This document shows positions 1 through 64,000 of a stretch of DNA of 64,000 nt, piece after piece. How positions within the stretch are numbered: position 1 is the first letter of the stretch; each line of letters starts with the position of its first letter. Under the pieces are notes generated by a model that was not told where the DNA came from, ran no database searches, and saw only the letters and a list, made by a program, of their open reading frames with translations. This DNA comes from a virus: the IMG/VR virus record IMGVR_UViG_3300031521_000009; one strand, written 5' to 3'. A program made the translations under genes and the position numbers.

Positions 1-377
1 ATCATGAGTTGATACGTGACATTGATTTGGACTTTAATATGCAGGAAAACCCTAATAGTACAATTCATCAAGTTTTTACTCCAACAGTAAGAAACATATT
101 AAAGAACAACGATCCTTTATTCTTCTTTTGGGTATTCAATTATAAAGAAGCAATAAACAATAAATTTATTGAAGTAGAATATAACAAACTTGCTCAGGCA
201 GAACTTCATGAATCTATCCGTAGAACTGTAGAAGAATTGAATAAGAATGAACGTGATAACTGGCAAGGTATGGTTCCTAATATTGATAACTGTAGCCAAT
301 GCGCGTTGCTATCTTGTCCTTCCCGAACAGAGAAAAAAAAAGAAATAGAAGAACAACAAAATTTCGAAGTCATTTAA
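1..377 (+). CDS. 5'-truncated ORF; probable C-terminus of a PD-(D/E)XK / Cas4-like nuclease
   Basis: Frame is open to the window edge (HELIRD...). C-terminal P-x4-CSQC-x4-CP cysteine cluster resembles Cas4/AddB-like exonuclease ends; located in the DNA-metabolism block. Confidence 0.45.
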   Translation, partial: HELIRDIDLDFNMQENPNSTIHQVFTPTVRNILKNNDPLFFFWVFNYKEAINNKFIEVEYNKLAQAELHESIRRTVEELNKNERDNWQGMVPNIDNCSQCALLSCPSRTEKKKEIEEQQNFEVI

Positions 378-574
378 TGAGTAACGAAAATATCAAATCA
401 GCTATGAATACCTACAATAATGCAATGTTGCTGCGTAGGTATTTGTTGTCTGACTATATCAAATCAAGAATAGATACAAAAGAGCTTATAAAGGGCATTC
501 AAATGTGTGAAATACTTATTATTACTAATGCATTAATTATAAATAAAAATGGCCGGATGGACGAAAGCAGATAG
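377..574 (+). CDS. hypothetical protein (65 aa)
   Basis: ATG overlaps the upstream stop (TAATG), so MSNENIK is preferred over the track start at 299. Confidence 0.6.
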   Translation: MSNENIKSAMNTYNNAMLLRRYLLSDYIKSRIDTKELIKGIQMCEILIITNALIINKNGRMDESR

Positions 575-1262
575 AGCAAAGTTTCTTGAACGATGTGATT
601 CAAGAAAGAATATAATGCCACAAGAAGTAATATCAACACAAGGTAGTCTTTTTGAAGAAGTCATTGAAACAGACAGTGTAAATCCTCGATATCAGAAATT
701 ACGATTAGTATTACTCTATCCGGAACTTGATACAAATGAAAAAGGTAATCCTATTCCTAAGCAATCAGCGCGTTTTATGGTTACCCGTTATAGTAATGGA
801 CCCAAGAAAGGAGAAATCCTTGTTTATCCAAATAAGCATACCGGTAAGCCTGATGTACTTATTAAATCATATCAAGATGCACGTATCACCAATACAGTAA
901 AAGCATTACAATTACAAGTATTGAAGCAACTTGGAGAAATATCATTTACTAAGTTTCGTGGTGCTGTATTTGTTACTCGTCTTGAATTTATATTTAAAGT
1001 ATCTGATTCGGCACCTAAGTACATGAAAGATGATCTTACTGCCGGTACTAAGATTTACTTTAAAGATACGGCTCCCGATTTAGATAACCTTGAAAAGATG
1101 ATATGGGATGCTATGCAAGCTGAAAAGGCTGAGAAAGATGTAAAGAATGCTCTTGTAGGTCTTGTGTATGATAATGATGCACAGATAGTATCTAAGAATG
1201 GTATTTTTAAACGCTGGGGTCTTAGGCCAGGCGTCATCGTAGAAATGGAAGGCCCAATTTAA
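549..1262 (+). CDS. rusA: RusA-like Holliday junction resolvase
   Basis: Motifs TAPDLDNLEKMIWDAM and VYDNDAQIV match the RusA signature PDxDNxxKxxxD...DDxQ. Confidence 0.8.
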   Translation: MAGWTKADRAKFLERCDSRKNIMPQEVISTQGSLFEEVIETDSVNPRYQKLRLVLLYPELDTNEKGNPIPKQSARFMVTRYSNGPKKGEILVYPNKHTGKPDVLIKSYQDARITNTVKALQLQVLKQLGEISFTKFRGAVFVTRLEFIFKVSDSAPKYMKDDLTAGTKIYFKDTAPDLDNLEKMIWDAMQAEKAEKDVKNALVGLVYDNDAQIVSKNGIFKRWGLRPGVIVEMEGPI

Positions 1263-1272
1263 TAAATATTGT

Positions 1273-1473
1273 ATGATTGAAATTAAAAAAGGAATTGTAT
1301 TTACTGATGAAAAAAAGGATATACAATATACTATTTCCTTAGTAACTAAAACAATTGTTCAAGTTACATATGAAGGAGAAATGGTTGAATTTACAAGAGA
1401 AGAATTTGAAAGTATAAATAAGTTATCACGATTTGAAACAGTGAAAAATGATAAAAAGAAAAGAGCTAACTAA
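1273..1473 (+). CDS. hypothetical protein (66 aa)
   Basis: Tightly packed ORF in the + strand operon. Confidence 0.65.
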   Translation: MIEIKKGIVFTDEKKDIQYTISLVTKTIVQVTYEGEMVEFTREEFESINKLSRFETVKNDKKKRAN

Positions 1474-1999
1474 CTACACTAATTCCATAAAGGAAAACAT
1501 ATTTGAAATATACGATAATAAAAAGCATCGGTTATCAAATGAATATTTATCATTAGATGCTATTAAAAGTCTTTGTGATTGTTCTCTTGCTAAACGTAAA
1601 GGTAAAGAAGCTAATTTTAAATCATTTGGATTAAGTAATAATGCCGTTGAACAATACTATGATTATAACTTTGAGGTATTCATAAAGGATAGTGTTGAAT
1701 ATTATCTTGCAATGGCCTATATTCAACTAATTGCTTATGGTTGGATACATGGTATGGAAATAAGTTTTGAACGCTCTAAATCGATTGATTTCATCCGTTT
1801 TAATTCAGCAGATTGTATTACTATAATAGTATCTGAACTACAGTTTGAAGAACATCCAAAAATGGAAAAGATAATTAATCAAATGCTATTTCTTATTGAA
1901 CTTCTTTGTCGACAATGGAAAATTGATTTACATTCTATAGTAGACCAAACAATAAAATATATTCAAGTAAATAATAAATACAAAATACATGAAGTATGA
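1448..1999 (+). CDS. degenerate MazG/NTP-pyrophosphatase-like helical protein
   Basis: IKDSVEYYLAMAYIQLIAYG and IDLHSIVDQTIKY resemble MazG-like segments (VEDELADxxIRL; IDLxxHIxxKMxYN), but the acidic catalytic residues are missing. Confidence 0.35.
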   Translation: MIKRKELTNYTNSIKENIFEIYDNKKHRLSNEYLSLDAIKSLCDCSLAKRKGKEANFKSFGLSNNAVEQYYDYNFEVFIKDSVEYYLAMAYIQLIAYGWIHGMEISFERSKSIDFIRFNSADCITIIVSELQFEEHPKMEKIINQMLFLIELLCRQWKIDLHSIVDQTIKYIQVNNKYKIHEV

Positions 2000-2373
2000 T
2001 TCCAACAAAATTTTATACTAAAGCAGAAGTTGCTGAAAAAGAATCAAGAGTAGAAGCATTGATATATCTTGTTCATCAGCTTGCGGACATACAAGAAGGA
2101 TATATTCTTGATGCAATGGAAATACTGAAAGATGTAGGTGATTACCGGTTCCGTATAAAACAAGATATTGATAAGTTGAAACACCTTACCGGAACACTTC
2201 GAGAAGAAGTATGGAAACGAAACAAAGATAATATTTCTGCTGTCGTATTATTTGGAGAAGAAAGTGAATCACTCAAAAACGTAATTGAGAATTTCTTCTT
2301 TAATCTTGATCTTAATGAAATGGTTCCGGCATGTACTGACACAAATGACATTTATCATGAAAAACATAACTAA
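1996..2373 (+). CDS. hypothetical protein (125 aa)
   Basis: ATGA overlap with the upstream gene; predicted helical. Confidence 0.7.
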   Translation: MIPTKFYTKAEVAEKESRVEALIYLVHQLADIQEGYILDAMEILKDVGDYRFRIKQDIDKLKHLTGTLREEVWKRNKDNISAVVLFGEESESLKNVIENFFFNLDLNEMVPACTDTNDIYHEKHN

Positions 2374-2671
2374 TCTAGCAAAGCAATATGCTACTGAAAT
2401 ACTAAAGAGTAATTCTTTTGATAGTATTCATAGTTTTATTGAAAATGGATATATCAATGGATTTAATAAATGTGATGAATTTATTGATATGACATTATTA
2501 AAGCATCCAATGAATACTGATATCATAGTAAAAACCCATAAAGGGAGTACTTACTTTGGTAAATTCATTTTAATATATGATAATGTTCTATTTCGACCAG
2601 ACCTTACTAAAGGTGATGAAGATTTAAAATTTGAATATATAAAAGAATGGAAAAACGTAATTAATAAATAA
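2357..2671 (+). CDS. hypothetical protein (104 aa)
   Basis: ATG start MKNITN overlaps the upstream gene end. Confidence 0.6.
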   Translation: MKNITNLAKQYATEILKSNSFDSIHSFIENGYINGFNKCDEFIDMTLLKHPMNTDIIVKTHKGSTYFGKFILIYDNVLFRPDLTKGDEDLKFEYIKEWKNVINK

Positions 2672-2676
2672 GTAAT

Positions 2677-2922
2677 ATGACAATAGATAATTCAAACAAT
2701 TGGATAATAATGACAACTGAACATGTTGTTTTATTTCAAGGGTCAAAAGAAATGATACAAACAACTTGGGACTGCAATACTCGTACATTAGAGGACTTAC
2801 AAAGTGAGTATCGACATCTTTATACTGCAGAAGTAATGAAGAAGATTTATGAAGAAGAACAGATTGATTACAAAGGAGAATTATTATTAATGGAAATACA
2901 TAACAGCTTAGTCAATGATTAA
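2677..2922 (+). CDS. hypothetical protein (81 aa)
   Basis: Operon packing and an A-rich start context. Confidence 0.65.
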   Translation: MTIDNSNNWIIMTTEHVVLFQGSKEMIQTTWDCNTRTLEDLQSEYRHLYTAEVMKKIYEEEQIDYKGELLLMEIHNSLVND

Positions 2923-3241
2923 AGTAAGAGATATCACCGAAGCAAAAGCAATTGATTTGTTTACTTCTCAGTTTGGAAATGATGTTCTTTCTCGTTTTGA
3001 TAAATTCAAAGAAGAAGTAAAAGAATTATATGAAGCATTTGATGAATATGAAACATATATTGCTAATGATGTTGTAATGCCACCAGAAGCATTAGAACAC
3101 CTATTAGACGAGTTTTCTGACGTTCAAGGTACGTTTACTCATCTATCTAGTTTATTTGGCTTATATCAACAAGAAATGCTTCATAACTGTATAGACAAAG
3201 TAACAGGTAGAATGATTGATCCAAACTATAAAAGAAAATAA
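2915..3241 (+). CDS. MazG-like nucleotide pyrophosphohydrolase
   Basis: KFKEEVKELYEA...LLDEFSDV matches the EExxE...(D/E)ExxD metal-binding motif of all-alpha NTP-PPases. Confidence 0.75.
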   Translation: MIKVRDITEAKAIDLFTSQFGNDVLSRFDKFKEEVKELYEAFDEYETYIANDVVMPPEALEHLLDEFSDVQGTFTHLSSLFGLYQQEMLHNCIDKVTGRMIDPNYKRK

Positions 3242-3242
3242 T

Positions 3243-3614
3243 ATGTCAACACTAGACGAAAAAGCAAAAGAAAATCAATATCCATACAATTATCCTAAAT
3301 TTGGAATGTGGGCTGTTGAAATAACAGAATATATAAGTCGTAATTGGTTTAAAAAAGGTTATGAGTTATGCAAAAAGGAATTTGAAGATAAGCTTCAATG
3401 GATTTCAGTTGATGAAAAAGAACCTGAATGTACTATTGAAGATGAAGGCATTTATTGGTCGGAATATCTTGAAATAAAAGTCAAAGGTTATAATCATCCT
3501 TTCATTGGTTATTATGTAAAAGCAAATGACGATCAGTTCTTTGATTTTATTCATAAAACAGTTGATGAAGGAATTAAACAAGAAGATATTACTCATTATC
3601 GTTTCATACCTTAA
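3243..3614 (+). CDS. DUF551-like phage protein
   Basis: WISVDEKEPE...ITHYRFIP matches the WISVxxxLP...VTHWxxxP pattern. Confidence 0.6.
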   Translation: MSTLDEKAKENQYPYNYPKFGMWAVEITEYISRNWFKKGYELCKKEFEDKLQWISVDEKEPECTIEDEGIYWSEYLEIKVKGYNHPFIGYYVKANDDQFFDFIHKTVDEGIKQEDITHYRFIP

Positions 3615-3652
3615 AAATATAAATTTGTATATAATAATTCTATCTTTTTATA

Positions 3653-3660
3653 TACATTTG
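3653..3660 (+). promoter_or_regulatory. Bacteroidota sigma-70 -7 element (TACATTTG)
   Basis: Matches TAnnTTTG. An upstream TTTG at 3624-3627 has longer-than-usual spacing. No gene lies between it and the terminator. Confidence 0.4.
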
Positions 3661-3750
3661 TACGTGTTATTTAAAAAGTGAGATTTTTGCAATTTTAGTT
3701 AGATTTTTTATACGTCAAAGAGACAGAATGCTGTGAAGTATGTAAAGCTC

Positions 3751-3799
3751 AAAAAGAAAGCCATCTTTCCTATTCGTAGGTTAGATGGCTTATTTTTTT
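3751..3799. terminator. bidirectional intrinsic terminator at the convergence of the two genome halves
   Basis: AAGCCATCT-tt-CCTA-TTCG-TAGG-tt-AGATGGCTT hairpin with an A-run on the left and a T-run on the right. Confidence 0.85.
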
Positions 3800-6700
3800 A
3801 ATTCAATTTTTCAAGATCGTCAACTTCTTTTTGTAATCGCTTAGCTCGTTTATCAGCAACTTCTTGATAGTGTTCTTTCAGTTCCTGAGCATTCATATCA
3901 TTTATTTTCTTACGTGCTGTCCAGTCTTGAAGCATGTTGTCATTATCTCCTAATAACTCCATAAACCATATAGCATCATATACTGGTCCAGTATAAGCAA
4001 ATAAACGCGTCCACTTCTTTTGTCCTGTCATAAGCCCCATGATGTTGTCTATAAGGCCTGACATTGGAACAATATTACTCTTTATGGAGTCATAGTTCGA
4101 ATAAGAAAGAAGTTCGCTATAAAGCCATGAAAGTTTGTCCTTATCTCTGTCACTCATTCCATTTGCTGCAAGCATGTTTATACCTACTAAAATAGAAGTA
4201 AAGAAAGTAGCACTAATCATTGACCGGGCAAGATTGTATTTTGTCATTGGGTCCATCTCTTCCAAATCAGAAAACTTCATATCCTTAGTACGAACAACTT
4301 TTACTACATCAGAAAGATAGTTCCACATAGAAGCAAGTGTTCCCTCTATCATAATTTGTTTCTTGATAGTTTCCCATTCATTATTTTCATTCAGTTCTGC
4401 AGTAACGTCGGCACCATAAGATGTCATTCTTCTACTACCAACTAAATTGAATATCTTCCCTGGCAAGAAAGTACGGAACTGAGTAAAGATACGACCCGAG
4501 AATGTATTCCCTAAAAGCATCTTTTGATATTCATCCATAGCACCAATAATATACTTGTCAGCATACCATTTGAAACGAGTGTTTACTTCTTCAAAATCAT
4601 AACCCACTTCCATATTTTCAGTATCTTTTATGATACCTTGGTCAATCATCTGTTTTGTCTTTCTATCCCAGATAGCTTGTTCTTTACCACTGATCATTTT
4701 ACCCTCTTTATCAAAGTAACGAGTATCTTTCAACTTATCATATTTCAATGTATCAGTTGTCTTATCATAGGTATGAGCTTCATAAGAACCATCATGTATC
4801 ATAAATCCGACCATGGTAGTTAGTCTGGCCGCGATATCAGAATAGTAATTACCAATATGTGCCAGTTGTGATTGGAAAACGTTCTTATCAATATTTGTTG
4901 TAAAAAATGACTCAATAGCTTCCATCTCACTACCATTTACTAAACCAAACTTCTTACCTAGCGCCATAACTTTTTTATGGTTCATAGCAAGTTCAAGATT
5001 TGCTTTAGTCATATCTTCTGGAGTAGGAAAGTTCAATCGTTTATTTTCATCAGTAAACATATTAGCAGCCTTAGTAGACAATGCTTCTATGATTTGTGAC
5101 TGAGTATTGAAATAAGCTGAACGTACCCATACAAGTGGACGATAACCAAGAGCCATGAAAGAATAAGCATTAGTGATATTCTTTACAATAGCTGCAGTCT
5201 TATCAGTAGGATCATCTTGTGACTTTCCTTTGATAATTCTGTCAGAATATTCTTTCAAAAATTCATTAGTATATTTCGTTTGAATGTTATACTCTTCTTT
5301 TAATATCTGATTCCATTGAATAGCTTTATTCATGGCAGGGATCATTCTATTCTCAATCTCAATAGTACGAATGCTATCATCTACAAACATGCTAAATACA
5401 TATTCTAAGTTCATAGTCTTTTTACCATAGAATTTCAAATCACCTTTGTATCTATTAGGTGTAGTACTGTCTGTTGGCATAAGTCCCATACGTATCATCT
5501 GTTGCTGTATAGACTGCTGAGATCGAAACCGTGAGTTCATATGTTGATAATTATCTGAAATCAAATCATTATCAATAGTCACATCTTCTATTCCGGACAT
5601 AAACTCAGAAATAGCTATTTGATCCCACCCTTTACGAACCATCTCTTTGTATTTCTTGTCGCGGAATAACTCTTGTTTAGTCTTTTCCAAAACAGGAATA
5701 TGCCCTGGAACCATTTTACTCAATAACTCATTACGCAACTCTTCTTCTTTCTTTGGCGTTGACCGGCGCGAGTTATCATGCATTGCATTGGCAAGGTAAC
5801 GTTCTTTTACTGTTTCAAGAATAAGGTCGGCCAGAGCAATATCTTCTGTAGTAAGTCCGGCTTTCTTAGCTTCTTCGACATTGTAAGATCCATACAATTG
5901 ATTATTGAGAATGATAGGAACAATATCACCTTTCTTATTCTTATCACTATCCTCAGTAAGCAATAACTCTCCTTTCTTGAATAAGTGACCAAATACTTTC
6001 TCGGGTTGATTACCGAGGATGTTTAATGACATACCACGCGATTCAAGTGATTTTGTCAGTGCATCATTAAACTTTGCTTTATAGTCATTCAATTGATTGA
6101 CAATAATAGATTTTGTTGCTTCGGCTTCTACAGAATAGTATTGAAGGATATCAGATTTAATATTGTGGATATTAGTAAACTTCAACCAAGTCTTATTGAT
6201 ATCTTTTACTTGTCCGTTATTGATACCTACACCTTGTTTGAACCATACAAGATACTGAGTAATCAATTTGTGTTCCGGATTGTTTATCCAATTCTTGTCT
6301 TTTATCTCTATTGCCCGGGCACGATCGCTAAGTAGTTTGAAATGTTCATAACTGTTGAAGTTATCAGTCATAGCATTTTTCTGTACTTCATCCATATTCA
6401 ATGATTGATAGTAAGCAGCATAATACGTTTCTAGCTTATCTCTCCAACTCTGGTATATACTATCCTCATTCCATGCTTTATCATCGCTTAAAAGCTCTTG
6501 AAACCATTTATACGATAATGATTTTTCATCCATGACAGCTTGTACTGATGGAAGAGTAAATAAATCTCTACCATTGGCCATTGCTTGATGAAGAGTAGAA
6601 AGCATACGTGGTTGAATAGAAGTACCATTAAAACCAATAACACCATAGCGACGTAAGGTAAGTTTCTTATTATTCTCTTGAGCAAGTTTATTCATGCCGG

Positions 6701-8975
6701 CAATAGTCACTCCGAGTAATACTTGTCGTATATCTCCCTGACTATTGCTCATATTAAACTTACGACCTTTTTCTGATTTGTCATTACCTAAGTTTGAAGC
6801 AAGTGATTTCTTATGTGAATCCATAAGGTTATCTTGAAACCCAAGAACGGAACCGGTTAAGTCAATAAGTGATACATCAACTTTGCTGTCAGACATAGTA
6901 TGTACTATCACAATAGGATTAAAACCAACAATAGCATCATTGTATAATGGTGCCAGCGCTTGTACGTTTGTCATATCCCGATAGTTCATAACAGTAGTCA
7001 TAGGTTCGTTTATACCAAGCAATTTAATAGAACGAACAATGTTCTCAACTACTGTATCAGAGAAACCATATTCAGAGAAAGTATCTTGAATAAGTGTTTC
7101 AAGTGGAACAGAAGTATCTGAGATATGCTTATTAAGTATTTCGACAATATTGTTGTTGAATGAGTTCATCATCTGCTGACGACGTACTAGCATTTCATTC
7201 TTTATACTGGCCATAACTTCATTGTCCGGCATACTATTAGGATAACTATACATCTTACCATAGTCAACATAGATACGATCCTTATCTCTTTGCCAAAGGT
7301 TCGCAAATATGTTTTCAACCATCTTTTCTTTTGCTTCCGGATTTTCAAAGTTAAGTTGTCCGTACTCTTCATTGTTGATAAGGAATGGAACTACCTCAGC
7401 GACATTCTCAATAGGCTTAAATCCTATATCAGCTTCATAGAAACCATCACTATAATAGTTCTTCAATAACTGTTCTACCTCTACCGGCCCAAAATCAATA
7501 ATCTTTCTACCATTAAGAATATCTTCTGTCAATGCATTGAAAATGTCATTCAATGTACCTTTCTCAAAGTTTACATTATCAAGTGCTGAGTTAGCAGTTA
7601 TTTTACCAGATACTAGATTACCTATTGAAGAGAATAAGCTACTGACAATATCATATACTTTTCTGAATATATCTTTTGATCGAATAGAAGATACATAGCG
7701 ATTGTTACGAGCAAGAAACTTGTTTACTTCTTTCTGTGAAGTCATACCACTTACTGCAGCAGCATATTCATAGAGTTGATGAACCTCGTCAAGCTGCCAA
7801 TACTTTTTGCGTATCGAGTCCATGATTTCTTTATTGTCTGCAATTGAATCACGTACTTTACTCATAAACTGATTGTACTTATATCCATCAGTCATTTCAA
7901 GAACGTGAATCCATACGTGTGTAAGCTCATGAATAGGAGTATCAACATTCATTGATTGAGTATTCAAGTGTATTCCGGTAGCATCTACCCACGCGCGATC
8001 AGTAGCATGTTCGGTATTACGTGTTGTCTCAAAACTTTCAACTTGTATTTTAAATCCCGGTACCGCTTTCTCCAATGAATGAATAAACGAATTAGTCTTT
8101 TCTGCTGTTGCAATAAACTCTTTACGTAGCTTGTAGTCTTTAATACCTTCCGTTTCTGCCACTTTCTCCCCTATCTGAATAGATTTACCCGACTTAGTGA
8201 TAATGTTGTCATTTTCGTCAAGTATGTAATCATTTTCTGATATAGTATTCTTAGCAACAAATTTTTTGAATCCAGTAATATCTAATTCAGAACCTAATTG
8301 ATATACATCATTCTTAGTATATATAGATAAAACTTGATTACCCGCATCTAATCCAACAACAGTATCACTATTATCAATTAATTTATCAATATCTATATTT
8401 TTATTTACCCATAAATTTTCTCTTTCAGTTTCTCTTCCGCTTTTATCTATAAGTTCAGCATCTAATTCAATATTGTATTTCCTTAAATCAAGTACATTGT
8501 TTGAATTTATGATAAATGGTTTTACATTTTTACCAAATACTTTAGCATAATTTTCATCCGGTGTAAAGTATTTCCCATTTTTATTATTTTCGTTTTCACC
8601 TCTAAATAATATTTCTTTGTTTTTGCTATCAGGGAATATACTTTCAATATATTTTGAATATTGTTGCTTAGTTCCAATAGTACTAAGTTTATCATTATCA
8701 TTAAATAATTGATCAACTCCATTTTTAATCTTAGTTGTATCTTGACCACTGAGAACAGAAAACTTTTCAGTAAACATATTCGCGCGATACTTCACTGCTT
8801 TATCTACACCATAGCGTTCCACTAACTGCTGGTATATTAAAGATGGATTCCCATCAGCCGTTAAGCTGACAGGATTACCATTGTTCTTTGCATAGATAGT
8901 ATGTGCTTTACCATCTCCGACGATTGCTGATAAGGCTTTGTATTCCTTATCATTTTTGTTAGGACATTTACTCAT
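3798..8975 (-). CDS. large virion-ejected (cargo) protein with an ART-like domain and a zincin metalloprotease motif
   Basis: 1725 aa, directly downstream of the vRNAP gene. HELTH at 7917-7931 plus a downstream Glu; FRG...GKYFT...YAKVFG ART-like segment; C-terminal hydrophobic helix. Confidence 0.75.
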   Translation of the reverse strand: MSKCPNKNDKEYKALSAIVGDGKAHTIYAKNNGNPVSLTADGNPSLIYQQLVERYGVDKAVKYRANMFTEKFSVLSGQDTTKIKNGVDQLFNDNDKLSTIGTKQQYSKYIESIFPDSKNKEILFRGENENNKNGKYFTPDENYAKVFGKNVKPFIINSNNVLDLRKYNIELDAELIDKSGRETERENLWVNKNIDIDKLIDNSDTVVGLDAGNQVLSIYTKNDVYQLGSELDITGFKKFVAKNTISENDYILDENDNIITKSGKSIQIGEKVAETEGIKDYKLRKEFIATAEKTNSFIHSLEKAVPGFKIQVESFETTRNTEHATDRAWVDATGIHLNTQSMNVDTPIHELTHVWIHVLEMTDGYKYNQFMSKVRDSIADNKEIMDSIRKKYWQLDEVHQLYEYAAAVSGMTSQKEVNKFLARNNRYVSSIRSKDIFRKVYDIVSSLFSSIGNLVSGKITANSALDNVNFEKGTLNDIFNALTEDILNGRKIIDFGPVEVEQLLKNYYSDGFYEADIGFKPIENVAEVVPFLINNEEYGQLNFENPEAKEKMVENIFANLWQRDKDRIYVDYGKMYSYPNSMPDNEVMASIKNEMLVRRQQMMNSFNNNIVEILNKHISDTSVPLETLIQDTFSEYGFSDTVVENIVRSIKLLGINEPMTTVMNYRDMTNVQALAPLYNDAIVGFNPIVIVHTMSDSKVDVSLIDLTGSVLGFQDNLMDSHKKSLASNLGNDKSEKGRKFNMSNSQGDIRQVLLGVTIAGMNKLAQENNKKLTLRRYGVIGFNGTSIQPRMLSTLHQAMANGRDLFTLPSVQAVMDEKSLSYKWFQELLSDDKAWNEDSIYQSWRDKLETYYAAYYQSLNMDEVQKNAMTDNFNSYEHFKLLSDRARAIEIKDKNWINNPEHKLITQYLVWFKQGVGINNGQVKDINKTWLKFTNIHNIKSDILQYYSVEAEATKSIIVNQLNDYKAKFNDALTKSLESRGMSLNILGNQPEKVFGHLFKKGELLLTEDSDKNKKGDIVPIILNNQLYGSYNVEEAKKAGLTTEDIALADLILETVKERYLANAMHDNSRRSTPKKEEELRNELLSKMVPGHIPVLEKTKQELFRDKKYKEMVRKGWDQIAISEFMSGIEDVTIDNDLISDNYQHMNSRFRSQQSIQQQMIRMGLMPTDSTTPNRYKGDLKFYGKKTMNLEYVFSMFVDDSIRTIEIENRMIPAMNKAIQWNQILKEEYNIQTKYTNEFLKEYSDRIIKGKSQDDPTDKTAAIVKNITNAYSFMALGYRPLVWVRSAYFNTQSQIIEALSTKAANMFTDENKRLNFPTPEDMTKANLELAMNHKKVMALGKKFGLVNGSEMEAIESFFTTNIDKNVFQSQLAHIGNYYSDIAARLTTMVGFMIHDGSYEAHTYDKTTDTLKYDKLKDTRYFDKEGKMISGKEQAIWDRKTKQMIDQGIIKDTENMEVGYDFEEVNTRFKWYADKYIIGAMDEYQKMLLGNTFSGRIFTQFRTFLPGKIFNLVGSRRMTSYGADVTAELNENNEWETIKKQIMIEGTLASMWNYLSDVVKVVRTKDMKFSDLEEMDPMTKYNLARSMISATFFTSILVGINMLAANGMSDRDKDKLSWLYSELLSYSNYDSIKSNIVPMSGLIDNIMGLMTGQKKWTRLFAYTGPVYDAIWFMELLGDNDNMLQDWTARKKINDMNAQELKEHYQEVADKRAKRLQKEVDDLEKLN

Positions 8976-8983
8976 AGAATTGA

Positions 8984-11900
8984 TTATTTACATTTATTTT
9001 TTTCATCATTATTATCTGACTCATTATCTTGTGCCGGAGTACCAATAGCGGGTTCACCTTCTGCAACTTCTTTCTTGCTATCTTTCTTTGCTATCTCACT
9101 ATCGAATAGTTCAAGTGATCCTTCCAATGTATTCAACATTTCAGAACGTTTGCTTTCTGTTGCTTTCATCTCAGCACGTACTGCCGGATTAATCATTTCA
9201 ACAATAGCACTACGAGCAACCTTTCCATAAGTAGTAATCCCTACTGACATATCTTCAACTTCTTTATTGAAAGTAGTTTTCTGATTAGCTAAGAAATCAG
9301 TTGATGAAATCTTACTAGTAAGTTGTTCCACCATGTTCTTTCCTTGACTACTGATATAAGCCAATGCACGTGCTTGTACTAATGCTTTTACTATCAATGA
9401 TTGTTTGAAATTGAGTTGTGCCATAGCAATCTTTATTTGCTTAATCTCATTGGCATTCTTCTCAGTTTCCACAACTTGAACATCATCAACTAAATTACGA
9501 ATATATTTATTGATTTTGTTTCTTCTGTGTTCTTCATTTTGATAGTTCTTCAAGTCCCAAGGAAAGTTCTTTGTCTTTTCTCCGATAGTACTTAATACTT
9601 TGTATTTGTAAGCATCAAGAACCTCATTGATAGAATTGAATTTGTTCTTATTGTCAAAAATTGATATACGAGTTTCAACACCATCATTTGTAAGAGTATT
9701 TATGTTCAACTGACTTAAGAACATATTCCCTTTTACTTTGTATTCCATTGGTTTTGTAACTTCATTCTCAGTAAGTGAAGTAGCATTCGGATCAAAAATA
9801 GAATGTTGTAATGTTCCCTCCTTAAGTTGAATCCTATTGTTACGTTTCTGAGTATCCATTTCCTTTTGTTCCATACGATAAGTGATATCTGAATCGTTAG
9901 CAAGACGATATTCAAAATTAGTTCCTTTTACTTTAATAACACGTATTAATTTTCCACTTCTTGTATATAGAAATTGTCCTTCCGATACCCATGCACGTGA
10001 ACCTTGATGTAATATCAAATCATTATTATCCCGATTAGCAAGACTAAGATTGTATTCTTCTTCCGGTGTAGTCTGAAATGAGCGTAATTCAGAAGTCATA
10101 TTCTCTCCGGCCATAGTAGACATACCTAAAGAAGTAATGTTTCCAAATACTTCATAAGCATTGTTATCATTCAGTTTTAAATTTATTCTATGTCCGGTGT
10201 TTACTTTCTCACCATCTATAGTTTTTGTCTCAAACTGATAAGCATACTTAGGACTATTTTCATTTACTACTGCTTTTGGACTTAGATATTGTGCAAACTC
10301 AGGTTGTAATCCAAGATAGTCATAGATACGCTCACGAATGTCTGAATTGAATGTAACGGACTTTCTGTACTTATTTGGTACAAGACTATCAAGACCAAGA
10401 GAAGAGCGCAATTCGGCGTATGTATCGTTATACACTTTGCTTATTGGTCCTTTGTAGAAATCTACACCTATCACTTGAAGTAAACCACCTTGACGATATG
10501 ACATTCTATTGGCAATAATCTCATAGTTGATAAGCATTTCTTTATATTCTTTTGGAAGAGAATTAAAGTAGTCTTTCAACTGAGCAACGCGCTGTTCTGT
10601 CATTTCTTTAGTATTGACATCAAGTAATAATTTCACATCAAACTTACCACCAATAGTAAATAGTTTGATAAGAGGATTAACTGCAAATCTTATCCATTCT
10701 TCTGCCGGCAACTCACTTTGTACTGTCTTATTCAAATAATCAATATTATCAGAATGCTCAACAATATCCATCATAAATTGAGGAAAGTTCTTTACAAATG
10801 ATTGTCTATCAAAAAGACTTGATAAATCCAAGTTCTGTGATGGGTTTTCATAAGTATTACCAACAGCTTGATAGATATACTGACCTTTCATGATAGCACT
10901 TTCTCCAATGGTAGCATAGTACTTGTCAAGCATAATATCGTTTATCGCGGTACTTACTGCAGCGACTTCACCACCGAAGTTCAGTGTTGTTCTATTCTGT
11001 AATTTCAAGAATGATTTTACAACATCTTTTTCAATAGCTTCATTATCGGCCATAAATGACTGTTTAGTGATAAGTTCTTGACGATACAGTTCTTGCAAGA
11101 TATAATCAATCTGAGGTAAGTTCTTGATAAGTTTACCCATATTAATTTCATTAGCTACCAATTGTTCTTGGGAGAACATAAAAGCTTTTTTCTTTTCATC
11201 TTGTTCTTTATTGTAAGCATCATTGTTTATGGTATAGTAAGCCATATGTTTAGCAACATTCATATCACTTGCCGGATTAGAATTGTATTCTTGCAATGAC
11301 ATACCAATAGTTTGTTGTACGGTATTAATCATTGTTCTGAAATCCTTATCCAATGAAGGAATACCATTACGCATTCCCATGATAGTAGAAAGACGATACA
11401 AAGCATCTGCGGTAACACTAAGCTTAGGAACCATTTTCATGTAACGTAAACCTTGTATGTCGGTCCTGGCAATATTTATGTTTGCACGAGAACGCACCAT
11501 TAGTTTTAATTCATTAGCAACTTCTGTAGAAATGCTATCCAAGTCTTTAATATCAAAATTCGATACATCAGTTTTATCAAAAACAATTTTATTGTTCTTA
11601 TAAGTAAATAGGTTTTCATCATCAAATCCATTATCTTTTTTCCATTGTTGAAGTAATTGTTCTTTATCTGATCCAGTAAAGTCATAAGGACTATTTTTGA
11701 ATGCTTCTTTATTGTTTTTATAATATGAAGTAAGTTCTTTCATTAGAAGATCATCAATAGACTGTTGTAATAATACATCAGTTGTTTCAAGTTCTAATGA
11801 ATACTTTTCTGTATCATGAACATTACTTTTCCATGATAGTCCTTTTGATTCTAACCATTGAGATACATTGGTATTATTGAAATGTTCAATACGAGAAGCT

Positions 11901-14900
11901 ATTTTATCCACTTCTGTTGAGGCCATCTTCCAAAGATTGAAGTCAGCACTCTTAGTCATTATAGAAGTCTTACCAGAGTAAGTATGGAATAGATTACGTA
12001 TATTCTTGTTATTAAAGAAATCATACACTTCACTATTATTCATACCATTCAATTTCAGTACTGCAAGAATATTGATACCAACCGGACTAATTGCGTAGTT
12101 CGCGAATGTATTGTTCTTGGCATTATCCAATGCTCCTTGTCCCCATGTTCCTAGTTCAATAACAAAACCATTCAGACCGGTCTTGATTTTACCTTTAGGT
12201 GCATTCTCATTGATAAAGTTTTGTATTCCAGAATGGGTACCAGTTTCTACAAACTTATTTACTGAGCTTGAAATAATAATGGACGATACTGTCAATGAAT
12301 TAGCAAGAATACCAATAGCATCAGCACCGGCTTTATTTCTTGAATACGATTCATAGATAGAACGAATAGAGTTGTTCTGTAAATTATCTACTAATTTTTC
12401 TTTCTGTTTCATCACTTCATTAATCTTATCTAATGAAGAGGTAAGGAATAAAGACTCTTGATTGCCACTATGAAGCGTAATAGTGTTACGTAAGGCATTC
12501 ATTTTGTTTCTATGACCATCTGCACCTTTTTGAATAATATGGCCTTTAGAATCAAGAGAATTAGAATACATTGTCAATGCATCAATATCATAATCGGAGT
12601 CATTACGTAATGTCATACCCGTTGGGATATAAACCACGTTACCACCATTATGAAACATTGCTGTTTTGAACACACCACCCGATCCTAAGAACGTTGCCGG
12701 AACACGTGATAAGAATGAAGTATTTGATTCTTCAAAATCTTTCAATAATTGTTGTGCTTCAGTAAGAATTTGTTCGAGTATTTCACCACTACCCATTAAT
12801 GCAGCAATTACTTTGTCTGGATTAGCCAGGTCAGTAGATTGCAGTTCCATTGAATTGATAGCTTCTAAGATTGATTCATTAGTAGCATTTACTTCTGATT
12901 GTAATTCCTCAGTAGTCATTTCTCTAGTACTATCAATCAAGTTAGCAATACGTTTACTGATAAAACGCTTTCCATCATTATCAACAGAAGGATTTATAAG
13001 TTCATCAACATACGTTTCTATTTTCAAGTTTTTGATAGCTTTACGTATCATTGGTGAGTCTACAAATGCACTCCATTGATTCAATGACATATCAGCATCC
13101 TCAGATAGACCGGCCATTAATTTATCATATAAATTAGAACTGTCCAATGCAATTCTTTCAGTACCCAAATTGATATGTTGAATGTCTATCAATGATTCAT
13201 TACTTCTATGACCATATACTTTAGCATATACATTTGGCATGGAGATATGACCAACAGTAGTTTTACCATTTACGATATTCATATCTTGTAATCGTTGCAT
13301 AGTAAATCCTGCAGCAGCGAGTTCTTGATTCATAGCATCACTATTATATTCATCAAATGAATAGTCACGATAATTTGTACCGGGTCTTAATTCATTAATA
13401 GCATCATTACGAGAATATATCTTACCATCACGTACAAACTCTTCTAAGTACTCTCCAACAGTTTGTGTAAGACGAATACCTTTTGTTCTTGCTTGAATAG
13501 ATTGATTGGCCATGTTACGGTATGACTGTAGTACTTTAGAACGCATCATAGGCAATTGCATAGAAACATCCATATCACTGAATAATTCAATGAATGCCAT
13601 ATCTTGTCCAGAAGTACGCAAGCTATTTACTACACGATCACGCATAAAGTCCATCAATTGTTTTATTGCTGGATCAATTTCTGATTTTTGTTGTTCGGTA
13701 AGTGTAGAAACATCATACTTAGACCAATCAATATTTTTGAATTGTTTTGCAGCTTCTACTTCTCCATACTTAGATATTGATTCTTCAAGTTCTTTACGTA
13801 ATGCTGTTTGAAGTCCTTGTTTGTTCTCCATATAAGCACTGTAAAGACTTGATATCTCAGGATTATTACTAACACCTAAACCGGTAGCATCTTGTTGTGA
13901 TGGTGCTGCCTGCAGTTTTGCATTGATATCAGTATCTTGTGATGGATTCATTACTATCTTAGTCTTGGTATTATCCACAACATCCATGTTTAATGGCTGA
14001 CTGTAATCAACGTCATTTAAGGCATCGTAAGTATTGACTGAGGTAACTGAACCTTTCTGTGTAGATACTGGCGCCATGAAAGCCACAATGCTATTGTACA
14101 TGTGTCCGGCACGTTCTATACCATCAGGATTAATAGTTATTCTATCTTGATAGTATTGTTGGTTATCTATCCAGTTCATCATATCTACAATGATGTCATT
14201 AAACTCTTTTTGATTGTTTTTATCATCATACAATTCTTTGAACTTATCAGTAAATGAAAGTTTGTTTTCATTAAATGATTCTTCACCAACCCTAGCAACT
14301 AACTGACGATCTGTTTCAGCAAGCATACGCATAAACATATTTCGGTAGTAGGTATGTTGCATATCAAAACCAGTAATGACTTTATCCCCACGTTTAATCT
14401 GTGAGTAAGTACCATCAGCTCTTCGAAAGTTAGTAAGACCTTTATACATGGAAGCATTACCAATTACTGTTTTAGTACCACCAATAGAGTTTAAGGTCTG
14501 CAAGTAATGGAATGGATTAATAGTTATCTGACCATCTTCCGGTTTCATCATATTACCATTATTTGCCAATACTTTTTGACCATCAATTTCTTGATAAGTA
14601 TTACCACCATCAACCATATTATCCCTATAGAATACAATAGGACTTTCTGTAGTCAATGTAGGTGTATGTAATTGATATCTTACATTATTCTGTACAACTT
14701 CTTTCGTTCCTTGGGTAAGTACACTTTGTGCCGGTGTATGAATAGGACCATTACGTTTTACCTTATCAAGATAGTTCTTGAAAGAGAATGGATTCAATGA
14801 AAAATCATCAATATGATTATTGGCAAACATAGTAGCCATATAGAAACCAAACATAGGTTGATTAAAACGTATCTCTGATTTTTCAAGTTGTTGATAATAC

Positions 14901-17900
14901 GGATTCTTATCAGTAGTATTTGTTGGGTTTTTATCACCAATAGTATTTTTGGTAAGATTATTCATTGACTGAACCGGTTTAAAACCATAGTTCGCAATCA
15001 TATCAGTAAACTTAGCAAAGTCATTTTCAAATAACCGCATGATAGCTCTTTCCAATTTAGGAAGACTTTCTACTTTTCCACTCTTTACATCATTAGTAAG
15101 ACTTCTAATCTTTTCAATTTTTGATTGTTTATTAATCATATTGAATTGATCTATTTTACCGGTTACTGCATTACCTGGTATAATGACATCAATACCATCA
15201 ACTGTTTCATAAGAAAGTTCATAACTTCCTTTACCGCTTAAATCTTTAGTAAGAGAAGTTGCATCAAACATATTACGTAATTGGTCAAAAGTACCATTTG
15301 CTTGAGCTTCTTTGGAAACATCAATCATCTGTTTACGTAATCCTTTGGTAAAATGAGCTTCATTATTTTCTGCCGGTGCATTCAAGAACTTCGTTTTGGT
15401 AGATAATGATTTGTTTATCTCCATAAGTGCGTTGTTCAGATTTGAACGTGAAGTATTAATACGTTTTTTGATTTTATCGTATTCACGTAATACTTCTGTT
15501 CCGGCAACTGAATAATCAATATTAAAACCATTATCGGTATTGATAAGTGTTGACTCTACTTTGGCAAAGATTATTTTACCAGTATCCGATACTGTTGTAG
15601 TAGGAACATAAATAACCGGCCGAGCTTTTGATTTTACCATTTCTTGCATAAACATGTTGATACTCGTGTCAATGAAGTCAGAAGTATCAATTTTTGTTTT
15701 TCCAATAGAAGTAAATCCAAGTGAACGGTTTTCTCCGATACTTTCTATAAAGCCAGTAATCTTAGTTGTATCTGTAGGGTCTTGTTTAAAGGCATCAAAC
15801 TCTTCATTGAGTGTAGTCTTTAAAGCAACTGAATAAGTGGCTGTACCCTTAGCTGTGTAACGATGGGTATCATTTGTTTGTCCACCTAGTTTCTGCTGTA
15901 TAGAAGCAATCATATTTGATGATACAAACATATCTTCCGGAGTAACATATCTCATAGAAGATACATCATTAGTTATCTCTTCATTTTCTACAATGTCAGG
16001 TTGTACTTCAAAAGTAATAAGGTTCTTTGGTGTTGTTCTATTTAGGAAGCCAAGAACTATATCACTTCCGGTAATACTCTGGATGCGTGTCAATGGTGAT
16101 AAACTTTCTTTTGTATTATATCGAATATGATTTAATAGGTTACGTTGTATGATAACTTTCTTAGCCGGTTTATTAATGTCCTCATTAGCTTTTAAAGTTT
16201 CTTCTGTATAGTTTTTAGAATATTGATTATACAATGTAATCATGGCACCTAAATAATCAGCCATAAAATCTGATGGAGTAGCATAATTGGCTTGTATCTC
16301 AGAATTGAAATTACTTACATATCCAATCTTATTAATAGTTTTCATATTATCAGTAACCTCTGACCAACTATTAGCAACCATAAGACTCTTGAACATGGCC
16401 GGAGTAACACCTTTTAATGCAAACTGTCCTTTGATACGATTAAAGATGTCTACTATATGCGCGTATTCTCCTTTGGTATTAAGCATATCAGTAGAGAAAG
16501 GTGACATAGTAGTATTACCAAACTTTTTAGATGTAGCAATAACACCTTCTTTATTTGCAAATTTGAATCTACCATTTTCGTATTTTAAGAAACTAGTTTT
16601 ATTAGTAACATTATTATACCGGCTTACCTTAATATCAGTATAGTCAATAGACATATTTTCTTTAAAGAATGATATTGAATTTGTGTTCAACTCACCATTC
16701 AAAATCTTATATCCTTGAATACGTTTAATCTCTTCGGCGGTACCTCTCCAAAAGTCTTTATAGTAATGAGTAGACTTCATAGTATCATCATAGTAAGTGA
16801 ACTTAACCTGGTCTTTTACATTGAAAGAAGTATATACACTTACCAATGAATTTAAAAGGTCTTTAGCCTGTTCTATCTTACGTTTTTGATCTTCTTGTTT
16901 AGCATCCCATGACCATGTAGCATCAGAGTTCTGCGCTCCTACTTCTTGTTTCCATTCTTGTTCATTTTGATAAGAACGTTCAAGTAGTCCTTTATAACGA
17001 CCATCATAGTTTTCTTCTGAGATATAATGATTAGAATAGTCAAGTGAGAAATCAGTTCCTTTACCTTTTGCTTCAAACATGTAGTTGTACATGCTATGAA
17101 TTACTTCGGCTGCCGGATTCAAATATCTGTTTGATTCATCAATTTCAGAATTATCAATGAATCCTTCCATAATAGATTTTAATGCAGATACTTTATCAGT
17201 AACACCATCCATTTGACTTACTCGCATACCAAGGTCTATCATCAATGAATGAACTTGTTTCTGATCTAAGAACTTTACTTTTCCGCGGGCATCAAATACA
17301 GCACTACCATTTGTATTGATAAGTGGTATAGAACTAAGATATAGTTTTTGTATATCGGAAACATTCTGTTCAGAAGAATAACCATCCCAATCAAAACGTT
17401 CACCGGCACCCACTTCTTTTTCAAATGAGTCATTCATCATATCATATGATGGAAGCATAGTCTGCACAATCATTCTAATATTTTTATCAGAATAGATTTT
17501 GTATGCATCAATACTATTCCGGCCATTGATATCAGAAAGTTTAATATTCAAAGGTTCTCCATTCTCAACAATATCTTTTACTGCCATTTCATTTTCTTCA
17601 AGTTCTCCTTGTTCATTTTGAGTAATAACAGTGGCCATAGTTTCACCATACAATTCTTGATATTCTTTTCCTTCTTCAATAATAGAATTAATACTTTCCG
17701 ATAATGAATTAATATTACTGTTTTTTGTATTGGAGAAAATAGAGTTTTGAAGTATAGACATTCTTAGTCCGGACTTAGCAATAACTAATGATTCAGTATT
17801 GTAAAGTTCTTTCTTTAATGCTTCTTCCATCTGACTGGCAATAAGTAATCGTTTGCTAGAACTTTCATTTGTTGATTGTACTGTTTCTTCAGAAGTAGTA

Positions 17901-20900
17901 TCACTTTCATATTCTTCAAAAGCAATATCTGATTTTTCAGTATTCATTTCTGGAACCCTATTAGCAAACTCGCCATTGTTTATTTGATTGTATAAGTTCT
18001 TCAACTGTTTGTTTGAACCATATACACCGCGAAGTCCCATAACGATATCTTTCAAGAAACTCTTGAACTGATTGTATAAACGCAAAGCAATATTTACATT
18101 CTTGTCTTTAGTAGTCGCACGTTCTTGTTTTGCATAATCACGAGCAATCCATTCTTCAAGTTCTTTATCACCATTGATAGGTGTTCCTTGTTCATACTTG
18201 TTGATTACCTGGGCCGCTTGTAATAGCATTGCTTTAGCATCAGTATTTATGAAGTTACGATAGACAACATGTAATACTTCATGGTCAACTGTAGAACGTG
18301 GCATCATACCATTCTCTGCTGCTAATGTCATGATAGTATTATCTTGTACCATACCACTTGCAGTAAGACCATTTAAACGAATCTTTCCTTCTTGTGTAAG
18401 GAATAGTTCAGATTCAGTATAAGACTGTCCTAAACGTAAAGCAACACGGTCTATTGACTGTTGTATAGGTTCTACATCAGGAGAAGAGTATTGTGTTTCT
18501 TCAAGTCCTATATTTGGAAGTTTTTTCTTTCCCGGTTTATTTACTGGTGGAGTTGGTGAAGTTATTGGTTCTACTTTATCAAGACCTACATAGAATGATT
18601 TATTGTTTATGCCCAAAGCTTGTACATTAAGCATATCAATAGTTTCTTTACCACTAACATGAGTAGTATAAGTTTCATTGTTTAATGTCAAGAAATCATA
18701 TAATCCGGACATAGCAAGATTATCTTTCTTAGAAAGAAAATCACTTAGTTCTTTATACTGTGAATCAAAACCACTATTACGATCTTTATCTGTCTTGAAA
18801 GAATCAAGATTGATATCCAAGAATGTTTTACTTTTTTGCTGAATCTTAATAAATGCAAAGATTGCTTTATCAGTTGCCTGAGTAGAGTTCTTTAAAGTAG
18901 AAAGGTTCGCGCGCAATAATTTATAAATAGTAGTTTTTGAGAATGCTGTTTGTTTGGCTTTCCACTTTTGTTCATCTGATAAAATAGTAGATGATAATAT
19001 TTCTTGTGAAATAAAGTCCTCTTCTGCCTTAATACGTCCAATGATAGAATCCATAGAAGCATTTGCGCGCTGTTTAATGGTTTCATTCTTGCTAGTAATA
19101 GACTGGCTAAACTTAGGCATTTGTACTACTAAACGAATACTTTCATTACTATTTAATTGAACATTTAAACGTAATCTGCCATCAATATACAATGGAGTTA
19201 TATCAGTTTGTGCGCCAGGGAAGTCTTTCAACAAATCAGTTACCGTTGTCAAATCACTTTCATTATTTGAATACTCTACTTTACGAATACCCATATCATG
19301 AAAATCAACATTTACCTTATCAGTAATACTTGCATGAGTATCATAGATAGACATGTTCATATCACGTTGTTTAATCAATTCAGATTGAACCGGTGCGAAA
19401 ATAGGATTATTGATAACAGCATTCCATGCATCTACTAGTCGTTGTTTCTCAGTTTTCTGTTTTTCAAGTTCAGTTTCCTTTACATCAAATGAAGTATAAG
19501 AAATCTTACCACTTCCATCAATACTAATAACTGATGGTAGAGTCATAGAACCAATAGCATTGGAAAACTTACCACCATTTAATCCCGGAGTAGTAAATAT
19601 GTCATTGATGATAGAATATACTGGTATATCCATTGCTTTTATAGATGTACCATTAGGATTTACTGAATGCTTTTTAATAATGGCATTTACATAATCCTCA
19701 GCAATAGTTCCCATAAAGATATCTTGAATGGCTTGTAACTGTTCTCCTACCAATCCTTTGTTAGTTGGATCAAAAGAAAGAACAATCATATCGTACTTTG
19801 CAGTCTTATTATCCTTATCCCATCCGGTAGTATTTTGTTTCTCAGCTTTTAATTGAAACAAATGTTTATACTGTGATAGGTTCGATATAAAGGCGTCATT
19901 TATTGCACGACGTAACTTACCATTCTCTTGACTTAAACTATCGCTAGCACCAACTAAAGTAGCACTGGTAGCCCAGAAAATATGTGACTTGTTTTTGTTC
20001 TTATCGAATATAGCAGTAGAGTTGTTCAAGAAGCGTTCACGCGATAACTGACTTACTTCATTTGGAACAACTGGTTTCACTTCTTCAATGATTGCAGTAG
20101 GTACCGAGAAATCTTCGTTATCTGAAAGTACTGTTGATACTGTTTGATTTTCGTCAGGGTATATACCGGTTATCTCATACTGAGTAGAGCCATCAGAGAA
20201 TACAGATTCATTGATAGATAATAATTGAAATATGTCTTTTTCATTATTGTCATAATAACTTTCACCAACCTTTAATGCAGTTCCTTTATGTTCATAATCT
20301 TCAACAGAATTTTCTTCTACTAATGTAATAGGATTCTCTGTTGATTGACTTGTACGAAGAATACTTTCAAAACCCGTAATATGTTTGATAAGATTATCTT
20401 TAATTGAAATATTTGGATCAATAGTATTATTGAATTTTGTTTGACCATTCCAATTAATAGAAAGGACATCACGATTACCAACTTTCTTTATTTCCCAATC
20501 AGCATCTACTGTTGCAGTATCTATTAAATCACCATCAGCATTAAAGTAATTAATCTTTAATCCTACCTCTTTACCCGAAGTTTGATTCTGATTATTATTA
20601 CTAGGGTTTGGAGTGGTCACTGTAGGGTTAGCAATAGGTGCTGTTGCCACTTTCTGTGCTTCCATACTCATACTATTCATATCAGTATTTAAACCCTGTA
20701 AACGCAATGTTTCAATAGCTCTGAATTTTTCCTTTTGTTGTAGCTGAATAGCATTCAATGCTTCTTCCGGTAAACCAGTAGATGCAGCAAGAGAACGGTC
20801 AACATTCAAAGAAGTATCACCAACCATACCATACCAAGAGCTAGAACGACCAATAGCAGTATAAAGTGCTGAGGCCATTAAACTTGTAGTAATAGGTTTT

Positions 20901-23900
20901 GCTATCTGACTACTATCAGACTGTCTGAATACAGCATAGATTTCTTTCTGACGTAATCCTTGCAGTAGTTTATTATCATTGACACCGCGACGTAAAGCAA
21001 AATAGATTTTATCCTTATTTGCTTCTATTTGTTTTTTAAGTGTATCATTGTCTTTAGTAAACGCATCCAGTGCATCCTGATCTAAGAAAATAGCTGCTCT
21101 ATCCGGATTGGTAGCAAGACCATCTATGAACGAGTTCCATACATCCATGTGTGATGCAAAGAAACGCGCTCCTAATTTAGTCTTACCACTTATATCTTCT
21201 GTCACCTTATCAAACTTTACTATTCTACCAATGGCACCAATAGCCGGGCGACATGCTTCTGCAAGTTGACGAAGTAATGGAGAAGTAGCACTAAATTGTT
21301 CAGTAAGCATGTGCGTAGTCATTGTCTGCAACATCATCAAAGGATAATGACCTACAGAACCTGCATCACGCATTTGGAATACATCACCCATGAATACTAA
21401 TTTGGCTTTTGTATTTACAAAATGTTCTTTGATAGCTTTCATTTCATTTTCAGAAACAAGTGATGCTTCATCAATAACATAAGTATTTCCTTCTGTAGTA
21501 TTCATACTCTTCATTCCTTTGATAAAATCAGTATATGATATTACTGTTGGATTTTCAGCACCAAAAGATTGTTTATGTACCTTAGAAAGTTCTTCCGTAA
21601 TACTTACTACTGTTAGTTTACCTACTGATGATTTCTTATCAGTACTATATCCATCAAGTCCGCGAAGTATTCTAAATGCTCTTCCTACAGTGAACTGAGT
21701 CTTTCCAGTACCATAATCTCCACCAATAGTCAATGCATTGCTTAGATAGCTTTCTATGAAGTGATGGCCACCCTTCTCAGTAGCTATTGAATGCATAGGT
21801 AAAAAGTAATTTGCAAATAACGACAAAGGACTTGTAAGCGTTTTATTGCTTAAAAGTCCAACTATTGAATTGATTGCAGCTTCTTGTTCTCCCGTTTCTA
21901 ATGGTGTATTTGACTCATTAGTAAATATCATTTTTCGTATCTTGAACATATCGTTCATACTGTATTTACTACCTATCCAGATAAGCGTGTTCAAGTGTTC
22001 GCGCAGTCGGGTAATATCATTTGCATTAGAACTGGAAAAATTGTATTTACGTTTGGAAACACCACCAACATTCTCCATAGTAAATAATGGATTACGGGCA
22101 TGTAGTTCACGAGTAGAATTTGTCAATGAACCATTCTCTCCAATATGTGAAGATGAATCATCAGCATGTAAAAGAGTACCTTCTGAATTAAGTACTTTTC
22201 CATCTTCTCCAATAGAATCATTGGCAACATAAAACTCACGGAATATCTCAAACAACAAATCTTGATTGTCCTTAGAAAATAATTCAGAATTTTCTTTATT
22301 ATATTCGACATTCATTTCAGAAAGGATATTGTTTACGATATTCTCTCTTTTAGATAACTGAGTAAGTTGTGCTTCGGTAAGTTGTCCTTTTGCATCAAGA
22401 ATAGATGGATCAAGTTCTCCAATAGCATTTAATTCTTCAATTAAGTTCTGACTGATTATTTGCGTGCCATCAGAACGACGTAATCCAAGAGTAGTAAATA
22501 ATTGAACACTCTTGAATGTATTCTCATGAATGATAACACGACTATGCAAACGTAACATTTGATTGGCCAAGTCAGCACCATCAATCTTACTTGCAAGTTC
22601 ATCAGCCATACGTATAGCATCACGTAATTGAATCTCATAGGTATTGTTACCATTAGCATTTTTACTTGCCAATTCAGAAACAAATTCACGTTCCGGTTGT
22701 GACTGATGATCACTTACTTTCTTTTCATTAGCAATACGTTCAGAAGTCTTGAAAGTATAAAGGAAATGTTCATTCTTTTTTACTCTATCAATCTCTTGAC
22801 GAATGATTTCAGAACCATTAGTACCATAAAATTTACCATCAGGATATTCTTTCTTATAAGTTTCTCCCTGGTCAGTAAGAACTGAATTAATCCATACCTC
22901 AGCTTCTTTCATCGTATCTTGTAATTCTGTGAAGTAATTACTCAAAAATGTTTTACCATTTGGAGTATTCTGTTCACGCATTAGTTTAATACGTTTTTGA
23001 AATTGTTCCGGAGTTTCATTAGCATGTTCTAATGTCTGTCCATCAATACGCATAAATGGAAGTTTACCTTTCCCATTAAATGAAGAGTATTGATTATTTA
23101 CGTTTTCAAGTCCCAGCGCGCGTGCAGCAGCATTCAACTGATTATCATGAGAGAATTGTTCATCATCAAAACTTTCAATTGTACGTTCGGCTTTTCCTAC
23201 TTCTTCTGCAGCAGTTTGACTTTCATCTTGATAATGTTTCAATTCTTGTTGAATAGCATTTAGCTTATCAGTTTCTTGTTGACGTTGTTCATCGCTGGTT
23301 TCCGCCGGTAAAGAATTGATAGTTTCTAATTGAGCATCATATTCAGATTGTTTAGTAGTAATGAATGGTTCCAATTCAGCAACACGTTTACCATACATAT
23401 CAATTTTTTCATTGGCCGGAGTAAGAATCTTACCTTCTGCTTGCTGAGCGATATTAGAAGTAAGTCCTTTTGCAGCATCATACATTGATGAAAACTTATT
23501 TTTAAGTTCATCAAGTTTACTATTATCCATTGTAGTACCAAATACATTTCCACTTGTTTGGTCATTGAATACAGATAATTCTTTAGCTAAACGATTAGAC
23601 AATCCGGCAACATCAGTAATCAATGATTTATGCTCAGCTTCATTATACGGTTTTGAAAGAGTATCACCTATTCGTTGTTGTAAGGCATTTAAATCACTCG
23701 ATAATGTTGCATGAGTAGTTTGGTTATCTATATCATTAATAATGGCATTAGCATGTGTCTGTTGAGCTTGTGCAGCTTCATCTACACGTTGACGTAAGTT
23801 CTCAATGTTTTCATACGTAAAGTTCTTCTTAATTACATTCTCCCATGATGCAGCATATTGACGTTGGAAGTTAGGATCGTTTTTCATCTCCCGAGTAAAC

Positions 23901-26488
23901 TCTTTTGAGTTAGTAAGAGCTTGCATTTCCATTTCAACTTGTTTCATAACGGTAACGTTACGTTTCATCAAGTCATTGGCCGCTTTAGAGTTTTGAGTTC
24001 CCTCTTCACGTTTAGTATAATACTCGTATTCAGATAAAGCTTTATTATACTTATCAACTAATGGTTGCTTAGCTTCTTCATTTTCTTTTTGAAGTTGAGC
24101 AATCTGTTCATCAGTAGCAGTAGCACCTGCTTCTTTTGGTTGAAATGATTCAATAGCAGCTTTACTATCGCGCATATCCATGAAAGCTTGACCAGATTTG
24201 TTTAATGATATCTGACCATCAAATCCAGCCTGAGAAAGAATGTTTCTATCAACATCATTCAACCCCATACTTTCATTCAACTCTTTATACGAGTCCACTA
24301 ATTGCACAAATTCGACATACCTCATTTCAGCGAAGTTGTCGATTAATTGTCCCTCTTGATATCCCAATTTTTGTAGAGATGGACTCTTAGGTACTGAGAA
24401 TAAACTTGGATCAAATTGTTCTCCTACAGTAGCATCTTTGATAAGGATATCTTTCACTCCCCACATACCACCATCAGGTTTCTGAATATGATCAGTAGCT
24501 ATATTGATAAGTTCATCACCTTGGCCTTTCAGAACTTTCCATTTCAGTAATTCTTTTTGTTGAGTTTCTGTTTTACTGTCGGGAATACCTTTAATCTTTT
24601 TGATTACGTGAGGAACAGCACCAGTAATAGCAGTCATTAAAGTAGTAGCAAATATGGTTCCTAAAGAAGTATCTGAAAATCCTTCAAATACACCAGTAGT
24701 ACCTATCTGTCCATTACCAACTTCGGAATATGCTGGAGCAGCTTTATCAACTTGCATTTGAACAGTATTGTATAATGCTTGCTCAAAATTTTCTTGAAAG
24801 ACTTCACTAACATTTGCTTTGGCTACATTAGCAAGATAACTTTCATTGTCAACAATACCTTTAATGAATTTGCTATTGTATATCTTAGAGAAACTATCGT
24901 AAACAGCTTCTTTAATAGTCTTGTCAGTAAGTGTACCGGCAGCTTCTTTAGCAGCTAATTTTTGAGCCATTGGAGCATAGATTTCTCTCATAGCCTTTTC
25001 AGCAATGTTTGGTCCTAGTTGTTCACCAATCCATTTATTTGTAAAATGTTCAGTAACGTATGTCAATGGTAAAGCAAAGAATCCAAATTTAGCAGTTGTT
25101 TCCGGACTAACACCATTTTCATCAGCTACACGTTGAAATGAACTATAAGACTGTGAAGTACCAATAGCATTTACTAGAAACTCAGTACCATACTGCAAAG
25201 CTTTTGTTGCAATACCTTTACCAGCAAATGCTGCAGTACCTTCTAATGCAGACATAGCACCACCCGAAGCCATACCTACAGCTATCTGAGGAAGAAGATA
25301 ACCAAGTGTCGGAGCTTGACGTACCATCCAATCAATAGCACCGGTTCCTTGTTCTGTAGATGCTGATTGTTTAAATTCAGCTTGTTTCCAATCATTGAAA
25401 AAACCTTGTAATGCTTTATCTCCTTTTGACCAATTAATCGGTTGTGCTTCTCTACGTAATGAATTACCTACATTAGATGGAAGAGAGCCATAAGAGTAAT
25501 TGAATGCTTTATTCATAGCATCATAATCACCAGATTCAAATGCTTTATCAAGTTCTTCTACAGCCTTTACATTGCCTTGTGCTAAGTTAGCAGCACGTAC
25601 TTTATCATAATGTTTCTGAATGGCTTCATTACCTTGTTTGTAAAGATAAGTTTCATCATGATTCATTGCATTATTGAAAAGTGCACCAACAGAAGAAAAG
25701 GAACTCATAGTACCGGCGGTTGCTGCACTGTAAGCTCCTACAAAGAAATCTTTAATAGAACTACCAAATGTTTCTTTTGGACCCCACTTAGTTGAGTACT
25801 GTCTATCTCCTGCAACAAAAGCATCTGATGGTAATACATCAAATACTTCACGTCCATTGGTAGGGTCAATAGTTGTTGTTACTACTGCCTTTCCATCACC
25901 AAACATCTTATCCATTCCATCCTTTCCAGGGTTAGGAATACGTTTACCATTCTTCAAAATGTATGGTGCAGCAGAAGCACGTTCTTCACCGGTACCGCGT
26001 TCATTATCTTCATTACGAAATGGATCATGATAAGGCCCCCAATCAGGTCTGATATCTTTTACATTACCCAAATCTTTATCATGAACTGCTCTACCAGTAA
26101 CTGCTGAGTTTTGTGTGTCGTGATAAAACTTTAATGCTGATAAGTCAACACCTCTTTTATTTAAACTTACTTTCTTTGCATTCTCTACTTTTGCCTGATT
26201 AAAAGTTTTGATTATTTGACTTGCTGGTAAAGCTTCCGTATCAGTAGGATTTTTTTCTTTTGAGTACTTATCTACATAATAGTTTATATCGTTGAAAACA
26301 GGCTGCTCAGAATGCGCCATAGAGGTAAAGATATCTGCAGTTGATTGCTTATTCTTCAAAGCATCACCAACTACATCAACCTTACCTTGGTAATTTCCTT
26401 CTTGGTCTACAAATGCATCACTAGTCTGTGCTTGATATTTTTCTTCAAGTGTTGGTACTACTGGTTGTGCTTGTTCTTGGTTATCCAT
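8984..26488 (-). CDS. virion-packaged RNA polymerase polyprotein (crAss-type) with SF1 helicase and zincin domains
   Basis: 5834 aa. RNAP catalytic loop NDSDYDIDAL at 12581-12601 (compare DFDID of phi14:2 gp66). Walker A GGDYGTGKT at 21698-21724, plus IDEAS, GDVFQ and LYTAIGR. HEVLH at 18269-18283. Position matches crAss-like RNAP genes. Confidence 0.88.
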   Translation of the reverse strand: MDNQEQAQPVVPTLEEKYQAQTSDAFVDQEGNYQGKVDVVGDALKNKQSTADIFTSMAHSEQPVFNDINYYVDKYSKEKNPTDTEALPASQIIKTFNQAKVENAKKVSLNKRGVDLSALKFYHDTQNSAVTGRAVHDKDLGNVKDIRPDWGPYHDPFRNEDNERGTGEERASAAPYILKNGKRIPNPGKDGMDKMFGDGKAVVTTTIDPTNGREVFDVLPSDAFVAGDRQYSTKWGPKETFGSSIKDFFVGAYSAATAGTMSSFSSVGALFNNAMNHDETYLYKQGNEAIQKHYDKVRAANLAQGNVKAVEELDKAFESGDYDAMNKAFNYSYGSLPSNVGNSLRREAQPINWSKGDKALQGFFNDWKQAEFKQSASTEQGTGAIDWMVRQAPTLGYLLPQIAVGMASGGAMSALEGTAAFAGKGIATKALQYGTEFLVNAIGTSQSYSSFQRVADENGVSPETTAKFGFFALPLTYVTEHFTNKWIGEQLGPNIAEKAMREIYAPMAQKLAAKEAAGTLTDKTIKEAVYDSFSKIYNSKFIKGIVDNESYLANVAKANVSEVFQENFEQALYNTVQMQVDKAAPAYSEVGNGQIGTTGVFEGFSDTSLGTIFATTLMTAITGAVPHVIKKIKGIPDSKTETQQKELLKWKVLKGQGDELINIATDHIQKPDGGMWGVKDILIKDATVGEQFDPSLFSVPKSPSLQKLGYQEGQLIDNFAEMRYVEFVQLVDSYKELNESMGLNDVDRNILSQAGFDGQISLNKSGQAFMDMRDSKAAIESFQPKEAGATATDEQIAQLQKENEEAKQPLVDKYNKALSEYEYYTKREEGTQNSKAANDLMKRNVTVMKQVEMEMQALTNSKEFTREMKNDPNFQRQYAASWENVIKKNFTYENIENLRQRVDEAAQAQQTHANAIINDIDNQTTHATLSSDLNALQQRIGDTLSKPYNEAEHKSLITDVAGLSNRLAKELSVFNDQTSGNVFGTTMDNSKLDELKNKFSSMYDAAKGLTSNIAQQAEGKILTPANEKIDMYGKRVAELEPFITTKQSEYDAQLETINSLPAETSDEQRQQETDKLNAIQQELKHYQDESQTAAEEVGKAERTIESFDDEQFSHDNQLNAAARALGLENVNNQYSSFNGKGKLPFMRIDGQTLEHANETPEQFQKRIKLMREQNTPNGKTFLSNYFTELQDTMKEAEVWINSVLTDQGETYKKEYPDGKFYGTNGSEIIRQEIDRVKKNEHFLYTFKTSERIANEKKVSDHQSQPEREFVSELASKNANGNNTYEIQLRDAIRMADELASKIDGADLANQMLRLHSRVIIHENTFKSVQLFTTLGLRRSDGTQIISQNLIEELNAIGELDPSILDAKGQLTEAQLTQLSKRENIVNNILSEMNVEYNKENSELFSKDNQDLLFEIFREFYVANDSIGEDGKVLNSEGTLLHADDSSSHIGENGSLTNSTRELHARNPLFTMENVGGVSKRKYNFSSSNANDITRLREHLNTLIWIGSKYSMNDMFKIRKMIFTNESNTPLETGEQEAAINSIVGLLSNKTLTSPLSLFANYFLPMHSIATEKGGHHFIESYLSNALTIGGDYGTGKTQFTVGRAFRILRGLDGYSTDKKSSVGKLTVVSITEELSKVHKQSFGAENPTVISYTDFIKGMKSMNTTEGNTYVIDEASLVSENEMKAIKEHFVNTKAKLVFMGDVFQMRDAGSVGHYPLMMLQTMTTHMLTEQFSATSPLLRQLAEACRPAIGAIGRIVKFDKVTEDISGKTKLGARFFASHMDVWNSFIDGLATNPDRAAIFLDQDALDAFTKDNDTLKKQIEANKDKIYFALRRGVNDNKLLQGLRQKEIYAVFRQSDSSQIAKPITTSLMASALYTAIGRSSSWYGMVGDTSLNVDRSLAASTGLPEEALNAIQLQQKEKFRAIETLRLQGLNTDMNSMSMEAQKVATAPIANPTVTTPNPSNNNQNQTSGKEVGLKINYFNADGDLIDTATVDADWEIKKVGNRDVLSINWNGQTKFNNTIDPNISIKDNLIKHITGFESILRTSQSTENPITLVEENSVEDYEHKGTALKVGESYYDNNEKDIFQLLSINESVFSDGSTQYEITGIYPDENQTVSTVLSDNEDFSVPTAIIEEVKPVVPNEVSQLSRERFLNNSTAIFDKNKNKSHIFWATSATLVGASDSLSQENGKLRRAINDAFISNLSQYKHLFQLKAEKQNTTGWDKDNKTAKYDMIVLSFDPTNKGLVGEQLQAIQDIFMGTIAEDYVNAIIKKHSVNPNGTSIKAMDIPVYSIINDIFTTPGLNGGKFSNAIGSMTLPSVISIDGSGKISYTSFDVKETELEKQKTEKQRLVDAWNAVINNPIFAPVQSELIKQRDMNMSIYDTHASITDKVNVDFHDMGIRKVEYSNNESDLTTVTDLLKDFPGAQTDITPLYIDGRLRLNVQLNSNESIRLVVQMPKFSQSITSKNETIKQRANASMDSIIGRIKAEEDFISQEILSSTILSDEQKWKAKQTAFSKTTIYKLLRANLSTLKNSTQATDKAIFAFIKIQQKSKTFLDINLDSFKTDKDRNSGFDSQYKELSDFLSKKDNLAMSGLYDFLTLNNETYTTHVSGKETIDMLNVQALGINNKSFYVGLDKVEPITSPTPPVNKPGKKKLPNIGLEETQYSSPDVEPIQQSIDRVALRLGQSYTESELFLTQEGKIRLNGLTASGMVQDNTIMTLAAENGMMPRSTVDHEVLHVVYRNFINTDAKAMLLQAAQVINKYEQGTPINGDKELEEWIARDYAKQERATTKDKNVNIALRLYNQFKSFLKDIVMGLRGVYGSNKQLKNLYNQINNGEFANRVPEMNTEKSDIAFEEYESDTTSEETVQSTNESSSKRLLIASQMEEALKKELYNTESLVIAKSGLRMSILQNSIFSNTKNSNINSLSESINSIIEEGKEYQELYGETMATVITQNEQGELEENEMAVKDIVENGEPLNIKLSDINGRNSIDAYKIYSDKNIRMIVQTMLPSYDMMNDSFEKEVGAGERFDWDGYSSEQNVSDIQKLYLSSIPLINTNGSAVFDARGKVKFLDQKQVHSLMIDLGMRVSQMDGVTDKVSALKSIMEGFIDNSEIDESNRYLNPAAEVIHSMYNYMFEAKGKGTDFSLDYSNHYISEENYDGRYKGLLERSYQNEQEWKQEVGAQNSDATWSWDAKQEDQKRKIEQAKDLLNSLVSVYTSFNVKDQVKFTYYDDTMKSTHYYKDFWRGTAEEIKRIQGYKILNGELNTNSISFFKENMSIDYTDIKVSRYNNVTNKTSFLKYENGRFKFANKEGVIATSKKFGNTTMSPFSTDMLNTKGEYAHIVDIFNRIKGQFALKGVTPAMFKSLMVANSWSEVTDNMKTINKIGYVSNFNSEIQANYATPSDFMADYLGAMITLYNQYSKNYTEETLKANEDINKPAKKVIIQRNLLNHIRYNTKESLSPLTRIQSITGSDIVLGFLNRTTPKNLITFEVQPDIVENEEITNDVSSMRYVTPEDMFVSSNMIASIQQKLGGQTNDTHRYTAKGTATYSVALKTTLNEEFDAFKQDPTDTTKITGFIESIGENRSLGFTSIGKTKIDTSDFIDTSINMFMQEMVKSKARPVIYVPTTTVSDTGKIIFAKVESTLINTDNGFNIDYSVAGTEVLREYDKIKKRINTSRSNLNNALMEINKSLSTKTKFLNAPAENNEAHFTKGLRKQMIDVSKEAQANGTFDQLRNMFDATSLTKDLSGKGSYELSYETVDGIDVIIPGNAVTGKIDQFNMINKQSKIEKIRSLTNDVKSGKVESLPKLERAIMRLFENDFAKFTDMIANYGFKPVQSMNNLTKNTIGDKNPTNTTDKNPYYQQLEKSEIRFNQPMFGFYMATMFANNHIDDFSLNPFSFKNYLDKVKRNGPIHTPAQSVLTQGTKEVVQNNVRYQLHTPTLTTESPIVFYRDNMVDGGNTYQEIDGQKVLANNGNMMKPEDGQITINPFHYLQTLNSIGGTKTVIGNASMYKGLTNFRRADGTYSQIKRGDKVITGFDMQHTYYRNMFMRMLAETDRQLVARVGEESFNENKLSFTDKFKELYDDKNNQKEFNDIIVDMMNWIDNQQYYQDRITINPDGIERAGHMYNSIVAFMAPVSTQKGSVTSVNTYDALNDVDYSQPLNMDVVDNTKTKIVMNPSQDTDINAKLQAAPSQQDATGLGVSNNPEISSLYSAYMENKQGLQTALRKELEESISKYGEVEAAKQFKNIDWSKYDVSTLTEQQKSEIDPAIKQLMDFMRDRVVNSLRTSGQDMAFIELFSDMDVSMQLPMMRSKVLQSYRNMANQSIQARTKGIRLTQTVGEYLEEFVRDGKIYSRNDAINELRPGTNYRDYSFDEYNSDAMNQELAAAGFTMQRLQDMNIVNGKTTVGHISMPNVYAKVYGHRSNESLIDIQHINLGTERIALDSSNLYDKLMAGLSEDADMSLNQWSAFVDSPMIRKAIKNLKIETYVDELINPSVDNDGKRFISKRIANLIDSTREMTTEELQSEVNATNESILEAINSMELQSTDLANPDKVIAALMGSGEILEQILTEAQQLLKDFEESNTSFLSRVPATFLGSGGVFKTAMFHNGGNVVYIPTGMTLRNDSDYDIDALTMYSNSLDSKGHIIQKGADGHRNKMNALRNTITLHSGNQESLFLTSSLDKINEVMKQKEKLVDNLQNNSIRSIYESYSRNKAGADAIGILANSLTVSSIIISSSVNKFVETGTHSGIQNFINENAPKGKIKTGLNGFVIELGTWGQGALDNAKNNTFANYAISPVGINILAVLKLNGMNNSEVYDFFNNKNIRNLFHTYSGKTSIMTKSADFNLWKMASTEVDKIASRIEHFNNTNVSQWLESKGLSWKSNVHDTEKYSLELETTDVLLQQSIDDLLMKELTSYYKNNKEAFKNSPYDFTGSDKEQLLQQWKKDNGFDDENLFTYKNNKIVFDKTDVSNFDIKDLDSISTEVANELKLMVRSRANINIARTDIQGLRYMKMVPKLSVTADALYRLSTIMGMRNGIPSLDKDFRTMINTVQQTIGMSLQEYNSNPASDMNVAKHMAYYTINNDAYNKEQDEKKKAFMFSQEQLVANEINMGKLIKNLPQIDYILQELYRQELITKQSFMADNEAIEKDVVKSFLKLQNRTTLNFGGEVAAVSTAINDIMLDKYYATIGESAIMKGQYIYQAVGNTYENPSQNLDLSSLFDRQSFVKNFPQFMMDIVEHSDNIDYLNKTVQSELPAEEWIRFAVNPLIKLFTIGGKFDVKLLLDVNTKEMTEQRVAQLKDYFNSLPKEYKEMLINYEIIANRMSYRQGGLLQVIGVDFYKGPISKVYNDTYAELRSSLGLDSLVPNKYRKSVTFNSDIRERIYDYLGLQPEFAQYLSPKAVVNENSPKYAYQFETKTIDGEKVNTGHRINLKLNDNNAYEVFGNITSLGMSTMAGENMTSELRSFQTTPEEEYNLSLANRDNNDLILHQGSRAWVSEGQFLYTRSGKLIRVIKVKGTNFEYRLANDSDITYRMEQKEMDTQKRNNRIQLKEGTLQHSIFDPNATSLTENEVTKPMEYKVKGNMFLSQLNINTLTNDGVETRISIFDNKNKFNSINEVLDAYKYKVLSTIGEKTKNFPWDLKNYQNEEHRRNKINKYIRNLVDDVQVVETEKNANEIKQIKIAMAQLNFKQSLIVKALVQARALAYISSQGKNMVEQLTSKISSTDFLANQKTTFNKEVEDMSVGITTYGKVARSAIVEMINPAVRAEMKATESKRSEMLNTLEGSLELFDSEIAKKDSKKEVAEGEPAIGTPAQDNESDNNDEKNKCK

Positions 26489-26507
26489 AATTTATATTGA
26501 GTATTGA

Positions 26508-28778
26508 TTATTGAATTGATTGTCTACTTCCAAAATTGTAATTGTCATTTGGATTGGCATTTTCTTGTTTTTGTTTATCAAGCATATTAAGATATTCAGC
26601 TTTCTCTCCAGGTTGTAGTTTACCAGTACTTTCAAGATTATTGATAATACCAATACTTTTTAAATAAGCTCTTTGTGGATCAGCTTTAAAATCAATATTA
26701 TTCTTTGCTTGAATATCTACTAACCTTGCTTTTGGAGTTGTTCCAACATATACTTTATTTGTAGCTTGATCATCTATAAACCCATTCCTAGTAAATCTTT
26801 TTTCAAGATTTGCTGTACGTGCATTAGCTGTTCTTTGTTGAGCTGCATTAGCATTCTGTTCTCCACCAGCAATAAGATTACTTTCAGTTAATGTTTCTTG
26901 TTGTTTGCTAGTATTGTACTTATTGATAGCATTACGTCCTTCTTGAGCTGCCGTAGATGGTCCTTCAACTTGTAATGGTACTTGATAGATATCTTCTCCA
27001 AAACCAAATCCAAAACCAGGTGCATCACTAATCTTTGTAATATGATTTTTTGGATTCTTGGCAAGTTCTGATATCGGAGTAAGAACTGGTGTCTTACCAT
27101 CGACTGCAAAAGGTATCTTAGTATCGCCAGTCAATTGAGTAGTAGCTGTCACATAGTTTTGAACAATAGGTTTACCATTTTCATCCGCTTGAATACGTGA
27201 AAGCATATATCCACCTTTCTCTCTTGGAACCTTATCAAATCGTGCTGTTTTCATTAAGTCCGAAGTAAGACCAGTAATCTTGGCATTCTTATCATTTGCA
27301 AATAATACATCCGGTTTAAATGGAACACCATTAAACATAGCGATTGGTTGATTAGTGATTTGCTCAGTCTTACCTTGTACATTTAAATCAGGGAACAAAG
27401 AGTTTTCAAGTGTCTTACGTTCATCACCGGTAACAGTACTTGTATAGTATTTCAATGAACCAAAACCTTGCATTCCATCAGTAGGATTTTCAACAAAGAA
27501 ACTTCCGGTATTTGGATTGGTAGGTTTAGAGTAAATGATATCAATAGACGACATAGCATTCTTATCTTGTGCTTCATCATGTTTAAGTTTTTCTGATATT
27601 CCAGATTTCTGAGTATTATTAAAATCTCGTAGTCCTTTAGTATCATTTGCAGCAGTAGCATAAACATAACGTTGTGCTTCTGTCATGATAGCATCAGCTA
27701 ATCGTTTCTGTTCTGCTAAATTTTTATCCCGGGCTTCTGTATCTGATGTAGGTATTCTTTTTGCTTGTTGTTTAAGCAATTCAATACTTGCAATAACTTG
27801 CTCACCACTAGCACGAGTATAATCATTCTTAGTAATAGTTCTACCTTTTGCATCTTTAGCTATTGATGTGGTTCCAGTAGGTACTATCAATGTTCCATTC
27901 AATGCTGAACTCATAGCATAAGCCCGAGCATCTTCTGGTAAGTTTTGCCACATACTACTAGCAGCATTTTTCATATTGGTATAATTATCAGAACGTGACC
28001 AATCCCAACTTCTTAATCCATCATCTCGATTCCCAGCATTAGCCATTTGTTTAGCTGAAGCAGCATCTATTCTACCTTTAATTTCTTTACTGAAATCAAG
28101 TGAGTTCATCATTTTTAGTGATGGGTCTAATGTATGACTTGGAGCAATACCACCACTACCATTAGCAGTAATGCCGGCATCCCACGAGTTACGTTCTTGA
28201 AGAGTATTATAACTATGAAGCTTTACTGCATTACGGCCACCAGGTGTTTTAGTAAAGTCTAATGCAAATGGTTTATCTAGTTGTAGAAAATCCTCAGCAC
28301 TTTGAGCCTTACCTAAATTTGGATTGGTAACAGCTATCTCTTGACCAATACCTTTTTTAGTAATTTCATTGTTTACATTTTCCCATTGAGACTTAGCAAA
28401 CTTAGCTTGTTGTTCAGCAACTCCAAATTGTGATTTCTTTTGAAACAAATCTTGCAACTCAGCATCATAAGCAGTTTCATATTGTTTCAATTTTTCCGGA
28501 TCAGATTCATTCTTTATCTTTTCAGCATAAATGTTTGGTAGCATGCTGATACGATTTGTAATTTGATTACGATAATCATACAATGCTTTTGTATGACCAG
28601 GTAATAGTTCTTCCATCTTATCATCAGACGCAGCTTTAGGACTAGCAGTAGCTCTTGCTCTACTAACCCTATTACCATCATTAGCCAATAAGATGCGTGG
28701 GTCAAGAGATATGCCAGGACCTACTTGTGTCTGTGTAGCATATCCAACCGGATTAATATTGTTTCCCCATATTGACAT
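26508..28778 (-). CDS. internal virion / cargo protein (756 aa)
   Basis: Lies between the muzzle/cargo genes and vRNAP as in crAss-like phages; Cys-free and rich in A/Q/N/K. Confidence 0.6.
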   Translation of the reverse strand: MSIWGNNINPVGYATQTQVGPGISLDPRILLANDGNRVSRARATASPKAASDDKMEELLPGHTKALYDYRNQITNRISMLPNIYAEKIKNESDPEKLKQYETAYDAELQDLFQKKSQFGVAEQQAKFAKSQWENVNNEITKKGIGQEIAVTNPNLGKAQSAEDFLQLDKPFALDFTKTPGGRNAVKLHSYNTLQERNSWDAGITANGSGGIAPSHTLDPSLKMMNSLDFSKEIKGRIDAASAKQMANAGNRDDGLRSWDWSRSDNYTNMKNAASSMWQNLPEDARAYAMSSALNGTLIVPTGTTSIAKDAKGRTITKNDYTRASGEQVIASIELLKQQAKRIPTSDTEARDKNLAEQKRLADAIMTEAQRYVYATAANDTKGLRDFNNTQKSGISEKLKHDEAQDKNAMSSIDIIYSKPTNPNTGSFFVENPTDGMQGFGSLKYYTSTVTGDERKTLENSLFPDLNVQGKTEQITNQPIAMFNGVPFKPDVLFANDKNAKITGLTSDLMKTARFDKVPREKGGYMLSRIQADENGKPIVQNYVTATTQLTGDTKIPFAVDGKTPVLTPISELAKNPKNHITKISDAPGFGFGFGEDIYQVPLQVEGPSTAAQEGRNAINKYNTSKQQETLTESNLIAGGEQNANAAQQRTANARTANLEKRFTRNGFIDDQATNKVYVGTTPKARLVDIQAKNNIDFKADPQRAYLKSIGIINNLESTGKLQPGEKAEYLNMLDKQKQENANPNDNYNFGSRQSIQ

Positions 28779-29752
28779 TATTTAGTTCCTCCCCAAGTTC
28801 GTTTATAAAATGATTGTTGACTAGCCTTAGCTTTAGTAAGATTATCATATATTACTTTTCGTCTTACTGGATTATCTTCTGTCGCTAATTGATTCTCTAA
28901 TGCAGCTACTGTATCATCTTCGATAGCTTGATTCTTTGTTGCTGCAATACTCTCGTTATTGATAATCGAATTTAAACCACTTGTAAGGTCGTTTTTAATC
29001 TGACTGATACCTTGACCTATCACACCTGATTTAAATCTGTCAGCTTCGTTCTGAATAGCTGTGTTAGCTTGATTACGCTGTGCTAAGGTCTGTGCATTCA
29101 TAGCTGCAGTTTGATTATCTGTCTGAGCATTGATTTGCTGTTCTTGATTCTTTATCTTACTAATCTCAGATGATATTTGATTCTGTCCATAGATACCTTT
29201 TGCAACTAATGATGGATCAACTAAACCAAAACGACGATTTGTTTCTCTACCCTGAGCTAATTGTCCAGTAATACTATCTTGCATTGCTTGCTTTTGTTCT
29301 GCATCAATAAGAGATACATGAGTTGCTTCAATAGGTGCCTGATAAGGAATAAGTGCCGGCTTATAATCACTAGCTCTATTTATCCCTACAAGGTCTGTAG
29401 CGACACTTAATGCAGTATTGACACCAGTAGCTATGTTAGCCCATTTAGATAGCCCATAGATACCTTTCTTATCACCAGGTGGTGGTACATCTTTTGGTAG
29501 TCCTTCCGGAGTATTATCAATATACCGTGTTTGTGCTAATGCATTCAGTGGTTTAGAACTTACTGCAACTGGTGTCGGAGTTGGTAATGGTAAAGTAGAA
29601 GGAGTTTGTTCTTTACGAAGTGCTAAGCGTTGTTCGTCATTCATCAATGGAACAATAGGATCAAGTTTCTTTTTCAGTAATATATTCGCTCCATTATCCA
29701 TATTTGTATATGGTGGTGTGAATGATAATTTTGGATTAAATAGTTTTGCCAT
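28778..29752 (-). CDS. cargo / DNA-ejection protein (324 aa)
   Basis: Q/N/A-rich coiled coil with an amphipathic segment (WANIATGVNTALSVA); synteny. Confidence 0.55.
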   Translation of the reverse strand: MAKLFNPKLSFTPPYTNMDNGANILLKKKLDPIVPLMNDEQRLALRKEQTPSTLPLPTPTPVAVSSKPLNALAQTRYIDNTPEGLPKDVPPPGDKKGIYGLSKWANIATGVNTALSVATDLVGINRASDYKPALIPYQAPIEATHVSLIDAEQKQAMQDSITGQLAQGRETNRRFGLVDPSLVAKGIYGQNQISSEISKIKNQEQQINAQTDNQTAAMNAQTLAQRNQANTAIQNEADRFKSGVIGQGISQIKNDLTSGLNSIINNESIAATKNQAIEDDTVAALENQLATEDNPVRRKVIYDNLTKAKASQQSFYKRTWGGTK

Positions 29753-29756
29753 AATA

Positions 29757-30158
29757 TTACATTAATCTTTGGTTTATAATTCCAGTACCACCTGCTGATG
29801 GAACTGGATTAGAAGGATTGATCATTTGATTAATCGACTTCAAACTTTGACTTACACCTTCTTGTGTGTACATCATTTTATTTTGTTCTGATACTTGCTG
29901 AGAAGAAGCTAATTGATTTTTCTCACCTACAATCTGATTTTGATAATCCTCTTGATAAGCTTGTTGTCTTTCTTCTTCTTTCTTTTTAGCACTAGCTCCA
30001 AACAAACTAGCGATACCACCAATACCTGCAATTACTGCACCTGGTACTGCACCAACACCAGTAGCACTAAGAGTAGCACCAAGTGTCATTAAACCAGAAC
30101 CACCGGCAGACAAAGTGTCGCCAGTGGAATTTCTTTTAGGGGGTTGATAAACGGCCAT
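29757..30158 (-). CDS. small ejection protein with glycine-zipper transmembrane segments
   Basis: GGSGLMTLGATLSATGVGAVPGAVIAGIGGIASLFGA followed by a KKKEEERQQ coiled coil. Confidence 0.6.
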   Translation of the reverse strand: MAVYQPPKRNSTGDTLSAGGSGLMTLGATLSATGVGAVPGAVIAGIGGIASLFGASAKKKEEERQQAYQEDYQNQIVGEKNQLASSQQVSEQNKMMYTQEGVSQSLKSINQMINPSNPVPSAGGTGIINQRLM

Positions 30159-33100
30159 TACGAATAAGATATTATAAAGTTAGTAATTACATTCTTCAAG
30201 TAAAAATACTTTGGAATATGTGTTCTATAGGCATTACCCATTACACGTTTTCCTTTGTATATTATCTTGACTTTAATCCATTGACCACGCATTTGTGATT
30301 TTGCTTCAAAGGTATTAAAACTTTGAGTACTTAATGGACCAAAATTATTTTTATTGGTTGAAGGAATTATAGGAATTTCCCATGCATGTTCCTTATATTC
30401 AGGATTAGTCCAAAATTCTTTCGCGTTTATAAAAGAAACTTTAGAGGATTCTTGATATTCTGTTTGCCAACTAATATTTTCAAGTTCTTCTGGACACATA
30501 ACCATTAAATGAGAACGAAATTCTTTTTCAAATGAACTAGCATCTTGTTTCTCAGCAGAACAATTAATAATAAACTCTAATTCGAAATTATCCGAAGCTT
30601 TATTATCATAGAAATATTGAAAATCTCCAACATTATGTTCCCACATATTTGGCCTTGAAGCAAGTTGTCCATGTGAGAAAGCAAATAGCCGGGCATCCAA
30701 TTTCATATAAAGATTTGTATCGTATGAATAGAACCCAGTGAAGATATCAAGCTTCTCATTAAAAACCAATGTAAAGAACTTACCAGTACCCAATTTGAAA
30801 GTAAATAATACCTCTTTTGTTTCTTCATCGAAAACACTTATAATTCCAGTCTGTGCTTCTGAATACAAGTCTTGTGGTAGTACTTTGATATCTCCTTTGA
30901 TTAATTTGAAGATATCAGTTATTTGTTTTGAAGTTACTAAGTCCTCAGCGCCAAATAATACATTACCACTTGTTGTTGAAGCGCCGGATAATCGCCATAT
31001 CTTTTCATTATCCCAATCAACACCATAACCACCTTTATCACCACTACAAATACTTTCTTTATGAGTAGTTCCAAAATCAGCTATCTTTCTTGACTGAGAA
31101 GAAAGAATAGTCTTATCACCAAGAATAATATCAGAACTGTCTTGACTCGATTGAAGTTTTGTAGAACCATATAATTGAATAATATTCTTACGTTGGATAA
31201 TGAATAGAGTTGAATTAATGGTAATCAGCTTTTTTATCTCTCCACCTTCAAAATTAAAGTCTTGATATTGTCCTATTGGCAACTGTCGATACTGATCTAC
31301 AAAAGCACCATCAACATGTACATTGCTAAAGTAAATTCTATTTGCTGCAGTGTTGCTTTTCATAGTAAAGATATCATCAAATGGCAAAAGAGTATAGACA
31401 CCTTTTGTTTCATTATATCCACCATTTATTTCCCATGACTCTTTGAAAAATTGATTTGATTTGTTTTTCCAAATAAAATCTTGTACAATACTATCATAGC
31501 TTGCTTCTGATGCATTTTTAAGTACGTATGGATAGAATGTATCATCTACAGTAGGAACTCTCAAATTTGAGTTGGTAAATGACTGTAGATAGACATTGAG
31601 TGCTATACCTGATTGCCATGAACGTTCCCAGTCTTGTGTATATGCCGGAAGAGTATTCCATCGAACACAACGCATGAATGTTTTTTGAGAAAATAAGTCA
31701 CCTTTGAAAAGTTGTTTAGCAGTATAATTATTTGCAGCAAAAAATGAATTGTCATTTTCAATGATTGAATAGTTTTCATCAAGAATATTATATGAGTTTT
31801 CAATTGAATCAATGTATTCAGCTATTGTAGCATACTTACAGATATCAACAATGGCATTATTCAAATTACGATAGTCAGGATTATCATCAGTAAACACTGT
31901 TGCTTCTGAATGATATTTACCAACTTTTACAGTCTTACAACCAAAGTAAGATGTAGCTGTCATAGACATATTGGTAGCAACTACTGGTAATGAGTTTTTA
32001 CTGAGATCACTTGTAAAAGGGGAAATAAATGCAGAAGTAAATGGGAATGCTGAATCTACTGCATAACCAGTTGTCATTGCTGGACGAATATTTACTTCAT
32101 TATCTCCTGTTGTTTTCTTAGTTCTATTGATAAGGATGCCGGCATCTTTCAATTGCTCTCTTGATTGGTCAAAATAATTTTCAATTACTTTTTGTGATGG
32201 ATCATTAGTACCATCCCATACTTCGTCACCAAAAACATCAATGATACTTTTCATTCTACTTGAAAAACCATTGTTTGAAAATATCTGATTTTCTTGTACA
32301 ATACTAGGTGTCATTTTAATAGCAACCGGATTCTGTATGATATGATGGTCGTAACCAAGACTAGGTTCAATAAGACGATTAGATACATCTTTGTAAGCAT
32401 GTGATTGATTAGTAAACAAATTGAAATTTGCTCCCCAACCGGTATGTGTTGCATACTTATTTTCAATAGAAGTATTATTTACTTTTGCAACTGATTCATT
32501 AAATCCTTGATTTACTACATCAATTTTTACTTTTGGTCGAAGATAATAATCGCCAATAATTACCAAATTTTTATTCAGTAATAAATCAGGAGCAAACACA
32601 CTATACTTGTCAGTTTTCAATTCAAGAAAGTAATTACGATTATCATAGTAACGCGCCCACATATCATTGGCTTGTACCTTATTTTTGTACATCCATTTTT
32701 GACTAGCATCTGTTTCATGTTCTTGAACAAGAATTTCTTCTTTATTCATTACTTGTAACTCGGTTACTGACCAAGCACCAATATACCAACCTTGTGTTGA
32801 TTTACTAATTTTAATTACTGGAAATACTTTCTTATCTCCACCTAAGAATGGAAAAGCAATATCAACTCCATTTGTACCAATCTTTGTTGATTGGCTAACT
32901 TCTCTATCTCCCCATGTCATAGGTGATACACCACGATAGCATTCAAAGACATTCTTAAAGCCAACAGCTTCAACCATTGCAGAACTATATCCCTGGCATA
33001 CAACATTAGCTTGTCGTTTACCTTGCACAAAATACATAGTAGTAATATTTGGAAGAATATCTTTATTTGCTTGATAATAATCATATGCAAAGTCATGAAT

Positions 33101-34576
33101 AAACTCTACACCCATAAGTTTAAAGTGAAGTTGTTTTAAATCCTCAGCATTTGAAGTATGAGTAATAATACCTTTTCTTGGGAACTTATAAAGACCACTA
33201 AGATTATCAATTGTTTTAAGCGTTTCTGAGGGACTTTCGTTATGATACTGTTCTCTATTATCAACATAGGTACGTAAGTCGAAATAGTTCATGTCTATGA
33301 TAGTTCCATTGGCATTAGTAAGTGTTACTCCTTCATACCAACCGCAAATAGGAAATACTGGTGTCTTATATTGACCATCTATTAAAAATGAAACACCCAT
33401 AGGATAGATTTCATCTTCCATATATTCAAAGTATTTTGCTGTCTGATCATATACTTTATCGAAACGACTTTCATCTTTGATTACAGCATGTGGTATGATA
33501 AGAGAAGCCATTTCTTTGAGCATAGCATAATCTATTGCCCGGCCTTTCCAATTAGCTCCATAATATCTATCTTCATGTTGAACTTCCGTTTCAGCAATGT
33601 CAAATGCCATATTGTCTTTGAATAGTTCTTCAAAAGTAATATCCTGAACAACATTGTTTCCATTGAATACTACAGTGGCTACACTATTGACAATCTTTGT
33701 AGACTTACTGATAAGTTGCATTGATTTACTCAAAGTATCTGATGTACCATAATAATGGACAAAACCGACAGAAACCTTTTTATAGTTTGAGTCGGTATTT
33801 GTAATTTGTAATTGTACTTGTTTTGATACTCTTTCTTCGCCAGTATTCAATACTCCCGAAGAGCTATTAAACTCTTTAGAACCACTATGGATATAGAATG
33901 GACCTACTTCTTTAATGAATGGTGTTGTATTCAATGATTCATCTTCATAGCGAATATAGAAGAAGTAAGTACCAGGCTTCATAGTTCCATTGTCTTTTAC
34001 TTGTCCTACAACATCAGGAACATTAGTAATACTCTTCTGATGAACAAACAGAAGTACATCGTCAAGATTAGTATATGAACGAAGTGTTTTCTTTCCTTGT
34101 TGATCAATACCGGTATTGATAATAATGTTTTTATTCAATCCATCACAGATATACAAATCAACAGAACCATCATAACTATTCTTAGCAATTATCTCAAGTA
34201 ACTTTCCTTTGGAGAAACCAAGTACTGATTGATTTATTGATAATGCATCATCAGGGCCATTAGGGATAATAAGAAGTGTTTCTTCTACCCATGCAGTACC
34301 ATCACTACCCTTAAATGAATAGAAATTAATCTTATCAGTATTAGTTGCATGAGTAACAATATAAAGTATTCCATTGAATGATACTGAACCAACAGGAACT
34401 TCATTTGTAGCAAAAGAAGTAATACTCTTTGTTCCACGAATATTAGTAATTGTATATCCATGTTCATCTTTTGAAACAATACTTCCATTGAGCATATAGG
34501 TATAACTATTCTGTGGCATTAACGTATTATCAATACCTCTTTTCATACCACCTAGAAACGTATTATTATGTTGCAT
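30158..34576 (-). CDS. tail muzzle / stabilization protein (P22 gp10-like nozzle of crAss-like phages)
   Basis: 1472 aa. N-terminus NTFLGGMKRGIDNTLMPQNSYTYMLNG and C-terminus MRGQWIKVKIIY are typical of crAss stabilization proteins; synteny. Confidence 0.8.
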   Translation of the reverse strand: MQHNNTFLGGMKRGIDNTLMPQNSYTYMLNGSIVSKDEHGYTITNIRGTKSITSFATNEVPVGSVSFNGILYIVTHATNTDKINFYSFKGSDGTAWVEETLLIIPNGPDDALSINQSVLGFSKGKLLEIIAKNSYDGSVDLYICDGLNKNIIINTGIDQQGKKTLRSYTNLDDVLLFVHQKSITNVPDVVGQVKDNGTMKPGTYFFYIRYEDESLNTTPFIKEVGPFYIHSGSKEFNSSSGVLNTGEERVSKQVQLQITNTDSNYKKVSVGFVHYYGTSDTLSKSMQLISKSTKIVNSVATVVFNGNNVVQDITFEELFKDNMAFDIAETEVQHEDRYYGANWKGRAIDYAMLKEMASLIIPHAVIKDESRFDKVYDQTAKYFEYMEDEIYPMGVSFLIDGQYKTPVFPICGWYEGVTLTNANGTIIDMNYFDLRTYVDNREQYHNESPSETLKTIDNLSGLYKFPRKGIITHTSNAEDLKQLHFKLMGVEFIHDFAYDYYQANKDILPNITTMYFVQGKRQANVVCQGYSSAMVEAVGFKNVFECYRGVSPMTWGDREVSQSTKIGTNGVDIAFPFLGGDKKVFPVIKISKSTQGWYIGAWSVTELQVMNKEEILVQEHETDASQKWMYKNKVQANDMWARYYDNRNYFLELKTDKYSVFAPDLLLNKNLVIIGDYYLRPKVKIDVVNQGFNESVAKVNNTSIENKYATHTGWGANFNLFTNQSHAYKDVSNRLIEPSLGYDHHIIQNPVAIKMTPSIVQENQIFSNNGFSSRMKSIIDVFGDEVWDGTNDPSQKVIENYFDQSREQLKDAGILINRTKKTTGDNEVNIRPAMTTGYAVDSAFPFTSAFISPFTSDLSKNSLPVVATNMSMTATSYFGCKTVKVGKYHSEATVFTDDNPDYRNLNNAIVDICKYATIAEYIDSIENSYNILDENYSIIENDNSFFAANNYTAKQLFKGDLFSQKTFMRCVRWNTLPAYTQDWERSWQSGIALNVYLQSFTNSNLRVPTVDDTFYPYVLKNASEASYDSIVQDFIWKNKSNQFFKESWEINGGYNETKGVYTLLPFDDIFTMKSNTAANRIYFSNVHVDGAFVDQYRQLPIGQYQDFNFEGGEIKKLITINSTLFIIQRKNIIQLYGSTKLQSSQDSSDIILGDKTILSSQSRKIADFGTTHKESICSGDKGGYGVDWDNEKIWRLSGASTTSGNVLFGAEDLVTSKQITDIFKLIKGDIKVLPQDLYSEAQTGIISVFDEETKEVLFTFKLGTGKFFTLVFNEKLDIFTGFYSYDTNLYMKLDARLFAFSHGQLASRPNMWEHNVGDFQYFYDNKASDNFELEFIINCSAEKQDASSFEKEFRSHLMVMCPEELENISWQTEYQESSKVSFINAKEFWTNPEYKEHAWEIPIIPSTNKNNFGPLSTQSFNTFEAKSQMRGQWIKVKIIYKGKRVMGNAYRTHIPKYFYLKNVITNFIISYS

Positions 34577-34578
34577 AA

Positions 34579-35220
34579 TTAATGTCTTTTTGTAATGAAT
34601 TTGTATTCCGGACTAATAATATAATTATGGATTTCCTCAACGTCATTGTTTGATAAATCTCCCCAACTAACATAAGCTGCTTGAATTTCGTAATCAGAAT
34701 CCTGACACATCTGTAACCATCTCCATTGTTGTATACGTGGTGGTATAACACTGGCATCTTCTTCATGCATCTTTTTAATGCAATAAGCATAACATGCTGT
34801 TTCATATCCACGTTTTATCAATGGAAAACCAAGAGTATCTACTGGCAATGAATAGTAATCAATAAAGCACTTCTGAGGTGTTCTAGTAGTACTGAATTGT
34901 ATGTACTCTCCTTGATAAGTACTATTCTTTACTTTGTTTCCAGCTTCATCAAATACATTTTCCAATTTAAATACATCTGGCGGTACTAGAGCGCGATTAG
35001 AACGAATGATTAAAGTAGGATCATCATCAGAAGTAGGTTCTCCAATCTGTATTTTTTTATTCAAAATTAATCCTACTGGATCAGTAAGATATTCTGCAAC
35101 GACTTCACTACACCATCGCATCACTTGTATCTTACTTATTTGAGTACCTTTTATTGGAAATGCAGACAGCAACCGAACATAAATCTCGGCTGCTGTAAAA
35201 TATTTATTATTCGGATTCAT
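34579..35220 (-). CDS. tail ring / tubular protein
   Basis: 213 aa immediately upstream of the muzzle gene; IDYYSLPVDTLGFPLI resembles the crAss ring-protein motif Y.A.P.DEDG.PLIP. Confidence 0.7.
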   Translation of the reverse strand: MNPNNKYFTAAEIYVRLLSAFPIKGTQISKIQVMRWCSEVVAEYLTDPVGLILNKKIQIGEPTSDDDPTLIIRSNRALVPPDVFKLENVFDEAGNKVKNSTYQGEYIQFSTTRTPQKCFIDYYSLPVDTLGFPLIKRGYETACYAYCIKKMHEEDASVIPPRIQQWRWLQMCQDSDYEIQAAYVSWGDLSNNDVEEIHNYIISPEYKFITKRH

Positions 35221-35386
35221 CTTTATTAGATTTTAATTCTATATGTTGATAAGCAAAAACTCCATGTACATTCCTTGCTGTCTTTACATACAACTCATTT
35301 GGTCTGTACTCTTTATTGCTATCCTCTACTACCTCTTTCAGTTTCTGATAGTACTCTTCGTCGTGTGCTTTCGAACGCTTACTCAT
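35207..35386 (-). CDS. hypothetical protein (59 aa, missing from the ORF track)
   Basis: MSKRSKAHDEEYYQKLKEVVEDSNKEYRPNELYVKTARNVHGVFAYQHIELKSNKDESE* fills the gap between its neighbours on the operon strand. Confidence 0.7.
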   Translation of the reverse strand: MSKRSKAHDEEYYQKLKEVVEDSNKEYRPNELYVKTARNVHGVFAYQHIELKSNKDESE

Positions 35387-35388
35387 AA

Positions 35389-35745
35389 TTATTGTGGCAT
35401 TGGTACTGCTGCAGGAGCCGCTGGTTGTGCTTGTCCTTGTGATTGTAATTGATCAGTAGCTTGCTGAATCAACTGTTGTGCCTGTTCTTGTGGAATACCA
35501 CCTTGTACTAACTGTGCAAGAATATCTTCCGGCTTAGCACCTTGTTGAAGCATTTTGATAATCTCTTGTATCATTTGAGCAGTTTGCTCTTCTGACATTT
35601 GAGGACTAGCCGGTGGTGATGTTTTAGCTGGAACAGATGATTTACCTTGCGCTTGTTGAACTTGTTCTTTAGTATAACCTTTTGCGGGTGTCGTAGATTT
35701 AGCAGAACTAGCTGCAGCATACTTTGTTTTGTCGATTGTTGCCAT
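35389..35745 (-). CDS. Gln/Ala/Pro-rich small protein (118 aa)
   Basis: Low-complexity flanks around a three-helix core QEIIKMLQQGAKPEDILAQLVQGGIPQEQAQQLIQQ. Confidence 0.7.
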   Translation of the reverse strand: MATIDKTKYAAASSAKSTTPAKGYTKEQVQQAQGKSSVPAKTSPPASPQMSEEQTAQMIQEIIKMLQQGAKPEDILAQLVQGGIPQEQAQQLIQQATDQLQSQGQAQPAAPAAVPMPQ

Positions 35746-35747
35746 GA

Positions 35748-36251
35748 TTAAAATTTTATATTATTATCTTCTAATGAGTGTAATTTCTTCTTATAGAATT
35801 TCCCAAATGATGCATAAGGAAAACCATATCTTACTTTATCCTGAGAAAAGAAATAATCGCAATTGATACGAGTATAAAATCCTTTTCTTTTTGAACGTTC
35901 TCTATCTTTTTGTCGACCTTGATATTTAGTACTTGAGGTCATTGTTAGCAAACTTATCAATCCGACTTTATTGATTTTGATTGTATTTCCCTTAAAGAGT
36001 TCTTCAACAATTATAGATATGTATGCAAAGAACACCTTATAGGCCATACCTCTTATAATTTGGCTTTTCGGATGTGTATTGGTAGAAAAGGTCACGTGAG
36101 ATAAACGAGGTCTAAAAAGAGTGTCTATGTAAACCGTTTTACGTACACCAAATTTATTATTCTCATTGACTACATCATGATAATCAAATTCCTCTTTCCT
36201 AAATTCTTTTACCTTTTTATTGATCCGGGTTTTCTTTGAAGATACTTCCAT
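35748..36251 (-). CDS. IHF/HU-like DNA-binding protein
   Basis: Basic protein; IVEELFKGNTIKINKVGLISL matches the HU/IHF fold motif; conserved position in crAss-like tail modules. Confidence 0.65.
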   Translation of the reverse strand: MEVSSKKTRINKKVKEFRKEEFDYHDVVNENNKFGVRKTVYIDTLFRPRLSHVTFSTNTHPKSQIIRGMAYKVFFAYISIIVEELFKGNTIKINKVGLISLLTMTSSTKYQGRQKDRERSKRKGFYTRINCDYFFSQDKVRYGFPYASFGKFYKKKLHSLEDNNIKF

Positions 36252-37200
36252 TGATATCTTTATGTGGATTTATACCATCACGAAACTGAGCCGCGTAATT
36301 CTCTTTCATATCAATACCAAAATGTTCTTTTACCGGTTCGAAAAATTCTGTATGCTTATCTGAATGTGTTCGATATTGATATTCTCCAAATGGAATATTC
36401 TGCTCACGAGTAAATCTTGGTGTTTCAATAACTTTATCTTTTGGGAAAACATAATCAATTCCATTATATGTAATAACAAAATCATCAGATATAATTTCAA
36501 TTAATGTAGTTTCATAAACATTATTCTCATCATTATTATACATTGATACTGCCCCAAATAATTCATTTATACTATAGTCTATATCATCACCATTGTTATA
36601 TTTTGTTGTAGATATATTTTGTTGTAACCATACTTGATTACCAATAGTTATTGAATTATATGTATCACCATCAATTATAATATCTCCTTCATTAATATTA
36701 TTATCTTTTATTAATCTAATTGATGCTAATGTATTGTAATATGCATTCCAAATTTCAGCAGAATCTTTATTAGATGATAATATTAATGCGTCCCCTTGAT
36801 TATCGGGATTATCATTAGTAGAAGCCCATAATATAGTTCTATACAATATGTCAAAATAAGTATTATTAAATCCTACTCCTGAACCAAAAGCATTAAAATT
36901 AAATGTATTATCACCTGCAATATTCCATTTAGAAATATCATTTGATTTTAAATGTTTTCCAGCTATAAGTAATCCTCCTACATAATTTATAAGTATAATA
37001 AAATCTTCTTTTGTTGGAATATGCCAACCTATTGCGGCAATCCCTCTAGGATCTGTTGCAGCATACCAATTATATAATCTACCATGTTTAATAACTTTTT
37101 GATTTTCTATTTTTGTTGCTTTTCGATAATCTTTCCAAGAAACACCTTCATAGAATAATTCACCATCAACTTCAAACTGTTCTGTAGTTACTAGATACAT
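36217..37200 (-). CDS. virion protein carrying a circularly permuted Fib_succ_major (FISUMP) domain
   Basis: GRLYNWYAA, GWHIPT and SIRLIKD are followed by DGDTYNSITIGNQVWLQQN and YNNGDDI. Confidence 0.75.
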   Translation of the reverse strand: MYLVTTEQFEVDGELFYEGVSWKDYRKATKIENQKVIKHGRLYNWYAATDPRGIAAIGWHIPTKEDFIILINYVGGLLIAGKHLKSNDISKWNIAGDNTFNFNAFGSGVGFNNTYFDILYRTILWASTNDNPDNQGDALILSSNKDSAEIWNAYYNTLASIRLIKDNNINEGDIIIDGDTYNSITIGNQVWLQQNISTTKYNNGDDIDYSINELFGAVSMYNNDENNVYETTLIEIISDDFVITYNGIDYVFPKDKVIETPRFTREQNIPFGEYQYRTHSDKHTEFFEPVKEHFGIDMKENYAAQFRDGINPHKDINGSIFKENPDQ

Positions 37201-37202
37201 AA

Positions 37203-37862
37203 TTATTGTCCCCCATTATCTTGTTGTTGTTGCTGTTGTTGTGGTTGCTTTACCGGAATATTCTTTGTTTCATCAATACCATTATTAGCAAAGTCTACTG
37301 GCATTCCTAACTTAGCTGCAATATGCTGAAAAGTAATTATCTCTAACTGTCTTTCATTGTTTTCTCCAATAGGATAACTTGATGTTTCATAACTGTAGTC
37401 AGCTAACGAATTTGGAGCTTCTATAACGGCATGTAATTCTATTGCGGACATATTGGGTGCTTTTATCTGTAAGATGTCACCAAGGTTCGCAAAAGCGGGT
37501 TGGTCAATGCCAAAGCGATGTGATTCATAGTTTACCAACTCTTCGAAAGAACAATAATGAAAATCCGGATTCTTTGTACCTATAGGACCAAAATAACGAA
37601 CATTTCTTCTTCCTATTCCTTCCATTAGTTTTGATGGCATAGTAAACTTCTTATAATCGAGATCAAGAGTTTCTACATTACCAGTTATCTTTTGAAAGAA
37701 TGCTGTAAAGACTTCCCCGGAAACATATAAAGAACGACACATTGCCGCTCTTGAAGTATTGATCATTTCTATCAACCATTCATCATGTACTATCTGGTCG
37801 TCCGTAAGATGTGGTTTTAATTGAAGTTTTAAACTTTCAACTATTTTTTCAAGTGTTATCAT
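37203..37862 (-). CDS. tail ring / head-tail connector protein
   Basis: Start moved to MITLEKIV because the upstream ATG lies inside a terminator hairpin; YPI...(D)ET C-terminal pattern; synteny. Confidence 0.65.
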   Translation of the reverse strand: MITLEKIVESLKLQLKPHLTDDQIVHDEWLIEMINTSRAAMCRSLYVSGEVFTAFFQKITGNVETLDLDYKKFTMPSKLMEGIGRRNVRYFGPIGTKNPDFHYCSFEELVNYESHRFGIDQPAFANLGDILQIKAPNMSAIELHAVIEAPNSLADYSYETSSYPIGENNERQLEIITFQHIAAKLGMPVDFANNGIDETKNIPVKQPQQQQQQQDNGGQ

Positions 37863-37875
37863 ATTACTGATATTA

Positions 37876-37913
37876 AAAAAAGGGTAAGTAGACATATCCT
37901 ACCTACCCTTTTT
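37876..37913 (-). terminator. intrinsic terminator after the capsid operon
   Basis: AAAAAGGGTAAGTAG-7nt-CTACCTACCCTTTTT hairpin. Confidence 0.75.
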
Positions 37914-37934
37914 GGATTTAATTGAAACTAATTA

Positions 37935-38879
37935 TTAAGGTGCTGTTTCCAATGCTACTACACGTGCAGTAAGTGCATCTACTGGAGATACATTGTATGC
38001 AAGGTAATTATCAAATGATTTAGCAGCAACTACAACATCTGCCATAGATGGAACAATACCTGCAGAAGCAACAGCGATATCAGCAAACAATACATCATCA
38101 GTCAATGCTAATGGCATATAGAAGTTGTAAACTTGTTCGCGTTTTACAAAAGCACTTGCAGATACATTTTCATAACCAAGTGTTTTGCTGGCAATAGTAA
38201 TACAACAGTAATCAACACCCTCAGTAGGCATTACAACACGTTGTCCTTCGTTTTCTGCTTTAATCATAAAGATACGACTCAACATATCGTTTGTCAATGT
38301 ATCTTTCTTAGGCTTAGTAGTAAGCACCTGAGTAAAGTTTTCATCGAAAATACGAACAGTAATTGGTTGTCCTTTTTCTTTTGCAGTAAGAACAAGAGCA
38401 GATGTACCGGCAGCACCAGTACGACTAGCTACTACACAAGCACCACTGTTTACAGCATTCGAAGTTCTCATGACATCAGCATTGATTGCTTCAACAAGAC
38501 CATCAACAACAGTTTGTTTATCTGTAGTCAAAGTAGCCGTGTTGGTCAACTTATAACCATAAGTATGACTTACTGGAAACTGATGATTACCGGCGCCATC
38601 ATACAATGGTTGACGAGTGATTTCAATTTCAATAATACGTTGATCACCGGTAGTCTTAGCAACAAATGCAGGAGTAAGAGTGATTACTGCAGCAGCGCCA
38701 ACAGCAGATGTTTTCTTTACAATGGTAGTATCTCCATCAAATGGAATATCAATACCATATTTTTTACATACAAGATGTTTAATACCGGTTACTACATCTC
38801 CCTGGTAGTACATACCAAATTCCTTTGGTCCGATAGTATTCAATAGGTAGTCTTGCGCACCTCTTATAAGATTACTCAT
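37935..38879 (-). CDS. auxiliary capsid / abundant structural protein (314 aa)
   Basis: A/T/V-rich beta protein, last gene before the capsid-operon terminator; position matches crAss auxiliary capsid genes. Confidence 0.55.
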   Translation of the reverse strand: MSNLIRGAQDYLLNTIGPKEFGMYYQGDVVTGIKHLVCKKYGIDIPFDGDTTIVKKTSAVGAAAVITLTPAFVAKTTGDQRIIEIEITRQPLYDGAGNHQFPVSHTYGYKLTNTATLTTDKQTVVDGLVEAINADVMRTSNAVNSGACVVASRTGAAGTSALVLTAKEKGQPITVRIFDENFTQVLTTKPKKDTLTNDMLSRIFMIKAENEGQRVVMPTEGVDYCCITIASKTLGYENVSASAFVKREQVYNFYMPLALTDDVLFADIAVASAGIVPSMADVVVAAKSFDNYLAYNVSPVDALTARVVALETAP

Positions 38880-38891
38880 AATATTTAATTA

Positions 38892-39575
38892 TTAATGTTT
38901 GAATTTTAATTCATTGTTGAAAGTTTGATATCGACTATCTTGAATACCTTCCAAATACATACGGGATGCCGTAGTGATAATTTCAGAACATACTTCACGG
39001 TCAAATATACTTTCCTTAGTATTAGTAGTCTCCATTTCAGTAATAACCGGCGGGTTGACAACATAACTTATTCTAAATTTAGGATAACCATCACCAATAG
39101 TAATATTTGGTACATAAACCAAAACATTTTTTACCGGTTTAGTTTCAACGATATCTTGACTTAAACTGTAATAACAATTAGAAGTCGTTGGTTTGCTAAA
39201 TATACCATTCAAAACAGTGGTCAGTTCGTTTGAAGTTAGTGGATTACATTTGGCTTCTTTCAGACCAGATATTTCTGCAGATAATCTAGCAACCAATCGA
39301 CAATCTTCCGGTAACACAAATGAATACGCTTTATAACGATCGCTACTGCTTGTTTCCGATAAAGTACCAGTAAATAATTTAGGTCCTTGCGTAATTGGCA
39401 AAAGCTGTATTGCAAACTTTTTATTCAATTCAAAATTATCAATCTTATTTGAAATAACTTCTTCGGTCGCTAAACCTAAAATTACTGAGAACTCTAATGG
39501 TGAAACAGTTCCTACTCGTGACTTCCTTACTATAGCAAGGAAATCTTTATACATATCAATTATTGCTACCGACAT
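38892..39575 (-). CDS. ring / head-tail adaptor protein (227 aa)
   Basis: VSPLEFSVILGLA N-terminal motif and YVVNPP...EIITTASRMYL...DSRYQ C-terminal motif fit crAss ring proteins. Confidence 0.65.
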   Translation of the reverse strand: MSVAIIDMYKDFLAIVRKSRVGTVSPLEFSVILGLATEEVISNKIDNFELNKKFAIQLLPITQGPKLFTGTLSETSSSDRYKAYSFVLPEDCRLVARLSAEISGLKEAKCNPLTSNELTTVLNGIFSKPTTSNCYYSLSQDIVETKPVKNVLVYVPNITIGDGYPKFRISYVVNPPVITEMETTNTKESIFDREVCSEIITTASRMYLEGIQDSRYQTFNNELKFKH

Positions 39576-39579
39576 AATA

Positions 39580-40362
39580 CTATTTGTTACCTTCTGATTT
39601 GTCCAACATATCTTTCAATGGGACATACAGACTATTATTTTTATCATCATAAATGAATGCAGCAGCTTCTTTTTCATCAGCTCCAAGAGTTACTTTGTCA
39701 TACATGATATATCCATTGGCAACAGCGCGTTGTAAGTACTTCTTAGCAAGAAGTTTTTTGATAAATACAATTTGCTGATTATCGTCAAGATTTTCAAGAT
39801 ATGCAAGAACATCGGCTGGACGTGTTTCAACTAAACCATATACTCGAGCTTCGGCAATCTTAGTAGAAAGATTTGTTGCATTCTCACCAAAGTAAAACAA
39901 TAAATTGTTCATGTCTGATAATGATAGGTCGATAACCTTTGCTCCGGCCTGTGCTTTTGTCTTTCCATCAACAGCTGCTTTTACAGCTTCTGCTTCGAAG
40001 TTTTGAATATACATTAAGTGTTTTCCAACTACTGCATCTTTACGGGATAATGCTATCTCCGGCATTTCAAGAGCAAGGCAATAAAGCGCATAATCTCTTG
40101 TTGGTAGATAGCTTCCGTTTCTCTTAATCAAAACAAGCGTTTGGTTATGAACGATAGGATAATTTTCATCTTCCTTGATTATCAATTCTTGTTTTGATAA
40201 TTCAGTAGGACTCATATTATGTTGCCCAGTTAATAACTTCTTTGTTGCATTATCGGTAATCGGAGTCATTAAAAATGGTTTCTCCTTATACTTCTTATTG
40301 ATCGCATAGATTTTTACTTCTTCGCGTTCTTCGCCTGTTTCATCTTTGGTTATCTTAGCCAT
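39580..40362 (-). CDS. conserved crAss-like protein downstream of the MCP gene (260 aa)
   Basis: Synteny; C-terminal YDKVTLGADEKEAAAFIYDDKN pattern. Confidence 0.6.
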   Translation of the reverse strand: MAKITKDETGEEREEVKIYAINKKYKEKPFLMTPITDNATKKLLTGQHNMSPTELSKQELIIKEDENYPIVHNQTLVLIKRNGSYLPTRDYALYCLALEMPEIALSRKDAVVGKHLMYIQNFEAEAVKAAVDGKTKAQAGAKVIDLSLSDMNNLLFYFGENATNLSTKIAEARVYGLVETRPADVLAYLENLDDNQQIVFIKKLLAKKYLQRAVANGYIMYDKVTLGADEKEAAAFIYDDKNNSLYVPLKDMLDKSEGNK

Positions 40363-40388
40363 TATCTATAATTTTTAAAAGGAATGAA

Positions 40389-41825
40389 TTAATATTTTAC
40401 TGGACGATAAAGTTCAGCAATACCGTTTACGTCAAGTAAAGCTGCACCAGTTTCCCATAGGATGTGGTGGTGTTTACCATCCACTGAGTTGGCCATGTCG
40501 CCACCTTTGTTGATACCATTTACTTCACCTTCTAACCAACCGCGTTTTCCAAGTTGCAATAACTCAATTGCTGGTTGATTGATTTCAACATCTCCCAATG
40601 ATACAAAGATTGCATTATGAGAACTGTTACGGGTTCCATCAGCACCATAAGTGGTTGCACGTTGAGGATTATCAAACCATGGCACTACAGTAGGAATCAT
40701 TTTGACACCACCAAATTCATAGTATTCATAATCCAAGTTGATACCTTTCTTACCATTACCACCCATCTCAACTGTTTTAGGGTCGATACCGGCTTGTTCA
40801 CGCATAAGCTTAGCAAATCCTTTGTAGAACTGCATACCACAGATTACGGCTACCTCAGTTCCCCATGAAGAAGAATAGATAGAAATGTTTTCCATGATAT
40901 TATCAATGACACGTGTTGAAATAACATTGTAAGGTAATCTCCAAGCACCATCGCCTTGATTCAAGATACCATCACCGGCCATTACTTCAAATCCTTCATT
41001 TGTTTTCAACAGAACTTTATCATCTGCAGTAACAGTTGATTTTCCGTTCAACAATTGTTTTTCACGATACATAGCGGCACGTTCAAGCATTTGAATCTGT
41101 GCATGGTCAGCCCACATAGAAACGCCATTATGTTCCATCCAAATAGCACTAGGACGATATTCATCAGCAGTACCAGACATAGACCATTTCAAACGTTGAA
41201 TAGTCATGTGAGTATATGCCTTTTCGTCAAAGGTATATTTTTCGTAAGCTGTTTCTGACATTTCTTCGAATGAAGTATGTGAGATACTAACTTCTTGTCC
41301 AATAGCAAGCAAATTCGGATTTACATAATCACCCGATACATTGGTCATGATTTTTACACGGTAATGGAAAATTCCGGCATCAACTTCTTGTGGAAGAGTC
41401 GAGTCGGAAACGTGTACATAAGTTTGGTTATCGGCAAGTTCAAGAACATCTTTTGGAGAGAACCAATTGGTATCAAGATACAAGTCAATCCACGTTTGGT
41501 TACGACCAGGTTCATTAGGGAATGCATCACATTTGAATGCAGCAATAACGCGAGCTTTACGATCCGGATAACCTTTGACATTCCACATTACTTTGCGGTT
41601 ACCAACGATTTTATACTTTCCTGATTTTGGATTCAAAGGATCAGCAAGTTTTCCCGAGAACATATTACGACCGGCAAGTAATGAACTAAATGCAGTTACA
41701 TTTTTACGGAAAAGGGTAGTTACTTGTGCAAGCATATGTGGTGCTGCAATCAAGTATTGTGACATGTGTTTTGATGTCGGAGTTTGATTAGCGAACTCTT
41801 GTGGTGCGCCAGGTAAAATTCTCAT
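40389..41825 (-). CDS. major capsid protein
   Basis: 478 aa; order terminase-portal-scaffold-MCP; motifs FEEMSE, GDGILNQ and MANSVDG typical of crAss-like MCPs; codon usage of a highly expressed gene. Confidence 0.85.
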   Translation of the reverse strand: MRILPGAPQEFANQTPTSKHMSQYLIAAPHMLAQVTTLFRKNVTAFSSLLAGRNMFSGKLADPLNPKSGKYKIVGNRKVMWNVKGYPDRKARVIAAFKCDAFPNEPGRNQTWIDLYLDTNWFSPKDVLELADNQTYVHVSDSTLPQEVDAGIFHYRVKIMTNVSGDYVNPNLLAIGQEVSISHTSFEEMSETAYEKYTFDEKAYTHMTIQRLKWSMSGTADEYRPSAIWMEHNGVSMWADHAQIQMLERAAMYREKQLLNGKSTVTADDKVLLKTNEGFEVMAGDGILNQGDGAWRLPYNVISTRVIDNIMENISIYSSSWGTEVAVICGMQFYKGFAKLMREQAGIDPKTVEMGGNGKKGINLDYEYYEFGGVKMIPTVVPWFDNPQRATTYGADGTRNSSHNAIFVSLGDVEINQPAIELLQLGKRGWLEGEVNGINKGGDMANSVDGKHHHILWETGAALLDVNGIAELYRPVKY

Positions 41826-41849
41826 GATGAATTTGATTAATAGAGTTGA

Positions 41850-42899
41850 TTATTTTTCTGACTGTTCAAGCAATCTCAATTCAGATTCGAAATCTAATGA
41901 TTGACCAGTCTTGCGAGCGCCTACACCAGAGAAATTTGGAGTAATGCTTAATGACTTAAGCAATGCTTCTTTTCCACCTTCGCGCCCCTTGGTAATTGTT
42001 TCGATTACCTTTTCTTCTCCAAACTTAGCAACCATTACAAACATTTTGTACAATGTCATATTGTCTGACAATATATCATCGATTAAACGTTCACCGGTTT
42101 CTTTGTTAGGAATAACAACTCTTTCAAATTCTGCTAAAAACTGATCATGGGTTTCTTGATTGACAGGAATACCATAAATAGAATCAACTTTTGAAAGACT
42201 TTCTTTAAGAGTATTCAATTCGCTTTTTGTTTCACTCAACATTTGATTGTACTGAGCTTCATAAGTAGCAGATTGATTTTCCTTATATTCTTTTACAAGA
42301 TTGTCATTGTAGTTCTTGATATTTTCATCAATTACCAAAGCGGCATCTTGCTTTTGTATTTTTGTCATTCGACCAATTTCTTGTAAGATATCATCATCAG
42401 TCAAACCACTAGGATTTTTTTCTGAATCATAAATACCATAACGAGTCTTTAAATCGAATGCTATTTTTTCATCAATAGAAAATTTGCTTGCATCAACATA
42501 CTGTTCTGATACATTTGTTACCAAATCATTAATCGTTAGATTAGGATTGGTAGCTGTCAAATCTTGTATCTGTTGTGCTAATGGATGAAGAACCGGTTTC
42601 TCTAAACCAAACTTCTGTGCAACGAATGGACGAAGTAAATCATTCTCTGTTTCTGCAGTAATCTTTTCAGGCATTTTAAAGCCTTCTAAATCTTTAAATG
42701 AATCCCACAAAGGGCTAGGAGTATAAACTTCCTCTACGATACTTTTAGATACTTCCTCAGCAGGCTTTTCAACTTTAATAGGTTCTTCAAATGTTCCAGC
42801 CGGTGCTTCTAATCTTTGAAGTTCTTCCGCAGAAAAGCCACCAGAGGTATCTTGTCCCTCGGCGGCTTCTTCCATTTTAAAAAATAATGGCTTATACAT
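41850..42899 (-). CDS. putative capsid scaffolding protein
   Basis: Acidic, helical 349-aa protein immediately upstream of the MCP gene. Confidence 0.6.
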   Translation of the reverse strand: MYKPLFFKMEEAAEGQDTSGGFSAEELQRLEAPAGTFEEPIKVEKPAEEVSKSIVEEVYTPSPLWDSFKDLEGFKMPEKITAETENDLLRPFVAQKFGLEKPVLHPLAQQIQDLTATNPNLTINDLVTNVSEQYVDASKFSIDEKIAFDLKTRYGIYDSEKNPSGLTDDDILQEIGRMTKIQKQDAALVIDENIKNYNDNLVKEYKENQSATYEAQYNQMLSETKSELNTLKESLSKVDSIYGIPVNQETHDQFLAEFERVVIPNKETGERLIDDILSDNMTLYKMFVMVAKFGEEKVIETITKGREGGKEALLKSLSITPNFSGVGARKTGQSLDFESELRLLEQSEK

Positions 42900-43311
42900 T
42901 GATCAAATCATTAAAGTTAGTATCAACTCCTAAAAGATAAGTATCACTTACTACCAAAGCAAGAGCACTTTTTACAACAATTTGTTGTGCTGCATTAGCC
43001 ATTGATGGATTGTAATAAACAATATCGCCAGCTTTAAATTGACTACTTCCACTTTCCATAATAACAGCCAAATGTGGATGAACACCTTTGAACTCTTCTA
43101 ATGATGGTTTGTAATTTTCCATCTTAATCATACGTTCAGTATAAGGAACAGTAATCGGGCAAATAAGAACTTCACCACTATTGTTTATTGTTCTACACTT
43201 GAAACCAGTTTGACCTGGGTCACATACTTCAATAAGTGATGGATAATTTTTAATCCCATTGTTCTTAGATTGAATATCTTCAATCGCTTTTTCTAATCTG
43301 TCTTTAAACAT
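42892..43311 (-). CDS. GroES-like co-chaperonin
   Basis: GEVLI...AVIMESGSSQFKAGDIVYY...LVVSDTYLLGV parallels GroES DRVLV...G.VVAVG...VKVGD.V.F...LI..E.DILAV. Confidence 0.6.
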   Translation of the reverse strand: MFKDRLEKAIEDIQSKNNGIKNYPSLIEVCDPGQTGFKCRTINNSGEVLICPITVPYTERMIKMENYKPSLEEFKGVHPHLAVIMESGSSQFKAGDIVYYNPSMANAAQQIVVKSALALVVSDTYLLGVDTNFNDLINV

Positions 43312-43340
43312 AAGTGTTTGATTTGATTAATAATATGTTG

Positions 43341-43348
43341 CAAATATA
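43341..43348 (-). promoter_or_regulatory. Bacteroidota -7 promoter element (TATATTTG) upstream of the GroES-scaffold-MCP operon
   Basis: TAnnTTTG in a short intergenic gap ~30 nt before the start codon. Confidence 0.55.
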
Positions 43349-43363
43349 TGAATAATTTAATTA

Positions 43364-45886
43364 CTATGAGTCTTTTATATTTACTTTGTTCCTCATGTTT
43401 TTATCGAGATCAACATGCATCTTACGAAGTGATTGCATTTCTCCTGTTTTAATTTGTGCTTCTGACAAAATTGCATTCATCTTAATTTCAAACTGTTTCA
43501 TCATTTCTTGTACTCTATTTACTCTACCTTCTTCTTGTAAGTAAGCTGATTCAATATCATTCTGTGCCATGATTTTGAAGTTTTCAGTTTTCTCTTTAAC
43601 AACAAGTTCTCGTTCTTTGAACTCTGATTCCCATTCATAACGTTTTTCATCAAGTTGCAAACGAGCTTTTTCTATTTCCCTTGAAGCTAAATCAAATTCA
43701 TCTTTTGTTTTTAAAAGCTGCATATCAATCTGAGCTTGCAAGTTCATTGTTTTTTGCTTAGCTTCTTCTTTTGCTGTTTCAGTAGCTGCTGCATTCTGTT
43801 GTCTGATTGCTTCGGCTTCTTTAGACATTTGAATAAGTTTGTTTTCCATCTCAGTCAAATCATCAATCTTAAACATACTTACTACAGAAGTAAATGGAAG
43901 TTCGGCCCGTCCCCATGATTGCATTGCTGCAGTACGTAAATCTTCAAGTCTTGATTCTTCTTTTACATTATTAGAAGAGTATATACGAAAATCAGAACCA
44001 TTTAATGTTCCCTTTGGAATTTGAACTAAAACTTCTTCTAAGTCTTTATCAAGATAATTTAGAACTTTACCATCTTTCCATGAATAACGTATTTTTAAGT
44101 TCAAGAATAATTCAATAGCCTTATCAAAGACTACATCATTTTCTGAGAACTGTATTTCAGTAATAAGAGAAGATTGTTCCCTAGACATGTTTACATTACT
44201 TACTGGATCAGAAGATACAAATTGACCAAGTGAAGCATCAGTAATACCAATGAGTTTACCTATTAATGAATCTATGCCATTAAGAACATTATCAATGAAA
44301 GTAATACTTTGAGTAATGGTATCATCATAGTTTTGGAATTGATTATAAGAAGCCGGTGTTTTACGACCTTTCTTCATTGTTTCAATCCACATGGTTCCAA
44401 GCTTACGATAGTACATCCATTTACCCGAAGTCATGTTATCAGGTTTTTGGCTTTTATCCATTATCATACCTTTTACTCCGGATAAGGCAATTGTAAGTTC
44501 TTTCTTATAATTTACAATATCATAAAGTTCTATCAGTTCTCGTACTCTCCATATAAGAGAATATGGTTTTTCAGACGCTGTGTTGAATGATCTGGCAACA
44601 AGTGGCAGTGTAGGAAGTCCAGGCATATCAAGTGGTCTAAAAACGTTCTCTTGTTTACCCATATTGACATGAATAACGTTTCCAATAACAACAACATGAT
44701 ACATATCATAAATGACAGCGCGATTACGTATTTCATCTTTTCTTAGTTTAGCATCTTTTGTTGTGAGATGTACAAAGTATTCTTCCGGACGATATTTGTT
44801 TGGTGTTTTTTTCCAAAATATTTCGCGAGGTACCAAAAACCAAATACGTGATACTTCAATTGCATTATGTTGATCATTGAAGTTTTCACTATTATCAAAG
44901 TAAACACTATTACCAATATAGTTTTTTAAAGCAGTAGCATCACCAAGACTGTATGCTTGAATAATTAGTTCCTCAGATTTTGTCAATTCAAATTCAGAGA
45001 ATACTTGACTTTTATTCATATACTCTTTTGTAAAACACCACTCACCATTTTGTGTCCAACGGTTATTTCCACCTTTAGAATAAGCTGCAGTATTAGCATC
45101 AACTTGTTTGAAAACTACATTCTTTGTTCTAGGATTGTAGTAAGTAATATAAGTTGGTTTACCGGTTACAATTTTTTCACGAAGTCCTACATTCCAATGT
45201 TGTTTTAAATCTTCTGTCTGAATAGCTGATTTTAATGCAGCATTAGCAACTTGTTGCATTATTTCAACATCAGTATTTAGCAAGAAATAATCAATATGTT
45301 TTTGCATTTCATTATTATCCAATGAAACACGAGAAAGATTTCTGATAATTTTCTGCATCTCCAATTGGATCATAGGCATATTCTTTTTCAGTTCTTCCAT
45401 TTGAACTTGTGCTTGTTCGTTGTTCGGTTGAACTTCTAATTGCTTTTGCATATCACTCATTCTATCTTGAACTTGTTGAATCTGCTGTTGAACAATAGCA
45501 TCACGTTCTTTATACATTTCCAAGCGAGCATTTAGACTAGCTTTAATGCGATTTTCATACTTCAATTGAAGTGTACGTTCATCCATAGCAATTGCTTTGC
45601 TTTTGAATGACCTACGAGCTTGTTTAGACTCTAAGATATTAAGTTTGCTTCTCACAATCTCATTACCTATATTTCTAAACTTGGCCGGATAAGTAAAACC
45701 CTCAACCTTTGTTAAGTATTCAAACTTTGTATTATCTACAATACCATGGTAAATATTCCAACATTTCCTGTCTTTTACATTATCTTCATGAAAATCAGAA
45801 GCACCGGATGATAAAATATATTTGGCAACTTCTTTGAAATAGTTGTCATCTTTATTCTCGTTATTGATTAATTTTTCTGGAAACAT
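43364..45886 (-). CDS. portal protein
   Basis: ~840 aa from MFPEKL, directly after the terminase gene; long C-terminal coiled-coil barrel typical of crAss/P22-like portals. Confidence 0.85.
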   Translation of the reverse strand: MFPEKLINNENKDDNYFKEVAKYILSSGASDFHEDNVKDRKCWNIYHGIVDNTKFEYLTKVEGFTYPAKFRNIGNEIVRSKLNILESKQARRSFKSKAIAMDERTLQLKYENRIKASLNARLEMYKERDAIVQQQIQQVQDRMSDMQKQLEVQPNNEQAQVQMEELKKNMPMIQLEMQKIIRNLSRVSLDNNEMQKHIDYFLLNTDVEIMQQVANAALKSAIQTEDLKQHWNVGLREKIVTGKPTYITYYNPRTKNVVFKQVDANTAAYSKGGNNRWTQNGEWCFTKEYMNKSQVFSEFELTKSEELIIQAYSLGDATALKNYIGNSVYFDNSENFNDQHNAIEVSRIWFLVPREIFWKKTPNKYRPEEYFVHLTTKDAKLRKDEIRNRAVIYDMYHVVVIGNVIHVNMGKQENVFRPLDMPGLPTLPLVARSFNTASEKPYSLIWRVRELIELYDIVNYKKELTIALSGVKGMIMDKSQKPDNMTSGKWMYYRKLGTMWIETMKKGRKTPASYNQFQNYDDTITQSITFIDNVLNGIDSLIGKLIGITDASLGQFVSSDPVSNVNMSREQSSLITEIQFSENDVVFDKAIELFLNLKIRYSWKDGKVLNYLDKDLEEVLVQIPKGTLNGSDFRIYSSNNVKEESRLEDLRTAAMQSWGRAELPFTSVVSMFKIDDLTEMENKLIQMSKEAEAIRQQNAAATETAKEEAKQKTMNLQAQIDMQLLKTKDEFDLASREIEKARLQLDEKRYEWESEFKERELVVKEKTENFKIMAQNDIESAYLQEEGRVNRVQEMMKQFEIKMNAILSEAQIKTGEMQSLRKMHVDLDKNMRNKVNIKDS

Positions 45887-45896
45887 AATATTGATT

Positions 45897-47933
45897 TTAA
45901 GAAGCGAATTTAATATTTTGATTATTCTCAGATACATATCCACCATATGTGTCCTCTTCTAGTTCTTCTCCTTCTGAATAGGCTGCGAACTCTTGTGTTT
46001 CTAATGCACTGGCAACATTTAATGCACTGGCAATTGTAATATCACAATTATATTTTGGTGACTTTTTGAATTTGGCAAAAGCTTCAATCTGTCGTATATC
46101 AAACATCTTATCAATAATGGCAAAATCATCTTGCTTCATCTTATCTCTCCAAATATTTAAAGCATGTGGTATAAATGATTGTTCTACTCCATAACGTTGT
46201 GCAGCCTTACCATCTTGTACATATTGACTAATTACCATTTGTGGGCGTTCTTGTAATAGAAACTCACAACCGGCCCGCTTATAATAATCAAAAATCAATA
46301 CATTGGAATATTCAATCAAATTCTCACACTCACCATAGAGATAACAAAGCTTTATTGAATCTTCATAGAACTGATAATTTCCACCTTCATCTTCTGTTGG
46401 TCGTTCTGTCACCCGGGCAACCCAATGATCAAATGTATGATGTGAATCAATAGCTCCTTTCCAAATAGAACAACTACCCAATGAGAATGATGTTTCACTT
46501 TCTACTTTGTCATAGCTGTCCGTAGCGGCACTATAAAGATTTTTCCATACTTTCCCATAGCCATCAACTTCCGGTGCCTGTATGATAAGGAAACGACCTA
46601 ATTCAGATGGTACAAGTTCTACTCCTTTACCCCAATCAAATGGATCAATCCAATTGATTTCTGCATTGTAAGCAATTTGCTGTTCACGATGGGTAAGAAG
46701 ATATCGTTTTCTATCATTCAATTTTTGATTAGCCGTTTCTCCAAGAAAACCACCAGTAGCCACCATAAACATTTGTGATAAATAGAGTGGTTTAGCAGTA
46801 AGAGCAATGTAACGCTCAGAAGAATTTTTACTCGATAATTCTTTTTGAATCGAAACAATACTTTCCTCTATCAAACTATTACCATCTTCATCAATAATTT
46901 CAAACTCATAAGCTGGAACAAAGGCCGCTACCTTACCAGTCGAAGAGATTTCATCTTCTTCCCATATATTATCAAACTCGAGTAAGTCAAACTTAGCCGG
47001 ATTGTATGCCATTTCCTCTACATCAGCAACAGACTCGTCCATATCACCACCAGTACCAATATACATTTGATAACCGGTTTTGTCACCCTCTGCGAGTAGA
47101 GATGGTTTGACAAACTCTGCAGTTTGCTTAAGCGTGTCTTTTTTCCACTTTCCAATTTCTTCATATAATATCCAAAAAGGTGTAAGTCCTGAAACAGCTT
47201 GCGTATTATCTTTTGCAGTAATACAGTAGACTTCACTACCAAAACCGAGCATAAGCGTTCTTTTCTCTCCGGTTTCTTCATTTATTACTTCTTCACGATA
47301 TGAAGATTTAATATAGTCATTTCTATTTGGTGACCTACGTTTGTAGAACTCACTATCTCCTAGCCAATCCAAACCACGAACTACATTACTCATGGTATGC
47401 TCAGCATAGTTTCCTTGACCGGCAACAATTACATTTTGTGATCCTGGAATAAAAATGAAGTTGTAACCAATATTACTTGCAGCATATTCAGAGAATCCTT
47501 TCTGTCTTGACTTAGGAAATAACAAATCTTTTGCATTTAAGAACATAAGTTCTATACACATGAATTTGAAATAATCTAATGATGTAAATTTAGGATGGCG
47601 TTTATCCTTTCTCTTTACGTTATCAAGCTTAGCTAAGATTACCCAAAAATTTAAATAGAAATACATTCGCCCGGGAATCCAAATATCATATCCACGCTTT
47701 GTAGCATTTGGAACAATATATCCTTTGACACAACGACGATATTGTTCATGCCACCACGCTTGGTAGTCTGGACTATCTTTATTGGGTTGCATTTCATTCT
47801 TGTTATAGATAACAGGACTGAAACGTTTAGTATCTTTGAAATCTCTTGTTAGACACATGTTATCAATGTCCGGAACAAGTGTTCTATCCATTGCTAAAAT
47901 ATCATCTAAATATGTAAGCTTAATATCAGCCAT
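45897..47933 (-). CDS. terL: terminase large subunit
   Basis: KSRQKGFS (Walker A), LYEEIGKW (Walker B), GTGG coupling motif and ATDSYD nuclease motif. Confidence 0.92.
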   Translation of the reverse strand: MADIKLTYLDDILAMDRTLVPDIDNMCLTRDFKDTKRFSPVIYNKNEMQPNKDSPDYQAWWHEQYRRCVKGYIVPNATKRGYDIWIPGRMYFYLNFWVILAKLDNVKRKDKRHPKFTSLDYFKFMCIELMFLNAKDLLFPKSRQKGFSEYAASNIGYNFIFIPGSQNVIVAGQGNYAEHTMSNVVRGLDWLGDSEFYKRRSPNRNDYIKSSYREEVINEETGEKRTLMLGFGSEVYCITAKDNTQAVSGLTPFWILYEEIGKWKKDTLKQTAEFVKPSLLAEGDKTGYQMYIGTGGDMDESVADVEEMAYNPAKFDLLEFDNIWEEDEISSTGKVAAFVPAYEFEIIDEDGNSLIEESIVSIQKELSSKNSSERYIALTAKPLYLSQMFMVATGGFLGETANQKLNDRKRYLLTHREQQIAYNAEINWIDPFDWGKGVELVPSELGRFLIIQAPEVDGYGKVWKNLYSAATDSYDKVESETSFSLGSCSIWKGAIDSHHTFDHWVARVTERPTEDEGGNYQFYEDSIKLCYLYGECENLIEYSNVLIFDYYKRAGCEFLLQERPQMVISQYVQDGKAAQRYGVEQSFIPHALNIWRDKMKQDDFAIIDKMFDIRQIEAFAKFKKSPKYNCDITIASALNVASALETQEFAAYSEGEELEEDTYGGYVSENNQNIKFAS

Positions 47934-47936
47934 AAA

Positions 47937-48578
47937 TTATTTTGCTATAAAATATCCACCTATTGCACCGGCGCCTAAATAAAACCAAATATCATTTTTA
48001 CTCCACCATCCCGTTGAACGTTTTAATGCTCCAATCAAATCTTTTTTTTCTTTTTGAAGAACAAGATTTTCATTTTTGGATTGTTCTGTTTCTTCTACTT
48101 GTAGAAAGTATTTTTTAGTTACATCAGTCAGACTTAATTCGGTACTTGCTAATTTTTTCTCAGTACTTTTTATGATGGTATCTTTCTGCTGCAGAGAAAT
48201 ATTTTTTAGTCCTACAAGACTGTCACAATTTGCAAGAGTATGCTTAGTAGTATCGGTATTATAATCATTCTCAAACTTACTTATCTTATTTGTAAGAACT
48301 GAATTTTTGTTCTTATAAGTAGTAATCGTTTTAGTTGATTCTAAGCGATCTTTAGCCCTCAAAGTATTCACACTATCGATAGAGTCTTTTAATTGCTTAC
48401 GATAAGCGCTAGTTGCTGTATTATACCCATTACGATATGCAGATGATAGTTCTTGATTTACAATCAAGTTAGATGCTTGTTTTGATTGACATGATTTAAA
48501 CCAACCGCCAATAAACAACAAAAGCGCGATAGAAATTATCGCACTTATTATCCAGTTTTTCTTTATATATTTTATCAT
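47937..48578 (-). CDS. spanin-like lysis protein (N-terminal TM/signal, coiled coil, C-terminal TM)
   Basis: Hydrophobic N-terminus ending FKSC, long coiled coil and C-terminal WFYLGAGAIGGYFIAK; last gene of the lysis cassette. Confidence 0.55.
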   Translation of the reverse strand: MIKYIKKNWIISAIISIALLLFIGGWFKSCQSKQASNLIVNQELSSAYRNGYNTATSAYRKQLKDSIDSVNTLRAKDRLESTKTITTYKNKNSVLTNKISKFENDYNTDTTKHTLANCDSLVGLKNISLQQKDTIIKSTEKKLASTELSLTDVTKKYFLQVEETEQSKNENLVLQKEKKDLIGALKRSTGWWSKNDIWFYLGAGAIGGYFIAK

Positions 48579-48796
48579 TGTTCTCGCGTCCCTCCTGTTA
48601 CGTCACTATCTTTTGTAAGAAAAGCAATTATTGCTGCAAGGAATATACTAATAGGAGAAAGGACCGATGCAACATCAAGAAGTGTGCATTTACCGGTATA
48701 AACAAGAAATAAACAAATGAATAAAACAATTATTCCAATAACACCCATTAAAGATGTTTTCCATGATTTGTGCTTATAAGAAGTACGTGGTTTCAT
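48575..48796 (-). CDS. holin (2 TM)
   Basis: SWKTSLMG motif, two hydrophobic helices and a KDSDVTGG tail; adjacent to the endolysin. Confidence 0.7.
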   Translation of the reverse strand: MKPRTSYKHKSWKTSLMGVIGIIVLFICLFLVYTGKCTLLDVASVLSPISIFLAAIIAFLTKDSDVTGGTREQ

Positions 48797-48866
48797 AATT
48801 ATTAATTTTATGTGTAAATACAACATTAGGGAATGAACTTAATCACTCCCTAATAGATAATAAATA

Positions 48867-48938
48867 TCAACAAGTTTTCTTGTTTGACATTGGTTTCTTC
48901 TTTCCAGAAGAAGCAGGTTTTTTCTTTGTACCAGCCAT
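48867..48938 (-). CDS. 23-aa Lys-rich peptide (missing from the ORF track)
   Basis: MAGTKKKPASSGKKKPMSNKKTC*, preceded by AAAACTAAACATT and followed by a hairpin at about 48826-48853. Confidence 0.5.
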   Translation of the reverse strand: MAGTKKKPASSGKKKPMSNKKTC

Positions 48939-48962
48939 AATGTTTAGTTTTAAAAATGAATA

Positions 48963-49451
48963 CTACCGACCAAAGTAAAGTTTTACATCAAGTTTTCTAC
49001 GCTTAATCAAACCATTGGAAGGTTTACCTTTCGAATTAATCCATTTATTAAACTCATGTTCAATATTTGGATCGTTGGAATTTGCAAGAACAAGTTTTAA
49101 AAGACGACTGTCGCCAAGTCCTTCTGGTGTAGAATCAATATCAATATCGCTACCAACATTGTAAGCAAAATCTACAAGTGCATCAAATTTACCTTGATTT
49201 ACTTCAACTGGACCAAGTAAGTAAATTACATCTTTCTCAAATTGTCTTACATCATATTTTAAAAGTTCGTCAGCTTTACTTTGTGTAATAGCAGGATCTT
49301 TCAGACTTACACGAACACCATTTGAATATCGAGTACTACCCCAACCAATAGTAGGAATACCAGATTGACATAAATAAGGTTTAAGTTCACACCCTTCACA
49401 TGATTTTAATACTGCATATCCTTTTTCTGAAAATTTTAAATTTGTATTCAT
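48963..49451 (-). CDS. endolysin, GH24 (T4/P1-type lysozyme)
   Basis: EGCELKPYLCQSGIPTIGWG shows the E-x8-(D/C)-x5-T triad; FDALVDFAYNVG; GLIKRR. Confidence 0.92.
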   Translation of the reverse strand: MNTNLKFSEKGYAVLKSCEGCELKPYLCQSGIPTIGWGSTRYSNGVRVSLKDPAITQSKADELLKYDVRQFEKDVIYLLGPVEVNQGKFDALVDFAYNVGSDIDIDSTPEGLGDSRLLKLVLANSNDPNIEHEFNKWINSKGKPSNGLIKRRKLDVKLYFGR

Positions 49452-49464
49452 AATATGTATTTAT

Positions 49465-49836
49465 TTAATCCGATTTATTTTCAATATCTAAAGCACGCAT
49501 TTTAATTGCTACTGGACAATTATCTGTATTGTCTTTATTATGTTTGCAACTTTTATTAGAACTTACAATCATTCTATATGCTGAGATAAGTCTTTGTGAA
49601 CGATTATCTTTTTTTAGAAGTTTTTCAACATCTTGTTCAAGAGTTTCAATTTTCTTCTCAGCTTCTAATTTCCATTTAAGAAGAAGATTTAGTGAAGTCT
49701 CCCATGATTGATTTTCTTTGATAATTGCATTACTTTTTCGAATGCTAATAGAGGATGGAGAAAAATATGAAACAATACTCATTGCTCCACCAGCAGCTCC
49801 AATAGCTCCACCTATTAATATTAAAATATTATCCAT
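49465..49836 (-). CDS. membrane-anchored coiled-coil protein (holin/antiholin-like)
   Basis: N-terminal Gly-rich TM helix, coiled coil and C-terminal C-x8-CP; directly upstream of the endolysin. Confidence 0.5.
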   Translation of the reverse strand: MDNILILIGGAIGAAGGAMSIVSYFSPSSISIRKSNAIIKENQSWETSLNLLLKWKLEAEKKIETLEQDVEKLLKKDNRSQRLISAYRMIVSSNKSCKHNKDNTDNCPVAIKMRALDIENKSD

Positions 49837-50000
49837 CGTTTTCTTTTTATATAAGTTTCGTCAATTTTTTTTGATTCCTCTAGTAGTCGTATTAAATGAT
49901 CTATTTCATTAGCAGTCATATTATCACAAACTCCATTATCTATTGCTTTTATAACTCTTTTGAAGAGTCGTATGATTGTTTTTTTTAGCGTAGCATCCAT
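49821..50000 (-). CDS. 59-aa protein, paralogue of the N-terminal domain of the HTH protein at 61839 (missing from the ORF track)
   Basis: MDATLKKTIIRLFKRVIKAIDNGVCDNMTANEIDHLIRLLEESKKIDETYIKRKRWIIF*; overlaps both neighbours; aligns without gaps to VLKMIENNECEDLTNEELEQISILI. Confidence 0.75.
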   Translation of the reverse strand: MDATLKKTIIRLFKRVIKAIDNGVCDNMTANEIDHLIRLLEESKKIDETYIKRKRWIIF

Positions 50001-50361
50001 AGTAAAAATATAGAAATATTGATAAACTCAAAGATAATAATAAAATAGCACTCAAACAGTAAAATATATATGGCAATTTTATATTAACCTTATATAAATC
50101 TACTAAGACTAAAATTAAAATATCCGTGTAGATTAATATTCTATGCCAGGAACAAAATCTAAATGTATAAGATAATGCTAACATACCTATATGAAATAAA
50201 TAACAATGACAAATTATAGTCGTATGTGAAGTATATGCTGTATAATCAATAAATCCAAAAGCTTCCCCAGTCATACCTATAGCTAAATAAACTGTAAGTA
50301 TAACTGGGAATAACTTTACGAAGTAAAGAGATACATATCTTGATATATGTTCAAGATTCAT
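49936..50361 (-). CDS. multi-pass membrane protein (about 4 TM) with an FRFCSWHR motif
   Basis: Four hydrophobic stretches and a polar C-x2-H-R motif. Confidence 0.75.
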   Translation of the reverse strand: MNLEHISRYVSLYFVKLFPVILTVYLAIGMTGEAFGFIDYTAYTSHTTIICHCYLFHIGMLALSYTFRFCSWHRILIYTDILILVLVDLYKVNIKLPYIFYCLSAILLLSLSLSIFLYFYYGCYAKKNNHTTLQKSYKSNR

Positions 50362-50366
50362 AATTC

Positions 50367-50876
50367 TTATTTGCTAGGTGGGAATGTTGCACCACCTGAG
50401 TCCGGGCTTTTTTTATCATCAGCTTGATCAGAACTTTCTTTTTTAATTTTCATTTGTTTCCAATTATTTGGTTGTGAAAAAAATTTAAGAGTAATTAAAG
50501 AATTCATAGGTATTCCTTTTGTAGAACGAACTGTTGATTCTTTAATCTCTACTAATGAAATTTTACGTTCAATTTCAAAATCTTTTTGAAGTTTTGCTTG
50601 AAGAATTTTATATTCTTTTTGTTCATCTAATGAAAGTAATAATATACTATCATCATGTTGAGCATTTACTTCTTTCCCTTTTTCTTGAATAATATTTTCT
50701 AATTCAATTAAACGTGGATTAATTGTTTTTTGAATTTTATTATTTTCTTTTTCAAGAATTTCAAAGTTATCTAAGATAAGACAATTTAATTCAGTATTAT
50801 CAATACCTTTAGCAGAAAAAATTGTCATTAAATTACTAATCTCAAAAAACTTTACTCTAATTTCTCCAATTTTCAT
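50367..50876 (-). CDS. hypothetical protein downstream of the tail fibre (possible assembly chaperone) with a peptide-like C-terminal extension
   Basis: 169-aa helical protein; an internal in-frame ATG at 50453 gives MKIKKESSDQADDKKSPDSGGATFPPSK. Confidence 0.6.
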   Translation of the reverse strand: MKIGEIRVKFFEISNLMTIFSAKGIDNTELNCLILDNFEILEKENNKIQKTINPRLIELENIIQEKGKEVNAQHDDSILLLSLDEQKEYKILQAKLQKDFEIERKISLVEIKESTVRSTKGIPMNSLITLKFFSQPNNWKQMKIKKESSDQADDKKSPDSGGATFPPSK

Positions 50877-50923
50877 GATGGTTTTTTTTTATTTATTGAT
50901 TTATATATAAGAAATTTTTATTA

Positions 50924-51421
50924 TTAAGTTGGTGCAGATACTAAATCAGTACAATAATATGTTACTCCATCTACAACAATATATGTTCTAAAATAATATA
51001 TTTTATTTGCTATTAAAGGAGTACTGGTATTAATAGTAAGTGTTTGATATGTTACACTTATATCACTATTTGTACGTGTCCCTATAATATAATCATTATA
51101 AGAACGTGTAGGATTAGGAGCTGAATTCCAACAAATACCATACACTATAGAGCTACTAACTGGTGCTGTAAAAGTCATCCAATAAGCAATAAAAGTAGAT
51201 AAGTTAGTAACTGTTGCATTAGAAATACTTGTATTTATTGTAACAGTTATATGTTTATAGTTTCTAAAATTATATAAACTATTCTTAGAACCAACATATA
51301 GAGAATCAAATGTACCAGTAGCTGCTGTAAACAATTCAGTCAAACTTCTATCACTTGAATCTCCATATATTTCAGTAACAACATCTCTTTGATTAAATGT
51401 AGTTATATCAGGAACAGCCAT
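50924..51421 (-). CDS. tail-fibre-associated protein with an FN3/Ig-like C-terminal domain
   Basis: YGICWNSAPNPT...LIANKIYYFRTY...GVTYY resembles the Bacteroidota FN3-like repeat. Confidence 0.55.
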   Translation of the reverse strand: MAVPDITTFNQRDVVTEIYGDSSDRSLTELFTAATGTFDSLYVGSKNSLYNFRNYKHITVTINTSISNATVTNLSTFIAYWMTFTAPVSSSIVYGICWNSAPNPTRSYNDYIIGTRTNSDISVTYQTLTINTSTPLIANKIYYFRTYIVVDGVTYYCTDLVSAPT

Positions 51422-54400
51422 ACTTATCCTCCAATTGTTTTATTCTTGATTCTGCGTTAGCTAATTTGGCTACCAATAAATCAAAATATTTCACTTTATA
51501 TTCTCCTTCTATATCTCCGACTACAAATTCTTCAAATCCGCTACTTAGCAAATCTTGCGCTATAACACCAAACCTAAGTTCGTCTAAATTATTTTTAAAA
51601 TTAAACTCGACTAAGTCAATAGAGCTATAGTCTTTTAGTATTGGTCTTATGTTAGTCTTTAAGGTTCTATCTGATGATAAATTAAAATTAGTTGCACTTA
51701 CGTCACCACTAAATGTTCCTGTAGTCGCTCCAGTAATTGCACCACTAATATTTGCACTACCATTAAAGGATTGTCCCCAAATAGTTCTAGCTGTTTGCAA
51801 TATAGTAGCAGTACCAGCATTACCCGTTATAGTAGTTTGTGTGGCTAACCTTGAATCATTACCTTGACAAAATGTTCCTGCTATTGTACCAAAGGAACCG
51901 ACTTGTAAGATACCTCCAGTACCTGTTATAATAGGTAAACTAGCAACAGTTCCTATCAATCCTCCACTAGTTATATTTCCATGAACATGTGTAGTTAATG
52001 AATAAGAGCCTGACGCTTGTTTGTTATTGATCTGACCTTGCAATTTTTCAATCGCTGATTCTAAAGTATCGGTGTTCAAAACAGTGCTATTTGCACCAAC
52101 CGTAAAGCCTGTAATTACTTGTGAGAATAGATCGGTAATTCCATAACCGATAACTGTAGTTGGCCGGATACTAATTTCTGACCATGAGTAACTAGGTTTT
52201 GTCGCTGATTTAGCCCATGCAGAAACATCAGATGCTACACGAGCATCTGAAAGTCTTGAATCATTTCCTTGACAAAATGTACCTGCTGTTGTACTGAAGG
52301 AACCCGCTTGTAAAATACCGCCAGTACCAGTTATAATTGGCAAAGATGCTATTGAACCTATATATCCACTATTAGTTATATTACCATGAGAGTGAGTATT
52401 CAATGAGTAATTAGAAGGAATAAAATTTCCACTAGTCCAAACCGTATTCCATGCACCCGTAGACCTTCTTTGATACATGTTGCCATCGCTACTGAATCCT
52501 AATTGATGGAAATATGTGGAAGTGCCATTATAAGTATCAATAGTCAATACTGCATTAGCATTATCTACTGTAGTAAATTTATTAGTTGATGCTGCACCAA
52601 GTCTTGAATATGATAATAACTTATCTACATTAAGAGTATTTAAATCCAATGTTGGCATACTTGCAGAGTTGCTTAAAGAGCTATGTGTATGGATAGTTGG
52701 TGAATAATAACTTCCATGCTGTCCATCTAGTAAATCAGCATTAAAATCACTAACCATAGTAGTAGATGCTACAGTTAATGGTGCTGTTCCAGTTGCTATT
52801 GTTGATTGAAGTTGAGTAGCATTGACTGTTGACAAAAAGACTCCCCTACCATCACCATATAATTTTACATTAGGGGTAAATACAGACGAAGATATTATAC
52901 CCAACTGCCATATATTTGTTCCCGCTGACCCAATTGAAGTATTTAAAACCTCCCCAGTCATATATCTATTTACCCACCAGTCAGTAATTCCTTGTGTTCT
53001 AGGATATATAGCCATATTTGCAGCATATCCAATATCCCCAGTTATCCTAATATTTGCTGCTTGATTAGAAGTACCTTGATTTTGAATATAATTAGACATA
53101 CCACTAGGTAAACTAGTTAACCCATTACCACTTCCTATAAAATTAGTTGCACTGACTGTAGATGCAAAAGTTGCTGCTCCATCGACTTGTAGATTAGTAT
53201 TTGTAGATGATATAAATGAACCATCTGTATTACATTGTCCTAACCTAATTACCGAGCCACTACCTCCTATTCCCCATATATTAGATGAAGTCCAATTTCC
53301 TATAAATGCAGCAGAATTATATAGATAAGTTCTATAAACTCCATTTATATAACTATTAGCAGCTTGCGCTGAACTATTTTGATTCTGTATTGCATCTGTA
53401 ATTCCATAGTTAGATAAAGTAGTTGGATGATTACCAGTATTCCATGGAGTATAACCTAAAGCAGTAGTAACCATTCCTGAATTGATACCAGTTATCCATC
53501 CACCATAGTTACCAAGATTATTATTAAATTGACTGAGATTAGTTGGAAAATCACTAACTTGTGACTTAGTAATGCTTATACCAGTAGATTTATTCCATGC
53601 CGTAAATACGGGATCTGTCTCAGTAAAACTAGATAGGTAGTTATGCGTATGAGTAGTTATCAGTCCAGTAAGAACCGATTCTACATTCTCCTTAGTTATT
53701 CCACTAATATAACTATTTGGATTTGATGCCAAGTAATAAGATGAGCTATCATAGCTTATGGTGGTTCCATTAGCCTTTACAAATCCAATTCCATTCAATT
53801 GTGGCTGTCCGGCAAGACTAGATAAAGTTTGGTCGCCAGTATTAGTACCACTTACTGCATTCAATGCTACAATATTTGAATGTATATCACTAGAATATGC
53901 AACATTACTTGCTGATGTAACTAAACCTTTTCCATTAACCGTTATATTATTAAAAGTACCTACATTAGCATTTACTGTTGCTAAAGTTAGTACAGTAGAA
54001 CCTATTACATCACCAGTATGCGTTGCATTACTTAATTTATTATTGAAAATATTCCAATCAGTAGAAGATAATGCTCCGGTAGTTATTGTAGAAGATAAAC
54101 CCAATGATATTGCTTGACCAGATAAAGAAAGACCATTACTTGTTCCTAGAGTAACAGCAACATGTTTATCATAACTTACTTTTTGTAATGCTGTTAATAT
54201 ACTATCAGTTGTTGATATTGTACCTGATGTTGCTACATAACCAGAAAGTATAGTATTTAATATATCTGTAATTCCATATCCTGCAACTGTTGTTGGATGA
54301 TTACTTACACTCCATTGTAATATGTTAGCAACATTTGAAAGACCTATATCTGACTTATTCAATACAACAGCACCTATGTGACCATTTACAGAAATAACTG

Positions 54401-55448
54401 CATCTGTATTATCAACTTTACCCCATGTATTTCCATTAGCAATTAACCAGTCACCAACTTGCCATTCACTAACAGAACCCATAGTAGTAGTGCCGGCTAC
54501 CGAAACTATATAATAATCACCATTAGATGTTGGAATAGAAGGTAATGAAGGTGTTCCATTTGATGCATCCCAAAATCCTTTATAATCCACTTGACCAAAT
54601 AATGATGTCGGAAGTTGAGATAAAGGAACTTTTGTATCATTTCCTAATGTAGCTAAACCATTTGCTACGCCCATTAATGATGGAGACAATTTGTTATTAA
54701 AAGTAATCCAATCTACATTACTTAGTGCACCATTTGAAGTACTAGACGAAAGACCCAATGATAATTGTTGATTATCTAATGAAAGGCCATTAGAAGAACC
54801 CAATGTAAGTGGATTATGGTTTTTATAGCTAAGCTTCTGTATCGCGGTAAGAACAGTATCTGATGGACTTATAGTACCTTCTGTTGCTACATATCCTGAA
54901 AGGTTAGTACCAAGAACTCTATTATATGTAAAATAAAGATTAGCTGCTTCAGTAACTTCGGAAGTAGTATATGATGGTTTAGAAGTAGAAAGAGCCCAAG
55001 TTGGAATATCTGTTATTCCAAAACCTTGGACTGTTGTTGGTTTATTTAATAAACCAGAGAATGTCAATTGGTGTAGATTACCACTAGCTTGTGAATGATC
55101 GTAAGCAATCTTACCTAAATCACCATAGTAAGCATTTATATGAAGATTGCCAAGAACTAAATTTTCGACTGGAGCAAATAAAACCCATTGTCCATTTCTT
55201 CGACAATAGAGTTGTTCGTCTGGAGCATCACCGATACCGCTAGTAAAAAATGTAGTTGAAGGTTCTACAATATAAGTAACATTTGTATCACTTAGAATAA
55301 CTTCAAATTGTTCTACGTTTTCAGTAAATATCACTTCGTAAGTGACAATTACATTATCCAATACCAATTCAAAGATTGCATTTTTAGCGTTTATGTTTTC
55401 TTCATTGTTTCCACTTGTTTCATCTACCGTAATAGAATAGATATCCAT
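51408..55448 (-). CDS. tail fibre / receptor-binding protein with a C-terminal peptidase S74 intramolecular chaperone
   Basis: 1346 aa, G/S/T/N-rich. Four PTTxxGYGITD-type fibre repeats, HxH motifs, and SSDRTLKTNI...FGVIAQD followed by a terminal coiled coil. Confidence 0.88.
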   Translation of the reverse strand: MDIYSITVDETSGNNEENINAKNAIFELVLDNVIVTYEVIFTENVEQFEVILSDTNVTYIVEPSTTFFTSGIGDAPDEQLYCRRNGQWVLFAPVENLVLGNLHINAYYGDLGKIAYDHSQASGNLHQLTFSGLLNKPTTVQGFGITDIPTWALSTSKPSYTTSEVTEAANLYFTYNRVLGTNLSGYVATEGTISPSDTVLTAIQKLSYKNHNPLTLGSSNGLSLDNQQLSLGLSSSTSNGALSNVDWITFNNKLSPSLMGVANGLATLGNDTKVPLSQLPTSLFGQVDYKGFWDASNGTPSLPSIPTSNGDYYIVSVAGTTTMGSVSEWQVGDWLIANGNTWGKVDNTDAVISVNGHIGAVVLNKSDIGLSNVANILQWSVSNHPTTVAGYGITDILNTILSGYVATSGTISTTDSILTALQKVSYDKHVAVTLGTSNGLSLSGQAISLGLSSTITTGALSSTDWNIFNNKLSNATHTGDVIGSTVLTLATVNANVGTFNNITVNGKGLVTSASNVAYSSDIHSNIVALNAVSGTNTGDQTLSSLAGQPQLNGIGFVKANGTTISYDSSSYYLASNPNSYISGITKENVESVLTGLITTHTHNYLSSFTETDPVFTAWNKSTGISITKSQVSDFPTNLSQFNNNLGNYGGWITGINSGMVTTALGYTPWNTGNHPTTLSNYGITDAIQNQNSSAQAANSYINGVYRTYLYNSAAFIGNWTSSNIWGIGGSGSVIRLGQCNTDGSFISSTNTNLQVDGAATFASTVSATNFIGSGNGLTSLPSGMSNYIQNQGTSNQAANIRITGDIGYAANMAIYPRTQGITDWWVNRYMTGEVLNTSIGSAGTNIWQLGIISSSVFTPNVKLYGDGRGVFLSTVNATQLQSTIATGTAPLTVASTTMVSDFNADLLDGQHGSYYSPTIHTHSSLSNSASMPTLDLNTLNVDKLLSYSRLGAASTNKFTTVDNANAVLTIDTYNGTSTYFHQLGFSSDGNMYQRRSTGAWNTVWTSGNFIPSNYSLNTHSHGNITNSGYIGSIASLPIITGTGGILQAGSFSTTAGTFCQGNDSRLSDARVASDVSAWAKSATKPSYSWSEISIRPTTVIGYGITDLFSQVITGFTVGANSTVLNTDTLESAIEKLQGQINNKQASGSYSLTTHVHGNITSGGLIGTVASLPIITGTGGILQVGSFGTIAGTFCQGNDSRLATQTTITGNAGTATILQTARTIWGQSFNGSANISGAITGATTGTFSGDVSATNFNLSSDRTLKTNIRPILKDYSSIDLVEFNFKNNLDELRFGVIAQDLLSSGFEEFVVGDIEGEYKVKYFDLLVAKLANAESRIKQLEDKYGCS
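51846..52388 (-). repeat. duplicated ~46-aa fibre module (HGNIT...LPIITGTGGILQxGSF...AGTFCQGNDSRL)
   Basis: Copies at about 52251-52388 and 51846-51983. Confidence 0.85.
54030..54902 (-). repeat. duplicated ~73-aa fibre module (LSGYVAT...NGLSL...DWxxFNNKLS)
   Basis: Copies at about 54684-54902 and 54030-54249. Confidence 0.85.
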
Positions 55449-55450
55449 GA

Positions 55451-55807
55451 TTATCTTATTGTACTAATTGGTAATACTTCTCTTCTTCCTGGTGCAAAAC
55501 CGGTAATCTTTTTTCCACTAGCAAGAATAATATTAAAATCAAATTCATAATCTGCCGGTTCAGCAGTCATTACATGTTCCGGAATTATAATGAAGTTTGT
55601 TGAAACTTCTATTGATCCATCTTCTGTAGAATATTGCTTTCCCAATACATTCCCATTCATAAAATTCATAACGACATCAGCGCCTACCATATTAACTGGA
55701 GAACGTATCTTTTTAGTACTATCTGTCGGATCATCAACAAGTGTATTTATTTCAATTTTATATTCTGGTACTGTGGAACCAAAAAATACTGGGTCAAGGA
55801 CTATCAT
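55451..55807 (-). CDS. BppU-like fibre-attachment / adaptor protein
   Basis: 118-aa beta protein with a PVNMVGADVVM...YEFDFNI pattern, directly upstream of the fibre gene. Confidence 0.5.
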   Translation of the reverse strand: MIVLDPVFFGSTVPEYKIEINTLVDDPTDSTKKIRSPVNMVGADVVMNFMNGNVLGKQYSTEDGSIEVSTNFIIIPEHVMTAEPADYEFDFNIILASGKKITGFAPGRREVLPISTIR

Positions 55808-55811
55808 AATA

Positions 55812-56483
55812 TTATTCTTTTGCTCGTGGGAACTCTTCTGTAATCGTTATCTTAGCGACTTCCTTTTGATTCTCAAACATTGTTGCTGAGGACCGTTTCT
55901 TAATGGCATCCTTATTTACATTTGCCAATACCTTTACATAATAATCATACAAATCACTTGCTTGCTTTAAAGCATCAAGTCGCTCTTTTGTATTGGGAAT
56001 ATCTATTTCAACTTCATGAACCCGGTCTATCATTGTCTGACCATCTTCATCAAGTTCTTTATGTGTAACCTTAATCTTTTTTTTGATCATATGTGGCATC
56101 TTCTGTACCACCTCAGAGAACATATCAATATCCTCTTTTAATGTATCAAGCAAAATCTCATTCCGGGTCCTGGAATATTTCAAATAACCGTGAATACATT
56201 TCTGAACCCATTCGTTTTCCTCAAAATCACTAATCTTTTTATACGATCCAGTATGGCTTTTTACAGCTTGCATACGACGTTGTGGTAACGGTTGATTATG
56301 AAGATAAGAACGTTCTTCTCCAAAGACTTTATACACGTAGTAGATATAAGCCATAGCCTTATAAAAAAAGACTTTGTTAGTGCTGGTATCATAACGTTTG
56401 AAATCTCTGAACTCAGGCATCTGCATTGCCATCTCAGTAACTTTCACTACTGAATCCTCAAGATATAGAAAATCTTCTTGCAT
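55812..56483 (-). CDS. conserved hypothetical protein (223 aa)
   Basis: Clean ORF in the late operon; helical; a small-terminase role is possible but unsupported. Confidence 0.7.
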   Translation of the reverse strand: MQEDFLYLEDSVVKVTEMAMQMPEFRDFKRYDTSTNKVFFYKAMAYIYYVYKVFGEERSYLHNQPLPQRRMQAVKSHTGSYKKISDFEENEWVQKCIHGYLKYSRTRNEILLDTLKEDIDMFSEVVQKMPHMIKKKIKVTHKELDEDGQTMIDRVHEVEIDIPNTKERLDALKQASDLYDYYVKVLANVNKDAIKKRSSATMFENQKEVAKITITEEFPRAKE

Positions 56484-56486
56484 ATA

Positions 56487-56774
56487 TTAATAGTTTTTAT
56501 AAATGCCCTCACGATTAATAAACATCATAGCTTCTAAAACTCCTTTTAAAGCAACATCCAATGGTATCAACTCTTTTGAATGCATTATGTCAACCTCAGT
56601 AGTTTTCTCAGTAACATGCTTTACTTTGATACCTACCAAACGACTTACTCGTTTTACATTACCACCTTTGTCTTTTATCTCTTTGCTTTTGAATATCGCG
56701 TGGTCGACAACAAAGACTTTTTCTAAATTTGTAATATTCACAACAGGAATACCTGGCTTTATCCAATTTGACAT
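56487..56774 (-). CDS. hypothetical protein (95 aa, SH3-like beta pattern)
   Basis: WIKPGIPVVN...VFVVD...HSKELIP; preceded by a TAnnTTTG element. Confidence 0.65.
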   Translation of the reverse strand: MSNWIKPGIPVVNITNLEKVFVVDHAIFKSKEIKDKGGNVKRVSRLVGIKVKHVTEKTTEVDIMHSKELIPLDVALKGVLEAMMFINREGIYKNY

Positions 56775-56797
56775 ATTATATGTTTTTAAGTTATGTG

Positions 56798-56805
56798 CAA
56801 AGATA
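56798..56805 (-). promoter_or_regulatory. Bacteroidota -7 promoter element (TATCTTTG)
   Basis: TAnnTTTG ~24 nt upstream of the start at 56774, just after a terminator-like hairpin. Confidence 0.55.
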
Positions 56806-56821
56806 TAAATAGTTTTTGCAA

Positions 56822-56856
56822 AGAAGAGAAGATAGTATTTAAACTATCCTCTCTTT
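56822..56856 (-). terminator. hairpin / probable terminator after the SSB gene
   Basis: AAGAGAAGATAGT-6nt-ACTATCCTCTCTT inverted repeat. Confidence 0.55.
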
Positions 56857-56911
56857 AATTTACAATAGTGTTTAATTGACTGTTTTATTTTTGCGGGATT
56901 ACAGTAAACCC

Positions 56912-57343
56912 TTAATTAAAAGGCAAATCACTTCCCTCACCACTACCAACAGCTAACCCGCCAGTAACAAATGGCCTTTGTCCGCCAGTATTTGCATCAG
57001 GATAAACAACAGCACCGGCTGGTGGTGTCATACTATCATTGCCAGGAACAGACATGCCAGGAACATCTGCCGGAGCATCCGATTTTTGTATAGAAACAAC
57101 AGTAAGCTCATTGAAATATTTATCTTGCCATGGCTTACCTTTTGTTTCAATCTCACAATCAATATGCAATGTAGGATTAGCCAAGAAATACTCATGAATA
57201 TCAGTAAAGCATTTTACACTGAACTCAACATTATCAATCACACTCTTTACAATCCATGTACCAATTATATAAGGACCGTTCTGGCCGGAACCTTCATAAT
57301 TAGAAAAATTCTTTACCAACGCTATTCTTTGTACTACTTTCAT
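56912..57343 (-). CDS. single-stranded DNA-binding protein, DUF3127-like OB fold
   Basis: GKPWQDKYFNEL motif, a P/G/A-rich linker and an acidic-aromatic SDLPFN tail. Confidence 0.75.
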   Translation of the reverse strand: MKVVQRIALVKNFSNYEGSGQNGPYIIGTWIVKSVIDNVEFSVKCFTDIHEYFLANPTLHIDCEIETKGKPWQDKYFNELTVVSIQKSDAPADVPGMSVPGNDSMTPPAGAVVYPDANTGGQRPFVTGGLAVGSGEGSDLPFN

Positions 57344-58065
57344 TTCTTTGTTCTCCTTTTTGTTCTATTTTGAAATACCATTCTCTTCTCTTCATTTTCA
57401 ACTACTATATTCCATTCCCAACGGTAACGCATTACTTCATAACCATAGTTTACTGACAGAAGCAAATGGAATAGCCTATAAGCTTCGATAGGAACAGAAA
57501 CAGTACCATGATTCAATAAAGTAATCAACCACGTAGGAAGCATGTTTGCATTACTTATCTGACGTTCATTTTCAATATCAACATCACTGACAACTAACAC
57601 AGGTGCATTTTCCGGAGCAGATAACAAACCACTAATGATTTCTTCTTTTTCAGACAACTGTTTCGTAATCTCCAAATACATTTTCTGTTGAGTAACAAAA
57701 CCACTTCTATAATTACTTACCAATCCCTCTAATCCACCTAGCAACTTACGTAAATGAATCCTACCAAAATAAATCTCCCCACGAGTAATAGAATCAATAA
57801 ACTCGTCCAATCCCAAAACATCATTCTTATCACCATAAGAAAAACCAAAACTAAATAAATCATTCTTATCCCGATAAACCAAATGGGAATACTCTTTTAC
57901 AAAAGGAGCCTCAGCAGAACTAAATACTCTACCACACTTTTGACAACTATACAAATATCTCTCATTACCACGAGCATCTACTACACTACCATGGAACAAT
58001 GAACCTCGCGTATCACAACGCCTTACTAAGCACTTTAAAAGTGCACCTAATGAACGATTACTCAT
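57340..58065 (-). CDS. Zn-ribbon-containing hypothetical protein, first gene of the minus-strand region
   Basis: C-x4-C...YSCQKCG; 241-aa ORF with strongly G/T-skewed codons. Confidence 0.6.
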   Translation of the reverse strand: MSNRSLGALLKCLVRRCDTRGSLFHGSVVDARGNERYLYSCQKCGRVFSSAEAPFVKEYSHLVYRDKNDLFSFGFSYGDKNDVLGLDEFIDSITRGEIYFGRIHLRKLLGGLEGLVSNYRSGFVTQQKMYLEITKQLSEKEEIISGLLSAPENAPVLVVSDVDIENERQISNANMLPTWLITLLNHGTVSVPIEAYRLFHLLLSVNYGYEVMRYRWEWNIVVENEEKRMVFQNRTKRRTKK

Positions 58066-58091
58066 AAATTATTCTCTTTAAAATTATACCC

Positions 58092-58099
58092 CAAAGATA
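58092..58099 (-). promoter_or_regulatory. Bacteroidota -7 promoter element (TATCTTTG) heading the minus-strand region
   Basis: TAnnTTTG ~27 nt upstream of the ATG at 58065. Confidence 0.55.
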
Positions 58100-58314
58100 A
58101 CCAATAAATAAACAACTACCTAGTAACAATACTATTATAAAATACCATTAACAACATAACCAATCCAACGAAGAACATACCCTACACTACCATATACAAT
58201 ATACAAGCCCACCGTATACCCACTACCAAATTACGAAAGCCCTGGATACTCTCTAGTAACTCCCCCCGGTTAGACGATATAAAAAATTAATTACAAATTA
58301 AAAACAAAATTATT

Positions 58315-58677
58315 ATGAGCAAATTATTGTATGTAGCGACAAAAGCCGCTGAGTTGAAATTCGATCTTACTGACATTGCACCAACAACATTTGAAATCGT
58401 TGGACAATTTTATCGTGACGGAAGTCAAAAGAATGCAGCAGGTAAGCTGGTGAAAATCGAAGCAGCTGATGCTGACGTATCGAACAAAGACCTTCGTATC
58501 TGGTGTAACATGGCTATCGCCGGAATGACTGACAACTTCTCTCAAGAAGTAACTCGTATGAACTCTTGTGGGTTTGATACAGTCATTGACAAGAAGGAAG
58601 CTGCCAAAGGTATCATTAAGATTAAAGCAGGCGCTAAGATTAGCTGCTTAGGTGGTGTTATCAAATACAGCATGTAA
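58315..58677 (+). CDS. hypothetical early protein (120 aa)
   Basis: Strong A-rich start context, codon style of a highly expressed gene, and its own terminator. Confidence 0.8.
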   Translation: MSKLLYVATKAAELKFDLTDIAPTTFEIVGQFYRDGSQKNAAGKLVKIEAADADVSNKDLRIWCNMAIAGMTDNFSQEVTRMNSCGFDTVIDKKEAAKGIIKIKAGAKISCLGGVIKYSM

Positions 58678-58685
58678 GAACAAAC

Positions 58686-58714
58686 AAGGGAGATGTAATG
58701 TCTCCCTTTTTTTT
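58686..58714 (+). terminator. intrinsic terminator
   Basis: AAGGGAGA-TGTAATG-TCTCCC followed by eight T. Confidence 0.85.
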
Positions 58715-58824
58715 AATACTATTACCTCGAAATACTTGCTTGCTAGAGTTGTTGCGGACTGGCTTGTTTAAGTGATCTCTACGCGCGCGTTCATTATATT
58801 ATATACACATTAATACTTACTCTT

Positions 58825-59001
58825 ATGAAAGCTTCTTTTAAACATATTGCTGAGCATATCATATATGCCTTTATCTTCGGTGTTGCATTTATATTCTTTG
58901 CTACTCATACCTATATATATGGTAGAGCAATTCTTATTGGTGCACTGTTCTTCTTTGGACTACATGTTCATGAAGCTATTACTCATTATAGAAATAGATA
59001 A
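58825..59001 (+). CDS. 58-aa two-TM His-rich membrane protein (missing from the ORF track)
   Basis: MKASFKHIAEHIIYAFIFGVAFIFFATHTYIYGRAILIGALFFFGLHVHEAITHYRNR*. Confidence 0.65.
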   Translation: MKASFKHIAEHIIYAFIFGVAFIFFATHTYIYGRAILIGALFFFGLHVHEAITHYRNR

Positions 59002-59005
59002 TACT

Positions 59006-59155
59006 ATGAAACCAAAATATAATGACAAAGTTTGGAGATTAATAAATTTCCATTCTCAATTAAATGAGCAGGAACATACAAGACCTATATGGAGAGATAC
59101 TGCTGTTATCTTTATTCCTAAAGGTTCGCATAAGCGTCCTAATAAACGCAAATAA
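59006..59155 (+). CDS. 49-aa basic protein
   Basis: MKPKYNDKVW... begins 4 nt after the previous stop; it is the C-terminal half of track ORF 58847..59155. Confidence 0.55.
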   Translation: MKPKYNDKVWRLINFHSQLNEQEHTRPIWRDTAVIFIPKGSHKRPNKRK

Positions 59156-59161
59156 TACTAC

Positions 59162-59248
59162 TAATTGGTGGCGTTACTCGTGAGAGTAGATGCATTTGAT
59201 TCTATTGGTACCTCATTTCACCCAACAAGGTGTAGAAGCCATCAATTA
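59162..59248. ncRNA. candidate multi-stem structured RNA between convergent genes
   Basis: Outer stem TAATTGGTGGC/GCCATCAATTA encloses TACTC-GTGA-GAGTA, TTCTA/TAGAA and CACC-CAACAA-GGTG. Confidence 0.45.
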
Positions 59249-59461
59249 AAAATTACCTCTATTCTTTATCCTTTGTATTCCTATTCCGGTCCAGACAATG
59301 CATTCCTTTATACGGACTGGTTCACTCAATAATTTACGACGTATAGTATCATCACTACATCCAACGAACTTGGATAGCATGGTCTTACTTGTACATATAA
59401 TAATGTCGTGATTCAATAGATTGTGTGCTACATAGTACACTTTATCATTCAATTTACTCAT
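59246..59461 (-). CDS. small HTH (NUMOD1-like) DNA-binding protein, antisense to its neighbours
   Basis: 71 aa from MSKLNDK; TSKTMLSKFVGCSDDTIRRKL helix-turn-helix; own TATCTTTG element at 59492-59499. Confidence 0.6.
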   Translation of the reverse strand: MSKLNDKVYYVAHNLLNHDIIICTSKTMLSKFVGCSDDTIRRKLLSEPVRIKECIVWTGIGIQRIKNRGNF

Positions 59462-59528
59462 TTTGCTGGCACTACATGAGAGTAGATGCCGCAAAGATAA
59501 CACAATATTTACTCTAAATTCATATAAA

Positions 59529-59801
59529 ATGAACACAAAACATCTATTCTTATTGTTATTGACTATCGTTGTTATAGTCCTTTCTAGCTGCTCTGAAACA
59601 ACGCCAGTAAACAATACTGGACCTCTTATAATGTATCCTTATGCTATTCATAACTCTATTGTAATGAATAAGAAAAGCTCTGATAACAAGCCTTATACAT
59701 TCCTTATGACCGTGTATAACTACAAGGATTCAGCGTTCCATACATACAGCATTCCAGCTTGTTATTACAATGATTTTAAGGCTAAGGATAGTATAAAGTA
59801 A
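59529..59801 (+). CDS. lipoprotein (90 aa)
   Basis: MNTKHLFLLLLTIVVIVLSSC is a signal peptide II with an LSSC lipobox. Confidence 0.75.
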   Translation: MNTKHLFLLLLTIVVIVLSSCSETTPVNNTGPLIMYPYAIHNSIVMNKKSSDNKPYTFLMTVYNYKDSAFHTYSIPACYYNDFKAKDSIK

Positions 59802-60285
59802 ACGTTCAAACAGGCTCTGTACACTCCTACTCTCTATGCTTCTCTCTCTATCTATAAGAATAATATAATACCTATAATGCGTTGAATGCGCTGTTATATG
59901 TGGTTGTATGATATGTCTAGTTATGGTGGTGGTAATGGTGAGTTGGTTGTATTCCTTAAGTATTCATTTCTTGCAATAGAGTATAGTGTGTTGAATCTAT
60001 TGGTCTACATTATATTAGATTATTTGATAGTGGTTGTGATTGGTGTAATCCGGTGTATCAGATGCTATACAATATTGTAAGATTTGATTACTTTTGCGGG
60101 CTTGTTTAAGCTACTTTCTTTTATTGATATGATACATAGTGTCATTCTATTGCTATTCGTTCAACAGTAAGCTTTCTATGCGTTGAAATGACGTGTATGG
60201 TCAGTGTAAATGATAGCTCATTTCTATTATTGTCTATTTATTCTCGTATATAAACTATTTATTAATCAACAAAACATTTATTATT

Positions 60286-60552
60286 ATGCAAGTAGGTGAT
60301 TTAATTTATTTGAACAGGTGTCACAGTACAAATTGTGGAAAAGACTATCCTGTAAATTCCATTGGTATTTTAGTTGTAACTGCAGTCCCTGATCGTGATG
60401 ATGATTTGCGTGTCCGTTTCTCAAGACATTCTACTAATGATCGTTCTTATATTCCGGCTTCTAAAATTGTTTTAGTACCAACTGAACGACAAGAAGAAGC
60501 AAGAACTAAGTTTGACAAGGCTAAAGAAGAATACAAAAATGCTGTGCTCTAA
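60286..60552 (+). CDS. hypothetical protein (88 aa, SH3/KOW-like)
   Basis: MQVGDLIYL start and an A-rich initiation region. Confidence 0.7.
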   Translation: MQVGDLIYLNRCHSTNCGKDYPVNSIGILVVTAVPDRDDDLRVRFSRHSTNDRSYIPASKIVLVPTERQEEARTKFDKAKEEYKNAVL

Positions 60553-60901
60553 CGACCCTATCATAATGCTACTGTATCTTCTTATAGGATTTGCAGTAGC
60601 TGCTCTTGCTCTTTGCTTTCAGCATATACAAGAGTTTGGAATGATATTCGACTGGTATCATGACTGGTTATACAAATACGTTCGATATAAGAGACTTTTA
60701 TCGAAGTATGGTAAGAATATACGTTTAGTGTCCTTTATGGCTTATATTGCCAAACCATTGGGCTTGTGTCCCTATTGTAATGGTATATGGATAGCTATCA
60801 TTACTTACTTGATTGCTTTTGGATTTCATTGGGATATATTTCTATTCATTGGCATATCATGGTTCTTTATTCGATTTATTCAACAAAACAAAATATTGTA
60901 A
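60539..60901 (+). CDS. DUF1360-like membrane protein
   Basis: TM helices flank KPLGLCPYCNGIWI (CPxCxxxW motif). Confidence 0.6.
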   Translation: MLCSNDPIIMLLYLLIGFAVAALALCFQHIQEFGMIFDWYHDWLYKYVRYKRLLSKYGKNIRLVSFMAYIAKPLGLCPYCNGIWIAIITYLIAFGFHWDIFLFIGISWFFIRFIQQNKIL

Positions 60902-60902
60902 T

Positions 60903-61118
60903 ATGATTATTACTAGTGTAAATCAAGTTTATGATATTGTTGGAAATGAAATAATATTGTCCGGAATGAGTAATAAACAAATAGCTACTAAAGCTGGAGT
61001 AACTGAAAGTATGGTTAGTTCAGTAAGAGGTGGCAGATATATGCAAGTTAGTTTTGAAAAATTCATTACTATTTGTAAAGTTTTAAAAATTGAACTTCAA
61101 ATTAATATTAAACAATAA
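60903..61118 (+). CDS. XRE/Cro-family HTH protein
   Basis: MSNKQIATKAGVTESMVSSVRGG...VSFEKFITICKVL. Confidence 0.8.
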   Translation: MIITSVNQVYDIVGNEIILSGMSNKQIATKAGVTESMVSSVRGGRYMQVSFEKFITICKVLKIELQINIKQ

Positions 61119-61122
61119 CAGT

Positions 61123-61407
61123 ATGGGAACACAAAATTATAGAGCTAAAGGAGATATTATCTTCTTTATGAACAACAACAAGATTGAAAAGAAACCAATC
61201 TTAGGTATATCAACATACACTGGTGATTGCCAAGTATTAATGAGTAATAATAGAATTGTTCCGGATGGAGAAGTTCTTATGGTGTATCACACTGGTTCAT
61301 ATCATGAAGTAGAATCAAAAGATGCTTATGATACTCTTGAGGATTTAATGACAAGTCTAACAACACCATTAAACTTACCAGATGGCACACAGAGTAGAGA
61401 ATCCTAA
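61123..61407 (+). CDS. hypothetical protein (94 aa)
   Basis: MGTQNYRAKGDIIFFMNNNKI; operon packing. Confidence 0.7.
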   Translation: MGTQNYRAKGDIIFFMNNNKIEKKPILGISTYTGDCQVLMSNNRIVPDGEVLMVYHTGSYHEVESKDAYDTLEDLMTSLTTPLNLPDGTQSRES

Positions 61408-61648
61408 AGGGTTCAAAGTAATAAGCACTACAGCTACTGAATGCCTACAATGGGGTGGATTTGGCGTGTGTGATCATTGTAATCAATCTTCTGATGAAGG
61501 TCGATTTATTGCAGTTCTTAATCATTGGATATGTCCTGAATGCTTTGATAAATGGCTTAAACGTGCTGTTGTCTATGAAGAGGACAAACCTTATGAGACT
61601 AAAGTATTTAATCGCTATGCTAAATTGCTTGGCTTGCCGATTAAGTAG
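61382..61648 (+). CDS. Zn-finger protein (88 aa)
   Basis: CDHC...WICPEC. Confidence 0.75.
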   Translation: MAHRVENPKGFKVISTTATECLQWGGFGVCDHCNQSSDEGRFIAVLNHWICPECFDKWLKRAVVYEEDKPYETKVFNRYAKLLGLPIK

Positions 61649-61743
61649 TGATTGGAATAGCTTGGATAATTATCTCAATATACTAATGCTGATGTAGAAT
61701 AATGATAAATAATTATTAGGTAGCTAACAATTACAAATGGTTC

Positions 61744-61813
61744 GGGAGTGTAGCTCAAAGGTAGAGCACAACATTTTATGTTGAGGGTGATGGTTCGAGT
61801 CCATTTGGTCCCA
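61744..61813 (+). tRNA. atypical or pseudo tRNA, Lys(UUU)-like with a shortened anticodon arm
   Basis: D arm GCTC-AAAGGTA-GAGC; T arm GATGG-TTCGAGT-CCATT; anticodon arm CAAC-ATTTTAT-GTTG; weak acceptor stem GGGAGTG/TGGTCCC; no encoded CCA. Confidence 0.6.
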
Positions 61814-61838
61814 CTAATATCAATAAACAATTATTACA

Positions 61839-62132
61839 ATGAGAAATTTAAATAAGATCATTTCTATTGTTTTAAAAATGATAGAGAATAATGAATGCGA
61901 AGATTTGACTAATGAAGAATTAGAACAAATATCAATACTTATTCATAGACCTACTACAATGGGCCGAGAAGATGCTGCTAAGTTTATGGGAGTATCACTA
62001 AATAAGTTCCATGAACTAAAAGACATGGGTATAATATCAGAACCGCGCAAACGTAAAGGATTCAAAGAGAAAGAATATTATCTATCTGATTTGAAAAAAG
62101 CATTAGAATTAAAGAAAAAACTAGACCTATAA
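61839..62132 (+). CDS. excisionase/MerR-like HTH regulator with an N-terminal helical domain
   Basis: MGREDAAKFMGVSLNKFHELKDMGIISEPRK is an HTH_17-like winged helix. Confidence 0.75.
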   Translation: MRNLNKIISIVLKMIENNECEDLTNEELEQISILIHRPTTMGREDAAKFMGVSLNKFHELKDMGIISEPRKRKGFKEKEYYLSDLKKALELKKKLDL

Positions 62133-62138
62133 AATTCA

Positions 62139-62179
62139 TTAGTACTAAGTTAGAGTAGTATATAATTTTGACATGTCAA
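62139..62179 (+). promoter_or_regulatory. promoter (-7 TAATTTTG) with palindromic operator candidates
   Basis: TTAGTACTAA at 62139-62148, TAATTTTG at 62163-62170, and the perfect palindrome TTGACATGTCAA at 62168-62179. Confidence 0.55.
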
Positions 62180-62210
62180 CAATTCAGTTGGCAATTAAAA
62201 ACTATATATT

Positions 62211-62942
62211 ATGTTGACATTAGATGGTACACTACCAACTGGCTCATTAGGCGGTGGTAGTTCAATGGGTTCCGGAGTAGGTCTTGGAGCAGTCGGTGGT
62301 GGTGTTGCTGGGTTAGTTCTCGGTTCACTTCTTGCAAACAATGGTAATGGTTTGTTTGGTGGTGGTAACAATGGCAATGCAAATGTTGCTGAGTTTGGTG
62401 CTATCAATAACCAAATACAATCATTGGCCGGTCAAATCAGTAATACTGCATTGACTGGTCAAATTCGTGCTGATACTATTGACCTTTCTCAAAGTATTAG
62501 TAATGTAGGTACACAAATAGGACAATTGGCGACTGCTCAAGCTGCAGCTAATTTTACTACTTTGGATTCAATCAATGGATTGGGAAGAGATATTACCGCT
62601 TCTCAAAATCAGAATGCTCTTCAACAATTAAACAGTTTCAATAACCTTACTACAACTACATTGCAAGGCTTCAATAGCTCAGCAATGCAAGTACAAAATG
62701 CTACGAATCAAATCATAGCACAAGGTACGGCTAATGCAGCTGCTATGGCTCAATGCTGTTGTGAGATTAAGAGTACTATTCTTGCCGATGGTAATGCAAC
62801 ACGCGCACTTATCAATGACTTGAATGTTCAAAATTTACGGGATCAACTTTCTGCTGCTAACAACAAAATCAGTAACAATGAACAAAATCAGTATTTGTTG
62901 AATACTATTTTGACTCATATTACTCCTACAGCAGTAGTTTAA
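62211..62942 (+). CDS. glycine-zipper membrane protein with a long N/Q-rich coiled coil and a CCC motif
   Basis: GVGLGAVGGGVAGLVLGSLL TM segment, heptad repeats and AQCCCEIK. Confidence 0.85.
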   Translation: MLTLDGTLPTGSLGGGSSMGSGVGLGAVGGGVAGLVLGSLLANNGNGLFGGGNNGNANVAEFGAINNQIQSLAGQISNTALTGQIRADTIDLSQSISNVGTQIGQLATAQAAANFTTLDSINGLGRDITASQNQNALQQLNSFNNLTTTTLQGFNSSAMQVQNATNQIIAQGTANAAAMAQCCCEIKSTILADGNATRALINDLNVQNLRDQLSAANNKISNNEQNQYLLNTILTHITPTAVV

Positions 62943-62953
62943 TACTTGCAATT

Positions 62954-63262
62954 ATGGCCAGTCCAGTAATTGTAGGTACTTCGGCTATAGTAGTCGCTCC
63001 TATAAATAAGAAAAGAAGTAACATTCGATTTCAGAATACCAGTACTAATATAATCTATATAAAGAAAATTCCTTTGAGTGGTCCTTATTCGGTTGTATCT
63101 GCTACTGATTATGAAATTCAATTGTTCCCGGCATCATCTTCTCAGGAAGGTGGTGAAGCATTCGAAACTAACTCTATTGCATCTTTTATGGCTATTGCAG
63201 CCGGAGCAAGTAGTGCTTTAGCAGTTTATGAAACTAATAAGGTAACCTCTAAAACTCATTAA
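62954..63262 (+). CDS. small all-beta protein (102 aa)
   Basis: KRSNIRFQNTSTNIIYI pattern suggests a jelly-roll / spike-base-like fold; co-transcribed with the CCC gene. Confidence 0.65.
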   Translation: MASPVIVGTSAIVVAPINKKRSNIRFQNTSTNIIYIKKIPLSGPYSVVSATDYEIQLFPASSSQEGGEAFETNSIASFMAIAAGASSALAVYETNKVTSKTH

Positions 63263-63263
63263 G

Positions 63264-63449
63264 ATGGAAGAAATAACATTGCATTTACCTCTTAGTAAGG
63301 TAATAGAACTTGTTAGACAAGAGGAAAGAATGATGATTAAGAAATTTTTAGCTACAAATTTAAATCAACAAACTGCTGATTACATTGATCAGTATGTTCC
63401 TGTTGAATCAGAAGTATTGGCTATGTTTACATGTCCGGGCATCGGATGA
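63264..63449 (+). CDS. hypothetical protein (61 aa)
   Basis: Starts 1 nt after the upstream stop; followed by a terminator. Confidence 0.65.
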   Translation: MEEITLHLPLSKVIELVRQEERMMIKKFLATNLNQQTADYIDQYVPVESEVLAMFTCPGIG

Positions 63450-63465
63450 ATTTTGTAGTAGTATA

Positions 63466-63503
63466 TAAAAAGAGTTATGATTAATTTTGTAACTCTTTTT
63501 TTT
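63466..63503 (+). terminator. intrinsic terminator
   Basis: AAAAAGAGTTAT-loop-GTAACTCTTTTT followed by a T-run. Confidence 0.75.
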
Positions 63504-63526
63504 GTTTAATATTTAAATTAAATCAA

Positions 63527-63835
63527 ATGGAAAATGGTAAAGAACCTAGTGCAGATTTAGGTGTAAAAAAAGTACCTGCTAATGAAGCTATTGATGGTGG
63601 TGGACAACCTTTAGCAACTGCTAAATCAGTGTTGAATTATCCACGTAATGAAGAGCTTGTTATTCAATGTGTGATTAATAGTGAAGCCGAAGGATATGCT
63701 CTTTTAAGGGCATTACAAATCGTTGTGAATACCTTTGGTGCTACTACATGTACTCAGCTTGTTACTAAGCTTGAGAATAGTCCTAAGCTTGCTGATACTG
63801 TAAGAAAGTATATTCCTATTGTACTAGAAATGTAA
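63527..63835 (+). CDS. hypothetical protein (102 aa)
   Basis: A-rich start context; clean ORF. Confidence 0.7.
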   Translation: MENGKEPSADLGVKKVPANEAIDGGGQPLATAKSVLNYPRNEELVIQCVINSEAEGYALLRALQIVVNTFGATTCTQLVTKLENSPKLADTVRKYIPIVLEM

Positions 63836-63844
63836 TAATGGTAT

Positions 63845-63953
63845 GATCTAATGGCGGAATTGGTTATACGCATAGTAATTTAAAGAAAAGTCATACGAAC
63901 TACGGTGTCAGGCTTATACACTATAATTCTCTGTTCGAATCAGAGTTAGATCA
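63845..63953 (+). tRNA. atypical class II (Leu-like) tRNA with a ~20-nt anticodon loop
   Basis: Perfect acceptor stem GATCTAA/TTAGATC with A73; D arm TGGCGGAATTGGTTATACGC; stem TAGT/ACTA; variable arm GGTGT/ACACT; T arm CTCTG-TTCGAAT-CAGAG. Confidence 0.65.
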
Positions 63954-64000
63954 CAAATTAATAATCAAATAATAATCATGACTGAAACAACTTATGTACC

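Follow-up and report, generated by a model that had tools for sequence, protein, structure and literature searches.

The region described here is one end of a conserved, unnamed cassette carried by a crAss-like gut phage. The invariant core of this cassette comprises a micro-ORF of 16–43 codons with a Pro/Gly-rich C-terminus and the gene for a four-TM membrane protein (Mem). Most lineages add, after the core, an overlapping gene for a helical N-domain of ~35 residues (Nd). Nd comes in two forms, one joined to an HTH_17-type DNA-binding domain and the other a stand-alone protein with an amphipathic tail. Our preferred reading, to which we assign a probability of roughly 40%, is that the cassette is an accessory lysis-control module, with the micro-ORF gating translation of Mem, and Nd docking on Mem or antagonizing its HTH paralogue. 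The micro-ORF, Mem and Nd families match no Pfam or PHROGs model, and we found nothing on this cassette in the literature.

All three units are present on the minus strand of the window, by which we mean the whole 64,000-nt stretch of DNA analyzed (Table 1). They belong to a chain of overlaps that runs from the body of an upstream ORF through the micro-ORF, Mem and Nd to a single-pass protein (Gly-rich TM, coiled coil, Cys) encoded after Nd. The first-pass annotation had described the units as an in-frame internal start giving a 28-aa peptide, a 4-TM protein with the motif FRFCSWHR, and a truncated paralogue of a regulator N-domain, and these descriptions hold. The coordinates of the start (50453) and of its 28 codons ending SPDSGGATFPPSK are correct; AlphaFold2 predicts a four-helix membrane bundle for Mem (mean pLDDT 82) with the motif at residues 67–74; and the third assignment is supported by a profile HMM (E = 5.2e-8) and by alignment.

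Table 1. Positions of the cassette components and neighbouring genes in the window
Feature	Position	Strand	Description
Body of 169-aa ORF	50454..50876	-	Unrelated upstream gene; 76–79% identical to 141–142 aa homologues without the tail
Micro-ORF equivalent	50367..50453	-	28 codons + stop, MKIKK...SPDSGGATFPPSK; fused in frame to 141-residue body
C-terminal motif SPDSGGATFPPSK + stop	50367..50408	-	Conserved; 5 nt ahead of Mem ATG
Mem	49936..50361	-	141 aa, four TM; founder of phage-restricted family
FRFCSWHR motif	50140..50163	-	Mem residues 67–74; predicted cytoplasmic loop TM2–TM3
A8 run in Mem/Nd overlap	49979..49986	-	A6–A8 at equivalent place in 7/8 class-B lineages
Nd-only protein	49821..50000	-	59 aa; helical hairpin, conserved Cys25, basic/Trp amphipathic tail
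123-aa protein	49465..49836	-	N-terminal Gly-rich TM, then coiled coil, then two Cys near C-terminus
Endolysin, T4-type lysozyme	48963..49451	-	Pfam Phage_lysozyme PF00959 (1.6e-29); phrog_7 (3.4e-38)
Two-TM small protein (83 aa)	48575..48826	-	Candidate canonical holin
213-aa protein	47937..48578	-	Unimolecular-spanin-like; weak Rz-like spanin PHROGs matches (3e-4)
Nd-HTH protein (P0002)	61839..62132	+	97 aa; N-domain + HTH_17-like domain; full-length paralogue
Other cassette half	62211..63449	+	CCC protein 243 aa, beta protein 102 aa, 61-aa protein

The micro-ORF is conserved at its C-terminus

In the window, the micro-ORF ATG (50453–50451) lies in frame inside a 169-aa ORF (50367–50876). 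The arrangement differs in relatives: the micro-ORF of L001 is free-standing, with TAA directly ahead of its ATG, and that of L138 is a free 33-aa ORF tied to the body gene by an ATGA overlap. A one-base change fused the micro-ORF to the upstream gene in the window phage. DNA homology between the window and L138 ends a few bases past ATG 50453, and this ATG is kept in 4/4 fused variants of the window lineage.

The window, L001, L003 and P0036 all have exactly the same C-terminal sequence, their last 13 codons showing 3 synonymous and 0 non-synonymous changes, and this sequence belongs to a family motif, P-x-x-GG(G/A)(T/S)-x-P, found in 12 lineages. When L112 is compared to L096, the last nine micro-ORF codons show 5 synonymous and 0 non-synonymous changes, and across lineages the Gly and Pro codons vary synonymously. 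These patterns point to selection on the micro-ORF at the protein level. As had been anticipated, a Pro-rich micro-ORF precedes the Mem homologues, its stop codon falling at −8 to +1 of the Mem start in 20 of the 21 lineages examined. ORF tails ending at the Mem start are 40% Pro+Gly, compared to 8% for other ORF C-termini at the same loci (Mann–Whitney P = 1e-12), although this enrichment is a measure of conservation and not of independent events, because the lineages are related. The motifs DPP, PPP, PPG and PPN are frequent, and Pro immediately precedes the stop in 7 of 21 lineages. About one-quarter of micro-ORFs (L009, L090, L127, L138 and the basic type) lack PP stalling motifs, and the distance from the GG motif to the stop varies between 4 and 14 residues.

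Two nucleic acid-level explanations for these features were rejected. An RNA hairpin between GGUGG (Gly) and CCACC (Pro) codons, acting instead of a peptide, gave a fold z-score of 0.04 versus shuffled sequences, and no such hairpin can form in Pro-only micro-ORFs, which have no Gly codons to pair. For a programmed −1 frameshift from the micro-ORF into Mem, there is no slippery heptamer, and the window Mem frame has a stop four codons ahead of the ATG.

Conservation of the micro-ORF is limited to its C-terminal part, in types 1 and 2 to the extreme C-terminus, and the conserved tail is found either as a free ORF or as the C-terminus of four unrelated proteins (window, L008, L094 and L127). This C-terminal-only conservation and tolerance of fusion fits action of the micro-ORF in cis. 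Micro-ORFs of the basic type keep an N-terminus, MAR[NK]T, as well as the C-terminus, which goes against a cis-acting micro-ORF and hints at a peptide working in trans.

Action in trans is the basis of one alternative that we regard as unlikely but credible, in which the micro-ORF encodes a small protein partner of Mem, bound to it as a subunit, inhibitor or trigger (e.g. antiholin-like). Such a protein would be in keeping with the protein-level conservation, the two retained termini of the basic type and the survival of the ATG in each of the four fused variants from the window lineage. It would also be in keeping with the co-variation of micro-ORF type with Mem clade, the two being exchanged as a single block between phages whose flanking genes are 78–95% identical. 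However, some of the products have only 16 residues, types 1 and 2 are conserved nowhere but at the extreme C-terminus, and fusion to unrelated larger proteins has occurred repeatedly. Moreover, the conserved part always abuts the Mem start, a placement that a free ligand would not need.

Mem defines a phage-restricted family

The Mem family carries the motif FxFCxWH[RKQ], in which C70, W72 and H73 are invariant in 27 members and F69 is nearly so. A HMMER search of 1.8e9 cluster representatives returned 29 matches, all of 86–192 aa, and a degenerate DNA pattern for FCxWHRxLIxN found 41 viral contigs, 40 of which encode true Mem family members. No match to Mem was obtained in Pfam (E cut-off 0.1) or PHROGs, PDB Foldseek and ESM Atlas searches with the Mem model yielded generic helical bundles only and no fold match, and a pattern scan of 185,579 prokaryote genomes detected no Mem relatives. 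DNA and protein searches of the GenBank phage collection produced a single match (34%), in phage csAssE-Sib; the same collection gave no match to P0002 or P0005.

Mem is predicted to have several holin-like traits, namely small size, four helices in the AlphaFold2 model and a C-terminal tail rich in Lys, Asn and His. It falls outside every holin family described in Pfam and PHROGs, and its invariant Cys/Trp/His loop is unusual among holins. All of its loops are short, and it has no sensor or extracytoplasmic domain. A zinc clasp formed by Mem (C70, H73 and C123) and the Nd cysteine is unsupported, as the presence of C123 does not follow that of Nd.

The N-domain occurs with and without a DNA-binding domain

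The Nd-only ORF shares its first 65 nt with the end of the 141-aa gene and its last 16 nt with the beginning of the 123-aa gene. All five substitutions (5/5) that separate it from its L001 counterpart are synonymous in its frame. Eighteen codons differ from L138, 15 of them synonymously and 3 non-synonymously, with nucleotide differences distributed 4/0/15 over the three codon positions. These counts argue that the 59-aa ORF is a real gene. With an Nd HMM trained on HTH-bearing homologues from other phages only, the 842 six-frame ORFs of the window were ranked with the 97-aa HTH protein first (2.4e-10), the 59-aa ORF second (5.2e-8) and the next ORF far behind (0.094), identifying the 59-aa product as a true paralogue of the 97-aa protein's N-terminal domain that lacks the HTH. 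Nd-only orthologues are found at the equivalent overlapping position in L006, L007, L009, L091, L123 and L138, and in each case an equivalent of the 123-aa gene comes after them. HTH_17 (PF12728) matches 4 of 10 HTH-class Nd homologues (best E = 7.7e-6), and P0002 itself matches only phrog_668, ‘HTH DNA binding protein’ (3.8e-4).

A/T homopolymer runs of at least 8 number only eight in the window. Mem and Nd-HTH form a single in-frame fusion in one natural contig, L017, and slippage at the A6–A8 run, giving a Mem–Nd fusion like that of L017, is a possible extra layer.

The window cassette is split and partly duplicated

The contiguous order in other phages is micro-ORF, Mem, Nd-HTH, CCC protein and beta protein. 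The CCC protein has a Gly-zipper/coiled-coil/CCC layout and belongs to the family phrog_16490 (2.7e-44 in L101). In L114 and others, the CCC and beta genes directly follow Mem and Nd-HTH; the L114 proteins are 50% (CCC, 8e-44) and 56% (beta, 1e-37) identical to those of the window. The first-pass annotation had suggested that other Bacteroidota phages carry similar membrane, HTH and CCC genes side by side and, on that condition, that this genome has a split and partly duplicated version. Adjacency is indeed seen in L008, L099, L107, L110, L114, L117, L124 and L101, and the window cassette is therefore split and partly duplicated. Its Nd-HTH, CCC and beta genes have moved ~12 kb away, an HTH-less Nd copy lies beside Mem, and Nd is the only part common to both halves. 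The two Nd genes are on opposite strands, in different transcription blocks.

In IMG/VR, we confirmed 174 cassette loci in one scan and 40 more in a second, and one close relative of the window locus is indexed in 88 blocks of a public assembly collection. Mobile elements (TnpB, HNH) are inserted within the cassette in some phages. Two complete phage genomes keep the micro-ORF and Mem and have no Nd or HTH partner.

The duplication of Nd is central to another alternative, likewise rather improbable in our judgment, which invokes a SinI/SinR-type antagonist pair or membrane sequestration. Here, late Nd59 would heterodimerize with the Nd of P0002, or compete with it for Mem, and switch the CCC operon, with Mem keeping the regulator at the membrane. 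That the two halves have Nd alone in common, that the two Nd genes lie in different transcription blocks on opposite strands, that contiguous layouts put Nd-HTH between Mem and CCC in at least eight lineages, and that Mem is naturally fused to Nd-HTH in L017 are all consistent with this idea. On the other hand, the two complete genomes with Mem and a micro-ORF dispense with Nd, no second Nd-HTH is seen on the L123 contig (which is only 43% complete), and the C-terminal Cys of Mem does not follow Nd presence.

A more elaborate possibility, which we think distinctly unlikely, is a new control circuit, in which the co-evolving micro-peptide and Mem, with its Cys/Trp/His cytoplasmic loop, hold or release Nd, and the state of the membrane or of Pro/Gly-leader translation sets transcription and lysis. 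In such a circuit, Nd may be an adaptor, or the handle of the HTH regulator.

Genomic context makes a link to lysis plausible in most lineages

Directly downstream of the Nd-only ORF are the 123-aa gene and the endolysin gene, the latter 0.5 kb from Mem. No similarity was detected between the 123-aa TM-coiled-coil protein and the CCC protein. The two-TM gene is kept in relatives as a 73-aa gene overlapping the 213-aa gene, whose product has, judging from its sequence, an N-terminal signal/lipobox-like segment, a coiled coil and a C-terminal TM. A plausible holin gene (2-TM, 83 aa) is already present in the window, as is a spanin-like gene, an observation that speaks against Mem as a lysis-control protein.

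Nine lineages (window cluster, L006, L112, L114, L127, L102 cluster, L092, L122 and L134) have a peptidoglycan hydrolase gene, or a candidate for one, on the same strand no more than 2.6 kb away, the candidate amidase matches in L092 and L134 being weak (2e-13 and 1e-5). In L117, the hydrolase lies upstream. The cassette is often found between tail fibres and endolysin in other phages; L114 has the whole cassette there, flanked by a phrog_21885 gene that it has in common with the window. In L103, by contrast, the full cassette sits among phosphoesterase, radical-SAM and RNase H genes, and in csAssE-Sib it is beside structural and antirepressor genes; hence, the lysis link is not universal. The proposal that the module is positioned to influence lysis timing is accordingly plausible from gene position in most lineages, and it fails for L103, where the neighbours are metabolic genes.

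These exceptions bear on whether the module serves lysis at all. It is doubtful, more so than the alternatives above, that the cassette is a membrane-acting exclusion, host-takeover or toxin-like module, its small membrane protein held in check by leader-ORF coupling as in hok/mok. The cassette does behave as an autonomous unit that moves between contexts (L103, csAssE-Sib, L114), its micro-ORF and Mem block turns over fast, and the TnpB and HNH insertions lie inside it, but most lineages place it beside peptidoglycan hydrolases and no toxin-family evidence was found.

Very unlikely is an exported or processed signalling peptide that is handled by Mem, read via Nd/HTH and sets lysis timing like arbitrium or Agr. 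The three-part layout invites this comparison, with a peptide gene, a membrane protein that has invariant Cys and His residues (as AgrB does) and a DNA-binding partner, and peptide and Mem co-vary like a specificity pair. Yet the micro-ORF products are all hydrophilic, with no signal sequence and no hydrophobic segment or helix, and they are fused to larger proteins in four lineages. Mem, for its part, has no extracytoplasmic domain and matches no AgrB or peptidase family in Pfam, and complete genomes keep the core with no Nd/HTH. The likely hosts are diderm Bacteroidota, which are not known to have such a peptide import route. The peptide signalling circuit put forward in the first-pass annotation consequently gained no direct support, given the missing signal sequence and sensor domain, the occurrence of the peptide as a tail of larger proteins and the two complete genomes devoid of Nd/HTH.

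The idea that these short ORFs merely reflect chance open frames in AT-rich DNA has only their size in its favour and can be dismissed in view of substitutions biased to synonymous, ORFs kept across lineages whose Mem proteins are only ~25–35% identical, and significant HMM E-values.

A model for the cassette and comparison with known systems

We propose that the cassette acts as an accessory lysis-control module in the following way. Ribosomes ending the micro-ORF would re-initiate on Mem, and the micro-ORF would therefore set the amount and timing of Mem. The conserved Pro/Gly C-terminus would act on the ribosome, or just after leaving it. Mem would be an accessory lysis-control membrane protein, antiholin- or holin-like, and Nd would be made in amounts coupled to Mem. 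Nd could then dock on the cytoplasmic face of Mem, or pair with the Nd of the 97-aa HTH protein, and either interaction would tie the state of the membrane or of lysis to transcription of the CCC operon.

Several elements of this model resemble characterized systems. In hok/mok of plasmid R1 and in re-initiation at the MS2 lysis gene, as proposed here, a short overlapping upstream frame brings ribosomes to the start of a small membrane-protein gene; the overlap forms seen at the cassette are ATGA, TAATG and GTGA. Unlike in these systems, the C-terminal amino acids of the leader are conserved here (Pro/Gly motif), no antisense RNA is known, and the downstream protein has four TM and ~130 aa and is not a Hok-type toxin. 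Conservation confined to the last 10–15 residues, beside the regulated gene, is reminiscent of SecM, TnaC, MifM and EF-P-dependent XPPX stalls. As in arrest and leader peptides, the N-terminal context of the micro-ORF appears to be irrelevant and Pro-rich motifs are frequent. In contrast to known arrest peptides, PP is absent from about a quarter of the micro-ORFs, the spacing to the stop is variable and there is no sequence similarity; stalling here is putative.

In Bacillus subtilis, SinI (~57 aa) is paralogous to the HTH regulator SinR in its interaction domain alone. Nd59 likewise corresponds only to the non-DNA-binding domain of an HTH regulator and is therefore a candidate antagonist by heterodimerization. 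The two cases differ in that the shared domain here is N-terminal, with a C-terminal HTH of HTH_17 type, that there is no sequence relationship, and that the gene for the small paralogue is linked to one encoding a membrane protein.

Among phage lysis regulators, LysA of P2 is a 4-TM, antiholin-like accessory protein, and RI and RIII of T4 act with the holin T, RIII being small and cytoplasmic and partnering a membrane lysis protein. These proteins tune lysis timing and, like the cassette products, are small membrane and cytoplasmic proteins whose genes lie next to that of the endolysin. No homology to them was detected, however, and the cassette is away from lysis genes in some lineages.

Arbitrium (AimP/AimR) and Agr (AgrD/AgrB) also have a short peptide gene beside a membrane protein or regulator, and the invariant Cys and His of Mem recall the AgrB protease. 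Unlike in arbitrium, the peptides have no N-terminal secretion signal, and in place of a TPR receptor there is a 35-residue helical hairpin, to which HTH_17 may or may not be joined. Unlike in Agr, Mem shows no AgrB fold or family match, most of the peptides contain no Cys, and fusions of the peptide to other proteins occur.

Implications

Lysis and late regulation have hardly been characterized in crAss-like phages or in other Bacteroidota phages. This work defines three families (micro-ORF, Mem and Nd) and connects them to the CCC protein of phrog_16490, the whole making up a cassette that occurs in many phage contigs from gut and environmental samples. It also provides a clear case of a conserved micro-ORF, of 16–43 codons, that is mostly overlooked by gene callers or merged with a neighbour. 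If the micro-ORF does gate a lysis-control protein, it would represent a new way to time lysis; should Nd prove to anchor a regulator at the membrane, that would constitute a new phage signal path.

Genomic setting

The window phage is large and AT-rich (about 33% GC), and its structural genes form a long block on the minus strand. The minus strand also carries a single 5834-aa ORF (8984–26488), followed by a 1725-aa ORF (3798–8975); crAss-like phages typically encode giant proteins such as these. The large terminase shares 27–28% identity with crAss-like phage terminases and has further matches in Bacteroides, Flavobacterium and Cellulophaga phages, from which we infer that this is a crAss-like phage of Bacteroidota. 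The first-pass annotation had noted a micro-ORF, a membrane protein and a regulator-like N-domain (Nd) before the lysis genes, an observation that we confirm.

Minus-strand genes of the window, in order from tail fibre to terminase
Order	Feature	Coordinates	Strand
1	Tail fibre	51408–55448	minus
2	165-aa phrog_21885 protein		minus
3	169-aa ORF	50367–50876	minus
4	141-aa membrane protein (Mem)	49936–50361	minus
5	59-aa ORF (Nd-only)	49821–50000	minus
6	123-aa TM plus coiled-coil protein	49465–49836	minus
7	T4-type lysozyme (PF00959)	48963–49451	minus
8	83-aa two-TM protein, holin-like	48575–48826	minus
9	213-aa spanin-like protein	47937–48578	minus
10	Terminase		minus

The endolysin is exchanged at a fixed position: close relatives carry a Glyco_hydro_108 plus PG_binding_3 enzyme in place of the T4-type lysozyme (L001:1050–1520, L003:6909–7379, L138:4898–5368), and the flanking genes are still about 90% identical. 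Like unimolecular spanins, the 213-aa protein combines a signal/lipobox-like segment (..FKSC) at its N-terminus with a TM segment at its C-terminus; its gene overlaps the holin-like gene, and the pair is kept in relatives. A 429-aa pentapeptide-repeat protein, absent from the window, lies between endolysin and two-TM gene in one of these relatives (L138:5537–6826).

The Mem and Nd families

Searched exhaustively with HMMER, 1.8 billion cluster representatives yielded 29 Mem proteins of 86–192 aa; no family was found in Pfam or PHROGs, and scanning 185,579 prokaryote genomes by pattern revealed no relative. The searches indicate that Mem is the founder of a small, phage-restricted family. Loci were collected by exact look-up of representatives, by an IMG/VR protein-pattern scan (174 confirmed, the lineage of GenBank phage csAssE-Sib predominating) and with a degenerate DNA pattern encoding FCxWHRxLIxN, which hit 41 loci (40 true members), and form 23 clusters at 80% identity. 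Conserved motifs are KxYPI in TM1, GHS ahead of TM2, S..FxFCxWH[RKQ]xLI in the TM2–TM3 loop and, following TM4, ILYxKxGC. The positive-inside rule would place the Cys/Trp/His loop and both termini in the cytoplasm. Structure prediction gives a confident bundle of four helices (pLDDT 82), for which neither the PDB nor the ESM Atlas offers a meaningful match.

Comparative sequence analysis establishes the 59-aa ORF as a genuine gene and, as had been claimed, a true paralogue of the N-domain of the 97-aa HTH protein at 61839. The two match weakly in pairwise comparison (7 of 21 identities) and are bridged by homologues from other phages, whose alignment defines a common helical domain (consensus L..LL..I.MIDNG.CD..T.EEL, Cys nearly invariant). 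An HMM trained only on HTH-bearing homologues from other phages picked out exactly two of 842 six-frame window ORFs, the 97-aa protein (2.4e-10) and the 59-aa ORF (5.2e-8), the next scoring 0.094. The C-terminal half of full-length relatives is HTH_17-like, and the AlphaFold2 model of the 59-aa protein is a helical hairpin (pLDDT 79). Relative to L001, a 95%-identical contig, all five substitutions are third-position and synonymous, and one creates a stop in the overlapping tail of the 141-aa frame. In the more distant L138, 15 of the 18 differing codons are synonymous, and stops are abundant in both other frames.

A micro-ORF abuts Mem

When we checked whether a Pro-Pro micro-ORF precedes the membrane gene, an ORF was found to abut Mem in 20 of 21 examinable clusters, with its stop within −8 to +1 of the Mem start codon and an ATGA, GTGA or TAATG overlap as the commonest junction. 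In about 16 of these 20 it is free-standing (16–43 codons, starting MK...). Gene callers had already called it in L007 and L138, and the GenBank annotation of csAssE-Sib includes it as a 40-aa ORF. In the csAssE-Sib lineage (OR575929; L002:4912–4973) this basic ORF does not overlap Mem, from which it is separated by a strong GC hairpin (GGGGAAGGTG...CACCTTCCCC).

The C-termini are of three types: acidic-P-P/D-x-(R)-T/S-G-G-G/A-T/S-x-P (e.g. NPPIPRTGGGTHP, DPPIRTGGGTTP and LPEDGGATVPTKPKRK; SPDSGGATFPPSK in the window), proline only (e.g. NPPNPDPTPPLP) and basic. Pro plus Gly content is 40% in these tails versus 8% in other ORF ends at the same loci. Since lineages use different synonymous codons for Gly and Pro, and tail changes in close relatives are synonymous only, the tail is evidently selected at the protein level. 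An RNA hairpin in place of a peptide was not supported.

Fusion, block exchange and cassette architecture

Homologues of the 169-aa ORF body (76–79% identity) are only 141–142 aa long. In L138, the body TGA overlaps the ATG that opens a separate 33-aa micro-ORF (...NPRTGGGTGGGTRP...), which in turn overlaps the Mem start; in L001, TAA lies immediately 5' of the same ATG, with another gene upstream. In the window, one extra base in the A-rich junction joins the two frames, so that micro-ORF and upstream gene have become fused. The window and L138 are homologous at the DNA level across the body gene; this homology ends a few bases beyond the micro-ORF ATG and restarts 40 nt 5' of the Nd start. 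Because the intervening 406 nt, containing micro-ORF and Mem, lack DNA similarity (35% identity as protein) while flanking proteins are 78%, 95% and 91% identical, these two form one exchangeable unit. Its left border is the ATG at 50453, which had been proposed as an in-frame internal start.

The cassette takes three forms. Class A (L008, L099, L107, L110, L114, L117, L124 and, with insertions, the 21-member L102 cluster) has the order micro-ORF, Mem, Nd-HTH, Gly-zipper/coiled-coil/CCC protein (phrog_16490), ∼97-aa beta protein and ∼60-aa protein, bearing out the first-pass suggestion that membrane, HTH and CCC genes are adjacent in other phages. Class B (the window, L006, L007, L009, L091, L123, L138) runs micro-ORF, Mem, Nd-only, TM plus coiled-coil protein, endolysin. 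Class C, with micro-ORF and Mem but without Nd, comprises L112/L096 and L127; two of its genomes are complete and carry terminal repeats. The CCC protein (window 62211–62942; L101:10936–11895, 2.7e-44 to phrog_16490) has viral hypothetical proteins as Atlas neighbours without exception, and with the beta protein forms a conserved viral-only pair.

In L114, the cassette lies between tail fibres and a phrog_21885 gene on one side and a T4-type lysozyme on the other, flanks identical in kind to those in the window. Because this whole cassette has the window's flanks, and because the latter half of class A has its orthologue in the window operon at 61839–63449 (CCC and beta proteins 50% and 56% identical to those of L114), the window layout looks derived: Nd-HTH, CCC and beta genes would have moved, and an HTH-less Nd stayed beside Mem. 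The earlier description of a split, partly duplicated cassette thus holds.

Mobile elements occur inside the cassette (L101:9005–10231; L122, a 381-aa ORF after Mem; L112:5404–5886 and 6988–7830), where TnpB/IS605-type transposases separate Nd-HTH from the CCC gene or immediately follow Mem, and HNH/homing endonucleases separate Mem from the endolysin. In the window, the 1-kb region around Mem and Nd contains three of the eight homopolymer runs of at least 8 (49979–49986, 49865–49872, 50882–50890). The first, in the Mem/Nd overlap, is kept as A6–A8 in 7 of 8 class B lineages; it may mark a slippage site, or Lys-Lys in both frames may dictate it. Among about 78 csAssE-Sib-lineage contigs, one has lost a single base in GAAAGAAA, which joins Mem in frame to Nd-HTH (L017:3474–4244; 257 aa); this could be genuine variation or an error in sequencing.

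What the cassette may do

We tentatively read the cassette as an accessory module for lysis control that combines leader-ORF coupling with an Nd adaptor (probability about 0.4). Mem heads the lysis genes in the window, and a peptidoglycan hydrolase or candidate lies within 2.6 kb of it in about nine other lineages, the candidate amidase match being weak in L092 and L134. However, the L103 cassette lies among metabolic genes and that of csAssE-Sib beside structural and antirepressor genes, the window already encodes a holin-like two-TM protein and a spanin-like protein, and Mem matches no holin family in Pfam or PHROGs.

The micro-ORF would act in cis on Mem. Its conservation is limited to the last 13 or so residues, these abut the Mem start in 20 of 21 clusters, and the tail is tolerated as the end of four unrelated proteins. 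Against cis action, PP motifs are missing in about a quarter of micro-ORFs, motif-to-stop spacing varies, and the basic type keeps its N-terminus too. Alternatively, the peptide could act in trans, or the module could work by SinI/SinR-like antagonism, two rival readings that overlap. SinI/SinR, hok/mok coupling, arrest-type leaders, P2 LysA and T4 RIII are analogies only, with membership established in none. Of the peptide signalling circuit claimed at first pass, the cassette itself stands as real and conserved, with no Pfam or PHROGs family match, but the signalling reading is only partly supported, and an exported peptide signal is very improbable.

Within an accessory lysis-control module, Nd would serve as the adaptor through a predicted Nd–Mem or Nd–Nd interaction, consistent with the gene overlap in nearly all lineages, with Nd being the sole element duplicated at the cassette split, and with the single-base Mem/Nd-HTH fusion in L017.

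Follow-up and report, generated by a model that had tools for sequence, protein, structure and literature searches.

A 59-residue protein in the lysis cassette of a crAss-like peat phage, related to the N-terminal hairpin of a helix-turn-helix regulator and possibly an adaptor of a membrane module

The window analysed here is a 64,000 nt stretch of IMG/VR record IMGVR_UViG_3300031521_000009. It belongs to an uncultured crAss-like peat phage, the terminase of which shares 27-28 % identity with its counterparts in crAss-like phages of Bacteroidota, and its DNA was found in many peat metagenomes. The minus strand carries a lysis cassette in the order 4-TM membrane protein, P0001, 1-TM coiled-coil protein, endolysin, 2-TM protein and Rz-like protein, followed by the terminase, portal and major head genes; the same cassette order was present in relatives with other endolysin types. 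The 4-TM protein (49936-50361, 141 aa) has a basic C-terminal tail and an invariant F.FC.WH..LI loop, within which the Cys, Trp and His of F.FC.WH are invariant across the family. Hydropathy and charge place both the loop and the strongly basic tail on the cytoplasmic side. Next comes P0001 (49821-50000, minus strand, 59 codons with an ATG start), and then a 123-aa protein (49465-49836) with an N-terminal Gly-rich TM helix, a coiled coil and an invariant C-terminal Cys-Pro. The endolysin (48963-49451) matched Phage_lysozyme in Pfam (E 1.6e-29) and the PHROG endolysin family (E 3.4e-38). It is followed by a small 2-TM protein (48575-48826), a holin candidate without a family match whose equivalent position in relatives is taken by proteins of 73-78 aa, and by a 213-aa coiled-coil protein with an N-terminal TM segment (47937-48578) that weakly matched a PHROG Rz-like spanin (E 3e-4). 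Apart from that weak match, no membrane protein of the cassette matched a known holin, antiholin or spanin family. Elsewhere on the minus strand, the structural block includes a single ORF of 5834 codons (8984-26488) beside one of 1725 codons.

P0001 overlaps both of its neighbours, its first 65 nt with the end of the 4-TM ORF and its last 16 nt with the start of the 123-codon ORF, and the ATG that starts the following gene takes its TG from a conserved Trp codon in the P0001 tail. Relatives sharing 95, 90 and 75 % identity were each 59 aa long with an intact ORF, the family as a whole spanned 57-62 aa, and an exhaustive profile search added ten more distant relatives of 44-62 aa. In its own frame dN/dS was 0.01-0.12, against about 0.6-3 in other frames. 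Over the whole ORF the range was 0.03-0.12, whilst the central part free of overlap gave 0.01-0.07 against about 0.6-2.2 in the other two frames, with substitutions sitting at third codon positions. P0001 is a real gene under purifying selection. The first-pass annotation had allowed that it might be a decaying remnant; it was intact in all relatives, and the dN/dS values do not fit that description.

P0001 has no TM segment (maximum 19-residue hydropathy 0.47), and its AF2 model (pLDDT 87) comprised helices at residues 3-21, 24-27 and 30-58, that is, a pair of long helices with a short helical turn (residues 24-27) between them. No HTH family of Pfam was matched, the winged HTH of about 50 residues (HTH_17, PF12728) is absent, and the predicted fold leaves no space for one. 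The annotation's proposal that the HTH had been replaced by a short tail therefore stands as regards the missing HTH and fails as regards the tail, since helix 2 is predicted to run beyond the hairpin, through residue 58. In the P0001 family the turn contains an invariant Cys, with the preceding Gly and the following Asp equally invariant. Neither P0001 nor the 4-TM and 1-TM coiled-coil proteins had a significant match in Pfam, PHROGs, NCBIfam, PADLOC or PDB sequences. For the P0001 model, Foldseek gave no match in the PDB, and a wide VIA-align search found generic helical hairpins only, at Z <= 6, where helical models do not rise above noise. The ESM Atlas yielded no usable match, and when 50,697 phage records were searched by blastn with the lysis region, none matched. 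No PHROG or Pfam lysis family was matched by P0001 at E <= 0.1, which says little because families of lysis regulators are very diverse.

The presumed regulator, P0002, lies on the plus strand (61839-62132, 97 aa) immediately downstream of a tRNA-Lys(UUU) gene identified with ARAGORN (61744-61814, plus strand). It combines an N-terminal hairpin with a winged HTH of the MerR/excisionase type (HTH_17). At least 50 relatives were identified at 54-100 % identity. PF12728, of which the N-terminal hairpin is not a part, was matched by 11 of 27 family members (best E 4.8e-6), and in Foldseek the C-terminal half of the P0002 model resembled the RdfS excisionase, GlnR, MerR-type regulators and RacA. 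A Gly-rich membrane/coiled-coil protein of 243 aa and a protein of 102 aa are encoded downstream (62211-63262, plus strand). In 13 of 16 representative loci with a P0002-type gene the HTH gene was likewise followed by a Gly-rich gene, 12 of the 13 also having a gene for a protein of about 100 aa.

Between the HTH gene and the Gly-rich gene lies a conserved inverted repeat, GTCAAC AATTCA GTTGGC (62174-62193), which in L014 and L035 reads ACTAAC...GTTAGT through compensatory change. It may act as an operator or fold as an RNA hairpin; no second copy was found in the window, including near the lysis cassette. The palindrome TTGACATGTCAA at 62168 was set aside in its favour, being neither conserved in relatives nor repeated in the window. 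A sigma-70 promoter scan returned fewer sites than shuffled sequences and is uninformative for a Bacteroidota-type host. Several relatives depart from the common arrangement around P0002. An HNH/AP2-like ORF of homing-endonuclease type takes the place of the Gly-rich gene in L011 (3003-3767). In six metagenome loci (L086-L091, e.g. L089 2501-2786) the P0002-type gene is cut to 52 aa right after the hairpin by a deletion that took out the HTH together with the Gly-rich gene and its downstream neighbour, and that fused the hairpin to the tail of a homologue of the 63527-63835 gene; this form is an independent HTH-less hairpin. The trio of HTH, Gly-rich and 100-aa genes was also found no more than about 2.5 kb from a gene for a peptidoglycan hydrolase (Phage_lysozyme, Glucosaminidase) in L032 (12784-13332) and L034 (7464-7877), neither of which had a 4-TM gene nearby, and this setting hints that the trio, too, is linked to lysis.

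The first-pass annotation had described P0001 as a paralogue of the N-terminal domain of P0002. The two reading frames translate to proteins of 59 and 97 aa as it gave them, and its ungapped alignment was reproduced, with eight identities over 25 residues (V, K, I, N, C, T, E and L). BLASTP of the pair gave E 3e-4, and the Smith-Waterman score of 51 was equalled by 0, 1 and 4 of 5000 shuffles (p about 2e-4 to 8e-4), a pairwise result that by itself fails correction for the approximately 5000 gene pairs of the window. Profile comparisons were stronger. An HMM of the P0002 N-terminus (41 columns, 27 relatives) was run on all 842 six-frame stop-to-stop ORFs of the window, and P0001 was its best non-self match (16.3 bits, E 3.5e-4; next match 0.11), whilst all 17,682 decoys, made by reversal or shuffling, stayed below 12 bits. 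Alignment of the P0001 family (13 sequences) to the P0002 family (27 sequences) with hhalign gave a probability of 87-93 %, E 4e-6 and a score of 33, compared with a mean of 10 (sd 2, maximum 21) over 600 column shuffles. In six-frame searches of nine related viral genomes the P0001-family profile matched in four, each time only at the N-terminus of a P0002-type protein (E 4.4e-6, 2.5e-5, 1.6e-3 and 3e-3). A bridging group of 94-aa proteins (L042 type) matched both sides, at an hhalign probability of 96.5 % (E 9e-10) with the P0001 profile and at 2e-5 with the P0002 N-terminal HMM.

The reverse search was weaker. For the whole-length P0001-family profile, P0002 remained the first match after self, at E 0.08, and it was not among the top six matches of a profile restricted to the P0001-family hairpin. 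Predicted helices are nonetheless in register, at 3-21 and 30-58 in P0001 and at 2-16 and 25-36 in P0002, where the winged HTH follows. The shared domain comprises approximately 35 N-terminal residues in a helix - G-x-C/F-D/E-x-h-T/S turn - helix arrangement, with only about 30 % identity between the two hairpins. Taken together, these sequence comparisons make it very probable that P0001 is a small protein homologous to the N-terminal hairpin of an HTH regulator from the same genome. Outside the window, co-occurrence of the two gene types is indicated only by the listing of each on a contig of equal length, 172,319 bp.

The genomic setting of the hairpin supports the same relationship. IMG/VR was searched with the 4-TM alignment alone as an independent test of synteny, and in all 31 loci returned a hairpin ORF overlapped the 4-TM gene or lay just after it. 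Overall, every one of 68 loci with a 4-TM ORF carried a hairpin gene, without exception across 16 clusters of 4-TM proteins below 60 % identity to each other; in L040 a 393-aa TnpB-like ORF (3343-4521) has been inserted between the two. Three forms of the gene were seen in this position: hairpin only (58-77 aa), hairpin plus HTH_17, and hairpin plus another C-terminus of about 50 aa. The hairpin plus HTH form was found directly downstream of the 4-TM gene in genomes G003-G008, usually overlapping it. Because that form holds the same slot after the 4-TM gene in related phages, P0001 is its positional counterpart, and to judge from these sequences the slot in the window is that of a hairpin plus HTH gene that has lost or exchanged its output domain. 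Whether the hairpin stands alone or is joined to the HTH, the ATG of its gene lies within the codons for a conserved Lys-Asn-Gly in the 4-TM protein (AAA AAT GGx), which makes the overlap ancestral. These statistics and the shared synteny uphold the claim of paralogy. P0002 itself stands away from the 4-TM gene, of which the window has no second copy. In G002, a complete, terminally repeated genome, a hairpin plus HTH gene is present without any 4-TM gene, and the hairpin must therefore have a role independent of the 4-TM protein, for example in dimerization.

The residue at the turn of the hairpin varied with this context. Every hairpin encoded next to a 4-TM gene had Cys, whilst HTH proteins encoded where a 4-TM gene is lacking, whether from a locus or from a whole genome such as G002, had Phe or Leu, a correlation that comprises few independent changes and in which three of the four non-Cys contexts are known from +/-10 kb or less. 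At least two changes were needed to place the Cys label on a tree of 41 HTH proteins. P0002 belongs to a Cys clade nested among non-Cys sequences, its closest relatives outside the window having Phe or Leu. A shared metal site formed by the single conserved Cys of each of the three proteins is possible, though pure speculation.

Comparison with relatives indicated that parts of the cassette have been exchanged around P0001. Between the window and L002, identity was 85-98 % over the 59-aa and 123-aa genes and about 50 % over the peptide tail and 4-TM gene on one side and over the endolysin on the other. The swapped cassettes, at 50001-50456 (peptide tail and 4-TM gene) and 48963-49451 (endolysin), flank the hairpin and 1-TM pair, and the recombination breakpoints enclose that pair exactly. 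A co-existing strain, present in four peat runs, carried the same 59-aa gene with 19 differences, with 50001-50456 replaced by 430 unlike bases. Identities of the hairpin and the 1-TM coiled-coil protein fell in parallel over four comparisons (95/91, 90/72, 75/44 and 41/15 %). Those of the 4-TM protein in the same comparisons were 28, 77, 34 and 34 %, so the hairpin does not track the 4-TM gene. The disparity was present in both directions, with 4-TM and hairpin identities of 28 % versus 95 % between the window and L002 and of 65 % versus 19 % between L005 and L039. As the two do not co-evolve, any interface between them must use conserved motifs only. The 1-TM coiled-coil gene was the next ORF in ten hairpin-only loci. 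In one other (L039) the downstream ORF missed the E 1e-3 threshold, matching the 1-TM profile at E 2e-3, and L008 and L010 end too early to show the gene. Where annotated, the gene that follows it encodes a peptidoglycan hydrolase (Phage_lysozyme, GH108, Peptidase_M15_3 or, faintly, PG_binding_1). No 1-TM coiled-coil gene was found in genomes whose hairpin gene carries the HTH.

Upstream of the 4-TM gene, most lineages examined had a small peptide ORF with a Gly/Pro-rich tail. In the window this frame (50367-50453, minus strand) ends in ...PDSGGATFPPSK and is in frame with a 169-aa ORF (50367-50876). Relatives encode it as an ORF of its own, 33-51 aa long (L002 682-792; L004 2534-2638; L005 245-355; L027 1343-1498), with tails of the form ...PRTGGG(T/S/A)... 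or DPPxPxPPIxP. The peptide, 4-TM and hairpin genes together define a conserved three-gene unit without an assigned family, the cytoplasmic part of which occurs with or without a DNA-binding domain.

The reading we favour, in which we place about even confidence, is that P0001 is a cytoplasmic adaptor, not itself DNA-binding, of the membrane module in the lysis cassette. The contacts and the link to lysis timing are what we infer. The hairpin would serve as a protein-protein interaction module that docks on the cytoplasmic face of the 4-TM protein, through the F.FC.WH loop and the basic C-terminal tail; docking is the simplest reading because the 4-TM protein is the constant companion of the hairpin. 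Adjacency of the two genes could reflect co-expression or translational coupling alone. Self-association of the hairpin is also probable, given that HTH proteins retain it in a genome without a 4-TM gene. Both functions bear on the annotation's suggestion that the shared domain mediates dimerization or binding of a membrane partner: the second gained strong, though indirect, support from the 31 loci described above, and the first remains likely in view of the G002 hairpin. Together with the co-inherited 1-TM coiled-coil protein, P0001 may serve a membrane complex as its adaptor or regulatory subunit. The genes for such a complex lie just before that of the endolysin, so it would be a lysis-timing device of the holin/antiholin type, and lysis timing is the most likely output of P0001 since it is co-inherited with the 1-TM protein and heads the lysis genes. 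The hairpins of P0001 and P0002 could compete for one partner, a possibility raised by the Cys-type hairpin that P0002 keeps without an adjacent 4-TM gene.

Other readings place the partner of P0001 elsewhere. It may pair with P0002 through the hairpin, in a mixed bundle that blocks DNA binding or holds the regulator at the membrane late in infection ('early' and 'late' being read from gene neighbourhoods only). It is the dominant-negative role put forward by the first-pass annotation, in which the 59-aa protein would titrate or tether the HTH copy as a temporal switch. Homologous hairpins in two proteins of one genome would suit such an arrangement, as would the retention of a Cys-type turn in the P0002 clade and a number of conserved hydrophobic positions that exceeds the needs of a lone two-helix unit. 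There is also the precedent of SinI, which shares the helical-hook surface of SinR and as a heterodimer abolishes DNA binding by SinR (PMC3163267). We nevertheless consider this pairing rather unlikely, as the low identity of the two hairpins counts against it, the partner conserved over all architectures is the 4-TM gene and not a second hairpin gene, and the inverted repeat downstream of P0002 has no counterpart near the lysis cassette. Rather improbable, too, is that P0001 acts only with the 1-TM coiled-coil protein, for instance as a cytoplasmic regulator of the antiholin kind whose role would resemble that of T4 RIII, its likeness to P0002 being historical and without a present link to the 4-TM protein or P0002. 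The co-occurrence of the two genes in ten loci, their parallel divergence, the breakpoints that bracket them and the lack of a 1-TM gene in HTH-form genomes all speak for this account. It leaves unexplained, however, why a 4-TM gene precedes the hairpin gene in every architecture and why Cys at the turn is retained only in the company of a 4-TM gene, and neither protein had a sequence match to a known lysis regulator.

Two further accounts concern the reading frame itself. The hairpin ORF is always in the +1 frame relative to the 4-TM ORF, with an overlap of 32-77 nt, and within the 65-nt overlap of the window lies a run of eight A residues (49979-49986, minus strand; A6-A8 among relatives) that encodes Lys-Lys in both frames. 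Some or all of the hairpin product could be made fused to the C-terminus of the 4-TM protein if ribosomes shifted by +1, or the transcript lost one A, at this run, and in L006-L008 the ATG of the hairpin gene is replaced by ACG. An ATG or GTG start is nevertheless still present in every lineage, the genes of G007 are separated by a 7-nt gap and its hairpin gene has its own ATG, and an exhaustive protein search yielded no fusion, all the proteins found being about 60 aa long. The run showed no indels in contigs of the four peat runs, and A6 is a poor slippage site; we regard this route as very unlikely. Least credible of all is that the similarity of P0001 to P0002 is due to chance, or that P0001 is non-coding or a decaying remnant. 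The pairwise score, which does not survive correction for all gene pairs of the window, leaves room for coincidence, but the profile, decoy and shuffle tests, the genome-wide profile matches, the shared synteny and the dN/dS values contradict it.

The adaptor reading can be extended, in a form that we think doubtful, to a sensing or communication module of environmental crAss-like phages built from the peptide, the 4-TM protein and the hairpin, with interchangeable hairpin outputs and swapping akin to that of pherotypes. The hairpin would be the cytoplasmic transducer. One output would be a winged HTH controlling the operon of the Gly-rich protein, and the other, as in the lysis cassette here, an HTH-less adaptor tied to the 1-TM coiled-coil protein and the endolysin, through which the signal would act directly on lysis. 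The peptide and 4-TM cassette would be exchanged between co-existing strains in the manner of pherotypes whilst the transducer is kept, and both outputs in this phage would share one receptor. More generally, if the hairpin docks on the membrane protein, the unit would offer a compact way for a membrane event to act either on transcription or, directly, on lysis; the HTH-less copy would in that case amount to a domain dissection carried out by nature, and to a viral counterpart of micro-regulators of the SinI type.

To our knowledge, very little has been characterized of how crAss-like (Bacteroidota) phages control lysis and regulate their genes. T4 RIII and P1 LydB are cytoplasmic antiholins or lysis regulators, and P0001 is likewise small, soluble and encoded beside membrane proteins and an endolysin in a lysis cassette. 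There is no match in sequence or fold, and the holin here would be the 4-TM or the 2-TM candidate. We know of no antiholin domain fused to a DNA-binding domain, whereas the P0001 hairpin is so fused in sister phages. In those phages the soluble HTH protein may be held by the membrane protein encoded with it, through a domain set apart from DNA binding, and an analogy is offered by the membrane sequestration of transcription factors, as of Mlc by PtsG or in anti-sigma systems, although the families are unrelated and sequestration here is suggested by synteny only. Among the excisionase and MerR-like regulators with HTH_17 (PF12728), the P0002 family has the winged HTH, whilst P0001 is homologous to their N-terminal extension only. 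The closest parallel in design is SinI/SinR (and SlrA/SlrR) of Bacillus subtilis, where, as with P0001 and P0002, a protein of about 57 aa that consists only of an oligomerization surface accompanies an HTH regulator of about 100 aa. The HTH of SinR is N-terminal and of the Xre type, in contrast to the C-terminal MerR/excisionase (HTH_17) type of P0002. There is no sequence relationship between the two pairs, the heteromer of P0001 and P0002 is putative, and P0001, unlike SinI, is tied to a membrane-protein gene and lysis genes. An HTH-less paralogue of a regulator is in itself a known kind of protein; what seems not to have been described before is that it is always paired with a gene for a membrane protein, that its outputs can be exchanged and that it sits in a crAss-like lysis cassette.

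Follow-up and report, generated by a model that had tools for sequence, protein, structure and literature searches.

A compact mobile cassette of a divergent crAss-like phage and its cysteine-triplet protein, a relative of T5.077

Introduction

A viral DNA of 64,000 nucleotides (IMG/VR record IMGVR_UViG_3300031521_000009; this whole stretch is called here the window) carries at positions 61,839 to 63,503 a short row of genes that had been described, from the letters alone, as an HTH-regulated operon for a spike-like membrane-inserted fibre and a small beta partner. What kind of genetic unit is this, to which family does its main protein belong, and where in the infection would that protein act?

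Results

Organization and mobility of the cassette

The locus forms a small, mobile accessory cassette in the genome of a divergent crAss-like phage, with the gene order (HTH)-A-B-C, a terminator, and then D. All open reading frames listed in the original prediction were recovered, and all features described below are located on the plus strand. The signature protein of the cassette is the 243-aa product of gene A (62211..62942), which combines a glycine zipper, a helical rod and a Cys-Cys-Cys triplet.

Twenty related loci were compared, one of which was cut off within A. The A-B-C linkage was scored over 19: the three genes were contiguous in all 19 loci of the crAss-like clade. The gene immediately 5' of A was the capsid gene in 8 of the 20 loci, an HTH gene in 9 and neither of the two in 3; the HTH gene was absent from the cassette in 11. 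The occurrence of A-B-C behind either an HTH gene or the major capsid gene indicates that the cassette is mobile and the HTH gene optional, and this pairing of leaders, one a dedicated HTH gene and the other the major capsid gene, suggests that the mode of expression matters. In another relative the cassette followed GH19 and fibre genes, and across the relatives it was found behind the capsid gene, the HTH gene or GH19, or in the early arm.

In the window the capsid gene is 20 kb from the cassette and an S74 fibre gene is 6.4 kb away. The earlier statement that the operon lies far from the virion genes thus holds for the window, but not for those relatives in which the cassette directly follows the capsid gene. 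PHROG scans of the ten neighbouring ORFs identified one more HTH protein only, and no lysis gene.

Genes of the A family were located among early or replication genes in the window, in the related locus L006, and in phages C3_41T2LP and PMQ04; inside the late lysis and virion operon in Suoliviridae; and after the lateral tail fibre gene in enterobacterial siphoviruses. In PY100 the cassette is a plus-strand islet among minus-strand genes. T5.077 sits among the tRNA and nucleotide-metabolism genes of T5, and T5.077-079 are annotated with their own promoter and terminator.

Leader gene, promoter-like stretch and terminator

The HTH-like gene (61839..62132), optional leader of the cassette, encodes a 97-aa probable excisionase/MerR-type HTH protein. 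The HTH assignment is weak (phrog_668, 'HTH DNA binding protein', E 3.8e-4); the protein is also 29% identical (E 3e-4) to the product of a cr116_1 gene labelled 'terminase small subunit/excisionase', which is located two genes upstream of the A homologue of that phage.

A promoter-like stretch was found at 62155..62179, where GTAGTATATAA is followed by a putative Bacteroidota-type -7 box, TAATTTTG (62163-62170), with which the palindrome TTGACATGTCAA (62168-62179) overlaps. This TAnnTTTG box is 41 nt 5' of the ATG of A, and no TTTG -33 element was seen at the stretch. The 10-mer GTAGTATATA is present in exactly two copies in the window, at the promoter-like stretch and at 63458, with an adenine following at both. 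Judging from these signals, the stretch may function as a promoter. The plural palindromes and the HTH regulation of the original prediction found no confirmation: a single 12-bp palindrome is present (at 62168), such palindromes were not enriched (15 in the window versus 29 in shuffles), this one was not common to the upstream regions of related loci, and the HTH gene occurs in only 9 of 20 loci.

The intrinsic terminator expected after the 61-aa ORF is convincing at the sequence level: a 14-bp hairpin followed by a T run (U in the transcript) occupies 63467..63504 (dG -12.8, z -3.55). It was missed by a consensus scanner because its stem is AT-rich. A second TAATTTTG box (63482) lies in the descending arm, with GTAGTATATAA (63458) ahead of it.

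Assignment of gene A to a widespread phage family

Relatives of A numbered 284 at E<=1e-3 in a word-indexed search and formed 170 clusters at 50% identity in an exhaustive search, which is far beyond chance and identifies A as a genuine gene. Neither Pfam nor NCBIfam contained a family for A, B, C, D or their relatives. The A protein of the window matched phrog_9288 (E 2.4e-4), as did 29 of 36 aligned relatives (best E 1.6e-14). When the A family was compared by hhalign, matches were obtained with Edwardsiella phage eiAU (E 1.5e-21), with C. perfringens phage PMQ04 (E 2e-15) and, in the N-terminal region, with T5.077 (E 1.9e-12), which carries the sequence ECCCE. The motif CCC-E-x-K...DG-x-ATR-x-LI was also present in eiAU, phiWae15, PMQ04 and T5.077. 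By these profile matches and this motif, A is a new member of the family of T5.077 and of PHROGs 9288, 8119 and 16490, all three annotated 'unknown function'.

The family is very widespread in phages, catalogued yet uncharacterised. Its carriers include T5 and about 130 enterobacterial siphoviruses, six C. perfringens phages, tailed viruses assigned to archaea (Methanomassiliicoccales), the human-gut Crassvirales cr116_1, cr53_1, cr125_1, cr1_1, cr10_1 and cr109_1, and Bacteroides phage C3_41T2LP. No GenBank phage was hit when A, B and the capsid protein were used directly as tblastn queries; A was linked to known phages only by chaining through distant metagenomic relatives, the step to the gut Crassvirales being made by tblastn chained through C. 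perfringens and cr116_1 proteins.

In GenBank, the genes of gut Crassvirales and C3_41T2LP that belong to this family are labelled 'spike protein/glycoprotein' or 'outer capsid protein/viral fiber'. The 'spike' and 'viral fiber' labels rest on coiled-coil likeness rather than experiment. A literature search on T5.077 and on glycine-zipper exclusion proteins returned nothing. Catalogued families and a GenBank label do exist for the protein but, all of them being uncharacterised, they do not yet explain the operon.

Predicted structure of the A protein

The glycine zipper and the cysteine triplet, both described before, were confirmed. Residues 20-42 (62268..62336) form a putative membrane anchor with a perfect GxxxG x4 hydrophobic zipper, G22xxxG26xxxG30xxxG34xxxG38. 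The best 19-residue window of A has a mean Kyte-Doolittle hydropathy of 1.88; among 206 family members the best-window value was at least 1.6 in 140 (median 1.76). The anchor is marginally hydrophobic in the window protein and disordered in its AlphaFold model; gut crAss-like and Clostridium relatives carry a clear hydrophobic W/F/L-rich helix at the same position. The N-tails of the family are short, acidic and free of Lys and Arg (194 of 206 members are net negative), and Arg is often found after the anchor in the aligned relatives. No hydrophobic C-terminal segment was found in A. The Gly-rich motif GLFGG resembles a fusion peptide.

In the AlphaFold model of A, residues 1-60 are unstructured and are followed by two helices, 61-139 and 146-236, with about 175 helical residues in all and a pLDDT of 80-93 only past approximately residue 155. 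The hydrophobic periodicity of this part is close to 3.65 residues, in phase over 61-236, a value reached by only 4 of 1000 shuffles (family profile); it differs from the 3.5 residues of the long heptad region proposed earlier. The long helix of the family is rich in N/Q/A/T. The Foldseek search that had been suggested, run with the monomer model, gave no match, and VIA-align returned only generic long helices (Z ~7-7.5).

The triplet Cys182-Cys183-Cys184 (62754..62762, TGC TGT TGT) was invariant across the 36 aligned relatives, accounting for three of the four invariant columns of the alignment, and provides the sole cysteines in 111 of 206 members. It lies within the helix and is followed by the E-x-K ... 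DG-x-ATR-x-LI motif, present in the consensus of the relatives. Many members have C-terminal tips rich in Cys and Pro. Overall, sequence and models support for A the build of a membrane-anchored helical rod; its membrane insertion, topology, oligomeric state and function are inferences. A bacteriocin with a double-glycine leader was considered and rejected: the protein has 243 aa, genes for export or immunity are missing from the cassette, and all members of the family come from phages.

A search for longer relatives in which the A protein of the window is fused to other domains gave none; the single fusion seen is from GenBank. In this protein, of Escherichia phage KurtStettler, an A-like domain is fused directly behind a Peptidase_S74 intramolecular chaperone, so that 294 residues of fibre and S74 chaperone precede the A-like part. 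In T5.077, 88 residues precede the hydrophobic window, and this N-terminal part is highly charged and includes 10 K/R.

Companion genes B, C and D

Gene B (62954..63262) encodes a 102-aa small jelly-roll-like beta sandwich for which 28 relatives were found, likewise more than chance would give. The beta protein of the original prediction was confirmed, its model being a confident eight-strand sandwich (pLDDT 88). Against the PDB, B gave only generic sandwich matches, jelly-roll or cupin, at noise level (Z<=8.3); in BFVD, phage proteins some 90 aa long were matched with TM values of 0.63-0.72, and a protein atlas search yielded only unnamed viral clusters. B had been considered a partner of A: it follows A in 19 of 19 crAss-like loci, but accompanies it in that clade only, and hhalign detected no relation between B and the genes 3' of A in eiAU, PMQ04 and phiWae15.

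Gene C (63264..63449; 61 aa) is always directly 3' of B and was kept in 19 of 19 loci at 37-48% identity. Gene D (63527..63835; 102 aa) is the fourth cassette gene, past the terminator; homologues were found 3' of C in the loci L001, L004 and L006 and in 12 of 19 IMG/VR loci. No Pfam or PHROG family was matched by C or D, and no signal peptide or lipobox cysteine was found in B, C or D. The three proteins would be clade-specific soluble helpers of A.

Discussion

The build of A is shared by T5.077 and PHROGs 9288, 8119 and 16490, by eiAU P858_08 and PY100 ORF29, and by the Drexlerviridae and Queuovirinae genes located after the lateral tail fibre gene. Like A, T5.077-type members have a short N-tail, a Gly-rich hydrophobic segment, a long N/Q/A/T-rich helix and CCCE...DG.ATR.LI, and are encoded first in a short same-strand cassette, often with its own promoter and terminator. 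The anchor is a pure glycine zipper in the A protein of the window and a W/F/L-rich helix in these relatives. The companions are unrelated: jelly-roll B, C, D and sometimes DUF7841 here, a MazG-like gene and two others in enterobacterial phages, T5.078 and T5.079 in T5. The proteins of gut Crassvirales and C3_41T2LP are of the same family and overall build, although the gut versions, unlike A, have about 300 aa, Cys-rich C-terminal tips and a place in the late lysis and virion operon, and A is too distant from them for a direct tblastn match.

We propose, with a probability of roughly 0.4, that A is no virion spike but a rod, locked by cysteines and anchored in the membrane, which is produced during infection and works at the membrane of the infected cell, in exclusion or in lysis timing. 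A would be a single-pass protein, held in the host's cytoplasmic membrane by a self-associating glycine-zipper helix. The approximately 175 residues of amphipathic helix, which fully extended would measure some 25 nm, would build an oligomeric rod, probably trimeric, locked in its distal half by the Cys-Cys-Cys triplet, unless the triplet ligates something. The likeliest jobs of such a protein would be to block the entry of DNA from competing phages or to tune the timing of membrane permeabilisation at lysis. Family members head self-contained cassettes of a similar kind in Bacteroidota, Proteobacteria and Firmicutes phages and in the archaea-assigned tailed viruses. The presence of members in phages of both diderm and monoderm bacteria and in Methanomassiliicoccales viruses suggests that the target common to all is the cytoplasmic membrane. 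Action on the host envelope, as first suggested, remains the most economical reading.

The trimer of the original prediction is plausible: the Peptidase_S74 intramolecular chaperone domain is trimeric, and the position of the A-like domain behind it in KurtStettler hints at trimers of A. The charged N-region of T5.077 and the N-terminal extension of KurtStettler favour a trimer with the N-terminus inside and the rod outside; the acidic, K/R-free N-tails would permit the reverse topology as well, the rod then lying in the cytoplasm, where it should be if B, C and D, which have no signal peptides, bind to it. Because the Bacteroides and Clostridium hosts are anaerobes, extracellular disulfide locking cannot be taken for granted.

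HK97 gp15, T4 Imm, Cor and Llp are autonomous membrane-protein units, often located beside fibre or receptor-binding genes. These morons and superinfection-exclusion proteins resemble the cassette in such a location and as autonomous, patchy, relocating units with a membrane protein; however, they have no sequence or fold relation to A, which is much longer and rod-like and has many copies in late operons. The late-operon placement in Suoliviridae and the position after the lateral tail fibre gene in enterobacterial siphoviruses count against exclusion, late expression being unusual for exclusion genes.

A device for lysis or egress, in which A works with lysis genes as a holin- or antiholin-like protein whose zipper forms or regulates the lesion, or as a spanin-like envelope-spanning rod, is unlikely. 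In Suoliviridae the A-family gene lies between holin/LysB-like genes and an L,D-transpeptidase-type gene, the A homologue of cr116_1 is about 1.2 kb 3' of a holin and an L,D-carboxypeptidase, and in L001 gene A is 2 kb 3' of a GH19 gene. A single anchor with a large distal domain is the arrangement of T4 holin T and lambda Rz, tandem GxxxG zippers such as that of A are typical of channel-forming helices, and Rz shares with A an N-terminal hydrophobic segment, a long helix and functionally important cysteines. The cr53_1 homologue has an in-frame stop, and according to a review recoded stops are enriched in lysis genes. Against this, the cassette is patchy and relocating, its carriers also have ordinary holins, and none of the neighbouring ORFs scanned in the window was recognised as a lysis gene. 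A spanin would be expected to have a lipoprotein partner, but B, C and D have no lipobox, a search of the ORF list (>=40 aa) for an Rz1-type ORF embedded in A gave none, and members occur in phages of Clostridium and archaea, hosts with no outer membrane. A true class I-type fusogen or pore-forming toxin, as the terms 'spike-like' and 'fusogen' had implied, has a minimal probability. Influenza HA2 likewise joins a Gly-rich peptide to a helix, GLFGG recalls a fusion peptide, and the family profile gave many weak matches to the HA2 fusion peptide and helix (E 0.02-0.3); yet even the best of these (E 0.02, PDB sequences) was not significant and the matches were composition-driven, the structure searches gave nothing or generic helices, the periodicity is not heptad and the phage has no envelope to fuse. 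The lack of a C-terminal anchor and of a lipoprotein partner leaves neither a fusogen nor a spanin demonstrated.

A place in the virion, with A forming the shaft and B the knob of an accessory fibre on head or tail, is what the GenBank labels imply; we consider it rather improbable. In eight loci the cassette is placed between the capsid gene and tail-ring-type genes; in enterobacterial phages it adjoins lateral tail fibre genes, and KurtStettler has the A-like part joined to a fibre-like protein; the best fold match of B is the PM2 spike P1 domain, B-like proteins occur in the tail module of phage tf, and, according to the crAss001 paper, most crassvirus groups have head fibres yet to be identified. 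But the Z score of that match (8.3) is at noise level, the strongly hydrophobic helix of the relatives is of a membrane type, and the A part of KurtStettler, standing behind a self-cleaving S74 chaperone, would be cut from the fibre. The search of crAss001, a phage with a fully mapped virion, gave no homologue of A, and T5.077 has its own promoter away from structural genes. A cytoplasmic tether is doubtful as well, and more so: with the N-tail out and the rod in the cytoplasm, the Cys triplet would bind a metal, B, C and D would dock, and some phage process, for instance replication or assembly, would be anchored to the membrane, much as by phi29 p16.7. The acidic, K/R-free N-tails with Arg often after the anchor, the lack of export signals in B, C and D, the early or replication arm in which the gene lies in the window and in C3_41T2LP, and an odd cysteine count, which argues against ordinary intramolecular disulfide pairs, are in its favour. 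It is opposed by those members whose N-terminal extensions are long and either charged or folded, which need the reverse orientation, and by Cys- and Pro-rich C-terminal tips, which look extracytoplasmic.

There is a very slim chance that the Cys-triplet rods are a trimeric, fusion-protein-like machine for membrane remodelling, independent of envelope type, with which tailed viruses of diderm and monoderm bacteria and of archaea alike breach or reseal the cytoplasmic membrane at exit or entry. If so, the resemblance to class I fusogens of eukaryotic viruses would be functional, and companions of the B/C/D type would be lineage-specific triggers.

What the crAss-like version adds is that A, B and C stay inseparable across relocations. 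The A family is among the more widespread phage protein families still without a function. It also occurs in tractable E. coli phages (T5, BASEL collection), and a function established in these would relabel hundreds of genes annotated at present as 'spike glycoprotein', 'viral fibre', 'sugar-binding protein' or 'tail fibre chaperone'.

Genome setting and organization of the cassette

The window is part of a divergent crAss-like phage: it carries a Crass_capsid major capsid gene (40389-41825, minus strand) and a single giant ORF of 5834 aa (8984-26488, minus strand) with ORFs of 1725 aa and 1472 aa nearby, and a 1346-aa fibre with a Peptidase_S74 domain is listed in the precomputed Pfam table. 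Its position and size make the 5834-aa ORF the presumed giant gene for virion RNA polymerase or cargo in this crAss-like lineage. No close relative of the window DNA or of the capsid protein was found among 50,697 GenBank phage records.

The cassette is located at the beginning of a plus-strand arm which runs on into PIF1- and DnaB-type helicase genes. All ORFs listed in the original prediction were found as described: an HTH-like gene of 97 aa (61839-62132), followed by the genes of the glycine-zipper protein A (243 aa, 62211-62942), B (102 aa, 62954-63262) and C (61 aa, 63264-63449). The terminator noted after the 61-aa ORF was also present: at 63467-63504, a U run follows a hairpin of 14 bp (dG -12.8, z -3.55); gene D (102 aa, 63527-63835) lies beyond it.

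Upstream are genes for a 71-aa XRE-type HTH protein (60903-61118, plus strand; phrog_7126, E 7e-8) and an 88-aa zinc-ribbon protein (61382-61648, plus strand; phrog_22392, E 8e-23). The cassette is flanked on both sides, by a tRNA-Lys(UUU) gene just 5' of it (61744-61814) and by a stretch of about 110 nt (63844-63953, plus strand) in which TGATCTAA...TTAGATCA form an 8-bp stem like that of an acceptor arm and CTCTG-TTCGAAT-CAGAG resembles a T-arm. This stretch received no tRNA call from ARAGORN or Rfam, and its fold does not stand out from shuffles (z -0.63); a degenerate or interrupted tRNA is a possible reading. A second copy of the cassette, with an A protein of 247 aa (P0003, 91% identical), is listed for this genome some 22 kb ahead of the window; for both P0001 and P0003 the longest contig listed is 172,319 bp. 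About 84 kb separate the copies, which suggests that this contig either arose when the assembly joined two related phage genomes or carries a genuine duplication.

The cassette moves as a unit

Twenty IMG/VR loci of the same crAss-like clade were surveyed. In each of the 19 that are long enough, B and then C directly follow A; D comes next in 12 of these 19, and a DUF7841 protein is found in 13. The gene directly upstream of A is a capsid gene in eight loci, an HTH gene in nine and neither in three, and in one more lineage the cassette is placed after GH19 and fibre genes. Since A-B-C is always contiguous at differing positions, these genes move together, with the HTH gene as a leader that can be missing. 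Among the new details, the most suggestive is this choice between an own HTH gene and a place behind the capsid gene; read-through from the capsid gene is not certain, since in locus L004 that gene has its own hairpin at its end.

The proposed regulation of the operon by the HTH protein was not borne out: the HTH gene is optional, no conservation of the upstream regions was seen across related loci, and the single 12-bp palindrome over a TAATTTTG box is statistically ordinary (15 such palindromes in the window versus 29 in shuffles). The sequence GTAGTATATAA is present at 62155-62170 and again at 63458-63489, with a TAATTTTG (TAnnTTTG) box after either copy. The second copy overlaps the terminator hairpin and is 45 nt 5' of gene D. 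Exact matches of the 10-mer GTAGTATATA occur in the 64 kb at these two sites only. Repeat and box could form a candidate promoter element common to the cassette.

Protein A belongs to a widespread, uncharacterised family

No Pfam or NCBIfam model matched A. A word-indexed search gave 284 relatives at E<=1e-3, and an exhaustive one gave 170 clusters (50% identity); of 36 aligned members, PHROG 9288 matches 29, PHROG 8119 matches 14 and PHROG 16490 matches 13, all three annotated as of unknown function. The family to which A adds a member is thus catalogued, but uncharacterised.

Annotated phages were reached by chaining through distant members. Homologues in Edwardsiella phage eiAU (E 1.5e-21) and Clostridium perfringens phage PMQ04 (E 2e-15) were supported by hhalign. 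The chain also led to Aeromonas phage phiWae15, to Flavobacterium phage FL-1 and to 132 records that come mostly from enterobacterial siphoviruses (Drexlerviridae, Queuovirinae and PY100 among them). In a separate hhalign comparison the Gly-rich region of T5.077 from phage T5 aligned with E 1.9e-12; this protein carries ECCCELQTAIAG, and in the T5 record a promoter, P12, and a terminator described as efficient are annotated around T5.077-079. Members also occur in human-gut Crassvirales and the cultured Bacteroides phage C3_41T2LP, labelled in GenBank "spike protein/glycoprotein" or "outer capsid protein/viral fiber", and in tailed viruses assigned to Methanomassiliicoccales. In one of the latter, Caudoviricetes sp. 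vir215 (L050:3878-4759), the member is labelled phrog_16490 and lies 3' of tail protein and reverse transcriptase genes.

In Escherichia phage JakobBernoulli (Bas07; L018:4827-5531) two ORFs take the place of an intact A-like gene, one of 77 aa with the anchor and one of 125 aa with the CCC part, the latter labelled "putative sugar-binding protein"; a frameshift or gene decay may account for this, which would agree with dispensability. Read with table 11, the homologue in crAssphage cr53_1 (L017:4293-6272) is interrupted by a single in-frame stop and the second gene downstream of it by six, in line with the recoding of stop codons that has been reported for late and lysis genes in some Crassvirales.

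Predicted structure and topology of protein A

Residues 22-38 form a perfect fourfold GxxxG zipper (Kyte-Doolittle mean of 1.88 over 19 residues). The AlphaFold model, from a 36-sequence alignment, left residues 1-60 unstructured and placed helices at 61-139 and 146-236; it is confident over the last 80 residues only (pLDDT 80-93; pTM 0.31), hence its hairpin packing is unreliable. On the family profile, hydrophobicity recurs with a period of about 3.65 residues, in phase over residues 61-236, with a power reached by only 4 of 1000 shuffles; there was no excess at 3.5 residues, contrary to the heptad region originally described. A continuous amphipathic rod with hendecad-like packing fits better than a heptad hairpin. 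The only invariant alignment columns are Asn122 and Cys182-184, the triplet supplying the sole cysteines of 111 of 206 members.

N-tails are 16-30 residues long in 138 of 180 members, acidic and nearly free of K/R, and would be compatible with either membrane orientation. T5.077 instead carries, before the anchor, a strongly charged region that includes 10 K/R. In bas22_0024 of Escherichia phage KurtStettler (510 aa), a fibre-like part and a Peptidase_S74 chaperone (residues 208-259) are directly fused to an A-like domain. This natural fusion (L019:3981-5513), labelled in GenBank "putative lateral tail fiber chaperone", retains the full A-like part: Gly-rich segment, CCCE motif and Pro- and Cys-rich tip. 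Neither N-terminal part is exportable without a signal, so that in both proteins the rod would lie outside the cell and the N-terminus inside it. Peptidase_S74 chaperones are trimeric and self-cleaving, and fusion to one argues for A trimers. From these two members we infer that the rod would point outwards and is probably trimeric.

The companion proteins

A small sandwich of jelly-roll type was modelled confidently for B (pLDDT 88). In the PDB it has generic matches (PM2 spike P1, Z 8.3; Ena pilins; cupins), and many phage proteins of about 90 aa share the fold (BFVD, TM 0.63-0.72), one being a 95-aa protein of Pseudomonas phage tf, possibly tf_60, the only annotated 95-aa gene of that phage, in its tail module. 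No relation was found between B and the genes after A outside the crAss-like clade; in enterobacterial phages a MazG-like motif was recognised by eye in that gene, whose GenBank label is "putative pyrophosphatase". No export signals were found in B, C or D.

Possible functions of protein A

The fusogen-like architecture first proposed for A was not supported. The family profile matched many influenza HA2 chains, in the part that spans fusion peptide and first helix, with E of 0.02-0.3 only; with the A model Foldseek returned no match and VIA-align generic helices only, a C-terminal anchor is absent and the phage has no envelope. Nor does a spanin fit: the lipoprotein partner is absent, and members occur in Clostridium phages and in viruses assigned to archaea.

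A virion role for A would be compatible with the capsid and fibre genes adjoining it and with the fusion to a fibre-like protein. We disfavour this role, as A relatives have membrane-type helices, the A part sits behind a self-cleaving chaperone in the fusion, T5.077 is located outside the T5 structural genes, and no homologue was found in crAss001, whose virion is fully mapped. A role in lysis is a serious rival, given the repeated closeness of A genes to holin and endolysin genes in Crassvirales.

We favour, with moderate to low confidence, a membrane-anchored, cysteine-locked rod acting at the cytoplasmic membrane of the infected cell. A would be made in that cell as the first gene product of a dispensable mobile cassette, and the cytoplasmic membrane is proposed as its site of action because it is the one structure common to all hosts of the family. 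The two most likely jobs of A would be the exclusion of incoming phage DNA and the control of lysis timing.
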